NCBI GenBank assembly: GCA_951804945.1
Contig: OX638151.1
Location: 92,070,001 to 92,134,000 of the forward strand
Origin: Podarcis cretensis
Taxonomy: Eukaryota
DNA length: 64,000 nucleotides
Direction of reading: 5' to 3'
Part shown: one piece after another, positions 1 through 64,000 of the stretch
Position numbering within the stretch: the first letter of the stretch is position 1
How the letters are laid out: the number at the start of each line of letters is the position of its first letter
The notes under the pieces: generated by a model
Told to the model about the DNA's origin: nothing
Seen by the model: the letters and a program-made list of their open reading frames with translations, nothing else
The model's database searches: none
Program-made: the position numbers and the translations under genes

Positions 1-549
1 ATATTATTGTGTTTGGCCTGCCTAGCTGTTATCATCCTGAGCCTCATTCTTGAATCTTTTGTATGTGTTAACAGAAAACAGCGGAAGTATATATTTTAAA
101 TTAACAGGCATGGTTTTTAAGGTTTGTTTTAATCAAAAATTAGCATGCACACATCGTACTATAACAGGCTCTGGAACACCTTGGTTTTCCTAAGAAATCA
201 GATGTTGAAATTAGGATGGTGATAACTAGCTGTGTTCCAAAACCCTTAAATTAGAAACCAAAATAATGCTTGTCTTCATGCAAGATTTTCTTTCAGAAGT
301 CCTTATACAATACAATATTTCTGTACAAAAAAATAAAAAAATCCACTGTCATCAGCCTGGTGACTGGTTCATTCTTTCTTAATCTACTAATATTGGGGTA
401 TCAACTTTGTAGGAAAGAAATGACTGTAACCAATTATTCTAGTTATTATTTCATGGAAGGATTAAAAACTTTTAATATGTAATATTTGCATCCTTTCTTG
501 CTGTCATGACTAGAATAAAAATAATAATGTATGTCCACCTCTTTTGCAG

Positions 550-785
550 AAGTGACCACTGTCCAACACAACATGTCAACTGTAAGCCATAGTTATGATG
601 ATTTGGGAGCTGTACTGAAGGAAAAAAGATCAGAACTGGAATCCACTCTTTCAAATATGCAAAACATTCAAAGAGAATCAAATTCAATGATGGAATGGTT
701 ACAGAATATGGACACTGCTGCAGCCAAATGGGAAGCAACTCTTATTGACAGTGAGGCTGTTAAAGAGCAAGTCGATCAACACAAG
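550..785 (+). CDS. DST: DST exon (VTTVQHNMS...EQVDQHK), phase 1-0
   Basis: ttttgcag|AA ... CACAAG|gtagtt; lies in ORF 531..842. Confidence 0.88.
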
Positions 786-1111
786 GTAGTTTCTGTCTCC
801 CCCTCTGTTCAAAACTATCAATTAAGCATAATTAATTTTTAAAGTGAGCTTCCTGTTCATATTAATGGACAGGGTCTGTTTAATAATGTATGTAACAGTA
901 CAACCATATATTAGCACTTTGTACTGACACCTTATGGAAATCCCATAAAAAACGTCTTATCAGGCATAGGATCAGAGGTCAGATTGCATACCTGTGATAA
1001 AATGTATCAGAGCTGCCTAACAGATTAAGAGATCATCTCAATGAATCACCGCTTCTGCCAAACACTTTGGTTTTTATGTATTCTCAAGCCTAACATGTTC
1101 ATTCTTCATAG

Positions 1112-1241
1112 CTATTTGAAACAGAATTGAAACAGAATGAGAATAAAGTGCAAGAACTGAAGGATAGAGTGACAGAGCTATTGGAGAAGAACCCAGACTC
1201 TCCTGAGGCACCGAAATGGAAACAGATGTTGGATAAAATAG
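1112..1241 (+). CDS. DST: DST exon ([12 protein letters not shown]...QMLDKI), phase 0-1
   Basis: cttcatag|CTA ... ATAG|gtatgg; translated by hand, not in the ORF track. Confidence 0.9.
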
Positions 1242-1998
1242 GTATGGCAAGTTTTATTTTGCAGTGTAGGAGAAGGACAACGATCTAACATTTGGCAAAA
1301 CAAACCACAGATTGAATGTTTGTGAGCTTTGGAGAGAAGGATTGCACCTCATCCACATGACATACTAGAAACCTCTTCTGGACATGCTTTTGTTTATACA
1401 TGACTACTGGCTTATGAGGTTTGGTCTAGCCTATCAGATCTTATATTTTAAAAGGCACTGGCCACAGCCACATGTCAGGATAAAACAGCTCATGGGAACT
1501 GTAAACTATCATCCATGGCTTAATGTTGCGTCCAACCCAGGGATCTTGGTTTGCTTAACTCAAACAAACCACAATTCGGAAGTCAAGCATAAACCTTGGC
1601 TTTTCATTGTGGTTTGTTTGGACTGAAACTAACGCACCGTCCCTGGTTTTTATATATTACTAAGCCAGGGCTTGTGGTTTGTTCCTCCCACTTGCAAAAT
1701 CAGAATCCCCAGCTTGGCATTTGAAAACAAGCCCCGCTTTTCGTTTGCCAAAGCTTGTTCTTGGTTTCTTGATTGTTGCCTGTGTGAGCAAACCAAACCA
1801 AGACCCCCAGGTTGGATGTAAAGCTAAGCCCAGGGGTCATGGTTTGTTCCTCCCCCTTGTTCTAGTAGAGAAGTGCAGCAGGAACCATCTGCATGTCCAC
1901 AGCAAACCACTGCCATTGTTTATTTGTTTGACTATTTCATATGAAATTACTACAATTATCATGCAATTTTACGAAATATTCCATTCATTTTTTCACAG

Positions 1999-2198
1999 AT
2001 TCCAAATGGAGGGAGCTCAGCCAAGTAACAGCTGACAGACAGAAAAAACTGGAAGAGTCGTCAAATTACCTGACCCAGTTCCAGGCAACCGAGGCTCAGT
2101 TAAAACAGTGGCTGGTAGAAAAAGAATTAATGGTCAGCGTGCTTGGACCACTGTCAATTGACCCAAATATGTTGAACACGCAGAAGCAGCAAGTTCAG
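1999..2198 (+). CDS. DST: DST exon (DSKWRELSQ...QKQQVQ), phase 1-0
   Basis: tttcacag|AT ... GTTCAG|gtgagc. Confidence 0.93.
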
Positions 2199-3193
2199 GT
2201 GAGCATTTGGTCTCATTGCATATTATTTGTAGAAAGATGCTTGTGCTTCCTGGATTGAAAACACTGCTATTGTGGACCCATGACCAATGTGGTTTATCCT
2301 TTTTTTTGGCGGAGTGTAGTTCTGAAAACAAATATGAAGGCACCAAACAACAATCAATTTTCTAAAAAAAAATATGGAACTAATAATGTTAATAATGACA
2401 AAAAAGGGCTTCTATGTGGCGAGAGAAGTGCAGCTAGAGGTTAAAGTTTTGAGCAAGGGAAAATGAATGGCAGCGCCTTTCTTCTATGACCCTGTGCATA
2501 TATAAGCAAGTATCAATCACACGTGAATTACAAAATATTCCACACTCACAACCAGTATCGATATTGGAAAAGAAATATGGCGTCTCACTGTCTTCTTTCC
2601 CTCCTAATGCTGTTGCATGGTATGTAATGACACTTGGAAGTGCAGAAGGAGGTGCTTAATCTCTTGCCCACTCACTGATCCTTCCTTCCAAATACTCCCA
2701 TGTAAGTGTATAATTTCCCCCTTCAGCACACCCACTGGCTTCCAAAATCAGGAGTGAGTGATGTCCGATGAGATAAAAACCACAGTATTTGATCTGTGGT
2801 GACTGCTTCATCCACACGGGTCAATGCTCAGGTTGATTCATTTAACACGTGTCTCAAAGCAGGAGACTAGGTCATGCAAATCAGGTGTTTTCCAAGGTGC
2901 CTCTTTATCCTTAGTGATAGTACATGCATGGTGGAGTTGACGCAGGGTGCACCTGCTCTTCCACATCATGGGTTGCAGTACTGGATCAGCAGGTTGTCTG
3001 AACCAGACGTAAGGGATAAATATGAATATATTAACCTACCTTAAAGCGATACTGGCAGAATGCATTTTATTTTTACGACCAAGAGCTATTTCATGTACTC
3101 ATCAGCTCAGGATGCTACACTAGGTAAACGGCTAGTACAGTTTGTGATATCTGTTTTTCCTTACACTTTCCTGAAATTACTTTCTCTCATCAG

Positions 3194-3689
3194 ATTCTGC
3201 TCAATGAGTTTGACACTCGAAAACCCCAATATGAGCAGCTGAATACAGCAGGACAAGCGATAATGAAGAGACCAGGTGAACACCCACCTTCTCACGAAAT
3301 GGTGAAGCAGCAACTGGCTGCTGTGGCGCAGAAATGGGATGGCTTAACCGGACAGCTGAGTGACCGGTGCAACCGAATCGATCAAGCCATTGTGAAAAGC
3401 ACAGAATATCAAAGCTGCCTGAAAAGCCTTTCTGAGAAGCTTAGTGTCTTGGATGATAAACTCAACAGCAGCCTGGCTATAAGTACAGACCCTGATTCTG
3501 TGAAGCGGCAACTGGAAGTGGCCAGAGAAGTGAAAGAAGAAATTGAACGGGAAATGCCAAAGAGAAAGGCTGCTCAAGCTCTGTGCGAGGAATTGTCCGC
3601 ACTGGTGGCAGAAGATTACTTGAAAGCTGAACTAGCTAGGCAATTGGATGGCATCTTAAAACCCTTTCACGATATGGAACAAAAAGCAG
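3194..3689 (+). CDS. DST: DST exon ([16 protein letters not shown]...MEQKA), phase 0-1
   Basis: ctcatcag|ATT ... GCAG|gttcgt. Confidence 0.92.
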
Positions 3690-4869
3690 GTTCGTTAACA
3701 TAATCATCATCATCATTTTTTATTTGTATGCCACCTTTCCACAGTTAAAAAAAACCAATGCTCAAGGCGGCTTACAGCATGACAAGATTTACATAATTAC
3801 AAAAGTCATAAACAATAAATAAACCACATCTAATGAGATGAGATGATATTGAGGGCCTAGATTCTATGAATGGGTGGGTGAGAATAGCTGCATATTTATA
3901 GACTATGCCAGTTATTTGAATTTTTTAAGATATCAAATGCCATGTGATTGACAGTAGATCGTATATGTGTTTACCAGTGAGTGATTCACACATTGTAAAT
4001 TAATGCTTCTGTGTGAAATTTATGTAGGGAAAATACATATATTTCTCCAACCTTTGTGTACTTTTCTTGACCGTGCCACAGTTTCAGACAGCCTTAGGGT
4101 TCACCCACACTTCTATATGCTATATGCCCTGCTGCTTTCCTCTGGAGAAATTGGCGGTTTAGTGCTGAAACAGAACAAACAGCAAAACCTGATTGCCATT
4201 TGTTCCGTTTAGCACTAAAGGGCGGGTTTTCCAGGGGAAAGTGACAGGGCAAAGCTGCTTGGATCCATGTTTTCCAGGCATGGAAACTGAATTAGCTAGG
4301 CAAGCAGAAAACTGCTTGGACCTGTGCTTTCTAGGCACAGGACAAGTATGGATGAGCCCTTACTTTGGGGAGGGGGTGTTTAAGACTCAACAAGGGAGTC
4401 CCAACAGGAGTTCTGTAAAGTTGCAACAGGACTGGCAGTGATCTTTGGAAGCATTTTATCTCAATGACTGTTGAGGGATTACTTCAAGCTTTACTGTTCA
4501 TAGTGCATGTCATTTATGTTTGTGATGTTTATAGTGGCACTAGTGATCATACTATCCTGGTTACCTGATTAGTTCCCCACCCTCAAGAATCCCTTGTTGT
4601 CAAGGGATGATTATTATTATCAAGGGGTTATAATTTAGGCTGCAATACTATTATTTTCCAAGCTGGTGGTCTTCAATAAACTCACCAGCTAACAAGCTCC
4701 AATGAAGAATAATGTTTAATAAAACATCTCAAATTGCAAAAGGATGCATTTTCCTATAACATAATGTTTCTCCTTGATTGAAATAACATCAACCAAAATC
4801 CTAGTTAGAAGCCACTCAAAGACACGGATTTTAAGAACTTCTGTTTGTTTGTTTATTTGTCTTCTGCAG

Positions 4870-6344
4870 GCAATCACATTGAGCAACTTCAGTCAACTTA
4901 TGTTAGTTCTCATCAGTTCCAGCAAATGTCTAAGGACTTTCAGGCCTGGTTGGACAAAAAGAAGGAAGAACAGAATCAGCCTTGTCCCATCTCTACCAAG
5001 CTGGAGTCTCTGTGGACATTAATTGATGATCAGAAAGAGTTCAAGGCTGCCTTGTCTGACCAGACTGGTTCTTATGAAAAAATCATCACAGAAGGCGAAA
5101 GTTTACTCCAAAAGACTCAGGGAGCAGAGAAGGCTGAGCTGCAGGCCCAGCTGAACTTGCTCAGAGGTAACTGGGATGAAATGAACAAACAAGTTAAAGA
5201 AAGGCAAGATAAATTAAATGATTGTTTGGAAAAAGCCCTTAGATACAGAGAGCATGTAGAAAACCTACAACCCTGGATAGCGAAATGCCAAAGCAATACC
5301 TCTCAAATAGAAATGAGCATAGATCCTGTTCGGCTAGAGAATTCCATCGCTCAGGTGAAGAGCTGGCAGAAGGACCTAGATAAACACCAAGGGTTGGTGG
5401 AGCTATTAAGTAATGCAGCTGAGACATTACTCAGTGCCTGTCAGACAGACAAAGACATTATTGAAGAGGAGAAGACACTGCTGATCCAGAACATGGATAT
5501 AGTCACAGAACAACTGCATGCTAAGAGAGATGGTCTGGAAAAGATGTCTCAGAGACTGAAAGAGTTTCAAGAGTCATCAAAGGACGTTGAAGAGCAGCTG
5601 AAGAATGCCAGAGAACAGCTGGAAACACACGATTCTCTCAAACCCCAGACTTACAGTAACAAACACTTGACGATTATGCAGGCTCAGCAGAAAACACTCC
5701 AGGCCTTGAAGGCTCAAGTGGACCTTACAAAAAAGCTGGCCCAAGAACTGGTGGCAGATGCTACAGATTCATCAGGTGTCTCTGACCTCTTGTTGCAGGC
5801 AGAAACATTAGAAGAAGAATTCAGCACCATCAGTCAGCAGGTTGAAGATAAATGTTCATTCCTGGAGACTAAACTCCAGGGAATTGGCCATTTCCAAAAC
5901 AGCATCCGAGAGATGTTTTCTCAGTTTGCAGAGTTCGACGATGAATTGGACAGCATGGATTCTGTGGGTAGGGATCTTGTCACACTGCAGTCACAGCGAA
6001 AGGATATAAAAACTTTCCTGAAAAAGTTGGAGGAACTCATAACCAGTAATGAAAATGCAAATAATACCTGCAAAATGATGCTAGCAAATGAAGCTGAAGC
6101 GTCTCCAGATCTTGCAGGTATAAAAAGGGACTTGGAGGCTTTAAATAAGCAGTGCAACAAGTTGCTAGACAGAGCAAAAGCCAGAGATGAACAGATTGAA
6201 GGGACTATTAGCCGCGTTGAAGAGTTCTACAGTAAACTAAAGGGGTTTTCTAAACTGCTTGGGGAAGTTGAAGAGCATGAAGAGTCCCAGGGTTCTGTTG
6301 GAATGGAAATTGAGACGATAAATCAGCAGCTGAACGTATTTAAG
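4870..6344 (+). CDS. DST: DST large rod exon, 1475 nt (GNHIEQLQS...QQLNVFK), phase 1-0
   Basis: cttctgcag|GC ... TTTAAG|gtaaga; ORF 4845..6371. Confidence 0.95.
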
Positions 6345-7152
6345 GTAAGAAGGACCTTTCTGAGTTTTTAGAATTCTGTATTGTAAAATGAAAACTAACT
6401 GTAAGAATATTGTGACGCGAGCTCCTTAGTAGTCTAGACCCCCAAGGAAAAGTGATTGGGCTGGCCCTCCTTTTTCAGCTTATAGGTCATGTGTTGTAAG
6501 CCAGTCAGTTTCTTAAGAATTGCGTTCAAAGTCATTTTTCATGTTTCCCAACAGAGGGTGCTTTTTGCCTATTTTAAGACGAGTGAGATCTAACATAACC
6601 CAATGCATTCCCATCTTGAGATCTAAAGCTTTATTAATAAGCAAGTTTTGTTTGTTTGTTTATGAATTCAAATGCTTCCTCTAATTTCAACGGATAAACA
6701 TAATTGCTGCAAAATAGTTACATCATAACATTTTTATTTGCCTTGTAATGAATAAGACTTAAGTTGTCCAACAGGAAGTGATATCACATGCTCCTTTGGT
6801 TTGGGGGTCCTTGGAATTTACAAGTAATTTGAGGGTTGTGGTCTGAAGTTGTATGAAGTGTTCTCAGCTCAGTGTTCTCATGAAGCAATTTAGAAACTGA
6901 GAAGATGGTCTTCTCTTTGGTCAAAAGTTATTAGAGAAGCATTCTTAAGTTGTTTTAAAACAGAGTGTCCTGCATTTTGCTTTGAAGATCTCCAGCAAAG
7001 CTGAGCTTCTTGGGTTTTCCTCTCCTCTCCTCTCACACTGCTGACATGATTAATGGTAATTTTAAAACTGGCTGGGTGCAAATACACTAAATTGTGGTTC
7101 CATTCAAGCACACAGAAGGGTTGTCAACTGCAGCTTTTGTTATTCAGAACAA

Positions 7153-7285
7153 ACTTTCCCAAACTTGGATCTCCAGCTATTGTTAAACTACAAATCCTAT
7201 CATCCCTGACCACCAATCCTGCTAGCTAGAGATGATGGGAATTTTAGTCCAGCAACAGCTAGAGACCCAAGTTTGGGAAACACTG
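7153..7285. mobile_element. Palindromic MITE (hAT-like); related decayed copies near 29905-30005, 32430-32555, 41900-42040, 61670-61790
   Basis: tttcccaaacttggatctccagct...agctagagacccaagtttgggaaa inverted arms with internal ctacaaatcctatcatc/gatgatgggaattttag. Confidence 0.6.
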
Positions 7286-9361
7286 CCCTAGAGCTTAACT
7301 AACACAGTTCAATTTACTTTAAAAGTTGGGATTCTTTAAGAATCTTTATATTTCCTTTGCTTCCCATTGTTACTATACTGCCCGGCTGAGGGGGCTCAGT
7401 GCTTCTGTGGCAGGAGAGTCTTCTCATGAACAGATTGCTGAATGATGGGATAGAATGAGGGCAGGAGCAGCCCTGAACTTTCCCCACCTCCACACCCATT
7501 CAGAATATAGCCATAATCTTTCCCAGAGAGCAAGACAAAGCACAATGAACACAGCCTCCAGCATCCCACGCCCCAGAGGCATTGCACAGGCATGCAGGAA
7601 GAAATAGATCCTGCTCTGAGTAGTGTGTTTATATCAAACAATTCCAAATAAAAGACAATGGGGAGAGGAACTGAAGAAGCTGCAATTCAACTGTCTTCTC
7701 TGACAGCTGGTGCTTATATATGTATTAGCGGCAGATATTTATTTCATTTACTATGTGCACCATATGAAGAGCCAGCCCTCCTGTGACAGAGTGAAGGTGA
7801 GGTCAAGCAGAGTCCTGGGCGAGGTCCAAAAAGGCTGAGATTAGCTTTCATTCCTGGGGGTTGTCCCAAGAGTCATGACCTGGGATCATGCCAGGCATTA
7901 TGCAGTCAAGAGGTTTCATCCAAACCTGGTTCCCAGGATCAAGAAAAGTACTGATCAATCAGTCAGGGCAAAACAAAGAGGTGTGGAGGTGAGCTAAGGC
8001 AAGGGCAACAGGCCACTGGCTGTGCATTTGTTCTGCTGAAGCATAGTTCTGGTTTCTGTCTTGTAACCCCGGCCCTCATCCAAGAAAGCTGTCTGGCAGA
8101 ATTTATTTTAATATCCAGTGTGCCTAAGATAAACTCAGTGGCTGAAAGCAAAAAAACAACCCTGCCTTGGGCACTAGGTGTTAACTTCCATGCCATAATG
8201 AACTTTCATTTCCTAAGATGGCACAGAAGGGAAGCACAACACTAGGTCCTCTTGCCTGCTCAGCACCAGAATCAGTAGAATAAAGGCATATAAAGGCCTG
8301 AGCAAATGAGACATCATTTACCTGGCATACAAAAAATAACAGAAGGAGCCCTTCTGAGCCAAAGATAGGGCTCCCCTGATGAAAAAGCCCTCTTTCAGGT
8401 TATCAGACAATAGGACCTGAAGAGATATAACAGTGGGCAGTGGAAGAAACCACTTTTTAAGGTACACTTGCTTCCAAGATGGGTTTTTTAAACTTGAAAG
8501 TCATAAAAAGTACTTAAAGGATTGCTTTTTCCCTATGTATTTCCTTCAGTGTGACCAAGCAACGTCAGAGGTCTTGCTTTGCATCTCCCCAACAGCAGAT
8601 ATGCAGTGGGTGAGAACAATGAACAGGGCAATATCAGTTACGGCACCAGTGCTCTGGACTGCCCTCCCCAGGAAAGCATGTCTGGACCCACCATTGCGTA
8701 CATTTCACAAGCTCTTTAAGAGCTCTTTTGCAAACCCTTTGATGGCTCTTAGCAGATCTCTCTGCTACTGTGATGATAGTGGTTGTGCTACTACCATTTG
8801 TTTTTCTGTATTGTTTTACTGGCTCTTCTTTTCTTTTATGGCTTTCCTTGCCATATAACAATGCAAGGTATCCCCCAGATAAATATGGGATGAACAGACG
8901 TTTGAGAATTTCCCCTGTCTTTCTCCACCACATCCTTGAAAGGGGATCAATGATATCCCTGAGGAGCTGTAGTCTATGCAATCTACTGGCCTGTTCAGGC
9001 TTTCTTTTTGTAATTTGCAGTAAGAATTGGAACAATTATGTTACCTCTTTGGGTAAAGTTTGTAATTATTACTTCATTTTATAATGTATATGGAACTGTT
9101 AGAACAAGAGACAAAAAATAAAAGATGAAAAACAAAACTATAAAATAGGAATGTAGAATGAGTTAAAATAACAAAGTAAAGACTTTCAACTTTACCAGAT
9201 CATCTATAGTTGTAGATTTGCCAGGCATGTGACAAAGGTTGTCTTGAAAAGTATGGTATATGTCATAAAGCAATGCCAAATCATATCAAAAGTGTAATAT
9301 TTGGGCTGTTTTCTATTGAGTTGCAATTACTATTCATGCTGTCAAGATCATATATAAGACT

Positions 9362-9548
9362 AAACAAAAAAAATTCCTTCCAGTAGCACCTTAAAGACCA
9401 ACTAAGTTAGTTCTTGGTATGAGCTTACGTGTGCATGCACACGAAAGCTCATACCAAGAACTAACTTAGTTGGTCTTTAAGGTGCTACTGGAAGGAATTT
9501 TTTTTGTTTTGACTATGGCAGACCAACACGGCTACCTATCTGTAACTG
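9362..9548. mobile_element. Penelope-like element remnant collapsed to a 148-bp palindrome plus tail
   Basis: 9362-9509 is self-complementary with one mismatch; motif agcaccttaaagaccaac...gtctttaaggtgctactgg...ccaacacggctacc is typical of reptile Penelope termini as recalled; 13-bp direct repeat atatataagacta at 9350 and 9550. Confidence 0.7.
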
Positions 9549-10292
9549 TATATATAAGACTAGTTCTTTTGACAATATATATTTACATTGGTATCATCAA
9601 AAATATTCAGTAACATTAATTTTGGACAACAAACAATATTTTCTTTAGTGATATTTATCATTTCTCTCAAAATTAAATTAAATTTTGCACCAACTGACAT
9701 TCCCGCTATAAATGATAATATGTGCCAAGTTTATTGCAAACCCTCTAACAGTCAGGTGATATAGAATAAAATATTTTTGACATTTGCAAAGGCTTGCAAC
9801 ACCATCTGTGTAACATTTTTAAGTTTTCCCTAAGGAAACCAGAAACAGATTTTTAGGGTCATGATGCCCAGCTTTTATTCCAGTCCTTGGGAATAATTTG
9901 TGTGCCAATATCCAGTTCCCATATCTTGTTAAGAGGTGGCATAGATCCATAAGTTACATTGAGCAACGTAGAGTACAGTTTAGAAACTAATCCTTTCTCC
10001 CCTCTACGCATTGTGCTTCATAATTTTTCAGATGGTGTTAAGGGTCTTAGAGCTTGTGTTTTTACATGTTCTTTTAAAAATAAAACACTGAATTTAATTA
10101 AAATAAATCCAGTTTGTGTTAAGTTAAGCCTTCTTTCTCTCTGACAGTTTTCACAATTTTTTCTTAATATCGCAAGTAAACGCTGCACTTTTTGGGTTTA
10201 GACTGCAACAAGCTCTTTCTGTGTCTGATTGTGTTTTGGAAACTTCTGACTTGGAGAACTGGTGTTTCAATACGTGCGTGTGTATTGGGATA

Positions 10293-10649
10293 AAGTTAAA
10301 GGTAAAGGGACCCCTGACAATTAGGTCCAGTTGTGGCCGACTCTGGGGTTGCGGCGCTCATCTCACTTTATTGGCCGAGGGAGCCGGCGTACAGCTTCCG
10401 GGACATGTGGCCAGCATGACTAAGCCGCTTCTGGCGAACCAGAGCAGCGCACGGAAACACCGTTTACCTTCCCACCGGAGTGTTACCTATTTATCTACTT
10501 GCATTTTTGACGTGCTTTCGAACTACGAAGTTGGCAGGAGCAGGGACCGAGCAATGGGAGCTCACCCCGCCGCGGGGATTCGAACCGCCGACCTTCTGAT
10601 CGGCAAGTCCTAGGCTCTGTGGTTTAACCCACAGTGCCACCCGCATCCC
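10293..10649 (-). mobile_element. Full-length Sauria SINE (Squam1-type, tRNA-derived)
   Basis: Minus strand starts GGGATGCGGGTGGCACTGTGGGTTAAACC, has B-box GGTTCGAATCC and a TTTACC-type tail; TSD tgtattggg(a/g)ta at 10281-10292 and 10651-10662. Confidence 0.88.
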
Positions 10650-10667
10650 TTGTATTGGGGTACTGTA

Positions 10668-10875
10668 TATTTATTTATTATTTATTACATTGTATATCCC
10701 CCCTTGCCTCCAAAGAGATCAAGGCAGCATAAAGCTCCCCCCCTCTCCATTACCCTCACAACAGTCCTGTAGGCTAGCCTGAGAATTGGTGACTAGCCCA
10801 AGGTCACCCAGTGAGCTTCATGACCAAGTGGAGATTTGAACCTTGTTCTCCCATGGCCTAGCATGACACTCTGAT
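10668..10875 (-). mobile_element. Degenerate tRNA-derived SINE (Squam3/MIR-like)
   Basis: gactagcccaaggtcacccagtgagcttcatg...gatttgaacc (reverse B-box) with a (TTTA)-type tail at the left end. Confidence 0.6.
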
Positions 10876-11489
10876 TTATTTGTTTATTTATGAAAACACT
10901 CAGCATGTTCATTCCATGTACATTTTATCTAGAACATCTTTGGGTTGTATTCATTTAGTCATGCTTAGAGTAGACCCACTGGAAACGAACGGGACTTAAA
11001 TCAGTTCTAAAGCCCTGTTGATTTCAATGGATCTACTCGTAAGCACGACTAAGTCTGGATCCAATTTGCTTGGCAGAATGTGTTCATCACATGCAACAAT
11101 GCATTTTGGCAACAGTTGCACACAGAGCTTCACAAATCCCTGTTGTTGGACTACAAAGATTAGTCTCTTTCTTTGTCTTTAGCATCCGATTCAGGTTATG
11201 TGAGGGCAACTTGAATGGGTTTAATAGCACACTTCTGAAGGTCCTTTCAGAAGGACCTCTCTATTTCTTGAAGATATGCACCTATGTTTGCAAAAAGAAG
11301 AAAAACAGAGCTTTGTATTATTATTTCTATGAACCATTCTATGAATGGTTACAATGGGGGGGGGGGGGGGGACCAAGGGCTAAAATGTTTTGATTTGAAA
11401 GATAGCTAAATTGATCTTTTAATCTACTCCTTGACGATACCTGATGGGTATTTTTATATGTTTTATTACAAATACTGTGTGTTTTAAAT

Positions 11490-11620
11490 TTTGTTTTCCC
11501 TCTGATTATTTGGGGGGGGGGTTATTGGGTTGTTCTTGTGTTTATTTTGATTATGTATTTTGTGTTTTTATATCGTGATTTTATCCTGTGAACCGCCCTG
11601 AGACCTGTGGGTATAGGGCG
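11490..11620 (+). mobile_element. L2-like 3' tail fragment
   Basis: ggttattgggttgtt...tgtgaaccgccctgagacc..gggtatagggcg; matches the 43468 element in opposite orientation. Confidence 0.6.
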
Positions 11621-11625
11621 TTTGT

Positions 11626-11656
11626 TTAATTAATTAATTAATTAATTAATTAATTA
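11626..11656. repeat. (TTAA)n microsatellite; a degenerate one also at 35898-35955
   Basis: Direct reading. Confidence 0.9.
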
Positions 11657-12029
11657 TATTATTCCTAATAATCTGTATTATCTATTTTTATATATTTAAA
11701 TGAGTTTTAAACCATGCTTCATTTACAAATAAGAATATGAAAAGTGGTTCACATTATCCACTTTATCCATTAATAAGCCAACAGTCAACCACAAAAGTGT
11801 GGGCTTCTTTCAGACAGTGACCTGGTTTTCACGCCACACTAAGACAAACCACGTCTTAGTGCAAGTGTGCAGCTCCCGGAGAGGAGATAATGGTCATCTT
11901 GCTGCTCCACAGTTGTTTTGCTGCTGCACCAGACTGAGCTAAGCCATGGTTTGATTTAGCCTGTCATCTTAATTTGGGCTTGTGGCATGTCTCTCTCCAA
12001 CATAATCATGATCTGTAACCAAGGTGTTT

Positions 12030-12570
12030 CCTGTGGACGACCACCATTTGAGGCAGAGACCTAGCTTTTTGGTCTCCATTCCTTGTTTTAGCAGTAGTAT
12101 CCAGTGAGGGGTTGAGGGTATGTGTATTGCTGTTGTCCATAAATGCACCATCTCCTGGGACACGCTATCAGAGGGTCTGTACCTGGTGCTTGGCCAAAGA
12201 AGCAGACTGGGGGTGCTGCTGGTCTATCAACTACCCTGTTGCCCAGCAGCATGCTTGATCAAGCTAGTCAAGGTAGTCTCTGGACTACTTCAATATCCAT
12301 TAGAGGCTGCCCCTGTATTGGCTGAGCTCAAGACTTAAGGCCTTCATTACAACCATGCAGCTCTCTCAAATGGTCATTGGTCCAACACATCATTTAGGAG
12401 ACACCCTTGATGGTAGTCTTTGCCCCAAATGACCTGAGGGATGGACTGAGGTTGGGTGTGGAAGTGCACTGCATTGTCATGCTCCGATCATTTCCTGGTA
12501 TAGTTTAGATTGGTAGCAACAATTTCCTGACTGGCAGTTGCCATTAGAAGTTTTGCGGCCAGGTACTATA
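12030..12570 (+). mobile_element. Degenerate L2 LINE ORF2 endonuclease fragment
   Basis: Translates GVLLVYQLPCCP and SQMVIGPTHHLGDTLD (APE-type PTHxxGxTLD motif), disrupted by stops. Confidence 0.6.
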
Positions 12571-15419
12571 AGTATGCTGGTGTCACTCAGCCATAACATC
12601 TGAATTAGGAGCAGTTGTGCATGCCTTGGAACAGTGCCTGGACCCAGTTTTAGCTTATTGATGTTTTTACTTGTTTTGAATGTTATAAATACTTGTTTTT
12701 AGTGATTTTTTTTTACTGTTATTGTTACTGGTTTATTCTTTTTGTAAACCGCTCTGAGGTTTTATTATAATCAGTGGTATATAAATGTTGTGAAATAAAC
12801 AAACGAATATACATGACGTGCAAAGCAGACCACTAAGTAATAGTAAAGTAATAAAGGTCAAGTGGTAGTCCCAAGCTCATTGGAGGAAGGGAATAGCAAA
12901 TTGGAATTGCGACTAGTGACTCTACTTTGAAATCATTACCAAGAACAGTGGTCCATAAGCATATATTTTTACAATTAACAGTAGTCAGTCCACTTTTAAC
13001 GAGTATTGCTTTTGGGTAGCTGAGAAGAAGATTGTCTGCTTGTAGTTCTTATATCTTATCTATCAGTATTTACATAGAGAAAAGAGGATTTTGTTTTGTA
13101 TTCAGAAATCCTACCCAAGAACAAATCTTACAGTGTTTCCAATCAAAGCTCCATTTTCAGTTACTTACAGTAGCTGGCATATTGTATTTCATGGTGTTTC
13201 TCTTTCATTCTCTCACTTTCATTCAGTTTTATTGTAGACCTTTGTGCTTTAAAGAAAGTACGCATTGAATGAACGTGGGCAAAGGAAAAATTCAGCAGAT
13301 GAACTTGCTTTACTTGGGTTACACCATGCCCATTTCCTCACAAAGAGCCAACCAGCTAAGATGATCCTGAAAAACAAAAGCCCTTGTTTAGTTTGTATTT
13401 TGCTGAACATTTTAATGAGCTACTTCATGCTAGGGTGGGGTTGTGGGGACGCAGCATTCAATCTCTGCCACGTAATTACAATCCTTGAAATGTCTGCAAA
13501 ATATTTCAGCCATAAACCTGCCACACTCTTTATTTATTCTTTTATTTATTAAAGCACATGGAATTTATGTCAGTTTCTATCACTGAATGGCTCATTAAAT
13601 CCCCTCCCCCATTTAGACCATTACTAGATGCGGAAAGGTTCGTTTCAGTATATTTCCAGTGTTCAGATATATGTCAAGAGGTTCCTTCTAATTGCGCTTA
13701 ATAGGAGCTCTGGGCCCGGATGAATATTCCAGTTGATGAGCTTGAACTAATATTTAAATTGGTTTAGGTCGGTGTCGTAGATGGTGGCCTCTTACCTTGT
13801 TGATTGAATCAGTGCAATGTGTTAAGTCTTCCCTGAAGTATGTGGTTTCTTCACAGGCGCCTTCAAAAGTAAAATGATATTTTGTTGCTGCATCAACTTC
13901 AATATTTGCATCTGTTTTGCAGCTTAAATATAAAATTAAAAAAGAATAATAATTTATTATCACTACATTAAACAAAAAACTCAACATACATTTGGGGTGG
14001 CTACCTGCATACAGACCTTATCCTTTGTCCAGAGCCCTCTGTATATTCTAATGCTCACATGGAGCTCCTTTACAGATGGTCTTCCCCATTCATTTAAATG
14101 GAAGGAGTAGCTGCGTGTTCAGGTGCTGCCTTGGACATGTACTGTACAGTGCCTGTTCAACAAATCCATGCTCAGCTGACTATAAATACATTCTGGGTTG
14201 GGAGTGACAGACTTCCTTCAAAGGAGGGTCTTAAGGTTCATTGTCATTCCAGTACTGAACCATTTTGCTGCTTGAAGCAGAGCCCAGATAGTGTCTCCTG
14301 CCCCCCATCCAGGGCCATTGCTTTGAAAACACTTGCTGCACTTTATTTGGGAATATCCTTTGTGGCACACAATAAGATTTAGTTTGGAGTAGTGAATATG
14401 TATGGCAATGGACTGTCAGAAACTTCATTCCTATCTTCGACTATCCCTTCTTATAGTGCTGCCTTCCCAAGGGAGTGGATCCTTTTCTGCTGTAGTTTTT
14501 GTATATGGTTTGTTGTGACTGCATCTTGTGGTATGAAACATTGTCTTTGTAGTGGGACATGATGGTTGTTAACAACGTGGGCATTTTTATATGTAGATAT
14601 GCTGATATACATATGGCAAATAAATTAACAGTCCACCAGCTTTTAGAAATGAGCTGCTCTCCTTGCTCTGTATTATTTTTACTCTCTTCAGTGCTTTAGC
14701 TATTTATTTTATTAAAAATATAATATGCCTTCCATCTAAAGAGATCCAGAAACAAATAAGTAAAACCACTCATGCTATTACCTCAATAGAGTGCGGTTTT
14801 TAGGAGTACTGGGTGAAATTTTTGAAAAGTTGCAGCACTTCTTTGCATGTTAGGATTTGCAGTTGTCTGAGAGCCAGGAAGTGTAAAAAAATATCAAGCA
14901 AATCCCTTTTCATTGGATTAACTGGATTGTGAATGAAGAATGCATTCTGTAGTCATTCAGAGAGACCAATTTGCCGGCTAAATCCCTAATTATAGAATAT
15001 AATGTACATGTGTTACAAATATAGAGTGAAGGATGCAATCCTATGGAGATTTTTCATGGGGCTTGCTCAGAAGTAAGATCTGGCTGTTAATTAAAATTGA
15101 TTTATGGTGATAGTAGAAAGTAATTCAATTTGATTGAATTCTTATTATATAGCTGGTTAGTTTAGTTTATAATGCTACATACCATTAAAAGTGACCATCC
15201 ACTATATTCAGATTCCTGTTAATCTGCATAATTTGTAAGTACTGGATTATTATTTTTGTTATGAAGCAGAAAAAGTGCAGTTTGTCAGTGTTTTAGAAGG
15301 GTCCTGGGTAGTCTGGTCCATATTTGTATGGTGTCAGGTTACCCGGTTAAGCAATATGTACTAAATTTTTGACATTTTGAACTAATTAGCACCGGTTTTT
15401 CCATTCTGCTTGTGAGCCA

Positions 15420-16000
15420 CCACCCACCCACCCACCCTCTTTTCCTCCAGAATTACAGAGCACAGACTCCGATATGCAGGAGTGCTGCAGACAGGAACTT
15501 GCTCCTTTGTGCACCTCCCCCTGAAAAGGCTCAGCCTCGTTCAGAGACAAGACAAACAGTAAAAGTGAAAGATGGCTAAGTAAAGTCATGTGGGGCAGGA
15601 AGCGTAAGGGGGAAGAGCTAAGAGGTCAGGCACCTCCTAATGCTTCGGTTGGAATAATACTCAGGGAACGAATGCGATAGGAGCAGATGTTGCCTAAAGA
15701 ATAGCAAAGGGCGTTTCTTTTAAGCTCACTATTGGGAGGGATGCCTGTCAGACCATAAGAAACCAGGGAGAGCCGGAAAGCTTATCAGCTGCGCTGCGCA
15801 GGACATGTGAGCGTTTATTGTTGTGAGCTCTTTTTAATGCCTTCTTCGCTACAGCTGCGCTTCAAGACGGAGATGAAAACAGTGACCACGCTCTTTTAGC
15901 CACCGTTTATGAAAAAAAAAAGAAGGTCCTGCTGAATTTAAACAGAATGTGAATCTGTTGTGCCTTTGTGCCGGAGTGGAGGAAGAAACGCTCTAGTTTC
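15420..16000 (+). promoter_or_regulatory. Putative internal DST promoter for the KIAA0754-like exon
   Basis: Local rise in GC and CpG with no recognisable repeat; CAGCTGCGCT twice (15786, 15852), CCGGAA ETS-like site (15773), TGCGCTGCGCA NRF1-like site; about 1-1.5 kb upstream of ATG 17015. Confidence 0.4.
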
Positions 16001-16267
16001 CTGCTGTGTTGCCTTAAAACAGGACAACAACTTTCAAGGAATGTGTTCTGCGAGTGAAACTGGGGAAAAAGTTTCTTTTTCTACTAATTCTGTTCCGTTG
16101 CTTTTTTGTATTATTATTTCATTGGTCTGGCTCCTCAGAAAACTGTTGTGTTTCCCATGGAACTTCTGAACGCGCCACAGAGAAGCTTTAAGGAAGCAAG
16201 GAATAAACTGCCTTTTGAATCGAGGTTATTTATAGCTGCTGCCAAAAAAGGGGGAGAAAGCTTCTTC

Positions 16268-16317
<50 letters not shown>
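16268..16317. repeat. (TAT)n microsatellite
   Basis: Direct reading. Confidence 0.95.
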
Positions 16318-16318
<1 letters not shown>

Positions 16319-17014
16319 AACTCTGGATATACCTTTGTTTTTCCTGAAGCCTTTCTCTGTGCCTTGGTCTCCACAGTCCACAGCTCTTCTGGTTTGTTTT
16401 TCTTCAAAAGCGTCCACAACATGGCTTATTTATAAAGGAGATGGAATTCTGCAAGCCATTTAAATGGATTACAGTTAATCTGTCACCTCCTGAATATAGC
16501 GTGCTGCCTGCTATAATGCTGATTCATTTTGAAGACTTAATCTGGAGATTTAAGACACACATTTTGACCTAAAAATTGAAATGGAATGCTATGTGGGAAG
16601 TTCTGAGTCTTTTGAGCCACTTAAAGATTTTCCTGGGGTTTGGGGGTTTGTACATTTTGTTGGTGTCTTTGTGCATTGAGTTAGTATTTTAAAATATTAA
16701 AAGGTGTGGGGTTTTTTTGTTTCCCCTCTCCCCACCCCCTTAAGCTCAAGCACTTTATATTTTAGGGGCAGGGGGAGAAATGTTTTAAATCACAGCCAGG
16801 TAAACCTACACAGATGCACTGATTACGACCTTAACCGCCTCATAAATTATTTCCTGTGTTTTAGTATGTAAGCATCTTTCTGCTGAGGGCAAGTTTACTG
16901 TACTTTTTAAAAACTGCTTTTCTATTACTTTATTTTAATTTTTACTTTATGTGTGTTACGTGTCTCCAATAAGATAGCCTAGCAGCAGTGCTAGACCTGT
17001 TAATTCCTGCAGAA

Positions 17015-18301
17015 ATGGGGAAGCCACTGAGCAGGCCAGACTGTTTACGCCAGAATCCTCCTTGTGTAGGAAAAGGTGATGAAGAAGAAGAGGATATAAA
17101 TATTGAGGACTGTTATGTTCCCCAGAGGTCAATCTATGACACAGTGCGGCTGAATGAACAGATTGACTCAGGTTCTAAAGGCAGCCTCTCCTCCAGGCAT
17201 TTCTCAGATCGGACTTTGCCGTATAGTCATAGAACACTGGACCTTAGTACATTGTGCTCCAATGGTGCCCTCTCCTCTTCTAGTGTCTTTGAACTCAGAG
17301 GACGGGAAGCCAATAAGCTAGATGAAAAAATGATCTTTGATGCCCTTAAGCTGAACAGTGACATCATTCGAACAGCTGGCTTGCCCAAAGCAAAGTATCA
17401 CACAGAAAAGAAAGAACATAGGAGATCCTGGAGGATGCTTGTTCCACCAAATTTTGCAGACTATGCAAATAAAAGTGAGTGTTCACTTGCTGGGACTGTT
17501 GATGTGTCCGACTTAGCAGCAACAGGCCAGGTCAAATGTGGGACTAGTTCTCTAACTTCCGAAGAAGACGACTCTGGTCTGTGCAGTCCTCCAGCAGAAA
17601 GAGAAGAAAAACAAGATGTGCTAGAAGGGGAACAAACTCAATTTAGGAGCATATCTTCCATAGACGATAATCAGTTTGTAGGTAAATTTGGATCATTTTC
17701 TCCTACCATTTCTAGTAGTGAACATCAAATTTCATTGCTTACCTCCAGAAGTGCCCCTACCAGTGGACACTGTCGAGTAAAATTGCAGAATGCTTCACAT
17801 ATAGAGCAAGAACCTTTCTGGAACTATGAGGGCAACCAAGGGGAAGGAGATGGACATTGCAGTCCACTGACATATTTGAAAGAAGACCTCTTAGCACATC
17901 CCCAATGGCTCCTGGATGGTGAGAGGGAACATGATATCACTTTAGACAAAGAGGAAGTGAGGAACAGCGCTGAAGTTAATGAGCCATTAGACACCCAAGA
18001 CAGGATGATTGAAAAGGACCTCCTGGATATTGCAACTCAGGATATAGATATTTATGATGATGATGCAGCTTTACATGCTAATGATACGGACTTAGTAAAA
18101 TATGTGATTTTGCATGAAACTGAGGAAAGTAATATGGCCCATATAAGTGCAATAGAAATGTCCTGTCAGGCTTTAGAGGCTAATAATACCACATGCTGTC
18201 AAAAAGCAAATCCAATCAGCGCTGAATTCAGCTTTTGGACTACAGGCATGCAAATAGAACAAACCTTGGATACAGTGTGCAATGGCATGTTGTCTTATAA
18301 G
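17015..18301 (+). CDS. KIAA0754-like alternative first coding exon of DST (429 codons, MGKPLSRPDC...MLSYK)
   Basis: Long stop-free ORF in AT-rich intron; Kozak gcagaaATGG; in-frame TAA at 16970; donor AAG|gtaatt in phase 0, matching the next DST exon. N-terminal blocks resemble human KIAA0754/MACF1 internal exon as recalled. Confidence 0.82.
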
Positions 18302-19662
18302 GTAATTCCAAACTTAAATGCATTCTTTTCATGCTGCAGGGTGGGTTATTTTTTAATTTTTTTTTTCTTCTGTAATTGCATCACGAATGCTTATGTTTAG
18401 ATTTTGCTAATCTACCCAAAGAATTCCTTTAGAATCATTTGCCCAACAAGTTATTAGAAGGCAGAAATTGGCGAGATGGTCACTTCAGTAAATTGATTAA
18501 GGGCAGTTTGTGACAGGGTTGATTGCTTCCAGCTGTTTGGTTGCATGGCTATTTATTGTCCAGATGGTGCTTGTTACCCTTTATTTGGAATGCGTCCACT
18601 AGGCATTGATGTTCAGCACCCCCTCCTCCCCTCCCCTCAAATTATGTTTCAAGCAGCCAATGCCATTCAAGGGCAGATAGGCCTTCCCTATTCAGATTTA
18701 ACCAGATTTCAGCTGCAGCCATATACTGTATACACTTTCATGGGAGTAAGGCCCATTAAACCCGATGGGCATGCTTCTTCTGAGTTGACACGTATAGGAT
18801 TGCACCGTTCATCATAAAGGTATACACAACGATGCTCAGATTGCTGCGGTTTCCAAAGTACACAGATTAAAGGCTTGTTGCACGTACTGAAATTATTTCC
18901 TTGCATCTTCATGCCAAAAAGTAGTCCTAAAGTTGTAGGGGATTTTTTTACAAGGGATCTTGTAACATTTACTGAGCGGTGAATGAAGTAAGGAAGTAGA
19001 AAACAGCTTTGTAATAAGCATGGGGAGCTTGTGAAGTCTTTAATTTAATTTTGTTCTTTTTGTTTTTGGTCACTCTGATCTGGTTGTGTCTTGAGTTATT
19101 TTAGGACTTGTTGCTAAGCTGTTCTGGCAAACTCTAGCCTCAAGTCCTACTTTTGTGAGTAGGTATGTGTATCTAAACAACAAATCAAGGGGAACAACTC
19201 AGTTTGGATTGCTATGGAATTGTCTTAAAAATATATGAACATCTGAAATAGAAGAGAGTTGGACTGAAGTACTGAATTACTAGTTCCATGGGCCTAAACT
19301 GGAGCAGGACTTGTGTTTCTCACACAGCAACCTCAAAAACTTCTTTTGAAAGAGAGGGGAATTTCAAAAGTAGTTTATGGAACCTGGGGTGTGTACATGT
19401 GCCTGCCTGTTTGATTGCCAAAGATACTACTGAGCTAACACTTGGGTATGTGTAAATTAGCTTTTGCATCCCAGCCCTTGTTTATTTCTCTTAAGTAAAG
19501 AGAACTTGCCCATATTATATATTATTTTGTGGGAAAGGTAAGACCTGTTTGCTACTTGGTTCCTCAGAACTCTGCTTTATAATGCCCCCCCCCCCCTTAA
19601 CAAATCCCACAATGTCCTGCAAATAGGTAGTGCTATTAAGTGCATCAAAAACAGCATTATAC

Positions 19663-19688
19663 GTGTGTGTGTGTGTGTGTGTGTGTGT
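19663..19688. repeat. (GT)n microsatellite
   Basis: Direct reading. Confidence 0.95.
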
Positions 19689-21164
19689 TCCTGGTTGCTA
19701 CTATGTAACACACCACTGTGTCTGAGGATTATTGCATGTAGTCTCAAACGTGTGTGAGCTGTCCATGTTCGGACTTAAGTTCCTTGCTGCCTCTGCGAAA
19801 CCCCCTTCTCCCAGTTATTTGTGTGGATTCAAGGCCTTGAGGAGAGATGGGTCACACACTGTCCTGTGTGTCAAATGTGCTTGCTGTGTGTTGAAGTGCT
19901 GGCTGCTGTTATGACGTAAACTTAGGTGTGAAAATGTGCTGTTTGCAGACTATCCTAGAAAATCTGGGTTTCTTACACTATGTACATAGCAAGTTTCTGC
20001 TTTCCTACTAGTGTTGTGCTTGACCATTTTGGTGTACAATTTATGTATCCCAACTTGGGGAGGCTTCTTATCATTTTTGTTTTCAATTATATGAACATAA
20101 AAATTACTTAGGGCTGATATTGAGGTACATCAACTATAAACATGCTTTATTTTCAGACTGTTCTAGGAATTTGGGTGTCCTGGGCTACTTGAGTGTCTAG
20201 CTTCATAGGTTCTGAGAAATAACTTTAGCCATACTGAGGTACACTTGTAGTAGCCCCATAACATTGCTTGTATTCAGGGAATGATATTACTAGTGGCAGC
20301 TGAAATATATATTCAGGATGTGGGCCATATTTGCTAGTAAAGCTATAATAATAAAGCTCAGTACAGTATTGCAGTACAATGGCTTCACAATATTTTGCTG
20401 ACTATAGTGAAATTGCTGCCAAGGGACAGTGTCTTAGTAGTAGTAGAAGAAGAAGAAAAAGAAGATTTTGGGGGAGGGGAGGGAGTATTTCAAAGGTAAG
20501 AAGCTTTAAGACCACAGTTTGTATAGCCTGGGTTCATAACCCACCAACAGCATTTGATGCCTGTGGAATATTTTCTGTCACTAGCCTTTGCAAGTCCTCA
20601 AATGAACATCACTTAGGTTGGTGGGTTGAGTTAACCTGCATTATGATATCATTGTGTGAAGCATGCTTGAATTTCTTGCCAATGAAGACCACCTGGGAAA
20701 TAAAGGGACATGGTCCCCACTGTTTTTCAGTATCTTCTAAAACAATATAACCATTACTAGTCTTATCTAGAAGGTGAATGCTGGTGTAGTTCCTTAGTCA
20801 CATGATCAGCTCATTCTCCCAGGCCATTCCTGAGGTCCAGGCTCACCATACTATAGTGACCCCCAAATCGCTGGATAGCGCTTGCATTTCTCCACTGTGC
20901 AGTTAGGACTGGGGCAGGTCCCTTCCTGCATGTGCCCAGCATCTCACTGCTCACTTGGTCTGTAGGAGCCACGTTGTCCAACACCAGCTCCTCCTATTAG
21001 AACTAAGAGCACTGCATCATCCTTAAATGGCTATCCAAATCATTATGCACCACAGAAACATATGCTGAGCATATTCAGACGATTGACTAATTTCCTCACC
21101 AAACTTTAAGCATTTCCCTTGTTCACCGTTACTACTCATACTTTCAAACTCTACTATATAGACT

Positions 21165-21860
21165 CTGGGCACTGTGTATTTGGTCTTTCAGAAAGGGTTT
21201 GACAAAGTACTTCACAACAGACTCCTTAGTAAGCTTAATCGTGGAATAAAAGGAGAGGTCCTCCTACTGTTCTGCAATTAATTAAGGAACAGGAAGCAGA
21301 CAGTAGGAATAAATGGGCAGTTCTCCCAATTAAGGGATCAGCATTGGGACATGGACTTTTAAACTTGATTATAAATTATAAAAGTGAGCAGTATCGTAGC
21401 TGAGGTTGCTGATGGTACCAAGTTGTTCAGGGTGGTTAGAACAAAAAGATTGCAAGGAAATCCAAAGTGATCTATCCAAATTGGCTGAATCATGCTAGTA
21501 CCCAGGACCATTGTATGAAGCTAAATGTTGGAAGATTCAGGACAGTACTGAAGAAAGAACTTCTTCATGCAGTGAATAGTTTTAACTGTGGCAAAGAAGT
21601 AGTGGTGACCATTACTGTGATTGTCTTCAAAAAAGAATTAGACAAATTCACTGAAGATAGAGCTGTCAATGGCTGCTAGCTATGATGGCTATGCTCTCTG
21701 TTGGAAGAAGTATGCTTCTGTACGCCAGAGTCACAAGTCCTTTTTGCACTCAAGTCCTGCTTTCAAGCTTCCCACAGGCATCTGGTTGGCCACTGTGAGA
21801 ACAAGATGTTGGTCTAGATGGGCATTTGGCATGATCCATCAGGGCTCTTATGTTTTTATG
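21165..21860 (+). mobile_element. Degenerate CR1 LINE (RT fragments plus 3' UTR)
   Basis: Translates FQKGFDKVLHNRLLSKL and VAEVADGTKLFRVV (decayed FADDTKL motif); 3' end ggcatctggttggccactgtgagaac...tgatcc. Confidence 0.78.
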
Positions 21861-22366
21861 GGCTACTTGTGTCTGCTGGCCATACGCAAAGGATAACTGT
21901 TTGCACAGAGTCGCATAGCCCCAAGAAGAATGGGCTATTGTGAACAGATATCTGAACAATTACTACCCACAATATGTCATCCTCTTTAGTTTGACATAGG
22001 TGTCCACAACGTGTACCTTTTGCTTTAAATATTGTTTGAGCATCTATATTAGGAAGATTCAGTATGGGGCACTCTTCCTTTTAAATACAGTGCTTGTTTT
22101 TTTTTATGTAATAGCAGTTTCTTAACTCCTGTTTGGGTTAATGTGTATATAATTTACTCTGAGTTGTTTTGTGTTTACAACATTAAGAGCAATTTTACAT
22201 GTACACTCTGTAGCTAAATACTGTCTTTCAACACTATGTTCATGACATGCTGTGTGATTTTACTACTGATATCTGCTCTGGTCGTTACTTATGCTCAGCA
22301 TGTTTCAGACTTAATAATCTAAATGTGCCTTTGCCTTTCTTTCTTTCTTTTCCTTTTGATCTGAAG

Positions 22367-22528
22367 GTATTCGAGAAGGAAAAGATTGAGCCACTACAGG
22401 TTAAGCAACAGGAGGTAAATTGGTTGGGTCAAGGCCTTATTCAGAGTGCTGCTAAAAATGCTAGTACTGATAACCTTGAGCGTGATCTTGAGGATGTTAA
22501 CACAAGATGGAAAACTCTCAACAAAAAG
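22367..22528 (+). CDS. DST: DST exon ([11 protein letters not shown]...KTLNKK), phase 0-0
   Basis: Long pyrimidine tract, ctgaag|GTA ... AAAAAG|gtatgt. Confidence 0.93.
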
Positions 22529-22904
22529 GTATGTTAGTTGTATTTGCACTGTTGTTTACCTTTTTAGTTTGCTGTTGTTTTTGTTTTGCTCTTATTTCTG
22601 ATTTTCACTACAAAGTAGTACTATACATTATTGTAGTAGACTGCATAATAAAATGCACAAAATCCCCAGTCCAGAACTCCATGTGTGCTCTGGTGCTTAT
22701 GTAGAGCTCCTACAGAAGCAGACTACCCTTTGTCACATGGGTACCCTGTCATTTTAATGTCCATGGAAAGAAACCTGTAGAAAGTCAAAAGCCTAAAGGA
22801 AATAGAGGATTGCAAAACATAATTCATGGTGCTTTCTGTGTCATGCTGATTGAAGCAAAATGCCTACTCAACTGTCTTCAGCCCTGTTTAGGGAAGTTTT
22901 TAAT

Positions 22905-22998
22905 AACTGATGTTTTAATGTATTTTTAATCTTTCGTTGGAAGCTGCCCAGAGTGGCTGGGGAAACCCAACCAGATGGGCGGGGTATAAATAAAAAAT
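22905..22998 (+). mobile_element. L2/SINE 3' tail
   Basis: ggaagctgcccagagtggctggggaaacccaaccagatgggcggggtataaataa followed by a microsatellite. Confidence 0.55.
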
Positions 22999-23004
22999 TA
23001 TATT

Positions 23005-23091
23005 ATATCATATCATATCATATCATATCATATCATATCATATCATATCATACTATACTATACTATACTATACTATACTATACTATACTAT
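23005..23091. repeat. Compound (ATATC)n(ATACT)n microsatellite
   Basis: Direct reading. Confidence 0.95.
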
Positions 23092-23404
23092 TAATGTCCA
23101 AATAAAGATGCATGCATTCAAGAGGCACATGAAGTACTTAGGCTTCCCTGGGGATTATCCGTAGGCAGGTCTACCTCACACTTTGTTCACCTATGACCTA
23201 CTGCTACAAAATGTTGTATTGTTCATACCTGTATTAAGACAATTTTAATTATTTGCCGAAGTGCACAGAATGTCACTCAAGTCAGTGAAGAGCTTCATAG
23301 TTTAGGAGTTGCTAGCCTTAAATTGTTCTTATTTTCCCTAGGGGTTGTTTGATTGACTGGAGAGATGGAAAGAGGTATTGTGGGAAGAGGATAATATTTA
23401 CAAT

Positions 23405-23444
23405 GTTTTGTTTTGTTTTGTTTTGTTTTTTTGTTTTGTTTGTT
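23405..23444. repeat. (GTTTT)n tract serving as the acceptor pyrimidine tract
   Basis: Direct reading, immediately before exon 23447. Confidence 0.85.
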
Positions 23445-23446
23445 AG

Positions 23447-23617
23447 GTTGCTCAAAGAGCAGCCCAGTTGCAAGAGGCACTGCTCCACTGTGGGAGGTTT
23501 CAAGATGCTGTCGAATCTATCCTTAGTTGGCTTATTGACACAGAAGACCTTGTGGCTAATCAGAAGCCTCCATCTGCTGAGTTCAAAGTAGTGAAGGCCC
23601 AAATACAGGAACAGAAA
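23447..23617 (+). CDS. DST: DST exon (VAQRAAQLQ...QIQEQK), phase 0-0
   Basis: tgttag|GTT ... CAGAAA|gtgagt. Confidence 0.93.
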
Positions 23618-26061
23618 GTGAGTGGAAGTTATTTATCTATCTTTAGATTAATTATATTTTCTCTGTCACCTGCTCAGTGGGGTATTTTAAACTGTTTTTA
23701 AAGCTGTGTGTTAATGTTGTAACCCACCCGGGGCCTTAGGATGAATAGTGGGCAATTAATAACAGTAATAACATGTGACGGCCTGGATAACAGTGTGGCT
23801 GAGTGTGTATTAGACATGCGCTATAAGAGGTGCAGTTGCAAAAGAACCTGAAAAAAATACCTTTCCATAGTCTCTGTCATCCCATCACTTAGGATGGTTG
23901 TCATGGATGCTTCTGTGGGGGATGTGTTTGGCTTTTTTCAGGGGAAGGGCAAATTTTCTCAACCCAATCTGTGAAATTCTCTTTAAAGATTTGCCCTTTG
24001 ATACTTTCATTTTGGAATTCTCCACTCATTTTAACAGAGGCATCCAGACTGTAGCATATTAGTGGGACAGGATCTGTTAGTCCTGCCTTTTACTTGTATG
24101 GCTCGGATTCAGTGGTAGACAGCGGGTTTTCCTGGGGGAAAGTGGCTAGGCAAGCGGAAGTGTGGGATGAGCCCTAAATTGCTTTGGTTCATTCAATGAG
24201 AAAAGTGACCAAGAAATATAACAAATAGTTGGTATGTAAATTTATATCCAGCTCTTCTTTCATCATGGAACTCAATGGCGTTCCCAGGTAGCCTCCCATC
24301 CAGGCATTGATTGCATCCTTTGCCCGGGGAAATGTGGTTTTCTTCACTTCTTTGGGAAATGTGGGGAGCTGGTGCAGACTGGGAGGGACAGATGCCATGT
24401 ATAGCACAAACAATCATTTCATTGGACCAGTTTTCTCTATATATTGCAAGGAAAACTCTGGAATATCTGTGCTGGTTCTTGGCATCATTTCATGCACGTG
24501 TACATTTCACTGGATGCACATCAAAAACAATTATTTCAAGGATCAAAAGCAATCTGATGTTTGAAAAGACATCACTGATATTGTGAAAAGGGGCAGGGGG
24601 AAGAACATTGTAGAGCTACTCCCTTAAGTTGAAATAAAGTTCAAAATTTTGTCAGGGCTTCAATCCTCCTTCATCATTTTGACAACCCTCCACCCCACCC
24701 CTTCTCAGCTAATCTCTTTTTCCCATATATGCCATTCAGTGTGGATTTATACGAGTTGCCTATACATATGGGTTAGCAAGGAATGAAATCTGTGCCTGGT
24801 GTCAGCTTCTGCTCCACCCCTTACTTCCTGACTTCCGTCTCTAGAGTTTTGTAGAATCTGTTTTGATTTAGGGTAACATCTTGGTGTGCCTGTATCTTCA
24901 GTTAATAATGTCAAACACCCCTGCTTCAGATTGTTCAACAATTGTTTGTAACACAGTTGCTGATGAATTGTTAGACCCTCACTTAAAAAGGGGGGGGGAG
25001 AGAAGGTTCATATTAAATATTGAATTGGCAGTTGTGGAGTAAATACAGCACATCAAACTCTGTAACCAGATCCATAATTACTTTCCTGTTCAAAATAAAT
25101 GTATGAGCAAGGGAAGAGCAGGTCACAGCATGCACAGCATCAGAGAGAAGTTGTGCTCTCTGAGCAGTCTTAACAAAAGGCAGTAGGAGAGAGAAGGGGG
25201 GATTTTTGGCTGAAACATAGAAGGCAACCCTCAGGGAAGAGCACTGCATGAAGCTTAGTGAATCAAGTCCTCAGGTTGTCTGGCCAAAGTGAGTATGCAA
25301 AGTTGCAGCTGCGCGCAACATAATAATCTCCAAATGATCATATGTTTGTACTGAAAATTTGGGACAGAATCCAGAGAATGTTATAACATGTTTGATTCCC
25401 TATTAAAATAATTTGGTCTTAGGCGCATCATTAAGCCCTGAATTGTGTTCATCTTATTGAATGCGGCCACAAGTGTTTCTAAAGGTGAGCACTATATAAA
25501 CAAACAGATATTTCTCTGGATTGCAGTGGATAGTTGCAAACATCACCAGCGTATTGAAAAGATGGGGAGGGTTCTTATGTGAAGTGGAAAATTTCCCATC
25601 TTTTCTTTTTCCAAAATGGAAAAGCTTCCCCAAAAGTTCCCAGCACTGTCATGTGTTATAAAATGTCCCACTGTGATTCCCCCCTCTCCCTGCACATGTC
25701 AACATCATACCTCATATAAGGCATATATATCTGTAGCCCTTCCAGAGCTTCCAGGATAGCATTGAAAAGAAATCTGAATGAAAACATTTGGAAGGATGCT
25801 AGACCTTTACAACTGATGCTAAGATTGGCACAGTTTGCTCGCTCTCATAATGAAATTACTTATTTATGCAATTTATGGCACTTGCATTGTAATACTGCTG
25901 GCACCCTCACAATTTCCTGCCATCTCAGAAAATTGTTCCCTTAAGCCTGCCTCTTTTTGCCAGTAAACAAGACCTTGAAGAATCTGCCTCTTAATCTTTT
26001 TACAGCCTTGTAGTGAACAGTCATTTCCTGGCAATTTGATTTTTGATTATTTTGTCTCCAG

Positions 26062-26228
26062 CTTCTCCAGAGATTGCTGGATGACCGCAGACCCACTGTT
26101 GAACTAATCAAGCGTGAAGGGGAGAAAATTGCAGAGTCAGCAGAGCCCGCTGATAAAGAGAAGATCTTGAAACAGCTGAGCCTCCTGGATAGCAGATGGG
26201 ATGCACTGCTTGATAAAGCAGAAACAAG
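26062..26228 (+). CDS. DST: DST exon ([10 protein letters not shown]...DKAETR), phase 0-2
   Basis: gtctccag|CTT ... ACAAG|gtacct. Confidence 0.92.
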
Positions 26229-26636
26229 GTACCTGAAATGTTTGCATTCACTTAGGGGTATAGTAGGGTGTACTCCTTGATACAGCATTAGAAACTAATG
26301 TGGAGCTATAGCAACATTTTCATCCAGTTTCAGATTCGCATTTGAAGCTAAATGAGAAAATGGCTCTGAGTATATTACAAGTTTTATTTTTAGAAATTTC
26401 AGTGAAATAATATGGGGAAATCAGTATCACATAATCACCCGTTCTTGTAGTAAAGTGGATGTCTCCCATAATCTTCCATTTATGGGAACTACTTTTAGGT
26501 GTAGTTCAGAGATTTTCAAAGTAATTCATTGAACATAATTAAACCGAAGTAGTTCTTTCCAAGCGCTGGTTTTAATTTTTTAGTATTTCATACATCCCTC
26601 ATCCCACAAAATGTGCTTTGTTTTCACATATTGTAG

Positions 26637-26796
26637 GAATCGTCAGTTGGAAGGTATCTCAGCTGTAGCACAGCAATTCCATGAAACTTTAGAACCACTG
26701 GTTGAGTGGCTAACCATCACTGAAAAGAAGCTTTCAAATTCAGAACCCATTGGAACACAGGCTTCCAAACTACAACAGCAGATTTCTCAACATAAA
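26637..26796 (+). CDS. DST: DST exon (NRQLEGISA...QISQHK), phase 2-0
   Basis: ttgtag|G ... CATAAA|gtaaga. Confidence 0.93.
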
Positions 26797-27025
26797 GTAA
26801 GATCTTAATGTGCCTTTCATTGCGGCAATTATTTTATGATTTGTAAACCAAAAGTGGAGTTTTCCCCCCAACACATTTTTTTATTACTTTGTTTATATTC
26901 TTCTTTTACCATCAAAGTTATATTCTTTTGGTTGTTCTTGAGTTGTTTTCATATTTGGTTTTATGGTTTCTTCTGTTTGCTTGTTTTTCTTTTCTTTTTC
27001 TTACTGCTTTGAAAACTTCATTTAG

Positions 27026-27352
27026 GCCTTTGAGGAAGACATCGCCACTCGCAACAAAAATTTGGAGCAAGCTATTAATATTGGTCAGGCTTTAAAGGCA
27101 TTGAGCTCCAAGGAAGATAAGGAAATGGTGCAGGAGAAACTAGATTCTTCAGAAGCCCAATACATTGAGATTCGAGAGAAAAGTGGCAGTAGAGCTCAGC
27201 TTCTACAGCAAGCCTATTGCAATGCTCAGATTTTTGGAGAGGATGAAGTTGAATTGATGAATTGGCTGAATGAAGTACATGAGAAACTGAGCAAACTGGC
27301 AGTCCAAGACTACAATACTGACTTGCTTGTGAAACAACAAACTGAAATGCTG
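27026..27352 (+). CDS. DST: DST 327-nt exon (AFEEDIATR...QQTEML), phase 0-0, probable cassette exon
   Basis: catttag|GCC ... ATGCTG|gtattt; 109 codons, one spectrin-repeat length. Confidence 0.9.
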
Positions 27353-27602
27353 GTATTTCCATTTATTTTCTGTTGTTTTTATTTTACCATTTTTAGCATT
27401 ATTTTGTATTACTTCTCATATTTTATTTTTTTATTGTTATAGTCATTTAATCCTGTATCCTGTTCATTTATTTTTAAGCCTTTATCCTCCCCGCACCCTG
27501 CTCCAATTCTCAGAGAGAATAAGTGGCTGCTTATAGACTTACAGTTTTATAGATTTTAAATGATGACTTCTCTGATGATAAAAGCATTCTAAAATTTTCT
27601 AG

Positions 27603-27687
27603 GCTCTCCAAGAAGAGATTCTGCTCAGAAAGCAAAATGTTGATCAGGCTATACAAAATGGTTTGGAGCTTCTCAAACAAACAACAG
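27603..27687 (+). CDS. DST: DST exon ([10 protein letters not shown]...LKQTT), phase 0-1
   Basis: ttttctag|GCT ... ACAG|gtgaga. Confidence 0.92.
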
Positions 27688-27957
27688 GTGAGAAAGCCAT
27701 GAGGAAATTAATGATTTATGACAACAAAGACAAGTAAAGTAGAACTTTTGGGGGCTCACTGACTCCTACTGGAACCTTTTTAAAGCTATTTTTTTTTTAA
27801 AAAAAAAACTTTTTTGTTCATAAGTAATGGGATAAGTAATTATGGGTGCAGTGTGTAATAAAGTTTCACACCGTAATACTATACCTGTCCACTCAGAGGT
27901 AAGCATGGCTGAGCTCAGCAGAGCTTACTCCCAGGTATGTGAAAAGAAAGCAGTAAT

Positions 27958-28110
27958 GAGAGTTGGTGTAGCATAGTGGTTGAGAGCATAAGCTGGGAGT
28001 CCTCAGTTCAAATTTAACCACAGCCATGAACTTCCTAGGTGACATTAGGCAAACCATTAACTCAGCCTCAGCCTTCCTGCTGTAATATTCTACTGGTCTA
28101 CTGTGCAGAG
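27958..28110 (+). mobile_element. Degenerate tRNA-derived SINE head
   Basis: A-box-like gtgtagcatagtgg, B-box-like gttcaaat, followed by cagccatgaac...ggtgac; similar to the element at 10668-10875. Confidence 0.5.
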
Positions 28111-30249
28111 CTATTGGGAAAATTTAGGGCTGATAGAAAATTTCTCAGAAGAAAATTTCTTAACATACGTTTGAACAGTTGGAGAATTTCACTCTACTGC
28201 TGGGGAATATATGGTGAAATAGCATTCCAGATTCATCCTCTTTGAATTTTGAGCACACACTGGATCCAGTTTTAATATTGTTGTGGGGAGCAATAGTCTT
28301 GGCCTCTGCTCCTTCCCATTCTCCTCTCTTAGTCTACTGCTTTCTTGATCAGCCGAGAGGCCATGGGATAAGGTGATGTCGTGAGCCAGCACAAGTGGTT
28401 AGCTGCTACTGTTCTGGAGTGGAGCGTATTCAAAATCCCGGGGCAATACTGCAGGTACTGACCCAGTGTTTTTTGGCATGAGCTCAGGACTATGGCTAGT
28501 GATCCCGCAGTGAAGGTAAGAGTTGTTGTCCCATAGAACAGAAACTTCAATTTGGGAAAGGGAGAGAATGTGAAAAAATGCTACCAGCCCTTGACAGAGC
28601 ATATTTTCCTGCTGAAAATTGGGACTACAAATCCCAGAATGCCTGACAGGAAACTAACTTTTCATGTGTCGTTTCTGTCAGGGAGAGGGAAGGCCTTATC
28701 CTTTATGGAAATAGCATATAGATCATTGCTTTGCCTCTGGAAATTATTTCTCTTAGAGTTCCCATTCCAGGTCTCATCACAAAATGTTCTGCTAGGGACA
28801 AGACCCCCAAATTTTGGGGAGTCTTAGGGTTCAGGGATTTGTAAATGAAGTACAGTGGAGGGTGGTAAAGAAGCTTCTTAAAATTTTGAACTTAACACTA
28901 AAAGCGGCTTGATACTTTTTTTATAGTATTCAGTTGAAACTCTTGAAAAGTTTGGACACCTTTTGGAGCAAACAACAGTGTGATCATTCACTCCTAACTT
29001 GAATATGCATGGTTCTGGAAGAATTTGATTATAGTTTGAATAGTTCCTTATTTTATGATTTTTTAGTAGCACTTCAGCATTTTAAAGCAGTTTGTAATGT
29101 GTGGTATCATGATGCATGTCCATTTGGATCTCAGCCAGTAGATGTAAAGAAGGAGTAAATAGACTGCTTAAACAGCTATATAGAAGAATGTTGTAGTAAA
29201 TGTTTAAAAAAGAGTTTTTTTAAAAAAAAATGGACTGAGTAATTAGTCTACCTATTGCTGTGAGAGAGGCTGCTTTCCCCACAGTGGACCTAGTACTGTG
29301 GGAAAGTTGCATTCCAATTGCACACAGCATGTCTGGCTTGTAGACCAACATCTTCTAAATTTTCCAGTCTCTAACTCCATGAACTCTCCAAGATATACAT
29401 AGTTTGGGGCTGGGAAGAAGGGAGGGAGGAGAGAAGGAGATGAATTACAGAATTAGAACCTGAATTGTTCACTGAAAGGTAAACATATAGTATAACGAAC
29501 AGTGCAGTTTCAATTCTGACTTTTACTCTCTGTATAACGGCAATTGCATGGACATAGCCACTCAAAGAGGAAAATGTTCTTAATTGTAATTAGCGCTGTC
29601 AGTTGATTCATTACCTGCCTTATTTTAATGGATTAAATTTAATTACTGTACATACAACAAAATCTCAATATTTCATGTATATTGGAGAAAAGACATAGTT
29701 GGTTGTTTTTTTAAAGATATAGTCAAATAAAGTTGCCATGCGGTGTTAGAAGGAAAGGCCATCCATCTGCTCCTTAGCTTGATATGCTAGCACGTTATTC
29801 CCATATTCAGAGAGACCGATTCTGAACTTCAGAGCAGGCAAAACCCTGAGCCATGAATACTGAGCTCTGCCTACCATACTGCCTGTCACCTACTCAGAAG
29901 TCATTAGGGCTCCCAGCTTGTACTGATGACTTAATTGGCGTGAGCAAAGATGGGAGTTGTGGTCCAACAACATCTGGATGGCCACAGTTTCCTCATTCCT
30001 GACCTAGAGAATCCTGATTGGCTGAGGCTTGACCTAGATTTATTTTGGTGGAGCCCAATCTAAAATAAGACAGGGATGGGGTGTGGTGGGCTAAAGTTGC
30101 ATGTGCACAGCGAAGCTTCCATGCTTAGAAGGAAAACTAGCTTGATCAGGATGAAATATTTGTTCTATTTTCACCTGTGGACTTCAACCCTAAAAACATC
30201 CTGGTTGCTTTAGATGATTAGTATGTTAAATACCCCTTTTGCATTGCAG

Positions 30250-30491
30250 GTGATGAAGTTGTCATAATTCAAGATAAATTGGAAGGCATTAAAACAAGGT
30301 ACAAGGACATAACTAAGCTGAGTTCTGATGTGTCCAAGACTATAGAACAGGCTCTACAGCTTTCTGGTCAGCTGCAGTCAGCTCATGAGAAACTCTGCAC
30401 TTGGCTGGATAAAGTTGAGGTGGAATTACAGTCGTATGAAGCGCAGGTCCCCAAAGGTGAAGAGTTAAGTCAAGCGCAAGAAAGACAAAAG
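30250..30491 (+). CDS. DST: DST exon ([10 protein letters not shown]...AQERQK), phase 1-0
   Basis: cattgcag|GT ... CAAAAG|gtgagt. Confidence 0.93.
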
Positions 30492-31070
30492 GTGAGTGTA
30501 AAATGCTGTGTTTGCTTGTGGACAGCCTTCCGGGGGCCACATGCCAGTGGGTGGAGCAACAAGCGTGACACTTCCCTTTGTAAAGCTACACAGAAGTTGG
30601 GACATTTTTGCATATATTTACACCTCATGCACATCCCTTCACCAGCTAAGCAAGAAGCATTATCATATTTCAAGAATGCATTTCAGAGTAGGGGAGGGAG
30701 GTGGAGAGAGAGAAGGGGTATTGTTCTTTTGCACTATCACCTTTTATTAGTTTAGAGGTTTGTGTCAGCATCATGTAGGTAGGTCATTTGTTTATTTATT
30801 TATATTGATAGTGTGAGAGGTTAGGGGGTCCCAAGCGTGATTGTAACAAAAGCAAAGGTAGCCAAGTTGAAAAGAGCAATATTTATAGCTTTGGCTTGCA
30901 GCTGTAGCATTTCAACTATGTACTCTTAAACTAAAGGGAAAAAAACAACTGAAGATGGGAGAAGGAGAAAACCAAAAAAGCCCCATGGGTGGAACCTTTG
31001 AGCTGTGCAGATTTTGTTTCTGCGCCAATGTGTTATTTTTAATTTGTTTACCTTAAATATTCCTTTTTAG

Positions 31071-31277
31071 GCACTGCAAAAAGAAGCAAAAGATAATAAA
31101 AGTTTACTGGACACTCTTAACGAAGTCAGCAGTGCTTTGCTTGAACTGGTGCCATGGAGAGCAAGGGAAGGGATAGACAAAATGATCACAGAAGACAACG
31201 AACGGTACAGATTAGTGAGCGACACTATAACTCAGAAAGTGGAAGAAATTGATGCTGCCATTTTCAGATCGCAGCAG
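31071..31277 (+). CDS. DST: DST exon ([10 protein letters not shown]...IFRSQQ), phase 0-0
   Basis: ctttttag|GCA ... CAGCAG|gtaaaa; translated by hand. Confidence 0.92.
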
Positions 31278-34200
31278 GTAAAAATGTCCCTAATTCTCAT
31301 TTCAGTCTATGTGTGATAGGGAAAAAATATGTATATTTATCTGTTCTAGGAATACATCCAGGTGTATATCTGGGAATCCCTACCAAAAGAAAAGGCTGCT
31401 GTTCATATTATTGGCACATGCATGCTACGTCTTTGCAAGAACTGGGGCCAAACTTGAAAAGAGCTTGGTCATAGTTGTCAGACATGAGTCCTAGACCAAA
31501 GCAAATCCAGTCATTGTTGTAGCCATCTGTCTTCTAGTTGACACAGAAATTACAGATCAGTCTCATACTGAGAGGCATTACGAGTGGCATCATGCAGTGA
31601 TCTCAGTGGGAATTTCAGTACAGAAAGAATTGTAAACTCAAACCCTGTAACTTATTATTTATGCTGCTATGTAGGTCATATATCAGCTTGTGTAAATGAA
31701 TGGTTGAAGTAAAGATGTGTACAGTAGCCAGTGGATGCAGTTTTGCAGGAAATATAAACATTATTTGCAGTTGTGGGCAGCATTAAAATGGGCTTAATAT
31801 ATATACACATCAGTGTTTTGTTCGAAGGTTTTCTTTTTCTTTTTTAGAGCTTCTAATTTGTTGGCCCTTTAATTTAGTATGACTCAGTTTATATGCCTCT
31901 CTTTCAAAACAGAATGTTCAGGCCAAAAGTACCTTCTCTGATTATAAATGTGAGATGACAGCAAATGTTTGTGGCTTGTTTCAAATAGATTAAACAGTGT
32001 GATAAAGAATTACTCATGAAAAACATGGAGAAACCTCAGCCCACGTAACTTGCTTTTCAGTCATGATTCATAATTAAAGAATAAGATATGACAGCTTATC
32101 CATTAAATTTCACCTTCAGTTGGAAGTGACTCTGTCACCACAAACATGTAAATTATCAACTTTCTCAAGCAGCTTAATAGGATTATTTCTTGTTCAACCA
32201 GCATATGTTGAAAGCATCAGACATAATGAAGAATTCTGATGACCTCTAAAGGTCGCATGTGCTCCCACCATCATGAGTGGGTCCAATAAAAGTTATCCAC
32301 CTTATCAGTTTCTCTACCGCTTTCTTTTAGGAACATGATTCACATTGAAACTTGTTGTGTATATTTATTTGTCTGTTTAAACTAGACCATTCAAGTATTG
32401 TGCTTCACGAGCATACCAATTGCTCTACAGTAGACTTCTCTAATTTGGTGCCCTCAATATAATTTGGACTCCAGATCGCAGCAGCCCCAGTTAGTATGGC
32501 CAGTGATGGAAACTGTATTTCAAAGCATTTGGAAAGAACCAGGATGGGGAAGGCTCTCAAAGTTCTCCAAAGCTCTCGAGTTCAGTTGAGAACTGGTCGG
32601 TGAGCCCAGGGGAAGTAACAAAGTTGAGGATGGAACATTTGCATATGACAGCAGTGCCTAGTGGGATAATAGACCCTGGCTTCCCTTCCCCTGCGCCATC
32701 CACATGTTGAAGGGGAAGGTCTTAAATGAGGAGTCTGCTTTGTGTGTAGGCTCTGCCTCTGTAGAACCCTTTGTGATCAGGGTGCTAATATAGGTTTATA
32801 CAGTGGGCTCTCTTTTCTTTGGGACCTTCCCCCAGAGTGTGGAAGTCAGGGTACAGCCAGTAGTATTGTCATGGTGGAGGAAACTCAGTGGGCATGAACT
32901 TGCTCTCTTCTCCCATGCATGTTCGGAAAATGATATTTGAAAGAAATCCACTAGTGGTCTCTGAAAGGATAAGATTTTCAGGCGGGGGGGGGGGGGATAT
33001 GTGTATGCTATACTCACGACTTGCGTTCGCACAACTGGACTGTCAACTTCTACCAAGAAGCAATTCCTATTTTGCTGCCCATTGATTTTAATGCCATTGA
33101 TCTAGTCTAACTAAAAAATAATCTCTCTATTGAGGCAGGGAAATAATCTTAAAGATGGACAAGAGCAAGAGGTGTTTAAAGAAAAGCAAGTATTAATATT
33201 ACCTTTGATGTTTGTGAGAATTTTGACAGAGAATTCTGGTTGAAGTATAAAGTATAATGTGGCTCTGACATTTCCTGCTTTCTCTTTGTAACACTTCTGA
33301 AATAAGCTGATTTTGATATACTCCTCAGTGTCACAGAGAGCCCTAGAATTTATTAAAATAAGAATAAACGGTGTGGGTATTATAAGAAGCTGCATTATGT
33401 TCAATCACAGCAACAAGCCACCTAGCCTCACACTCTTAACTACTAGCACTGATTCCAGGATGCTGTGCTGCTGACCTGAAAGTCATTATTCTTCAACAAA
33501 ATAACTTCAAAGGGAAACTTTAGCAAGCAGCTGCTGAACAAAAATTCATCAGCAAGCTTGAAGCTACTTGTTTCAATTTCATTCAAGGCGAAGTTTTTTT
33601 CTCCTCTTACATTAAATTATCATAGCAAAGGGAGGAAAATTATATTGTTGCATATAATTTGTGAATGATCACTGTGTTTATTTCGTATACTTTTGAGCTT
33701 TGCACAGAGACCTCGCACTTGCTGTTCAAAGATATTTGGCCCACTGCTTACAATCTTTACCTTTCTGACTCTGTATGTGTTTGACAAATGCCACTGAAGC
33801 ATGTTGCACTATTCTGCCTTGCCTTACCTGTCCCTTTAAGAATACCCAGATTTCTCTCATCCTCCATCATATCTCTTAAGTGAAGAGGCCACATCTCCTC
33901 TTCCAGGCCTAAATGCACAAACTGTGGAAAGCTTATGGTGTAGCAGGGAAGTTAACGGGCACTATCTTGTTGCCATTGACACCTTGATCGCTTCATCCTC
34001 TATCCCCTCCCAAAGGTGTTGCAACACACGTTCTTAGCTATGTGCAACTCCCTTAGCATTGCAGCTTAAAATACCCACCATTCTAGAACTGGCCTAGAGG
34101 CAGCTTTGCAATTTAGGGTTATACTGGTTCTGATATCCAAAATATAAACAGGTTCTCATAAACTTGGGGCTGTGTAAATGTAACCAGTGCAGTCTTACCA

Positions 34201-34337
34201 CTGAGCTATGATCCCCACCTCTCAATTTTATCAAATGTCTTTTCTGAAATATCTTTTCCATTTAAATCCTCTACCTATCCAGTTGGAGTTATTTTTTTTT
34301 ATGAATTGCTGTTTTATTTTTTCTGTGTTTTCTTTAG

Positions 34338-34457
34338 TTTGATCAAGCAGCCGACACTGAATTAGCCTGGGTTGAGGAAACAGAAAATAAACTGATGTCT
34401 CTGGGTGACATTAGGCTTGAACGTGACCAGACCATTGCTCAGCTACAAGTTCAAAAG
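34338..34457 (+). CDS. DST: DST exon (FDQAADTEL...QLQVQK), phase 0-0
   Basis: tctttag|TTT ... CAAAAG|gtgaac. Confidence 0.92.
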
Positions 34458-34602
34458 GTGAACAAATGTGATTCCATCTGTAATGCAATAATTAATGGCC
34501 ATTACTTTTTCTGCCATGATTTAATTTTCAAACCATTATAGTGCAGGCTTTTGCTCTATGTCCTCATATTCCTAATACCAGAGTATTGTATTATGTAATT
34601 AG

Positions 34603-34710
34603 GCATTTACCATGGAGATTTTGAAACACAAGGATACAATAGAAGAGCTTGTTGCATCTGGGGATGAGATTATGAAGACATGCACGGAAGAGGACAAACA
34701 AACCATGAAG
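34603..34710 (+). CDS. DST: DST exon ([10 protein letters not shown]...DKQTMK), phase 0-0
   Basis: taattag|GCA ... ATGAAG|gtaatg. Confidence 0.9.
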
Positions 34711-34854
34711 GTAATGGAGCATGACTTGCACTTGCTTACCAATAACTTTGAAAATCTGCATGCATAAGGGATTCCTAAGCCATGTTGCTGGAACCACTAA
34801 GATTATGTAAGAGGGGCTGAAATGTGCCTTGAAAGCTTAAGCTGCCTCAAGTTG

Positions 34855-35148
34855 GTTAAACTATGGAACTTGCAGGAGGCAGTGATGGCCTCTAACTTGC
34901 ATGGCTTTAAAAGAGGATTAGACAGATTCATAGAGGATAAAGCTATCAATGGCTTTTAGCCATAATGGCTATGCTCTGCGCAGTTGGAGGCAGCGATGCT
35001 TCTGAATACCAGTTGCTGGAAACCAGAGGAGGGGAAAGTGCTCTTGTGCTTGAATCTTGCATGCTGGTTTTCCACAGGTCATTGTGAGAACAGGATGGGG
35101 GACTAGATCTACCATTGGCCTGATCCAGCAGGTTCATCTTATGTTCTT
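34855..35148 (+). mobile_element. CR1 3' end fragment
   Basis: Same 3' motifs as 21560-21860 (ggattagacagattcatagaggataaagctatcaatggct...tgatccagcagg...ttatgttctta). Confidence 0.75.
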
Positions 35149-35438
35149 AAAACTTACTTGAAATGCCTGTTGAAATTTTAAAAGGCCTTCCGTAGACACT
35201 CAAAATTCAACTGGAAAGAGGGCCTGCCTGATATCAACCAGGAAGGAGTTCCATAGAATTGGACCCAGAATGCTGAATCCACAACTCCTTGGTGGATATG
35301 CCTTCCCCAAGCACCTGCCTACTTGCCCCCTAAGGAGCTAAAAGATTGCCCACTGTGTTATATAGCAAGACTAGTCACCTGCCACAATGTAAATTTCTCC
35401 AACCAAATGCTGGTGTTTGTTGGTAATTTCTTTAATAG

Positions 35439-35657
35439 AAGAAGCTGGGAGACCTCTTGCAGAAGTATAATACACTCTGTCAAATGAACTCTAAGAGGAA
35501 TCTGCAGCTTGAAAGAGCTCAATCTCTAGCCAGTCAGTTCTGGGAGACTTATGAAGAGATTTGGCCATGGCTAACGGAAACAAAAACAGTAATATCACAG
35601 CTTCCAGCACCAGCTCTTGAATATGAAACCCTAAAGCAACAACAAGAAGAGCACCGG
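35439..35657 (+). CDS. DST: DST exon ([10 protein letters not shown]...QQEEHR), phase 0-0
   Basis: ttaatag|AAG ... CACCGG|gtaagt. Confidence 0.92.
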
Positions 35658-37162
35658 GTAAGTTTGCAGTCGTCTTACAAAATGCTGTTAATTGCAAAGG
35701 TCAACAGAAGTGCAGCTCTCTCTTTAGCATGTCACATTCACCAAACCAACCAATATCAGATTTTACATATTTTTTACTCGCTGTTAACAACAACCCAAAA
35801 TCCATTTTTTTATGAAACAAAATTTTACTATTTTAATATAACCACAAGTTTAAGATTATTCTCAAGGCGGAGCAGTCATTGTGAAAAGCGGATTAGTGAA
35901 TTAATTCACTAATTAATCAATTAATTAATTAATTCACTAATTAATTAATTAATTACATTACATTTTTTTTTAAAGGAATGAAAATGTTCAACAGTATCCA
36001 AAATAGTTGGAATGTAAAGCAAGCTGTGGTGTTCCCTAAGGGGAAAAAAATCAAAAATCCACAGTTGGGAAACACCTTAATTTGGACCAGCCAAAATATC
36101 ACAATCTTTTGAGTTCTCCAGAACTCTTAATCAGTCAGGATGTTATGCAAAGCAGAGAATAGGGAAAAGGGGGCAGGGGACAGCAACAAACAACAAAAAT
36201 GGTTGCAGCCACTATGTCTGCATTTAGATTCTGTTTTAAGAGAGATTGCAGGCTGGATTGGACTAGGTGCTGCAGACTCAGTCTCTATCCAGGATTTTGG
36301 GGAAAGAGGTGATGGCTGACCCGAATTCTGGAAACATAAAATCCAGCAGTTACTCAGTTCTGCCTCCAGCCTTAACAAACGACAGAGGTTCCTGATTAGG
36401 CAGAGTGCAGCAATAAAGAGAAACATGGCTGTCTTCATATTAGCAAAGTTGGAGATTAATTATAGAGAGTGTTCTGGGTAGAAAATTCAGCTAAAGCCTT
36501 ATTGAGTAGTAGTGAAGGCACACTGAATACAACAGAAACTGGAGACAAACAAAAGAAAAAGTACCCAGAAGCACCTTCTAAAAGTGAACTTTAAAACTGT
36601 AACAGTTTGTTCCGTTAAGTTATGCTTTAAAAGGAGCTGAACAAAGTGCAACAGTGTGTTGCTTCTATTTTAAAGCACAGCATTTTCTTCGAGTCTCAAA
36701 AATATTGGTTGATCTTAATATGATTCCTTGATGTAACCTTGGAGGTTTGATTTGCTTGCTTTTGTTACAGCACTCGAGCCCTAGCGAGCTATTTATAATC
36801 ATATTTAAACAATTTGGCATCTTCTGGAATGCCATTACTTAATAAATCATTTCGAGTGCCGGACAACTGGCTGAATACTTTTGACTAGTTATATTGTTTT
36901 GCTTCCCAGATTCTGTGCTTTTAAATATCTTGGTTGACTAAAATGTTGTTTTTCTAGTATAAAGGAAACATTATATGCTTAGAGCTGAAAACACAACAAT
37001 AAGGCTAAATGGATATATCCAGTATGAGTTATACTTTGTCCTAGCATACAGATGGGATTGTTTATTTAGACCACCTTGCCAGCTGAACGTGTTGGACGCA
37101 CAGACAGCTGGAATGTGGCGATGTAAGGATTAGATACTGATAAGTGTTTTGCTTTGCTATAG

Positions 37163-37366
37163 CAACTGCGAGAGTTGATTGCTGAACACAAGCCTCATAT
37201 AGATAAGATGAATAAAACTGGACCTCAGCTTCTGGAGTTGAGCCCGCGCGAAGGTTTTTCAATCCAAGAGAAGTATGTAGCAGCTGATGCCCTTTATAGT
37301 CGAATTAAAGAAGATGTCAAAAAGCGAGCTCAGGCATTGGACGAAGCCATTTCTCAGTCTACCCAG
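37163..37366 (+). CDS. DST: DST exon ([10 protein letters not shown]...ISQSTQ), phase 0-0
   Basis: gctatag|CAA ... ACCCAG|gtaaca. Confidence 0.93.
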
Positions 37367-38400
37367 GTAACATTATTTATTAGAAGAGCAATTAGATTCC
37401 AACTGCAGGATGTTGTTATCTTAAATCAATAGACTTTAGGTACATAGTGGACTTGCCAAGACACTACGTCACCAAATATGTGAACACCCCCATCATTGCA
37501 CATAAATTTGCTCTTCCTATCTGTTAAAGAATTAAGGGCATTGTATTTTCGTGAATCAAACCTTCCCCGTGTGCCATCAAGTTCCTTGAAGGAAAGGCAT
37601 GATTAAAAAATGGAAATATTCTTATCCTATTTGGGAATTACAAAATTGTTTTTCCCTGAATAATAAGGCCAGTATCCTACATAATAGTGATTTGTTCATG
37701 CATGCACACAATCAAAGAGGCTAACTGGTGTCAAGACAGCCCAGGGTTTCTCCTGGTGTCTTTGCCAAAAATAGTGGTGGTGGGACAGTGACTGACTGTC
37801 GGTCAGACTTGGCATGAAGCAACTTCCAACTTTCCAATGTAATGCTACTGCATTATAGTTTTCTGACCCGACCTACCTAGGAGCTAGATGCTTACGTTCA
37901 TACCATGTCTATTAATCACTGCCACATAATGTTAACAGTAATTAACCAATGCAGTAGGATATTTAGTAGAAAAAACTTATTAATAATGTGAATGGCTGAC
38001 ATTTTTTAAATGACATAACACATTGTGGCTAAGGATAGGTGAAAGAAAAAATGTGTTATTCCCTCTGTGTTATAAAACCATGTTCAGGAAACTTAATACA
38101 TGGTATTAATACATGGTGATGATGAGACAGTTAACAATTGGTCTGTACTGTAAAGCTGCCTAGTTCACTAACAAGCAGATATGATTTGGACACCTTGATT
38201 GGGAAGCATAAATTTTGCTTAAACTAAGATCATAAATCTGTTGAGAAAGACAAAAAATGTCACAAAAATAGTTAAGGATGCTTTAAGCATGTTCATTCAG
38301 CTATAACAGGGTTTTTTCTGGTTTGACCCAATTCCTTTTAAATGTTGCTAATCTGTCACTCACCCAGTCTTCTCTCCCTCCTCCCCATTTGTCTGCATAG

Positions 38401-38632
38401 TTCCATGACAAGATAGATTCGACCACTGAGAGCCTAGAACGCATTGTTGAACGTTTGAGGCAACCGCCTTCCATCTCAGCTGAGGTTGAGAAGATTAAAG
38501 AACAGATTGGTGAAAATAAGAACGTGTCTGTCGACCTTGAAAAACTTCAGCCAGTCTATGAAACCCTCAAGCAGCGCGGGGAGGAGATGATTGCCCGTTC
38601 AGAAGGCGCTGATAAGGACATATCTGCTAAAG
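38401..38632 (+). CDS. DST: DST exon (FHDKIDST...DISAK), phase 0-1
   Basis: ctgcatag|TTC ... AAAG|gtagac. Confidence 0.93.
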
Positions 38633-38727
38633 GTAGACTTCAGAATTTTACATTTCAAAATAAATGCATGAACAAGTTTCCACAAGCAGAACTTTATATA
38701 CCTGCCCGTGTATATTTTGCTTCCTAG

Positions 38728-38954
38728 TGGTTCAGGATAAGTTGGATCAAATGGTCTTTATGTGGGAAGACATCCATACCCTGGCTGAAGAAAGGGAGGC
38801 CAAATTGCTTGATGCAATGGAATTAGCAGAGAAGTTCTGGTGTGATCACATGGCTCTCATAGCCACTATTAAGGATACGCAGGATTTTATCAGAGAACTA
38901 GAAGGAGCTGGAATTGATCCTTCAGTGGTAAAGCAACAGCAAGAAGCAGCAGAG
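38728..38954 (+). CDS. DST: DST exon (VQDKLDQMV...QQEAAE), phase 1-0
   Basis: ttcctag|TG ... GCAGAG|gtaggt; follows a 95-nt intron. Confidence 0.93.
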
Positions 38955-39454
38955 GTAGGTGAAATGTAACTGTTGGGCTTAGACTACTGTCCTGCTCCCA
39001 TATATTTCTTAGCAATCATGTATAAGCGTGTTAGTGGTTTGGACTATATTGTTATGCTATGTTTAGTGGAAATTCCTTTACAAATCATCATGGCTGGTTC
39101 AGATGTAACAGGAAACCATTGTTTCCAGCTATGTGAATGAGCCACACTGAACCACCTCCTCCCGTCTCCAGTGCAAGGTTCTTCACAGCTCATTCACATT
39201 GTGGGAACTCCTAATTACCCATTATATATGGACAGGACTAGATATAGAGTCCAGCACCATCTGTGTGGATTTATTTTGCTTCTTTAAGAAACATAAATCC
39301 CTGTGTGTAACAAATGCATAACTACAGGTAATCATGGCCTGCATTTTTTTGCCTTCCTGCACTAGTCAGTAATGCCCTTTTTTTCTCTTCAGAGTCTATG
39401 CACTGCTAAAAGAAAAGACTTGCATGGGGGAAAATGCATTTGAAGTAATAATGA

Positions 39455-39630
39455 AGGGTGATGGCTGTGTTCTACCTCCTATGTCAAAGGCAGTTTGCCT
39501 CTGAATATCAGCTCCTGGGTATCACAAGTGCTGTTGTGCACAGGTCCTTGTGGGCATCTGGTTGACCACTGTGAGAACATGATGCTGGACTAGATAAGCC
39601 TTTGGCCTTAACCCAGCAGGACTCACCGTT
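39455..39630 (+). mobile_element. CR1 3' UTR fragment
   Basis: ggcatctggttgaccactgtgagaacatgatgctggactagat, shared with the other CR1 copies. Confidence 0.65.
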
Positions 39631-40714
39631 CTTTCTAATGACTATTGTGTCCTTATAAGCCATTTAATGATGATTCAAGCATTGGGCTGGATTCAGTTAA
39701 CCCAGTTTGCTTATGGAAGCCAGCACAAGAACTTCTACTAGCTCAATAGAGATTCACCCCTCTTCTCCCCCTTCACCGCAAATCTGCTCTGGAGGGTCAG
39801 GGGAACCCCCAGAACAGCATGGAGAGGGAGGAGAAGGGAGATAGTTGCATCTGACAAGCAGAAATGCCTTTGCTGATGGAATATTGGCATAGTGTGATGT
39901 TGAATTCCACCCATTGAGTGGGGAAAAATTCATGCATTAATCACCCTTAAAAGACCATCCGTTCTCACCCAGGTCAATCTCCCTCCCAACTTGGTGTTCA
40001 AATGACTGCACAAGTTTGGTCTTTTGGTTTACGTTTCTAAGAGGCACTCCCCTCCCCAGTATTGCCTGTTGAAGTGAGAGACTTTCCTAAGTCATTTGTG
40101 ATTTGCTGTGGTAGGATGTGTGTGGGATAAAGTGGAAGAGAGGGAATAAAATAATCTCACTGCCATTGGACATGCCTAAAACAGCTCTGGTTTCCAACCT
40201 TTATTCACAAAAGTCATAAACATTCATTACAGGGAAATAATAGCAGCCTGGGACCATGTGATATTGAGACATTGCATTTTTATTTGATAATATTCAGAAG
40301 CAAGACCTACTAATTTGTTTAAAAGGAGGCTAGTATTCACCTTATTTTCTTAGCATTATGGTGTAATTTTCCCACACTGTATGGCTACAATGTTAGCTTA
40401 CTGAATTTGAAAGCTGTTTTTCTAAGCAGGTGAATATGTCAACCCCTGTAATGTTCTGGATACAGAGGAATTGTTAAGCTCCTGCCACAACAACCATCTG
40501 CTCAATGGATGAAGAAAAACCTACTCTTAAACTCCCTCCTTCATGTTGTCATCTTCTTCATAAATCAATATATTTTTAAAATTTAAGGTCAGCATGGCCT
40601 TATGCTATGCTAGTTAAACACTAATGAATAGCAAATAATGTTTGCCACTCTGAATGAATCTTAAATATTAAATTTAATTTATGGAAAGTTTAACATTTTG
40701 TTTCTCTTTTTTAG

Positions 40715-40837
40715 ACCATTAAAGAAGAGATAGATGGGTTACAAGAAGACTTAGATGTAGTGGTAAGCCTTGGCTCTGAACTGATAGCAGCATGTGGAGA
40801 ACCTGACAAACCATTAGTCAACAAGAGCATAGATGAG
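40715..40837 (+). CDS. DST: DST exon ([10 protein letters not shown]...NKSIDE), phase 0-0
   Basis: tttttag|ACC ... GATGAG|gtatga. Confidence 0.92.
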
Positions 40838-41340
40838 GTATGAGTCATGTAATTGTTTGGCATTTTATGCCCATATGAAATGGATAGAAAGGTGTTTTAT
40901 TTTTTAAACTGATGTATGGTGCCTAATTTAAATACTTGGCAAACAAACAGGGTTCTTTGGGGAGTCAAAAGTAAAATTCACCACACTGGCTTTTGGTTTG
41001 ATTTTGAAACCTTCAAGGCACTTTGCAGAACTGAAATAAACCTATGAAGCTCATAGTTTAACTTGCACTGATAAGTGGAACCATCCACATATTTAACTAT
41101 GGTATGGTAATAAGCCACAAAAAAACTTGGGTGGATGGAATCCTGGTGCTTGATAGAGACATATCCACCTAGATTTAGTGATGTTCCTTGCTCTTATTAT
41201 AATATTAGGGAAGCTCTTGCATAATTTTTATATTGCAGATAGAGAAACCTTAATCTAATGTCAATCCTAAATTTTAATATATAGATTATAGACATTGCCT
41301 TCCAGTTTTTTATTCAACTGAATCTCCATTTAAAATGCAG

Positions 41341-41442
41341 CTAAATTCTGCTTGGGATGCTTTAAACAAAGCATGGAAAGAACGTGTTGACAAGCTTGAG
41401 GAAGCAATGCAAGCGGCTGTTCAGTATCAAGATGGATTGCAG
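41341..41442 (+). CDS. DST: DST exon ([10 protein letters not shown]...YQDGLQ), phase 0-0
   Basis: aatgcag|CTA ... TTGCAG|gtaagg. Confidence 0.92.
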
Positions 41443-42202
41443 GTAAGGTTATTTTAATCTTTAAAATTTACAAGCATTATCTAATATTATTTTTTTCTTT
41501 TTTAATAGTAACATTTTTAATCAGCCAGAGACCCCTGATTTGATTCTGAATTGTTGGTTCAGAACAATTGAAAATGTTGGTTTTCATTTAACCTATAAAG
41601 CACTTAACAGTTGTATACTATTATGACCTCATCTTCATCCTCCTGCAAGTTCTTTGATCGTCAACTTTTGAATTTGCTTGGGAATAGCACCCCAAATTTT
41701 TCTATTACTATACCAAGTTTGTATGATGAGGAATTCTCAGGCAAAATGCAAGCCTATATTATTCTTTCTGGCAGCACAAGACAACCTGGTTGTTTGGGCT
41801 GGCTTTTGGTGGAATTGGGTATTTTAATTTGATGTTAGTGGATATTCTGTTGGTTTTACTGATCCTGATTTTATAATAGTGTTGCATTCCCCTAAAACGG
41901 AGGTTGGGGGAACCTGTTGTCCTCCAGATGTTGTTGAACTTCAGTTCTCATCAGTGCCAGCCCACACAGCCAACAATTAAGGATTATGAGAACTGTAGTC
42001 CCAGTAACACCTGGAGGGCCCCAGGTTCTCCATCTCTGCCCTAAAACACAGGGTGGGGCAGCTAAATTTCTAAATGAACAATAAATAAATATGTATATTA
42101 GAGCATGAACCATCCAAAGTTAAATGCATGTTATGGGTCATGCAATGTGCTACATTGGAGATGTGTGATTGGATCTCCTAGCATATTATTATTCTCCTAA
42201 AA

Positions 42203-42207
<5 letters not shown>

Positions 42208-42272
<65 letters not shown>
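42208..42272. repeat. Compound (TG)n(AG)n microsatellite
   Basis: Direct reading. Confidence 0.95.
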
Positions 42273-42274
<2 letters not shown>

Positions 42275-43433
42275 CACAGCACAGGGGGCATTTTAAAAAT
42301 TAACCCCCCTCCCCTTTTTTCTTTCCACCCTGAGCTGCTGTAGAAGGAAAATCATATGGGCATGATACTGACCTATGCATAGATATTTTTCCTTGTGACT
42401 AGTTCAGATGTAGAGACAAATCTTGGTTTGCTGTTACGTGTACCAGGGCAATCATCAAACTCACATGTTTTCCCCTCTTCCATTTCCCTCCCCTTTATGC
42501 ACTGGAGGAGCAAATGTAAAGCTTTAGTTGTGGTTTGTAACAAACGGGTTAGCGCAAATTATCAAATACTGGTTTGGATGCCTCACGTTCTCAGATTTTG
42601 ATGGAACAGGAAACCATGGTTTGTTACAAACCGGTAATGAAAGTTTCACATTTCTACCACTTCATGTTTGAAGTGGGGGAAAGGAGATGAGGAGCACATG
42701 ATCCTGAGACTTGCTGCTGGTCATTCACATAATGAAAAACCATGACTTTTTGTTGTATCTGTTCAAGACCTATATGCCAGTAAAATGAGGATGCATCAGT
42801 AGATCAAGAGAACCTCCGCTGAAAGAGTTTGGTTGCTATGATACATTTAGCTCAGACAAAATGTGAGATGGTGACATTCAAACCAAAAGGGGGGGGGGGA
42901 GCTTTTTTTGGCAAGGTCCTTTGTAGTTTGGACAAAAGATTCACTTGGTAGATTCTATACATTTTAATTTGCTGGTGTGTCATGGTAGTTGACATGAAAT
43001 TTGTCTCCAATAGAAGCATGTCTATAAATGAATATCTTCACATTTTATGGCTGCTAGCTTCCTAACCATCTATTGATAAGGTTCAGGTTATAGTTCAGGT
43101 ACACTGGGTGTGTAACAGGAGTGCTAAAATTAGCTGATGATTTTTCAAGCGTGTTTTTTAAAAGAAAAGTGGTTAAACAGTGCTAGGAATAGAAATGTTA
43201 AAAGTAGTTTATCTAAATTTTTAACATATCTTTTTTCCTCACCACTGTACAATATAAGCATTACATGTCGGTTTTTGACCAACAGATCAATTGTAGAAAA
43301 ATTACTAATTGCTTATTTCAATAAAGATAGCTTTTCCATATCACAAGGTTTGAAGGTCAATTTTATAGCATTTACCTATGTGATTGTAACTGATCCTATA
43401 ACCAGGTTTTAATCTGAACATATTCCTGTTGAT

Positions 43434-43468
<35 letters not shown>
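43434..43468. repeat. (TTG)n microsatellite
   Basis: Direct reading. Confidence 0.95.
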
Positions 43469-43770
43469 AGAATTTATGTACCGCCCCATACCTCTGGATC
43501 TCAGGGCAGTTCACAGAACAAAATCAAAATATAAAACCACAAAAGATATAATCAAAATAAAAACAACAACCCAATAACCCCCTCCCCAAAGAACCACATT
43601 TTAAAAGGGCTTGGATGTTAATTAAATCAAACAAAGGCCTGGTTAAAAAGGAACGTTTTTGCCTGGCACCTAAAATGTGTATAATGAAGGCGCCAGGCGA
43701 ACCTCCCTGGGGAGAGCATTCCACAGATGAGGTGCCACTGCAGAGAAGGCCTGTTCTCATGTTGCCATCC
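43468..43770 (-). mobile_element. L2-like LINE 3' end
   Basis: ctccctggggagagcattccacag..gtgccactgcagagaaggcc; left part is the reverse complement of about 11510-11620; abuts (TTG)n tail. Confidence 0.65.
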
Positions 43771-45049
43771 ATAACTTATCTGATGGTGATTTGATTGTAT
43801 TCAGTGAGCAATATCCCACATATTCCAAAATTATCATATTTCATCACTGGCCTTGCTAAATTTTATCTGCTCAGCAGATCTTTGGATCATTTGTAAATTG
43901 TAAATGAGGTTCCCGTTTCACTGCTTTGGATCACATACATTGTTTTAAAGACAGAATAACTAACTACCTGTTGGAACAAGGATGAAGACCCTCATGCCTG
44001 GGCAGGGGAGACCAAATAAGCCCTCTAGCCCTCTCTGCCTGGCCCTTTGCACTCACCCCAGGCCACCTACCTTCAACTGTACCCACTTCCCCCAGGTCAC
44101 AGTCAACCTTACTTTATACCCACTTTGAGTGTTTTTGCCTGGCTGGATTATGTTCTTGAACTCTGATAGTGCCTCTTAGTAACCTGGATGAGAGTATGGA
44201 GTGGAGTGTGTAAGTGTGTGTAGAATCAAGCCTGCTATATGAAGGTAAACTGTACATTAGTTGCTTTACCCACTTTGCCTCTGGGCTTGCTCACTATTGT
44301 GGACTATAGTCTGGAAAAAGGGTTCCCCATCTCTGCATTAGAAACTGCATTGCATGCTGGACCGTGGTAAAATGTTAAGAGGCAGGACAACATCGTAACA
44401 TCATGCCCAATTACTTTTTAGACTCTTTTTTATTATTTAAAATGACTTTATTTGACCAGAGGGTCCCAGCAACGTGCTTATTTCTATATTTCAGCTTTCA
44501 TTGCTTGGCTTTAATTCCTAACCTAAAAGCCATCAGTTTCTTAGTCCTTATCCTGCATTGTCTCCAGTATGACATTATGCCAGAAGACACTTGCAGAAGC
44601 AGTGTGCATTCCAAAAAGATGTGGATATTTCCCACCAAATGGAACTAAGCAGGCTAGTTCCTAGATTTTTTGGGGGTAGGAGAGGTGCTCTTTGATATAT
44701 TGACATGCACATGTATGCATGCTCTTAATGGAATACCTGCTGCCAAATTGGAGGTGAAGTGTGAACACAACTGCTCAGGCATAGCTGATGCATGATCCCC
44801 GGTAGTAGTTCACACCTCATTAATGGGGAGTGAAGTGGCCTTTGCTATCCAATGTTATGAAATGTCCTTGAATGTTATGAAAATCTAGCTCCCTCTGCTG
44901 CATTTTTACCCATCTTGAGTCATAGATATGGCACCGGAAGAGTGTTTGAATATCGCCCTCTGAGCTTCCTCTAAAGACCTTCAGATATCTTGAGAATTTT
45001 AATAAATGATTTGACTCATACATTCCAGAAGTATAGCCAGATCACACTA

Positions 45050-45225
45050 TCTGTTACCTCAAAAACAACAAAGAGATTTGTGGCACTTTAAAGACTAACA
45101 GTTCAATTCTAGGCATGACCCAATGAAACTTATTCGCAGGTAGGTATTAGAGGATTGCAACAAATACGTGACAATAATTTGGTTAGTTCTTAAGATGCCA
45201 CAAGATTCTCCGTTGATGCCCCAAT
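45050..45225. mobile_element. Older Penelope-like inverted-terminus remnant
   Basis: gagatttgtggcactttaaagactaac faces its degenerate reverse complement gttagttcttaagatgccacaagattctc. Confidence 0.55.
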
Positions 45226-45666
45226 TGTAGGTTTTCTGGGGATAAAAATATTTGACAACTCTTATATTCAGAAATGGAGAAGTGTACAAAAAGTTATCAC
45301 AGTGGAAAAACCCAGCAGAAATTCTTTGAACAGGCAACAACTGTTTTGTGTGGGGGTTATGTTCCTGACCCCCGTGCACATCAGTGGAGTGTGCATAAGC
45401 CCACTCTGCCCCATTATGCCTCTGCCCCCCCCTTTCAGGTCATGTCCAGGTTGTGGTGATGCGCATGTTCACAGTTATGCACATATTAGACAAGCATGAA
45501 ACAGTTGTTGTCTGTAATACAGTTTTATTCAGTAGCAAATATACAGTACTTAGTAGCATTCACAGATCAATTATTATTAGGTTGCACCTACTATGAGGCT
45601 ATACTATAGCATTACTTGGACTACTATTTTACCTGATTTTCTTATTCTTATTCAATATGTTTACAG

Positions 45667-45768
45667 GCCATATTTGACTGGGTGGATATCGCTGGCAGTA
45701 AATTAGCTGCGATGTCACCAGTTGGAACAGACCTAGAAACAGTAAAACAACAGACAGAAGAAATGAAG
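45667..45768 (+). CDS. DST: DST exon ([10 protein letters not shown]...QTEEMK), phase 0-0
   Basis: tttacag|GCC ... ATGAAG|gtatga. Confidence 0.92.
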
Positions 45769-47366
45769 GTATGAAACAGTAACTTTTTATGAATGTACAT
45801 CTTTCTGTTAGTGTTAGTGTTCCAAATCGCTTTGCATTCAGTCTGTAACAATAAGTAAATTGTTTTGGTATGGGCATGTTGTTTAAAAATCTACAGCCTT
45901 TCTGAGTCTGAAAGTAATATGACATCAGTTTCCTCTCCGAGTTAATTCTGGATTTTTTTCAAGAGTTATTTTTTCATCACTGCATCAATTACTTTTATGA
46001 CACCCAGCTTCCCTTTTAGAATGTGCACAAGTTCCTGCAAAGCCTGTCATTCTTCATACCATGGATTAGTCCTAAACATTCATAGATCTCTTCATTTCCA
46101 CCGCAGCCCACTGGACTATAAAGCAAAATCCCTAGCCAACTCTAAAAGCAATATTTGGAATGGAAATATGACTCATTCTTTTCATAATACCTGGATGCTG
46201 CTGTGTGCTTTGCACAGGAAGCAGAGATGGTATAGGATATCCTGTTTTAGGGCACAGGATTAGACTGGATGAATCCACTCCAGCCCTGTTATTGTATGTG
46301 CAAAGCAGGGCTTGAATATGTTGGGAAATTAAACAGGAAATTTAACAGCCAATATTTAAGCCCTGTCTCTCAGCAGGGGTTGAAGATGGAAAATTAGGGT
46401 TAAGAAATTACTTCTAAAAATGAAAGCGGGGATTAAGAGATCATCAAAACAGGGCAGAGTGGTGATGGTGATGCATCATCTTGACCCAGGGGTATACAGT
46501 AACAGGGGCGAGGGGGAAGCCCTTCTACATTTCTCACTTCTCTCTTATTGAATCAGTGTGTATCTTTGGTAAAAGATGTTAGGCTAGGTAGGGAATAGGA
46601 TTTTGTGAATGGATCACAGCAGGGAGGCTTCAAGGAGTGTTGGCTGGCCGCCCAATGACTTACAGAGTGTGCTGAGGGCAGAAAGAAGTTATTGATGAAT
46701 CCTTCTTCCTTGGATCTTCAACAAGCTTCGGGTGTGCAAAGGATTCCCTTCCTCTTCTGTGCTTAGCTCATCTGGTTTTGCATAGCTGCTCTTGGTCTGT
46801 GGGTCCCTGTACTTAACAGGTTTAACAGCCTTCTCAATAAGCATGTTTTTAAAGCTCTGAAGAAATGCCTTTTGACAAAAGAGAAAGCATTTGTTAACAT
46901 CAACCACTGACATTCAAAACTCATGATATAGAGTTTGTCTTTTCCACAACCAAAATTAATATCTGATAAAAAAAATTCTCCGTTGGGTTGTTTTTCTTCC
47001 TCCATGCCTTTTGAAAACACTGTAGGGATATTTTGAATAAGGATGCATGGCCATCTGCCTTGAGCTCTATGCTGCTGTGTGCATTTGGAAACCGGGATAT
47101 GACCCCTGGAACGGCTGTTGCCATTTCCTCTAAGGCTAGCAACGTTCCTCTAGCAACAGAAATTCTGTGTATCCCATAAGTCATGCAGTTGGTGGGGAAA
47201 CTAATGTCGCTAAAGCCTCGAGCACATTCTCACATTGGCGATTGGTTGCTGAAGTGTCATTCTTCCACATCTCTGCATTTATTTATAATTACATCTAATT
47301 CAGAAATGTGAAGATGTTAACAAAAGGCATGCCCAGAACTGTGACATGTAAAAATACAAGGGATAG

Positions 47367-47822
47367 TGTCAGGGAACTGCCATCGGTTCAGGAGGGAGAG
47401 AGGAAAAGCCGAATGGATTACAGAGAGCCTCCAAGGATCGTGGGAAGCAGCTCCTCCTCAGCAGAGGAGAATAACCGCGCCTCCAGTGGAGAGGAGCTGC
47501 AGGGCTCAGAGGAGGCGAGGCGGTACCAGGACACCTTGCCTGGGCAAAGCGGGGAGGAGAGGGGTCCTCCGTTACCCACACCCTCCTTGCGCAGTAAGCT
47601 TCCGCGCAGAGAGGGGAGGCGCAGACTGGGCATCAAGAAATTGCTTTGCTCGGGAAAGTTTAAGGACCGCCCACTCACGGATTCTGCCAGTGAATGAGCC
47701 AGCCACGGGAGAGTGGCGCTCTGGACAGATAAAGTTTATTTCTGAAGCTAAAGCAAGGCTTTACAGCCAAGCAGGCAGGTATTTGCCTGCTTGCTCTCGA
47801 GCAACCACTTGGAACCTTTACA
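47367..47822. mobile_element. Solo LTR, 456 bp
   Basis: Starts TGTCAGGG, ends CCTTTACA; perfect 5-bp TSD GATAG (47362-47366, 47823-47827); GC/CpG-rich relative to flanks. Confidence 0.8.
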
Positions 47823-48639
47823 GATAGACTCTTCTGGATTCAGCTAATTTATTTATTACATTGATTAGTTACTCCATAACCACATGAGTGTCAAACAATT
47901 AAGAGAAGTTAAAGTATAAATCTAATAAAACATGAAATAACACTGCCAAAAATTGTAGAAAACAACAGCCATGCCAGAGCAGACTGGGTCAACAGTCAGG
48001 TTAATATAACAACAAACAAGAGAGAGCCACAAAATATTGTTGTACAGGTAAAACTATATCCTAACCCTCAATGAATGCAGACAGTAATATCTCTCTCTAT
48101 GTGTGTGTGCATTGTCGCAGCCAACAAGCTGTGTTTCTCACCTCTCTTTCCAATGCCATGCTGCTTACCAAGAGGGGTAGGGTGAACGCAACAAGAGCTC
48201 AACATGGCACAGGAGCAGTGGTGGACCCAGTCTGATACTCCCACTGCTATACCCACACCTGTTGCCTTGGCTCTGCTACTATCCCTCTTGGTAACCAGCA
48301 GCGATGGATGGCATTGGGAAGACAGGAAACAAACACTCAGGTGCAACAGCTGCTACTGCATGCACGTGCGCACACGCACACACACAAACTGATTTTTAAA
48401 TTTGTTTTAAAAGTTCCTGCTTTTGCATGCTGGATGCGTTTTCTTTTCTGGTGCAAGAGTGAAGCGTGCCTTCTGTGTTAATTTGGAGAAAACACATGCC
48501 TTGGTTATTGGAAATCCAGAGGCAGAAATATCCGGTGTGACCTATTTCGCAATTTTGAAATAAGGGCAGAGCATCCTACTAAGCACTCTTCTCTGGGTGA
48601 TATTCATTGTTGACTTATTGTCTTCCTTGGTTTCCACAG

Positions 48640-48813
48640 CAATTTAAGAAAGAAGCCTATCAGCAGCAGATTGAAATGGAACGGCTGAACCACCAAGCAG
48701 AGCTGTTGTTGAAGAAGGTGACAGAGGAGAGTGATAAGCACACCGTACAAGACCCCCTGTCTGAACTTAAGCTGTTGTGGGAAAGTCTGGAGGATAAAAT
48801 TGTTAGCCGCCAG
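48640..48813 (+). CDS. DST: DST exon ([10 protein letters not shown]...KIVSRQ), phase 0-0
   Basis: ttccacag|CAA ... CGCCAG|gtaaat. Confidence 0.93.
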
Positions 48814-49162
48814 GTAAATGGAAACTAAAAGGGTAATATTCTGCCTTATGTTGCCATGAAATGCATGTTCTCTGACACTCATGCTCTGAAATTTCAATAG
48901 CAACAGTTTCTACATGGAAACTCACTTGTGTATCAAAGTTTATTACGTGAGCTAGGGAAGGAGTTCTCAAAACTGTGGCTTTTCATTCAGGTAATCCATA
49001 GCAGGTTGGCATCTAATACTCATAATACTTTTTAACAGTTTTTTTATTTATTATTTTCAGTTAACATATTGCATCGTATTTTTAGTGTAGAACAATTTGA
49101 ATTGATTGAAATGCAAATTGTAATACAGCAAAATACAATACATTGGAAATAACTTTCTGACA

Positions 49163-49333
49163 GTAAGAGCTCTTCGACAATGAAACGGACTCCCTCAGAA
49201 GGTGGTGGACTCTCCTTCCTTGGAGGTTTTTAAGCAGAGGTTGGATGGCCCTCTGTCATGGATGCTTTAGCTGAGATTCCTGATTTGCACAAGGTTGGAC
49301 TAGATGACCCTTAGGGTCCCTTCCACCTCTACA
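49163..49333 (+). mobile_element. CR1 3' end, second subfamily
   Basis: gtggtggactctccttccttggaggtttttaagcagaggttggatggcc...ggttggactagatgaccct..ggtcccttcc. Confidence 0.75.
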
Positions 49334-50554
49334 GCAATAAAAAGGCAATAAAAATGTCACTTAGAATCATACAGCATCTAGCGCGTTACATTACAGTTGC
49401 TATAACAGACAGAAAAATCATGGAATGGCCCACCAAGGCCATCAACATTTTTTAGTGGTCATGTGGGGAAGAGGGGTTGGAAACCCTGAGCTTAGGGGAT
49501 TTTCTGCACTGCTATGGAAATGCAATGCAAACTTTAAATTGGGCTATATTTTAGGCTAGCATGGTCAAAATCTTCCGATCCGCAAATTGAACCACTACAG
49601 AAGACCAATTTGACCCAAGGAGACAGCTGCCACATGGAGCAGTTTCCAATAAGCTTCCGGGCAGCAGATGTTTCCTGCAAATCAGGCTGTTGTTGTTGTA
49701 GCTATGAAGCTAGAAGCTGTACACCATAGTTATTTTTATTTATTTCTATGGGTTCACCAAAGTGCATTAGCAAAAAATATGCTAGTCCCTGCCCCAAGCA
49801 GATGGCAGGAGAACATATTCCAGTGTGTTTAGGGTCAGTGGTTTATTGTAAGTTGCTACACCACAATATTACATCAGACATATGAGGTACATGGGGAGAG
49901 ATTGTTGGGTTTTAATGGTGGAGCTCCATCTTCAAATTCTGACCCAAACACGAAGCTCAGTAGTTGGTGTTGAGCAACTCTGTCTCTTTGACTAACTATC
50001 CAAGTTCCTTGGATGATAAAATGATGCCTTTTATATCACAGCTCATCCTGGGATGGATTTCTAAAAATAAATAATTGCAAAAGAACTTTAGCTTTGTGTC
50101 ATCTGCCTAGAATTGTTTTCAGATAATGTTGCTGCATTCAAGCGCATTACATAAAATTTAGATGGCATCTCTTATTCCAGGAGCAGCTGGTGACAAGGGG
50201 GAGGGGGCGGCGCTTTGCCTTTGGCATCCTGGGAGTGGGGTCGCTCCTGCTCACCAAGAGGGTGCAGGACAAGGTGGTGGGGAGGTTGAGTGTTGGGTGG
50301 ACATGTTGGTGGGAGTGCTAGATAGGCTCTGCTGTTCAACCTGCACAGTGTCAAACTGCTGGCTGCCTCACCTCTCAATAGTTGGCAGTGACTCCACTAC
50401 CAGGAGGCCAGGTGCATGGTGACGCACCTCCTTGCTGACCACTCTTGCCTTATTGCAACCATTCATTTGAGGTTTGATGCAACTAAGGACATTTTAAGTC
50501 GCTTGCGGCCTTAACATAAAGTAATAATTCCATCCATTCCCCCTTTTTTTACAG

Positions 50555-50710
50555 CATAAGCTGGAAGGCGCTTTGTTGGCTTTGGGGCAGTTCCAACATG
50601 CCCTGGATGAGTTGCTCGCATGGCTCACCCATACAGAGGACCTGCTGAATGAACAGAAACCTGTGGGTGGTGACCCCAAGGCTATTGAAATTGAGCTGGC
50701 CAAACATCAT
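50555..50710 (+). CDS. DST: DST exon ([10 protein letters not shown]...ELAKHH), phase 0-0
   Basis: ttttacag|CAT ... CATCAT|gtacgt. Confidence 0.93.
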
Positions 50711-51904
50711 GTACGTAACTGAGAATTCTGAGATTCACTGTTTTAGATATATCTGGATCCTTTTTATGGCAACATTTGCAAAGAGCATTTTCGTACATCA
50801 CCAAATCATGATTTCAAAGGATGCAAGCCCAAAGATAAATTTGTATTACAAAACTTAATTGCTAACATACAGATATTGCTGTTTCCTCCCTTTTTTACGT
50901 TTCCCAGTAATGGATGGTTCAGAACATCTCATTGGTAAAAACAACAACGTATTCTTGGCAAAGCATCACATACCTGTCGTGGCTTAATAAATGAATTGCA
51001 GGTACAGAAAGGGTTCAGCAAACACTCACTCTTAGGTACTTCCTGCTCATTTACGTCTTCCATGCTAGAGAGTACTTCCTCTTTGATCATCAAAAAATTC
51101 AGGAACTTGGCAAGCAGTTGCCATTGTCCTAAAAGAGTGGAGGGGAGAAAAAGTGGCACCTGTTTCTGTAATAGAAGTTTGACTTTTTCAAATTGATGGA
51201 CATTTATTTAAAACAATGAATAATAAATCTTTTTCCATGTTCGACTTGTAACACAGAAGTGAGAGTGTATTCAAACATAGTTCTCACTTCACTAAATCAC
51301 ATCATACACAGTAAGTTTCCCTTTCCTGCACTATGAAGACCATTACAGTGATATAATTTCATTTCTCTTACCCCAAATCTGAATGTTACACATAGGATCA
51401 ATCCACTTAATGATTCCTGCAACAAACATCCATTTTCGTTATTTTCATATGGCAAATTCTCTTTATTTGCCCATTGGCTTAAATACCATTTTCTTCAAAC
51501 TCCCTAAAAATGTTTCTCTTGATTTGGCAGCCATCCCTGGGATGCAATGTCCATTCTCACAGGGTTCGGCATATAGGAAGATTTGGATAGCTTGGCATAA
51601 CTTTATGAAGAAATTAGCAGAATGTCACATAACACGCCTGAACCCATATACTTTGAGCCTTGATGCACTCCCCATGCTTTGGCCACTTAGCCATCCTTAG
51701 AAGTCCTAAATAGGAGGAGCTATCCATGGGGACAGGCAATTGCACCTCTCTCTTGACTGAACCATAATCCTCAAACTCAGAGCTTTCATTTTTTTAAATA
51801 GCAGGTTTCTATAATGAATAGGATAATAGGAGGAGCACAACAGGAGATGAAATATGCGGACAGTATTCTACTACATGGGGAGAAATTAGGCTGCTCCCCC
51901 ACCT

Positions 51905-52148
51905 TCATTGCTGGCTGCCAACCAAGATGGCTTTAAAATAGGATTAGAAAAAAATGCATGGAGAAGAGGCCTATCGATTGCTACTAACTATGAACAATAT
52001 GCCTGCACAATTGGAGTCATCAGTGCTTCTGAATACCAGTTGCTGAAAAGCACAGGATATTGGGAGTGTTCTCATGCTCAGGTCCTGCTTGTGCATTTCC
52101 CAAAAGCATTTGGTTGGCCACTGTGAAAACAGGATGCTGGACTAGATG
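51905..52148 (+). mobile_element. CR1 3' end fragment
   Basis: gatggctttaaaataggattaga...gcttctgaataccagttgctg...ggttggccactgtgaaaacaggatgctggactagatg. Confidence 0.72.
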
Positions 52149-52592
52149 CCCACCCCCCAAAAAAATAATTCTTGTGAATGCCCATGCCTCCTAGTTAAGT
52201 TAATGGGATGCTATCATGTCTGGATTCCCTTTGTATGAACCATTACAGTAATGTTGTAAGAAATACTTTCCTATTAGGAGAGTATAAACAGTTATGATAG
52301 TAAAGAAAAATATGATAGTAAAGAAAAATGGTCATAGTTTCTTTTATAAACAGAGCACACTAAAATATGTAATGATTTTTTGGTAGTAAAGATAATGCTG
52401 TTAGGTCAGGAATAATTGTAAACTATTAATGATAGTCCCATTCCCTTAGGCAGACTCTGAATCCTGTATGTGCTATTCTTAAATACTGTCCGCAAAGTTT
52501 TTTACTGATATTATTATGTTGCTACTTTAGTACAACTGAGTGAAATTAGCATTTTTAAAATACGGCGAGGCATGACATGTTTGTAACTGCAG

Positions 52593-52790
52593 GTGCTGCA
52601 AAATGATGTCTTGGCTCACCAGTCCACTGTGGAAACAGTTAAGAAAGCAGGAAATGACCTTATTCAGTCAAGTGCTGTTGAAGAAGCGAGCAATCTGCAA
52701 AGCAAGCTGGAACTTCTGAATCAGCGATGGCAAAATGTCTTGGAAAAAACAGAAAAGAGGAAGCTGCAGCTGGACAGTGCTTTGATCCAG
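52593..52790 (+). CDS. DST: DST exon ([10 protein letters not shown]...DSALIQ), phase 0-0
   Basis: actgcag|GTG ... ATCCAG|gtgtgt. Confidence 0.93.
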
Positions 52791-53232
52791 GTGTGTATGA
52801 GAAACTGAACAACAGGGAAATAAACTTGCATTGAGTTAATATATTTGAGTACATTTCAGCCAAGGTTAGGTTCTTTTACAGTCCTACTGATTTCCACAGG
52901 AGAATTGGGAACCCAGTTAGTTAGCTCTCTGTCACTGAAATTGTAGGACTCAGAAATGGCTGGATTGTGCCCTTGGAGAACTAGCAATAATTTGAAGTAT
53001 CAAGCTATAGATCATAACTATCAATGAGCCTGAGTTTGTGTGCTTAAGTACCCATTTGTACAGCAGTTTTTCTCTGTCTTTGCCTAACTGTACTGTAATT
53101 AATATTTGCAGTCGTATTTACTGTATGGATGATTTTAGAAAATGCATTTCCAATTGGAATTATTTGAAATATCAAATAAAATTAGCAAACACCCACATCT
53201 ATATATCTCCATTAAAAGTTTCATACAATTGA

Positions 53233-53364
53233 NNNNNNNNNNNNNNNNNNNNNNNNNNNNNNNNNNNNNNNNNNNNNNNNNNNNNNNNNNNNNNNNNNNN
53301 NNNNNNNNNNNNNNNNNNNNNNNNNNNNNNNNNNNNNNNNNNNNNNNNNNNNNNNNNNNNNNNN
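53233..53364. other. Assembly gap (132 N)
   Basis: Run of n; flanking exons 52593-52790 and 53549-53677 join in frame and colinear with DST as recalled, so no constitutive exon appears to be missing. Confidence 0.98.
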
Positions 53365-53548
53365 CATTATACGGACAACAATTTGCAGTTTTTACTCCAG
53401 AGGATATCTCTGGTTTAGTAGCATTTCTTTTTAGAGGTTTTTTTTTCTTGTCTGATTTCATAGGCTCAACATTTACAACCCCGTAGCTGATGTAGCATGT
53501 TAGGTTATTGAAATATGTTCTGAAATGCTGTGGTGATGTATCGCTTAG

Positions 53549-53677
53549 GCCCAAGGTTTCCATGGTGAAGTTGAAGATCTGCAACAATGGCTGACAGAAA
53601 CGGAGCGTCAGCTTTTGGCATCGAAACCAGTTGGTGGTTTACCAGAGACTGCAAGAGAACAGCTTAATATCCATATG
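53549..53677 (+). CDS. DST: DST exon ([10 protein letters not shown]...QLNIHM), phase 0-0
   Basis: tcgcttag|GCC ... CATATG|gtaagg; translated by hand. Confidence 0.91.
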
Positions 53678-53844
53678 GTAAGGATCTCAATATTGCAGAT
53701 GGTCCCAATTTGGAAGCTAAACTTTTGTGGCCGTTTGTAGTGAAACATTTGCAAAGTGAAATGCCTGTAAGGTTTAATGAGAACACACTCTTATTTTTTG
53801 GGTAATTTACTAAGTAGCAAAACTGATTGAGCAATACATGTGTA

Positions 53845-54011
53845 TGTCTGAGCAGTTCTCAGCATTATTTTACGGGGAAGAAAAAGACTTTAAGGGTATC
53901 GTTGATGACTCTGTTACTCAGCTATAAAGTTTAGCTGAGTACTAGAGTCATCAAGAATACCCTTAAAGTCTTTTTCTTCCCCGTAAAATAATGCTGAGAA
54001 CTGCTCAGACA
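53845..54011. repeat. 167-bp inverted repeat (80-bp arms, 7-nt loop)
   Basis: tgtctgagcagttctcagcattattttacggggaag... and its reverse complement ...cttccccgtaaaataatgctgagaactgctcagaca; 4 mismatched positions. Confidence 0.93.
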
Positions 54012-55081
54012 GTTGAGTTTTTCTTTTTTCCTTTTCTGTATATCCTCATCTTTAAACCAGATTGTTTTTGAATTTACTTGCAGTCTCAAATTTGAGAGCT
54101 TATTCTATTGTTCCTTAGCTTTTGTTAGAACATTTTTTAAAAAGCTAGCCAATGATTGCAGAACATTCTCCATTTATTATTTCCTGCCTCATCAATACAA
54201 CTTATGTTACCAGTACACAGAGGCAAAGACTACTCTAAGTTACAAGACAGCACAATGGTGTTCTTCTTTTCAGTGTCTGAATGAAGTAGTTCAGAGCCAA
54301 AACCTCATTAACAGTTGCCTGCCCTCTTGTACTTAGAATATAAGAATAAGTTCTTAACTGCAACTAGGTTCAGATTTAGGTTGTCATTCAGCGGTGCTGC
54401 AAGCATGTGCAGCATTGCAACCAAGGTCTGGAATGTAAAGAAATGGCACTCACATGTGGGAGAGAGCTTTTCTACTTCCTTCTTAAATGAAACAGCTTTT
54501 AAATAGAACAGCCAGCCCCAGGCAAACAAGGCACACAAACTGCCTTTCTTTGCACCCCAGCCTTGGTGTATATTTCTTAGAAAAGCTAACTTAGATGATA
54601 AGTACATATTTGACGGAGATGCAAAGCGCAGCTGGTGGGTTTTTCTGTATGCAGCTTCACAATCTTCTGTGGTTATGCCTTTGTTTTCGATCAGCTTTGA
54701 TCACCATGGCCTGGTAAGATGGTTCATTTCACGCAGAAATTTAAGGGCACAGGCCAAAGCTTATGACTGTCACACACACAAGTAGTAAATCAGATTTTAC
54801 TGGGCTATTTCTTGTGTTCTGAACAGCCCTTGTTTTAGCCTCTCTTTTGAACCTGGAGAGGGAAGGGAGAAGTGGCATATCCATGCCCCTGGAAATAAGT
54901 TGTGGGCTGCAGACTGCCCAGGTCTGGAAATGCACAGTGGCACCTCCTTTGTTCAACTCACATTAACTCCCCAAAATATAGCTAGCATGTTTAAAGTAAT
55001 ATGTGAAACTTTTAAGGGGGTATCATTTTCGAATAAATGTTTATGCATTAACGATTTGCAATACTTTCCCTCTTTGTTTAG

Positions 55082-55252
55082 GAACTCTGTGCTGCCTTTG
55101 AAGCTAAAGAAGAAACATACAAGTGTCTGATGCAAAAGGGCCTACAGATGCTTGCAAGATGCCTAGAGACTATTGAAACAAATGTTGAACAGGACATAAA
55201 TAATCTTAAAGAGAAATGGGAATCGGTGGAAACAAAGCTGAGTGAAAGAAAA
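55082..55252 (+). CDS. DST: DST exon ([10 protein letters not shown]...KLSERK), phase 0-0
   Basis: ttgtttag|GAA ... AGAAAA|gtatgt. Confidence 0.92.
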
Positions 55253-57079
55253 GTATGTTGCATATCGAACATGGGGAAATTCTCTGAAATGTGTCTTAAT
55301 ATTAGAATATTGCAAATACAGAATTTTCCTTTTAGCAGGCGCTAGGGATCCATGCAATTAAACCTGTAAATGATGTCACACACCATGATTCATCTGGAAA
55401 AGCTGATCAATAAATTACATGGCAGCAGACCAATGTTTGTAAATGAAAACACCCCCTATTGTAGTCTATAGGTCGCAGACCTAAGGAATGAATAAATCCT
55501 TTCTACCCACCCAGTACATCATCCTGTCAGCTTGGAACTGATGCTTTAATTTTATTGCTGGCATTTGAACATAGCAGTTCTTAAAAGTTTTAAGTGATGA
55601 GGCCTCTCTCATGCCCTCTGGGAGGCGACCTCATATTCCTGGATAAGCATCTTACTCATAGCTATGGTTTTCCATGGGGGTGGACATTCTTTTGTAAAAT
55701 AAAATAAAATAAAATAATACTCCAAACATAGATAAACAGTTTACTCTGAGCCAGACTATAAATTACATCTTGAAACAGCTGAAATACAAATGTGTTCATA
55801 AGAAACAGAAATGATTAAACAAACAAATGAAGCCATTCTTGGAAAAAGGAGTATTTGCATTCTCATATAATGTAAATTTAAAGGATTGTTTCAATTGTAT
55901 TAGATGGCCTGGGCCAGCAAAACCTTTGGGTAGTCAGTACGGTTACATATGATATTGTGGACAAACCATGTTGACACCCAACACATTATATTCTTCAGCT
56001 GTATGAGAAAGGGGCTCAGTTCACATTATATCACTAAACCATTGTTTAGCATTGGGGGATAAGTCACAGCTAGCCTCAGACTAGCCTCTAGACACATCAA
56101 AGAAGTGTTTCAGTTAAATGTGTTGTAAATTTAAACAGGGGAAACAGGTAGAGAAAAACGGGACTCCACAGCACCATCTGGTAGACACTGTTATATCACA
56201 TATACAATCTAGCTGAGTCCTTGTTCACTCCCCTCTCCTCCAGTGCAGCCCCAAGGGGAAGATCGAAAGCTTCCACTTCTGTTTTGGATAAACCACTGTT
56301 TAGCACTGCATCTGAACCATAGACTGCATAAACAAGACAGCTGCATAAACAAAACTATGGCTTTTGTTTTCTTCATTTCAGCAAGCCATAGTTAAGATTA
56401 AACACATGGGTTTCGATGCTATGAAAGGCTATAGTTAATAAATAAAAATGAAACCTATTGAATTTCTCCTTCTGATTGTGCCATAGTGGGGAGGACAGGA
56501 GCTTAAGACTTACTCTCATAACATCTGAAACAGCAGTAGTCTATATGGTGGAAGAGAGGGGGGTAGCTTCTGTTCTGCACAAAGACTTGCCAGCCCCAAA
56601 GTTGTCTGAACTAGACCTGCATTCGGCAAAAAAGGATAGTCTCCACAGTGCAAATTCCCAACTTTATCTTCCTAATCCTTCATGCAATGCAACCGCATAT
56701 TATCCCCTTTTCATGCAAGCAGAATCAAAGCTGAAATGATGTTCCTGGATTACTGTCTTGAATACTTGTAAGGCTCATCATTTAGCACTGTGGCAGAAAT
56801 CTGTATGTGGCATTGGATGCTCTTCTGCCTGCTCAGTCCTTGTAGGTTCTCTGTTTTGTCAGTTTCTGCTGAAATATTTTTAGAAATATCTTTCTTTGTA
56901 TGCCGTTTAAATATTCAGAACATACCAGTATTAAACTGGGGGGGGGGGGTAGGCAAGAGGACAAGAGTGGCCTTTTTCCAAATTACATTCAGACATGATT
57001 TGGTTTATTTCTCTATAAAGTTTATATGGTTTCTAGTATAAACTGTCCACTGCTGCTAATTTATGGTGTGTTCTTACAG

Positions 57080-57235
57080 ATCAAACTGGAAGAAGCTCTC
57101 AATTTGGCAATGGAGTTCCACAACTCACTGCAGGACTTCATCAACTGGCTTACTCAAGCTGAGCAAACCTTGACAGTAGCTTCTCGGCCAAGTCTTATCT
57201 TGGATACTGTCTTATTTCAAATTGATGAACACAAG
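57080..57235 (+). CDS. DST: DST exon ([10 protein letters not shown]...QIDEHK), phase 0-0
   Basis: tcttacag|ATC ... CACAAG|gtatgt. Confidence 0.93.
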
Positions 57236-57492
57236 GTATGTACAGAAACAACAACAGATGTGCAACTTTCTTCTTCCCGTTCCTTGGACCCACAGGCTGG
57301 CTGGCTTGTATTAATGTTTAAAACAAGCCAGCACCATTAAAATCCAAAGACGTTTTACAGTTTTTTAAAGTGACATTTTATAGTGTCTCTGACCAATAAA
57401 GCAGTGCATAACACCATCAGTTCTTAGGTATATATCTGTGTGCTAGAAGACTGAAGCTTTTCAAATACTATCTTTTTTCTTTCTTCCACAAG

Positions 57493-57699
57493 GTCTTTGC
57501 CAATGAAGTGAATGCCCACCGTGACCAGATTATTGAGCTGGACAAAACTGGAACACATTTGAAATACTTCAGCCAGAAACAGGACGTTGTCCTCATTAAA
57601 AATCTGCTGATCAGTGTCCAGAGTAGATGGGAAAAAGTAGTTCAGCGCTTAGTGGAAAGAGGAAGAGCTTTGGATGATGCAAGGAAGCGTGCCAAGCAG
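57493..57699 (+). CDS. DST: DST exon ([10 protein letters not shown]...RKRAKQ), phase 0-0
   Basis: ttccacaag|GTC ... AAGCAG|gtaatg. Confidence 0.93.
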
Positions 57700-59361
57700 G
57701 TAATGTGGCAAGTCTTCCATAACAATTTGAGCGTAATCTTGCTGTAACTAAACCCATGTTTAAATGAACAGTGTGATGACTTTAAGTCATCTGAAGGAAA
57801 CTGGAATATTAGATCAACAGGTTTGGCAAGTAGTGGGAACCAGAATGGCTGTTTCTTCAGGCCAGACACCAAAAGTGAAAGTAGAATCTTTACTTTCCAA
57901 CCAAGCAACAGAGTGGTATATGGATGTAGTGTTCCTGTTTTGCATGGGAAGTTCATCCTTATTTTATTTTTCACAATCATCTTCATTAATCCACCATTTT
58001 CTGAAACAAATTGCAACCTCTCTACATGGGTGCTTCTAGCCTTCTCAACATTTTTGTAGTGTCAACTTAGGCCGAGGCTCATTATCAAAGGGATATGACT
58101 GTGTAGGGATCATGTCATTTCAGGGTTTTATGTATGTGTAGAGGAGGTGGATGAAAATCAGAGCCCATATTTTGGTGGGACAGAGAGATGCCTACATGAG
58201 GCAGGCAACTCAAACTTTTGATTATGTGTGTTAGTTTTTCATGTGGGCTGCAGTTGTCATGTGTGCTATTTTTAAACAAAACAACATCCCATATAAAAAA
58301 TAAGGAAGTACTGTCTCTGCATGATTGCAATACCCTCAAAACAACACTTTATCATATGTGTGAATCATCCCAACAAGATAGTGTGTCTAAGGAAAGAGTG
58401 GCAAACCCATGGATCACATGGGACCCATGAGGCTATGTCAGGCAACTTACTTGCCCCCAGAAAATTTGGGACCTCTTCCTCCACTTAATAGCAAAGGTGC
58501 CTCTTCTCCTTCTGCTGTGATGCCAGAGGTAGGACACCGAACTCAAGAGACACAGAAGCACTTCCTTCTGTTTCCTGAGCTCCAGGTCCTGCTTTCAACG
58601 TTTCCTTGCCAAAAGGAGAAGAGGCACATTGACAGGGTAACTGGGGGCCTCTTGTTCTCATTCCAGCCCTGGGCTAGGAGGAAAGGATCCCCTCTTCCTA
58701 GTCCAGCACTGATGTTGGCAGAAAAACAGTATGCATGTTCTATTGACCTCTAGGTATGTTGTGTGTATGTATAGTGTATGTTTCTACATGTGGTGGGTGC
58801 ATGGGTGGCAGCATGTTATTTGCATTTGTGCTGAGCGTATGTGGCCCTTGAAGGGTTCAGCAACCCTCAGAGTGGCCCTTGGGCCAGAAAGGGCCACTCC
58901 TGGTCAAGTAGATATGTCACTGTGTCAATAGAGGTTGGGAGCCTTGGATTTTCCCAGCATGGGGCTTGAACCTTATACTCTGCTGACTGAGCAATTCCAG
59001 AGAAATTTCAAATAATTTGCATCACTCTAAAAGGGAAATTGTCCTTTGGTCCAACATTCATTTGTGTGAGTCCAGTCTGGATTGCCTGGCTTTTAATATT
59101 GTGAGCCTGATTCAACTAAGTTGTTGCACCAGTGGAAGCCAATGCAACTTGGCTTCCCGTCCTCGCCTACCCTGCACCCTCCCCATTTAAATTAGTAGAC
59201 ATGACTGACTTAGACTCATTAATTTCATTGCATACACTCTGAGTGAAACCTAACTGAATGCAACCCTTAATATTTTTTCAAAGCTAAATGTGCGTTGAAT
59301 GTTTTGAATGCATAATCTATGCCTATCAATGTATGTAATTGAAAATCTTGCTTTTCCACAG

Positions 59362-59481
59362 TTCCATGAAGCCTGGAACAAACTTACTGAATGGCTGGAT
59401 GATTCAGAAAAGACTCTGGATGCAGAGCTTGAAATTGCAAATGATCCAGACAAAATTAAGATGCAGCTTGCCCAGCATAAG
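59362..59481 (+). CDS. DST: DST exon ([10 protein letters not shown]...QLAQHK), phase 0-0
   Basis: ttccacag|TTC ... CATAAG|gtgagt. Confidence 0.93.
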
Positions 59482-60294
59482 GTGAGTCACTGGTAATGGA
59501 ATGTAGAGGCTGTCCAATCAGACGGCAGGAAAGCCAGTGAACCAAGCACTGTGTAATTAGCAGGAGGAGGGAGATTTATTGGTCACTAGGTTGGAATGTT
59601 TGCGACCATCAAATTCAAGCACTGGCAGTTTTCCAGCTTGTAAAATAAATAGAAGCTGGGAGGTTTCTCTGCAGGGTTCCATCTTCTGAAACTACATGTG
59701 GAAAGGAAAAGCACAATAGTAAAGAATCATAGGAACAAGATAAAGGGCACTATGCTATTTTTTCCTGTGTGCAATGTTATAGGACAATAGGATCTGCTAG
59801 AGTTTAACTACACTCAAGACGGGCTCAGAGATTGTGTGGATCACCATTTGTAACATTTTTTTTTTAAAAAAAACAACAACAACCCAGCTTATCTCAAAAA
59901 AAATAAGCAAAGTACAGTTTGATGGACAAATCCTTAATCGCTTTAGTGAAACAATTCCCCACCACCACTTGGAAATGCATTAGATGCAGTGGGGCTGTCA
60001 ACAACACAAATGAACGTTGCAGAAGGAAAAAAGAGAGTTTTTCTGTTAAAGGTCCACAGCTGTCAAGCGCCTTTCCATAAATCTGGTGATGTGCAGATGA
60101 AAAGTATTCTTTAAAACCTGGGCCTCTTCTGAATGGATATAGGGAAAGGGACACGCTGTGCACAGGGATTATATGCTCCGCAAAACTACTTGTATGCTGA
60201 AGTTCAAGAAGTACTGTTACTTTGGTCTGCCTAGCACTCTCAATATCTTGGTTGTCAATCGCATTTTAGCACCTTACTCTTAAAAAAGCACTGC

Positions 60295-60452
60295 TCCGTG
60301 CACTGCTCTGGTTCACCAGAAGCGGCTTAGTCACGCTGGCCACATGACCCAGAAGCTGTACGCCGCTCCCTCGGCCAGTAAAGCGAGATGAGCGCCGCAA
60401 CCCCAGAGTCATCCGCGACTAGACCTAATGGTCAGGGGTCCCTTTACCTTTA
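60295..60452 (+). mobile_element. 5'-truncated Sauria SINE
   Basis: Close reverse-complement match to about 10297-10455; ends ggggtccctttaccttta. Confidence 0.85.
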
Positions 60453-62599
60453 ATTCTTATTTATTGTTTTAGCTGTTTTTATTGATACTTTTAATATTCC
60501 TTGTTTTATTACAATCAAACAGTGTGTGAATAAAATTGACTGTTGAGGCCTTTGAATTAGCTTTCAGCACTTTCCCCTTCATTATACACAGTTTACTGAG
60601 TCCTAGTGCCAAAGACTCTATATGGATGTACAGGGTGTTAAAACTTGTCTTGACTAGATGAATGGGTAAGATCATTACTATAAATAAAAGATAATGCGCA
60701 AGTAGATTCATATCAACCAGCAGCTCTGCTTAATTATGACTTCCACTGCCTTTTCTGAACACCAGAAGCTGCCTTATACCAAACTGGATGTGATTTCACA
60801 CAGGATTATTCTATACCTGGAGGTGTAAGGAACTGAACCTTCTATATGCATAGGATGGGTCTTACCACTGATCTACAGACCTCACCCCTGATCAGATGAT
60901 AATCCCATCAGTATGTGCATTCTGGAAGGATTTTGAGTTTTAAAAGAGCTCAGAATGGCCACCAGTCTACTTCTGGGACTGGATTTTTACACTCAGCTGG
61001 CAACTAGTATGTTTAGAAATGGGTCTTTTGTGGGAAAACATTTTTAGAAATATTTTTTTTAAAAAAAGAAATTCAAATTTTCATGTTGTTTTTAAATTCA
61101 AAAATGCAGATTAATTCAGAAAAGGAGTGGAATGGATTTATGAATGCACATTTGGTAAACTGACACACACTGGAAACATACTAACTTGTCCACCTCTATT
61201 AACCTCTCATTCCCCCAATACATGGACAGTCATAAAATAGCCTCAAAAAATCCTAGCTACTCCTCTTAGCAAATATTTGTATGTTGCATGCCTTTGGTTG
61301 CTGTATGTTTTCAATCTTCCTTTTATAAAGTAAACCATTGAGCCATTGTTGAAGGTTTTAATGCTTTTAGTATCTAAGGCTAAAGACCGTAGACTAGGCT
61401 CTATTTGATATATGGAATAACTTGGCTTCGTTCTTTGGGAGTTTTCAAGAAATGAAGATTCTAAAAATGAGCTGTCTCATATTTGTTACATATTGCCAAA
61501 GATTTGAAGGAGTATTCTTTGGCTTTTTATCAGTCCCCAACCACCACCAAGCTCTTTGCATGTTATATTTAGAAGTCAGTGAAGAAAGAATGGGCCGTGT
61601 AGTTTGTCTTAATCCCTTTTTCAAGGATTTTTTTTTTAAAAAAAGAATATTGATATATTTTAAGGCACGGGTATCCTTCAAAAAATTGCTGGACTACACA
61701 CCCATCATCCCTGACCATTTGTCATGTTGGCTGGGGCTATTGGAGGTCCAAATCATATTTAGGTCACCACATCAGCTACCCCCTCCCCATTTTTAGGTTA
61801 ATATGCACCTCATTACAAGTCAACCTCCATTTACTTTACAGAAGTGACATTGGTAGGATAAATCTTTTTTATTCAATGACTGTAATTGCTTGTGAGTTTC
61901 ATTCTAGAGAATATTTGTAAATGATATAGCCACCAAAGAATTCACAAAATTGAGTCTTGCGTTTCTACTGACCAACATTTCTTTGGCGGATTCCTTATTT
62001 GTGCCTTCTTGCAAAAGCATGATAGATGTACATCTTGATAATCTTAGCACAGCCCTACTCCAGAGAAGATAGCAATACAGAAATAATGAAGCATTTTATT
62101 GTTTACATGGGGGGCACTCACTCTCTGTAGTATTTAGCATTTAATACTTCGTTAAGTAGTGTACTGAATGCAAGTTAACCTAAGGTTTGTCATGTTCCTT
62201 TTTTAATGGTAAAGAATGGAATAATATTTTCCAGTGTAGCTTCTTTATTCTAGTCCATAAGTCAGTAAATCTAAGGTATTGGGTTTCAGATGATTTAACA
62301 TGGACTTCTACATTGATTTGAATGCTAGTGATTTGGTGTAAATGCTTTGTAGAAGACAGTCCAAACTTGTGGACTATCACTTCAAGCTGAGCACCAATGC
62401 CTTGCTACCATTTCTCTTGCATAACTTATTTTAATTGCTCAATTAAAGTCATTTGATTGATAGTCTTATTGATCCCAGGGACACGAGGTATATTCTGGAA
62501 TAAATGCCAGCGGGTTCTGGAATCTAAATATCCCGGTGACATTTCATGATATTTCCTTGCTAAATGTAGTTTGTATGAAAATCTCATTCATTGTGTTTG

Positions 62600-62930
62600 G
62601 CCCTGTTCACACATCTGATAAATCATAGATAATGATTGACCATGAACATGCCTAGCTGGGCTGTTTATTTCCTCCCTACTAATACACAGAAGACTCAAAC
62701 CCTGATCCTTTGCTTTGGGATCATGCTTTATTTCACTGTCAACAAGCCATGACTGCTAAGCCAAAAGCGGAGCTTTGCTAGAAATTGTGGTTTGTTGGGA
62801 GAGAAACAAACCACGATCCCTGGTTCAGATGTAACGCTAAGCCAGGGATCGTAGCTGATTCATTTTCTCTGCACATGAGATGGGAAGAGTGAAGTGGGCA
62901 TAATTCAGCCATGCATTATAAGCCATGCTT
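62600..62930. mobile_element. Old MITE-like family (possibly PIF/Harbinger); related copies at about 1290-1925, 11750-11965, 39095-39230, 42440-42770, 56020-56540
   Basis: 62775-62850 reverse complement aligns with 1517-1590; recurring aaacca(c/t)ggttt and gttcagatgtaac motifs. Confidence 0.45.
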
Positions 62931-63039
62931 TATGGATTACCATGATGTTTGAGTGTAGTCTTCGTCTCCAAACGGCACAAAATACGTTGTGTAGGTTATG
63001 TGTGTTGTGTGCTTCATATTGAGTCTCTTTCTTGAACAG

Positions 63040-63209
63040 GAGTTCCAGAAGGCTCTTGGAGCTAAACATTCTGTGTATGACACCACAAATAGAAGTGGAC
63101 GTGCTTTGAAAGAAAAAACTTCCCTAGCTGATGACAATCTGAAACTGGATGATATGCTGAGTGAACTCAGAGACAAATGGGATACAGTATGTGGGAAATC
63201 TGTAGAAAG
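63040..63209 (+). CDS. DST: DST exon ([10 protein letters not shown]...GKSVER), phase 0-2
   Basis: ttgaacag|GAG ... GAAAG|gtaaga. Confidence 0.93.
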
Positions 63210-64000
63210 GTAAGACAAAAAAGCTTTGCATCTTACTTAAAAGAGGCTCTGTAAAGCAGTAGCTAGGTCACTGTCTCCTTATCATCCCATTTTCCTTTCC
63301 CCAGCTGGTCTTCAGTGAATGTCCCTGGTCAGAATAAAATTATGAGAGTCTCACTTTGAGCAGAGGATGTAGGTTCTTGGCTCCACTTCCCCATCCCTTA
63401 GAGTGTTTAAGACTGTGTACCCATTATTCGCTTAAGATTAAGCTGATTGGGGAGGGGAGAAGGCATCAGAAATGCAGCATTTAATAAGGAATGGCAGGCT
63501 AGATAAAGGATAGGTGTGGATTATCTCTAGCATCGTGTGTACACTGTTTCTCAAACCAGCATTGGAAATGCAGTGGATGCAGAGTAAATGGGAGCCAAAA
63601 TCTCAGAATAAGCCAGCTGCAGAATAGGTATTGGTTTGTTCTTCCAAGGGTGACTGGAGGCAGAGGAGACCCATTTCATATTCAGCGGAAGTCTCTGGGA
63701 TGGTTTAGAGCTCCATTTCAGAAGAGTCCTGTGAAATGGGAAGTGCATGGTCCAACTCCTACGCACTTTTCTTTATGCTGTATATTCCTTTAGTTCTAGG
63801 TTTGAGCTCAAATCTTGTCTCCTGAATATATGAACAATATATTCATTTGGCTCCTCCACTTGGTCTTGATAGAGAGGTGTATAAAGCCAGAACATTTTGT
63901 TTTGTTTATTGTTACCTCTGAAAACTCCCCCAGCCCAGTTGGAAGAGAGGAAGGGGTGGTGGTAAAACTGGAAGAGCATGTAGCCCCTAGAATAGCGACT

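Follow-up and report, generated by a model that had tools for sequence, protein, structure and literature searches.

The dystrophin products Dp71, Dp116 and Dp140 arise from internal promoters, with the actin-binding domain lost and the C-terminal binding end kept. BPAG1a3/b3 and MACF1a3 come from the two genes that are considered here, dystonin (DST/BPAG1) and MACF1, and begin with an alternative first exon that provides Gly2 and nearby cysteines; the BPAG1a3 lead is reported to mediate cortical targeting. In the accessible parts of two papers this lead is called a 'conserved' or 'putative' myristoylation motif (PMC3352950, PMC6975176). An earlier sequence-only reading of the DNA analysed here had taken BPAG1 isoform 3 as the precedent for a lipid-modified start; however, the a3 lead is an unrelated sequence at the gene's 5' end (snake record P0418: Asn3, Cys5, Cys7), and the precedent is reduced to an analogy. 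In type-3 isoforms, CH2, the plakin domain and the entire rod come after the lead, whereas the internal exon described below drops these and about 4,250 residues of the long form, and its Cys10 and Cys17 lie farther from Gly2 than Cys5 and Cys7 of the a3 lead. The dystonin gene would have two independent leads of the Gly2/Cys kind. In Drosophila, the Shot D-type likewise starts internally, losing the actin-binding domain but retaining the C-terminal binding end, according to the accessible part of a review (Voelzmann 2017). In contrast to both the Dp products and the Shot D-type, the locus studied here has a long dedicated exon with a predicted lipid anchor and three further motifs, and no homology to either is claimed.

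The exon is the DST paralogue of the first exon of MACF1 isoforms 6/7 (KIAA0754, UniProt O94854). The two copies share about 50-60% identity over 160 aa and identical first 11 residues, and the MACF1 exon precedes the same FQKE exon and occurs in spliced long (3,514 aa in human) and exon-only forms, but the DST exon encodes about 430 aa vs. about 1,000-1,400 aa in MACF1. Named KIAA0754 records matched the DST exon with E about 1e-40. Within the Podarcis genome, the MACF1 twin was found on the minus strand (G000:C8:35054339; E = 1e-25), where its frame is open for 1,166 codons and its first 13 residues equal those of the DST exon; the FQKEQVDPLQ exon and the one after it follow at a distance of 11 kb (C8), a matching intron position, and no upstream neighbour exon of the twin turned up in the 20 kb examined. 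An AG with a pyrimidine run is located 50 nt before the twin's ATG. Identity between the DST and the MACF1 copy rises at the ATG, from 0.30 over the preceding 30 nt to 0.90 over the following 30 nt, and 11 of the first 21 codons are changed, 8 of them synonymously. In a hagfish record (P0256), spectrin repeats come after the same lead and DST-like residues are interspersed with MACF1-like ones, which argues that the exon predates the split of jawed and jawless vertebrates. The human cDNA FLJ26213 (Q6ZP91, P0146) ends in about 110 residues that match no orthologue, and the clone may be chimeric; we take its tail to resemble an out-of-frame mitochondrial fragment.

The exon had been regarded as hidden in the sequence-only reading. 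This does not hold, as it is annotated in UniProt O94854 (MACF1 copy), in many DST gene models and in a 2017 review. In the accessible part of that review, the exon, taken here as the same exon, is flagged without a function, and a spliced and an exon-only product are both left open (Voelzmann 2017). Thus, exon and isoform are already known from O94854 and many DST gene models, and what is new is the lipid-anchor reading. No function or lipidation of either the DST or the MACF1 exon copy was found in the open literature, and no lipid anchor on the exon or isoform in the open full texts, although subscription papers may hold one.

The internal exon and the isoform it heads

The window, i.e., the whole stretch of 64,000 nucleotides from Podarcis cretensis that was analysed, holds 3' spectrin-repeat exons of the dystonin gene on the + strand, and 30 of its segments align to a snake dystonin record with 61-98% identity. 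About 19 kb downstream of the window there is a GAS2/GAR exon (G000:C3:92153209). An open frame starting at 17015 sits inside a 16-kb intron between the exon end at 6344 and the exon start at 22367 (see Table 1), and its nearest relatives among the matches listed in protein searches are those of lizards. Long isoforms skip this exon, as 6344 is spliced to 22367 in a related lizard (4+4 RNA reads).

Table 1. Features of the dystonin window around the internal first exon (positions in the window)
Feature	Positions	Strand	Details and basis
Upstream canonical spectrin-repeat exon	4866..6344	+	5' end approximate; phase-0 donor 6345
Short in-frame upstream ORF, 7 codons, ending in TAA	16949..16972	+	TAA 14 codons 5' of the start
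Internal first exon, coding part, 429 codons	17015..18301	+	open frame; phase-0 donor GT at 18302
Met1-Pro8, MGKPLSRP: predicted NMT recognition site, GKxxS class	17015..17038	+	Gly2 acceptor, Leu5, Ser6, basic residue 7
Cys10, candidate S-acylation site	17042..17044	+	340/340; invariant in alignment A2
Cys17, candidate S-acylation site	17063..17065	+	336/340 at the ungapped position; invariant in A2
Motif 2, Ile30-Asp51 with Cys33; predicted helix 40-51	17102..17167	+	likely partner-binding
Motif 3, Lys101-Leu113; predicted helix 104-111	17315..17353	+	conservation, AlphaFold
Motif 4, Arg136-Pro144, RRSW core	17420..17446	+	conservation
Donor read-through to TAG; stand-alone 461-aa product possible	18302..18400	+	like MACF1 isoform 7/KIAA0754
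Downstream shared exon (VFEKEK...)	22367..22528	+	phase 0; takes either donor in frame
Shared spectrin-repeat rod, 26 matched coding segments	22367..63219	+

Positions 17015-17065 of the + strand translate to MGKPLSRPDCLRQNPPC, in which Gly2, Ser6, Arg7, Cys10 and Cys17 sit where the sequence-only reading had placed them. The ATG has a good initiation context (G at -3, G at +4). An in-frame TAA occupies 16970-16972 and no in-frame ATG occurs from there to 17015, by which any in-frame N-terminal extension is blocked in the lizard. An AG dinucleotide lies 2 nt before the ATG, and 11 AGs occur in the 165 nt upstream; since the only one in frame with the phase-0 upstream donor runs into stops, the exon cannot be an in-frame cassette via those AGs. 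We are highly confident that translation initiates at 17015 in the Podarcis lizard. Three very short upstream ORFs (16814, 16866, 16949) occur within 205 bases of the start codon; with a long 5' leader, they could modulate translation. At its other end, the exon terminates in the phase-0 donor AAG|GTAATT (18301/18302), which joins in frame to VFEKEK at 22367, and the junction residue is identical in orthologous models and spliced contigs. ATTAAA hexamers are located at 18755 and 18866, beyond the read-through stop. The exon frame is intact in the lizard, and 160 aa are 94-96% identical to those of other lizards. No Pfam family was assigned to the exon, a PDB sequence search returned no match at E up to 10, and an ESM Atlas search gave a best score of 0.78 and no usable lead.

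The promoter was not located: neither a TATA-like box in 16001-17015 nor a CpG island at the exon was found. A mild CpG rise is present at 15600-16000, and a perfect (TAT)17 microsatellite at 16268-16317, 700 bases 5' of the start codon, lies in the likely promoter region. Intron repeats (9400-11950, 7200-7300, 21750-21830) collect very deep RNA piles from other copies, with depths of more than 1,000 at 10051-10639 within interspersed repeats.

A protein search with a turtle model listed matches to DST proteins of about 2,300-2,750 aa that begin at the motif Met. Named short-isoform models occur in mammals, birds, turtles, squamates and fish, many of them gene predictions. Among Logan proteins drawn from four clusters, 11 distinct ones of 2,636-2,692 aa start at the motif Met and cross the VFQK/IFQK junction; two further full-length Logan proteins are extended upstream, and two others begin within the exon. 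None of the contigs carrying the 11 ORFs is longer than 10.1 kb (P0376 occurs on 81 contigs), and the matching coding span in the Podarcis genome exceeds 66 kb, strongly suggesting that the contigs represent spliced mRNA. All three short isoforms scanned against Pfam contained spectrin, EF-hand and GAS2 domains, while the actin-binding CH and the plakin domains that mark a full-length spectraplakin were absent from all three. The tails of the short isoforms keep a SKIP motif, which is read here as a microtubule tip signal on the basis of the SxIP label given in the accessible part of Voelzmann 2017. Four RNA runs from a related lizard, each sampled to 6-13%, showed an exon depth of at most about 0.5 (zero in one run), and no joint from the exon donor was among the joints listed. 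In the three paired runs, the few reads in the two inner bins of the exon were all first-mate-minus, as is the majority at the upstream coding exon. Spliced contigs and gene models from other vertebrates, together with the three Pfam scans, bear out the short isoform of the sequence-only reading: an isoform of about 2,690 aa headed by the exon is real, lacks an actin-binding domain of its own and keeps the GAR end.

Conservation of the first residues and their fit to NMT

The bare pattern MG-x3-S-[KR] occurred three times in the window (2,655 Met, six frames), compared with a mean of 0.7 (maximum 3) over 40 block shuffles; when two Cys were required in the first 20 residues, one occurrence was observed vs. 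a mean of 0.05. The bare motif is therefore near chance, and it is conservation that raises it above chance. The conservation set consisted of 348 distinct listed records from four protein searches, three of which were word-index searches that contributed the best 120 of 216, 194 and 154 matches, respectively, and the motif count was anchored on MGKP. These records are kin by descent and hence not independent events. The motif was present in 340 of the 348 (337 MGKPLSRP and 3 MGKPLSKP). The remaining eight were two unrelated weak matches and six models starting inside the exon or with another lead; no point change at Gly2 was among them. The sequence-only reading had named conservation of Gly2, Ser6, Cys10 and Cys17 as a check, with loss of Gly2 as grounds for refutation, and this conservation was confirmed in the motif-bearing listed records: Gly2, Leu5, Ser6 and Cys10 were found in 340 of 340 and Cys17 in 336, with Arg7 in 337 and Lys7 in 3, the only substitution within residues 1-8. 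Lys3, Pro4 and Pro8 are likewise invariant, and Asp9, Leu11 and Arg12 nearly so. In both DST and MACF1, the motif stays invariant all the way from hagfish (P0256) to mammals. A HMMER search of 50%-representatives, i.e., without the word index, recovered the motif in 43 of 50 and, besides two unrelated weak matches, only vertebrate-type ones; no invertebrate homologue is therefore claimed.

The motif-bearing records begin at the homologous Met in 291 of 340 cases, and the other 49 have an in-frame upstream extension of 5 to 234 residues. Three spliced contigs (P0386, P0387, P0402) are also extended upstream, and unspliced ORFs of the same cluster as P0386 and P0387 have a nearly identical upstream lead. 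In some mammals, an in-frame ATG is present about 38-62 codons upstream of the motif Met. Judging from these extensions, some mammals may make a longer, non-myristoylatable form, a possible switch. The idea that the exon is always entered via an acceptor about 40 nt upstream was dropped, as the three spliced contigs carry 41-62 codons before the ATG. In P0253 and P0261, a different lead is joined into the exon interior and part of the exon is skipped, by alternative splicing or as a prediction artefact.

The textbook consensus for N-myristoylation, PROSITE PS00008, wants a small uncharged residue at position 3. The sequence-only reading had matched the start to a myristoylation consensus, which stands for the GKxxS class but not for the textbook pattern: Lys3, present in all homologues, breaks the latter, and Pro4 is atypical. 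In the accessible text of Riviere 2021 (bioRxiv 10.1101/2021.06.22.449375), a GKXXSX rule is deduced for Lys3 proteins, a basic aa7 matters, a hydrophobic aa5 makes up for a missing Lys7, and pockets 4 and 5 accommodate all side chains; among the aa7 substitutions in its GK section Lys7 is the tested helper, and Arg is absent. An acidic NMT pocket for aa7 is described in the accessible parts of Dian 2020 (PMC7048800) and Kosciuk 2020 (PMC7044312). The exon agrees with this rule through Ser6 and has both residues that can offset Lys3, a basic residue 7 and a hydrophobic residue 5. Like the GK substrates ARF6, GLIPR2, the HPCA/NCS1 family and TMEM106A/B, it combines Gly2-Lys3 with Ser6, and it shares the hydrophobic residue 5 with ARF6 and TMEM106; position 7 is Lys, His or Gln in those substrates and position 4 is not Pro, whereas the exon has Arg7 and Pro4. 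As known GK substrates break PS00008 as well, Lys3 lowers efficiency but does not exclude the site. In the accessible HeLa table of Thinon 2014 (PMC4200515), all five MGK rows with Ser6 respond to NMT inhibitor and none of the six without Ser6. That Gly2 is truly N-terminal is supported by the upstream stop, the lack of an in-frame cassette route, the onset of paralogue identity at the ATG, and the start at this Met in 291 of 340 records and in the 11 spliced contig ORFs.

Pro4 is the weak point, as it looks rare among substrates for the prefixes searched: six MG-x-P prefixes gave no match in the 169-protein table of Thinon 2014 (PMC4200515), and twelve in the enrichment table gave only MCAM, which is not a predicted substrate. 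Direct evidence was sought in published data. GKPLSR was not found in the six supplements of Thinon 2014, and the sole listing of MACF1 in them is as a post-caspase substrate (Gly5087). O94854 has no unique peptides in the partial file of a 2026 myristoylome table (PMC12955691); low expression could account for either absence. The accessible parts of PMC4550359 (including three supplements), PMC7531007, PMC4171495 and PMC8689648 contained nothing relevant to lipidation of the exon. Di-myristoylation on Lys3 was set aside, as Gly-myristoylation dominates on GK peptides in the accessible text of Riviere 2021 and Dian 2020 (PMC7048800). Lys3, Pro4 and Pro8 are more invariant than NMT requires, which hints at another binder. 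Judged from its residues, the start is probably an NMT substrate of the GKxxS class, with Met removed and Gly2 myristoylated with the aid of Leu5 and Arg7.

A conserved Cys near Gly2, as looked for in dual acylation, is present: at least two Cys occur within residues 2-20 in all 340 motif-bearing records, with an extra Cys in nine. If Gly2 is myristoylated, it appears fairly likely that Cys10 and Cys17 are S-acylated as a second anchor, but they could instead serve another purpose. Among the fish copies, the eight that diverge most keep residues 1-8 fixed, gain a Cys adjacent to Cys17 (CC pair in seven) and have a spacer of 32 to 44 before the next motif. Fixed start, gained Cys and variable spacer are what would be expected for a position-locked, cysteine-assisted N-terminal signal. 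These copies (P0266-P0270, P0273, P0275 and P0276, one named Astyanax) are fast-evolving; none of the seven of these eight records that were scanned showed a spectrin domain, and the copy is possibly a stand-alone lipidated protein.

Beyond the start, motifs 2-4 are roughly as conserved as the first motif, with D32, Y34, P36-Y41, T43, N47, E48, I50 and D51 as the invariant columns of motif 2. AlphaFold predicted residues 1-160 to be mostly disordered (pLDDT 58, pTM 0.20), with pLDDT 73-87 over residues 31-50. Motifs 2-4 look like partner-binding motifs; targeting may accordingly need proteins besides the lipid, and an indirect link to actin is possible.

Competing explanations and their meaning for DST and MACF1

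In the preferred explanation, a vertebrate-wide internal first exon heads a short dystonin consisting of spectrin repeats, EF-hands and the microtubule-binding GAR end. Gly2 would be N-myristoylated and Cys10/Cys17 possibly palmitoylated, by which the isoform would hang microtubules on a membrane; motifs 2-4 may bind partners and help choose that membrane, with the remainder of the exon as a long spacer. With modest confidence, we lean towards short dystonin being such a membrane-microtubule linker with a lipid-anchored start. Alternatively, the isoform may be real and not lipidated, residues 1-17 being a protein-binding or N-terminal recognition motif (e.g., a Gly-starting degron) and the partners of motifs 1-4 providing the targeting. 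This would be in line with the invariance of Lys3, Pro4 and Pro8 (and nearly of Asp9, Leu11 and Arg12) beyond the needs of NMT, with the equal conservation of the motifs at 30-51, 101-113 and 136-144, with the near absence of Pro4 from the accessible Thinon tables for the prefixes searched, and with the lack of a myristoylome match in the available parts of the Thinon supplements and the PMC12955691 table. However, the sole change tolerated in residues 1-8, Arg7/Lys7, falls on the very residue read by the acidic pocket of NMT, Ser6 and the hydrophobic aa5 fit the GK rule, and divergent copies gain Cys, and we consider a non-lipidated isoform unlikely. It is also conceivable that the protein is lipidated but that its main product is the exon alone (461 aa here), a membrane adaptor without the microtubule-binding end and no tether. 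Past the donor, the frame continues until a stop that is followed by polyadenylation-like hexamers, mouse MACF1 isoform 7 is a named record (P0016), exon-only ORFs make up most of the best 120 near-length matches, many of which may be genomic, and the accessible part of Voelzmann 2017 leaves this option open. Full spliced ORFs on many contigs (P0376 on 81) and a phase-0 donor whose position is shared by mammals, birds and squamates make such a main product quite improbable.

The two other explanations concern the exon itself. If the exon were an internal cassette of long dystonin, or if an upstream in-frame ATG were used, Gly2 would not be N-terminal. An AG 2 nt before the ATG, one pigeon model (P0410) with the exon in an internal position and the in-frame upstream Met in 49 of 340 records point in this direction, but the single in-frame AG among the 11 upstream runs into stops, the extensions are of uneven length (5 to 234 residues), a stop lies at -14 codons in the lizard, and paralogue identity begins at the ATG, rendering this very unlikely. 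A chance motif in an exon that is silent in the Podarcis lineage would agree with the near-chance frequency of the bare pattern and the very low RNA depth in the related lizard; yet the 429-codon frame and donor are intact, 94-96% identity to other lizards is maintained over 160 aa, and the few inner-bin exon reads in three paired runs are all first-mate-minus. We regard this explanation as extremely improbable.

If short dystonin is a lipid-anchored tether, mutations upstream of the intron would spare it, whereas those in the distal rod, EF-hands or GAR end would hit it; from the gene structure, lesions 5' of the intron spare the isoform and 3' lesions do not, and DST/MACF1 alleles would be read differently. 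Only tentatively, and with considerable doubt, we suggest that both vertebrate spectraplakin genes may produce, from an internal promoter, an actin-free microtubule tether of about 300-390 kDa with two lipid anchors, present since before the hagfish split, which could be a missing variable in DST/MACF1 disease and knockout phenotypes. Spectraplakins are taught as actin-microtubule cross-linkers; if the explanation favoured here is true, a lipid anchor in place of the actin-binding half would let cells fix microtubules to membranes.

What the first reader, a model, noticed from the sequence alone, without database searches (positions are those of the whole stretch)
17015..18301. Hidden KIAA0754-like first exon predicts a short internal-promoter dystonin isoform
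Seen: a 429-codon stop-free frame inside the longest intron of the window (16,022 nt; next longest is 4.2 kb), unrelated to spectrin repeats, with strong Kozak context (G at -3 and +4), an in-frame stop at 16970, and a phase-0 donor AAG|GTAATT that joins exon 22367 in frame (...MLSYK|VFEKEK...). Recalled: human KIAA0754, nested in a MACF1 intron and now treated as a MACF1 isoform N-terminus, begins MGKPLSRPDCLRQNP and shares the blocks IEDCYVPQRSIYDT, NEQID, KLDE..IFDALKL, RRSW...PPNF and a terminal TGMxI. Inference: DST has a paralogous internal first exon dating from before the DST/MACF1 duplication. It would give a protein lacking the actin-binding and plakin domains but keeping the distal spectrin repeats (about 1479 aa in this window) and presumably the EF-hand/GAR microtubule-binding end. 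I do not know of this being among the classical BPAG1a/b/e/n isoforms, but automated annotations may already contain it.
Basis: partly seen in the sequence, partly recalled or inferred. Interest (0 to 1): 0.92.

Follow-up and report, generated by a model that had tools for sequence, protein, structure and literature searches.

The report
Conserved internal start exon of dystonin
The open frame in the big dystonin intron is a real start exon, conserved from sharks to mammals, that gives a roughly 2,650-residue dystonin without its actin-binding and plakin parts; gene-prediction pipelines already contain it, but nobody has studied what it does.

Summary
Window 17015-18301 (+) is a 429-codon ATG-initiated frame with a stop upstream at 16970. 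It ends in a phase-0 donor AAG|GTAATT inside the 16,022-nt intron between DST exons 4870-6344 and 22367-22528. Chance expectation is about 8e-6 per window.

The exon has full-length orthologues at 53-80% identity in squamates, turtles, birds and mammals, and N-terminal-half matches in shark, sturgeon and teleosts. Public 'Dystonin' models of 2,100-2,750 aa, and three 9-10 kb assembled transcripts, start with it. They join it to the homologue of exon 22367, followed by spectrin repeats, EF-hands and a GAS2 domain.

Its first ~160 residues are paralogous to KIAA0754 / 'MACF1 isoforms 6/7' (E=1e-41). In MACF1 and in a hagfish model the corresponding first exon joins the homologous exon, so the arrangement predates the DST/MACF1 split.

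AlphaFold predicts disorder. Gly2, Ser6, Cys10 and Cys17 are invariant, which fits a lipid anchor, but that is inference.

It is not new. Pipelines annotate it, and a 2017 spectraplakin review notes such a conserved extra exon. No paper found characterises it.

The parts
4870..6344 (+). Canonical DST spectrin-rod exon that precedes the host intron; ends ...NQQLNVFK, phase 0, donor GTAAGA
   Evidence: spectrin-like tblastn matches
6345..22366 (+). Host intron of 16,022 nt that holds the alternative start exon
16970..16972 (+). In-frame TAA 15 codons upstream of the ATG. It bars any N-terminal extension in this species.
17006..17014 (+). Acceptor-like cctgcag|aa directly before the ATG. It may be the 3' splice site for an upstream non-coding exon. 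If used from exon 6344, the frame hits a stop after 5 codons, so the exon is not an in-frame cassette.
   Evidence: sequence; frame reasoning only, not tested with RNA
17015..18301 (+). Alternative start exon, 429 codons from MGKPLSRPDC... to ...CNGMLSYK
17015..17065 (+). Putative lipidation head MGKPLSRPDCLRQNPPC. M1 G2 K3 P4 L5 S6 P8 C10 R12 P15 C17 are invariant in 35 sequences.
   Evidence: function inferred
17015..17455 (+). Module shared with KIAA0754 / MACF1 isoforms 6/7 (aa 1-147). Blocks: IEDCYVPQRSIYDT at 17102-17143, NEQID at 17153-17167, KLDEKMIFDALKL at 17315-17353, RRSW..PPNF at 17420-17455.
17549..17593 (+). SLTSEEDDSGLCSPP, an acidic Ser-rich block conserved in the DST-type clade only. 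It contains a DSGxxS pattern.
   Evidence: any degron or phospho role is conjecture
18302..18307 (+). Phase-0 donor GTAATT. In 74 of 77 orthologous read-through translations the codon after the exon end is Val (GTN), so GT is kept at the same phase.
22367..22528 (+). Receiving exon [11 protein letters not shown]...TLNKK (54 codons, phase 0 at both ends), shared with the long isoforms
23450..63219 (+). Further spectrin-repeat exons used by the short isoform. They map to residues 485-1912 of the Haliaeetus model and 484-1806 of the Phrynosoma model. The rest of the gene lies beyond the window.

Best explanation
Window 17015-18301 is the orthologue, in this squamate, of an ancient alternative first coding exon of dystonin (DST).

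A transcript that begins in or just upstream of this exon is spliced from the phase-0 donor at 18301 to exon 22367. It then uses the ordinary distal exons. The product is a protein of about 2,600-2,700 aa with these parts:
- a 429-aa intrinsically disordered head;
- roughly the distal two thirds of the spectrin-repeat rod;
- two EF-hands;
- the GAS2/GAR microtubule-binding domain and C-tail.
It has no calponin-homology actin-binding domain, no plakin domain and no plakin repeats.

The head starts with an invariant Met-Gly-x-x-x-Ser motif followed by invariant cysteines. The most likely working model is therefore a lipid-anchored (N-myristoyl, perhaps also palmitoyl) membrane-to-microtubule tether. 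In that model the membrane anchor replaces the actin anchor of the long isoforms.

Shown: the exon, its deep conservation, its conserved donor, the spliced full-length models and transcript assemblies in other species, the paralogy with KIAA0754/MACF1 isoforms 6/7, and the predicted disorder.

Inferred: splicing and expression in this species, the position of the promoter, and lipidation with its consequence.
For: The ORF and splice signals are present, and chance expectation is 8e-6 per window.

Conservation. 194 homologues were found. They cover the full exon in squamates (62-80% identity), turtle and birds (about 60%) and mammals (about 53%).

Donor. A GT at the same phase is implied by Val in 74 of 77 read-through translations.

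Spliced short models join the exon to the 22367 homologue in Laticauda P0010 and naked mole-rat P0049. Limosa P0013 is also spliced but skips that exon.

Long models named Dystonin start with MGKPLSRPDC and carry the junction ...K/Q|VF[EQ]KEEIEPLQ: Phrynosoma P0209 (74% identity over the exon), Pseudonaja P0204, Haliaeetus P0205, Rhinolophus, Sus, Balaenoptera, Castor, Suricata and teleosts.

Assembled transcripts. Three Logan contigs of 9.1-10.1 kb encode uninterrupted 2,636-2,690-aa versions (P0210, P0216, P0224). These can only be spliced mRNA.

Domains. Pfam on P0205 and P0204 gives 14-15 spectrin hits, EF-hands at 2304-2365 and GAS2 at 2382-2456.

Paralogue and cyclostome. The MACF1-type and hagfish first exons join the homologous exon. 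The DST-type clade has 99/98 support, and the window sits within squamates at 100/100.

Structure. AlphaFold gives mean pLDDT 45.5 with only two short helices. G2, S6, C10 and C17 are invariant.
Against: Many database models are single-exon 'uncharacterized protein LOC...' entries that read through the donor. Some transcripts may therefore end in the intron.

No CpG island or evident promoter lies upstream: CpG o/e is 0.23-0.36 in 16000-17000.

Lys at position 3 breaks the strict PROSITE myristoylation pattern. From my own knowledge, neuronal calcium sensors that start MGK are nevertheless myristoylated.

In mammals an in-frame upstream ATG 38 codons earlier is common in ORF calls. If it were used it would bury Gly2.
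Confidence: 0.85

Rival explanations
1. A stand-alone nested gene. The exon is translated as an independent protein of about 430-500 aa from a transcript that reads through the donor and is polyadenylated in the intron. It would not be part of dystonin.
For: NCBI names many orthologues 'uncharacterized protein LOC...' as single-exon models (P0001, P0003, P0012, P0015, P0031). A human cDNA clone entry of 424 aa exists (P0055; listing only). KIAA0754 was long treated as a separate gene. [quoted passage not shown]
Against: The donor GT is kept at phase 0 in 74 of 77 species-level sequences, while the read-through tails are short and unrelated to one another. Transcript assemblies of 9-10 kb and dozens of models join the exon to the rod. 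The two forms could coexist.
Confidence: 0.1
2. The exon is the first coding exon but not the first exon. Transcription would start at a more distant promoter, with one or more non-coding exons spliced to the acceptor-like cctgcag at 17012, so there would be no promoter immediately upstream.
For: An AG preceded by a pyrimidine-containing stretch lies 2 nt before the ATG. There is no CpG island next to the exon, and a slightly CpG-richer patch lies at 15500-15999 (o/e 0.63).
Against: Logan ORF calls in mammals run unspliced for 38-98 codons upstream of the ATG, and these extensions resemble one another. That fits either genomic DNA or a contiguous 5' UTR. No transcript with a spliced 5' UTR was seen, but DNA of those contigs could not be fetched.
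Confidence: 0.3
3. A chance open frame, or a decayed pseudo-exon without function.
For: No Pfam family matches. The second half of the exon is poorly conserved and is predicted to be disordered.
Against: Chance expectation is 8e-6 per window. The frame is open over its full length in more than 75 species-level sequences from squamates to mammals, and 25 positions are invariant.
Confidence: 0.01

Closest known systems
Predicted short dystonin isoforms in public annotation, for example Phrynosoma platyrhinos P0209, Pseudonaja textilis A0A670YVC8 (P0204), and Haliaeetus albicilla 'dystonin-like' of 2,687 aa (P0205)
   Same: Orthologous first exon (59-74% identity over all 429 aa). Same junction to the VF[EQ]KEEIEPLQ exon. 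Same downstream exons, which map onto the window.
   Different: Nothing structural differs; this is the same feature in another squamate. Those entries are computer predictions without functional study.
[quoted passage not shown]
   Same: Shares the N-terminal ~150-residue module MGKPLSRPDC..IEDCYVPQRSIYDT..NEQID..KLDE.IFDALKL..RRSW..PP.F (E=1e-41). It is spliced to the homologous rod exon, LFQKEQVDPLQ. The downstream architecture is the same: spectrin repeats, EF-hands and GAS2.
   Different: It is a paralogue, not an orthologue, and forms a separate clade. The MACF1 exon is about 990-1,130 aa against 429 aa here. Beyond residue ~160-250 the two are not detectably similar.
Internal-promoter short isoforms of other spectrin-superfamily giants: dystrophin Dp260/Dp140/Dp116/Dp71 (PMC7372313) and nesprin short isoforms (PMC3981789)
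   Same: A unique first exon lies inside an intron of a giant gene. The product lacks the N-terminal actin-binding domain but keeps the distal rod and the C-terminal functional end.
   Different: There is no sequence relationship. The unique head here is long (429 aa) and conserved, and carries its own candidate membrane anchor. The promoter here is not mapped.
Dystonin/BPAG1 isoform 3 N-terminus, reported to hold myristoylation or palmitoylation sites (as summarised in bioRxiv 10.1101/122010)
   Same: A candidate lipid anchor at the N-terminus of a dystonin isoform.
   Different: That leader lies at the 5' end of the gene and precedes a CH2 domain, the plakin domain and the whole rod. The exon here lies deep in the rod region and replaces all of these.

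Membership tests
Short dystonin isoform start exon (DST-type clade) | Full-length sequence orthology to the first exon of annotated short Dystonin models | tested here: met
   74% identity to Phrynosoma P0209 over residues 1-429, and 80% to Elgaria P0001. In the tree the window falls in the squamate group (100/100) inside the DST-type clade (99/98).
Short dystonin isoform start exon (DST-type clade) | Lies in the DST intron directly upstream of the VF[EQ]KEEIEPLQ rod exon | tested here: met
   The exon is at 17015-18301, between exons 4870-6344 and 22367-22528.
Short dystonin isoform start exon (DST-type clade) | Phase-0 GT donor compatible with the phase-0 acceptor of the receiving exon | tested here: met
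   AAG|GTAATT at 18301/18302 and ag|GTATTC at 22366/22367. Val follows the exon end in 74 of 77 orthologues.
Short dystonin isoform start exon (DST-type clade) | Junction 18301->22367 present in RNA of this species | not testable with these tools
KIAA0754 / MACF1 isoforms 6/7 N-terminal module | Significant similarity of the N-terminal module | tested here: met
   Hyaena 'KIAA0754 homolog' P0127: E=1.0e-41, 46% identity over residues 1-255. Latimeria 'MACF1 isoforms 6/7-like' P0125: E=2.7e-42.
KIAA0754 / MACF1 isoforms 6/7 N-terminal module | Orthology, meaning it sits inside MACF1 and falls in the MACF1-type clade | tested here: not met
   The flanking exons are dystonin: 84-100% identity to Dystonin models against 45-77% to MACF1. 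The tree separates the two types. The exon is a paralogue, not a member of the MACF1 locus.
KIAA0754 / MACF1 isoforms 6/7 N-terminal module | First exon spliced to the homologous rod exon in the paralogue | tested here: met
   P0166 residues 1131-1187 and hagfish P0143 residues 599-663 map to window 22346-22534 directly after their first exons. The junction motif is LFQKEQVDPLQ in bird MACF1 models.
N-myristoylated proteins (NMT substrates) | Gly at position 2 and a small or hydroxyl residue (Ser/Thr) at position 6 | tested here: met
   MGKPLS; G2 and S6 are invariant in 35 sequences across both paralogues.
N-myristoylated proteins (NMT substrates) | Myristate actually attached, with G2-dependent membrane localisation | not testable with these tools
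   This needs metabolic labelling or mass spectrometry.
Internal-promoter isoforms (dystrophin Dp-type logic) | Own transcription start inside the host intron | not tested
   No CAGE or 5' data were available. No CpG island lies upstream. The acceptor-like AG before the ATG leaves an upstream non-coding exon possible.

The most novel reading that the evidence does not exclude
The DST and MACF1 internal start exons encode a shared, vertebrate-wide head of about 150 residues. It would be lipid-anchored (myristoyl-Gly2 plus palmitoyl-Cys10/Cys17) and intrinsically disordered. It would turn the distal rod, EF-hands and GAR end into a membrane-to-microtubule tether.

This would be a third functional class of spectraplakin isoform, at least as old as the cyclostome-gnathostome ancestor. 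The isoform catalogues used for dt mice and for HSAN-VI genotype-phenotype reasoning leave it out. N-terminal gene traps and ABD/plakin mutations would spare it, whereas C-terminal truncations would hit it.
Probability: 0.45. Interest if true: 0.6.

Novelty: already known. Interest (0 to 1): 0.35.

Why it matters
Papers on dystonin disease and mouse models reason from four promoters and eight isoforms (PMC7413632). None of those starts inside the rod.

A conserved isoform of about 300 kDa that keeps only the distal rod and the microtubule-binding end would survive the N-terminal dt alleles and gene traps. It would be lost only with distal or C-terminal mutations. That could bear on why phenotypes differ with the position of the mutation, much as the short dystrophins do for DMD.

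The same applies to MACF1 isoforms 6/7. The exon itself is not a discovery, since pipelines already predict it. What is open is its function. That is directly testable by G2A and Cys mutants, isoform-specific knock-outs, and 5'-end and long-read data.

Tried and rejected
- Pfam on the exon: no family even at E<=1.
- ESM Atlas on residues 1-175: best score 0.78, below any useful level.
- AlphaFold with a 35-row alignment: mean pLDDT 45.5, so no fold search was run, because a low-confidence model gives meaningless matches.
- In-frame cassette exon of the long isoforms: rejected. From the phase-0 end at 6344 into the AG at 17012 the frame stops after 5 codons, and reading from further upstream meets the TAA at 16970.
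- The recalled terminal 'TGMxI' similarity to KIAA0754: not found in non-human homologues.
Afterwards I sent no DNA letters of 17015-18301 to any DNA search tool.
So there was no orthologous DNA, no dN/dS, no comparison of upstream regions, and no look at the Logan transcript contigs themselves.
- The spliced model: not typed or joined. The exon was searched by reference, and long isoforms were reached through a database protein id with a region (P0166 residues 1-180).
- The human cDNA entry P0055: seen only in the hit list and left out of alignments. No contig taken for human was fetched or compared. P0216 and P0224 are of unknown, mammal-like origin and were used only as listed proteins.
- Literature: searches for KIAA0754, dystonin or MACF1 with internal promoter, short isoform or myristoylation found no functional study.

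Full report
**What is in the sequence**

Window 17015-18301 on the + strand is an ATG-initiated frame of 429 sense codons.
- It is preceded by an in-frame TAA at 16970-16972.
- It is followed by GTAATT, so the last codon (AAG, Lys) ends in phase 0.
- It lies in a 16,022-nt intron. The canonical dystonin rod exon upstream is 4870-6344 (...NQQLNVFK|GTAAGA). The exon downstream begins at 22367 after ...ctgaag.

The downstream exon is 22367-22528: 54 codons, phase 0 at both ends, with the donor GT at 22529. This is a small correction to the coordinates I first used.

The joined reading ...CNGMLSYK|[11 protein letters not shown]... is in frame.

The intron has a stop-trinucleotide frequency of 0.053. 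An open run of 429 codons therefore has a probability of 6e-11 per position, or about 8e-6 for the whole window on both strands. No other stop-free run in the intron exceeds 161 codons.

**Conservation**

A word-indexed search restricted to proteins of 236-750 aa gave 194 hits.

| Group | Coverage of the exon | Identity |
|---|---|---|
| Squamates (Elgaria, Pogona, Candoia, Laticauda) | full length | 62-79% |
| Turtle and birds | full length | about 60% |
| Mammals (elephant, opossum, naked mole-rat) | full length | about 53% |
| Whale shark, sturgeon, teleosts | N-terminal half | 54-74% over the aligned part |

The names given by the sources are mostly 'uncharacterized protein LOC...'. [quoted passage not shown]

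A full HMMER pass over 1.84 billion cluster representatives gave 47 hits. They fall into two kinds:
- DST-type proteins of about 430-490 aa, matched over the whole query.
- Proteins of about 950-1,400 aa or longer, matched over residues 1-116 to 1-255 at their own N-termini. These carry names such as 'uncharacterized protein KIAA0754 homolog' (Hyaena, E=1e-41), 'MACF1 isoforms 6/7-like' (Latimeria) and 'MACF1 isoforms 1/2/3/5' (teleost models of 3,242-3,300 aa). A 1,899-aa hagfish protein is among them.

The recalled blocks IEDCYVPQRSIYDT, NEQID, KLDE..IFDALKL and RRSW..PPNF are all there. The recalled terminal TGMxI block is not, and residues 200-429 have no detectable counterpart in the MACF1-type exon.

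**Is it spliced to the rod?**

Among the short hits, two models join the exon to the homologue of exon 22367: a Laticauda Ensembl model (...SNK|AFEKEEIEPLQ...) and a naked mole-rat model (...SGQ|VFQKEEIEPLQ..., followed by a Pfam spectrin repeat). A Limosa model skips that exon and joins the next one.

The length filter hides long proteins. I therefore searched with a database MACF1 model (P0166) restricted to its first 180 residues, which admits proteins of 1,815-5,775 aa. This returned 72 long proteins that start with the module.

About 30 of them are DST-type and are named Dystonin, with lengths of 2,100-2,750 aa. They include Phrynosoma, Pseudonaja, Haliaeetus, Gopherus, Pelusios, Rhinolophus, Pipistrellus, Sus, Balaenoptera, Castor, Suricata, Ursus, a titi monkey and many teleosts.

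Three are Logan assemblies in which contigs of 9.1-10.1 kb encode 2,636-2,690 aa without interruption. The same exons span more than 46 kb in this window, so these contigs must be spliced mRNA.

Nearly all the tetrapod models carry the junction exon-end|VF[EQ]KEEIEPLQ at residue ~429-431; some (Ursus, two Balaenoptera/Castor models and the two turtle models) reach the same rod exon with a truncated or divergent first-exon end. Most of the teleost models reach it through [AV]FQK[ED][ED]I[ED]PLQ.

Pfam on the Haliaeetus and Pseudonaja models gives 14-15 spectrin-repeat hits, EF-hands at 2304-2365 and a GAS2 domain at 2382-2456.

The Phrynosoma and Haliaeetus models map exon by exon onto the window from 17015 to 63219. 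That leaves about 1,480 residues of rod inside the window.

**The donor**

In an alignment of 77 non-human DST-type sequences, the residue after the exon end is Val in 74. A Val codon is GTN, so this is what a conserved GT donor at phase 0 looks like in read-through translations. The three exceptions are two spliced models and one truncated sequence. After that Val, the read-through tails are short and unrelated between lineages.

**Age and paralogy**

In the teleost MACF1 model, residues 1131-1187 come directly after a first exon of about 1,130 aa. In the hagfish model, residues 599-663 come directly after a first exon of about 600 aa. Both stretches match window 22346-22534, and the later residues follow the window's exons in order. 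Bird MACF1 models have the junction ...PDNE|LFQKEQVDPLQLKL.

A maximum-likelihood tree of the first ~200-230 residues gives these results:
- One DST-type clade from whale shark to mammals (99/98 support).
- The window inside the squamates (100/100).
- MACF1-type sequences apart from that clade.
- The hagfish on a long branch whose place is unsure.

So the alternative start exon, its target exon and its N-terminal module were present before the DST/MACF1 duplication. Invertebrate homologues were not seen at phmmer sensitivity. That is not proof of absence.

**What the head looks like**

- No Pfam family matches.
- AlphaFold with 35 aligned sequences gives a mean pLDDT of 45.5 and only two short helices, at residues 44-51 and 104-112. 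The head is best read as intrinsically disordered with short conserved motifs.
- Invariant positions across both paralogues are M1 G2 K3 P4 L5 S6 P8 C10 R12 P15 C17 D32 Y34-I40 D103 D109 K112 R136 S138 W139.
- Gly2 with Ser6 is the core requirement of N-myristoyltransferase. From my own knowledge, Lys3 departs from the strict PROSITE pattern but occurs in myristoylated neuronal calcium sensors. Cys10 and Cys17 are candidates for palmitoylation.
I tested only the conservation, not the chemistry.
- The DST-type clade also keeps an acidic Ser-rich block, SLTSEEDDSGLCSPP (residues 179-193), and the exon end ..LDTVCNG...

**How it most likely works**

A transcript starting at or upstream of this exon yields a dystonin of about 300 kDa. 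It has no actin-binding, plakin or plakin-repeat parts. It retains the distal rod, the EF-hands, the GAR domain and the C-tail, which are the microtubule-binding end. The lipidated disordered head would tie that end to a membrane.

The isoform structure is well supported by other species' data. The anchoring role is inference; I put it at about even odds.

**What remains open**

- The promoter. There is no CpG island next to the exon: CpG o/e is 0.23-0.36, with 0.63 at 15500-15999. An acceptor-like cctgcag ends 2 nt before the ATG. An upstream non-coding exon is therefore possible.
That also ruled out dN/dS and any comparison of upstream regions.
- The human cDNA entry in the hit list was left out of the alignments, and no contig taken for human was fetched.

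**Is it known?**

- Databases: yes. NCBI and Ensembl pipelines predict the isoform in many species. The paralogue carries the name 'MACF1 isoforms 6/7' in NCBI- and UniRef-sourced entries.
- Literature held here: the spectraplakin review of Voelzmann et al. (bioRxiv 10.1101/122010, 2017). [quoted passage not shown] This is very probably the same exon, but I could not see the figure.
- A 2020 DST disease paper still counts four initiation sites and eight isoforms (PMC7413632).
- Searches on KIAA0754 returned only gene lists.
- Searches for an internal-promoter or short isoform of DST or MACF1 found nothing functional.

**Verdict**

The feature is an orthologue of something already annotated, so its novelty is low. 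Its function is unstudied, which keeps some interest.

Noticed in passing
P0158, P0241, P0154, P0157, P0161, P0159 (teleost proteins, not in the window): A third teleost group of about 430-990-aa proteins, named Si:ch73-305o9.3 in trout and huchen. It starts with a diverged copy of the same head (MGKPLSRPCCFRQ...) and forms its own clade (100/100). I did not determine whether it is nested in a second macf1 copy or stands alone.
   Followed up: partly
P0029-P0064 and others (mammal-like Logan ORF calls), upstream of the MGKPL start: In many mammal-like sequences the frame stays open for 38 or more codons upstream of MGKPL. It begins with a recurring ATG (MLKTLHSSVQKYTFLKDAL...FVLT.YK). If this ATG were used, Gly2 would be buried and myristoylation lost. 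In the window the same stretch is closed by TAA at 16970, and birds have only 5 extra codons. The last ~12 upstream codons resemble the window's (S.AA...L.I..).
   Followed up: partly
window 17549-17593: The DST-type clade keeps SLTSEEDDSGLCSPP from shark to mammals. It contains a DSGxxS pattern that resembles a phospho-degron, inside an acidic Ser cluster. I did not see it in the MACF1-type sequences I looked at.
   Followed up: no
window 27582-27701, 34603-34710, 40721-40840: Three rod exons are present in the Haliaeetus dystonin model but absent from the Phrynosoma model when both are mapped on the window. They may be alternatively spliced rod exons, or the models may simply differ.
   Followed up: no
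P0013 (Limosa lapponica 'dystonin-like'): This model joins the start exon directly to the exon after 22367-22528 (VAQRAAQLQ..., window 23450-23620). That skips the usual receiving exon. The join is in frame because the skipped exon is phase 0 at both ends.
   Followed up: no
window 15500-15999: This is the only stretch within 3 kb upstream of the exon with raised G+C (0.47) and CpG o/e (0.63). It is a possible place for a distal start site or a non-coding exon.
   Followed up: no
P0143 (Eptatretus burgeri, 1,899 aa): A hagfish model has the same head on a first exon of about 600 aa, spliced to the homologous rod exon. The arrangement is therefore at least as old as the cyclostome-gnathostome ancestor. 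Its branch in the tree is very long (1.89).
   Followed up: partly
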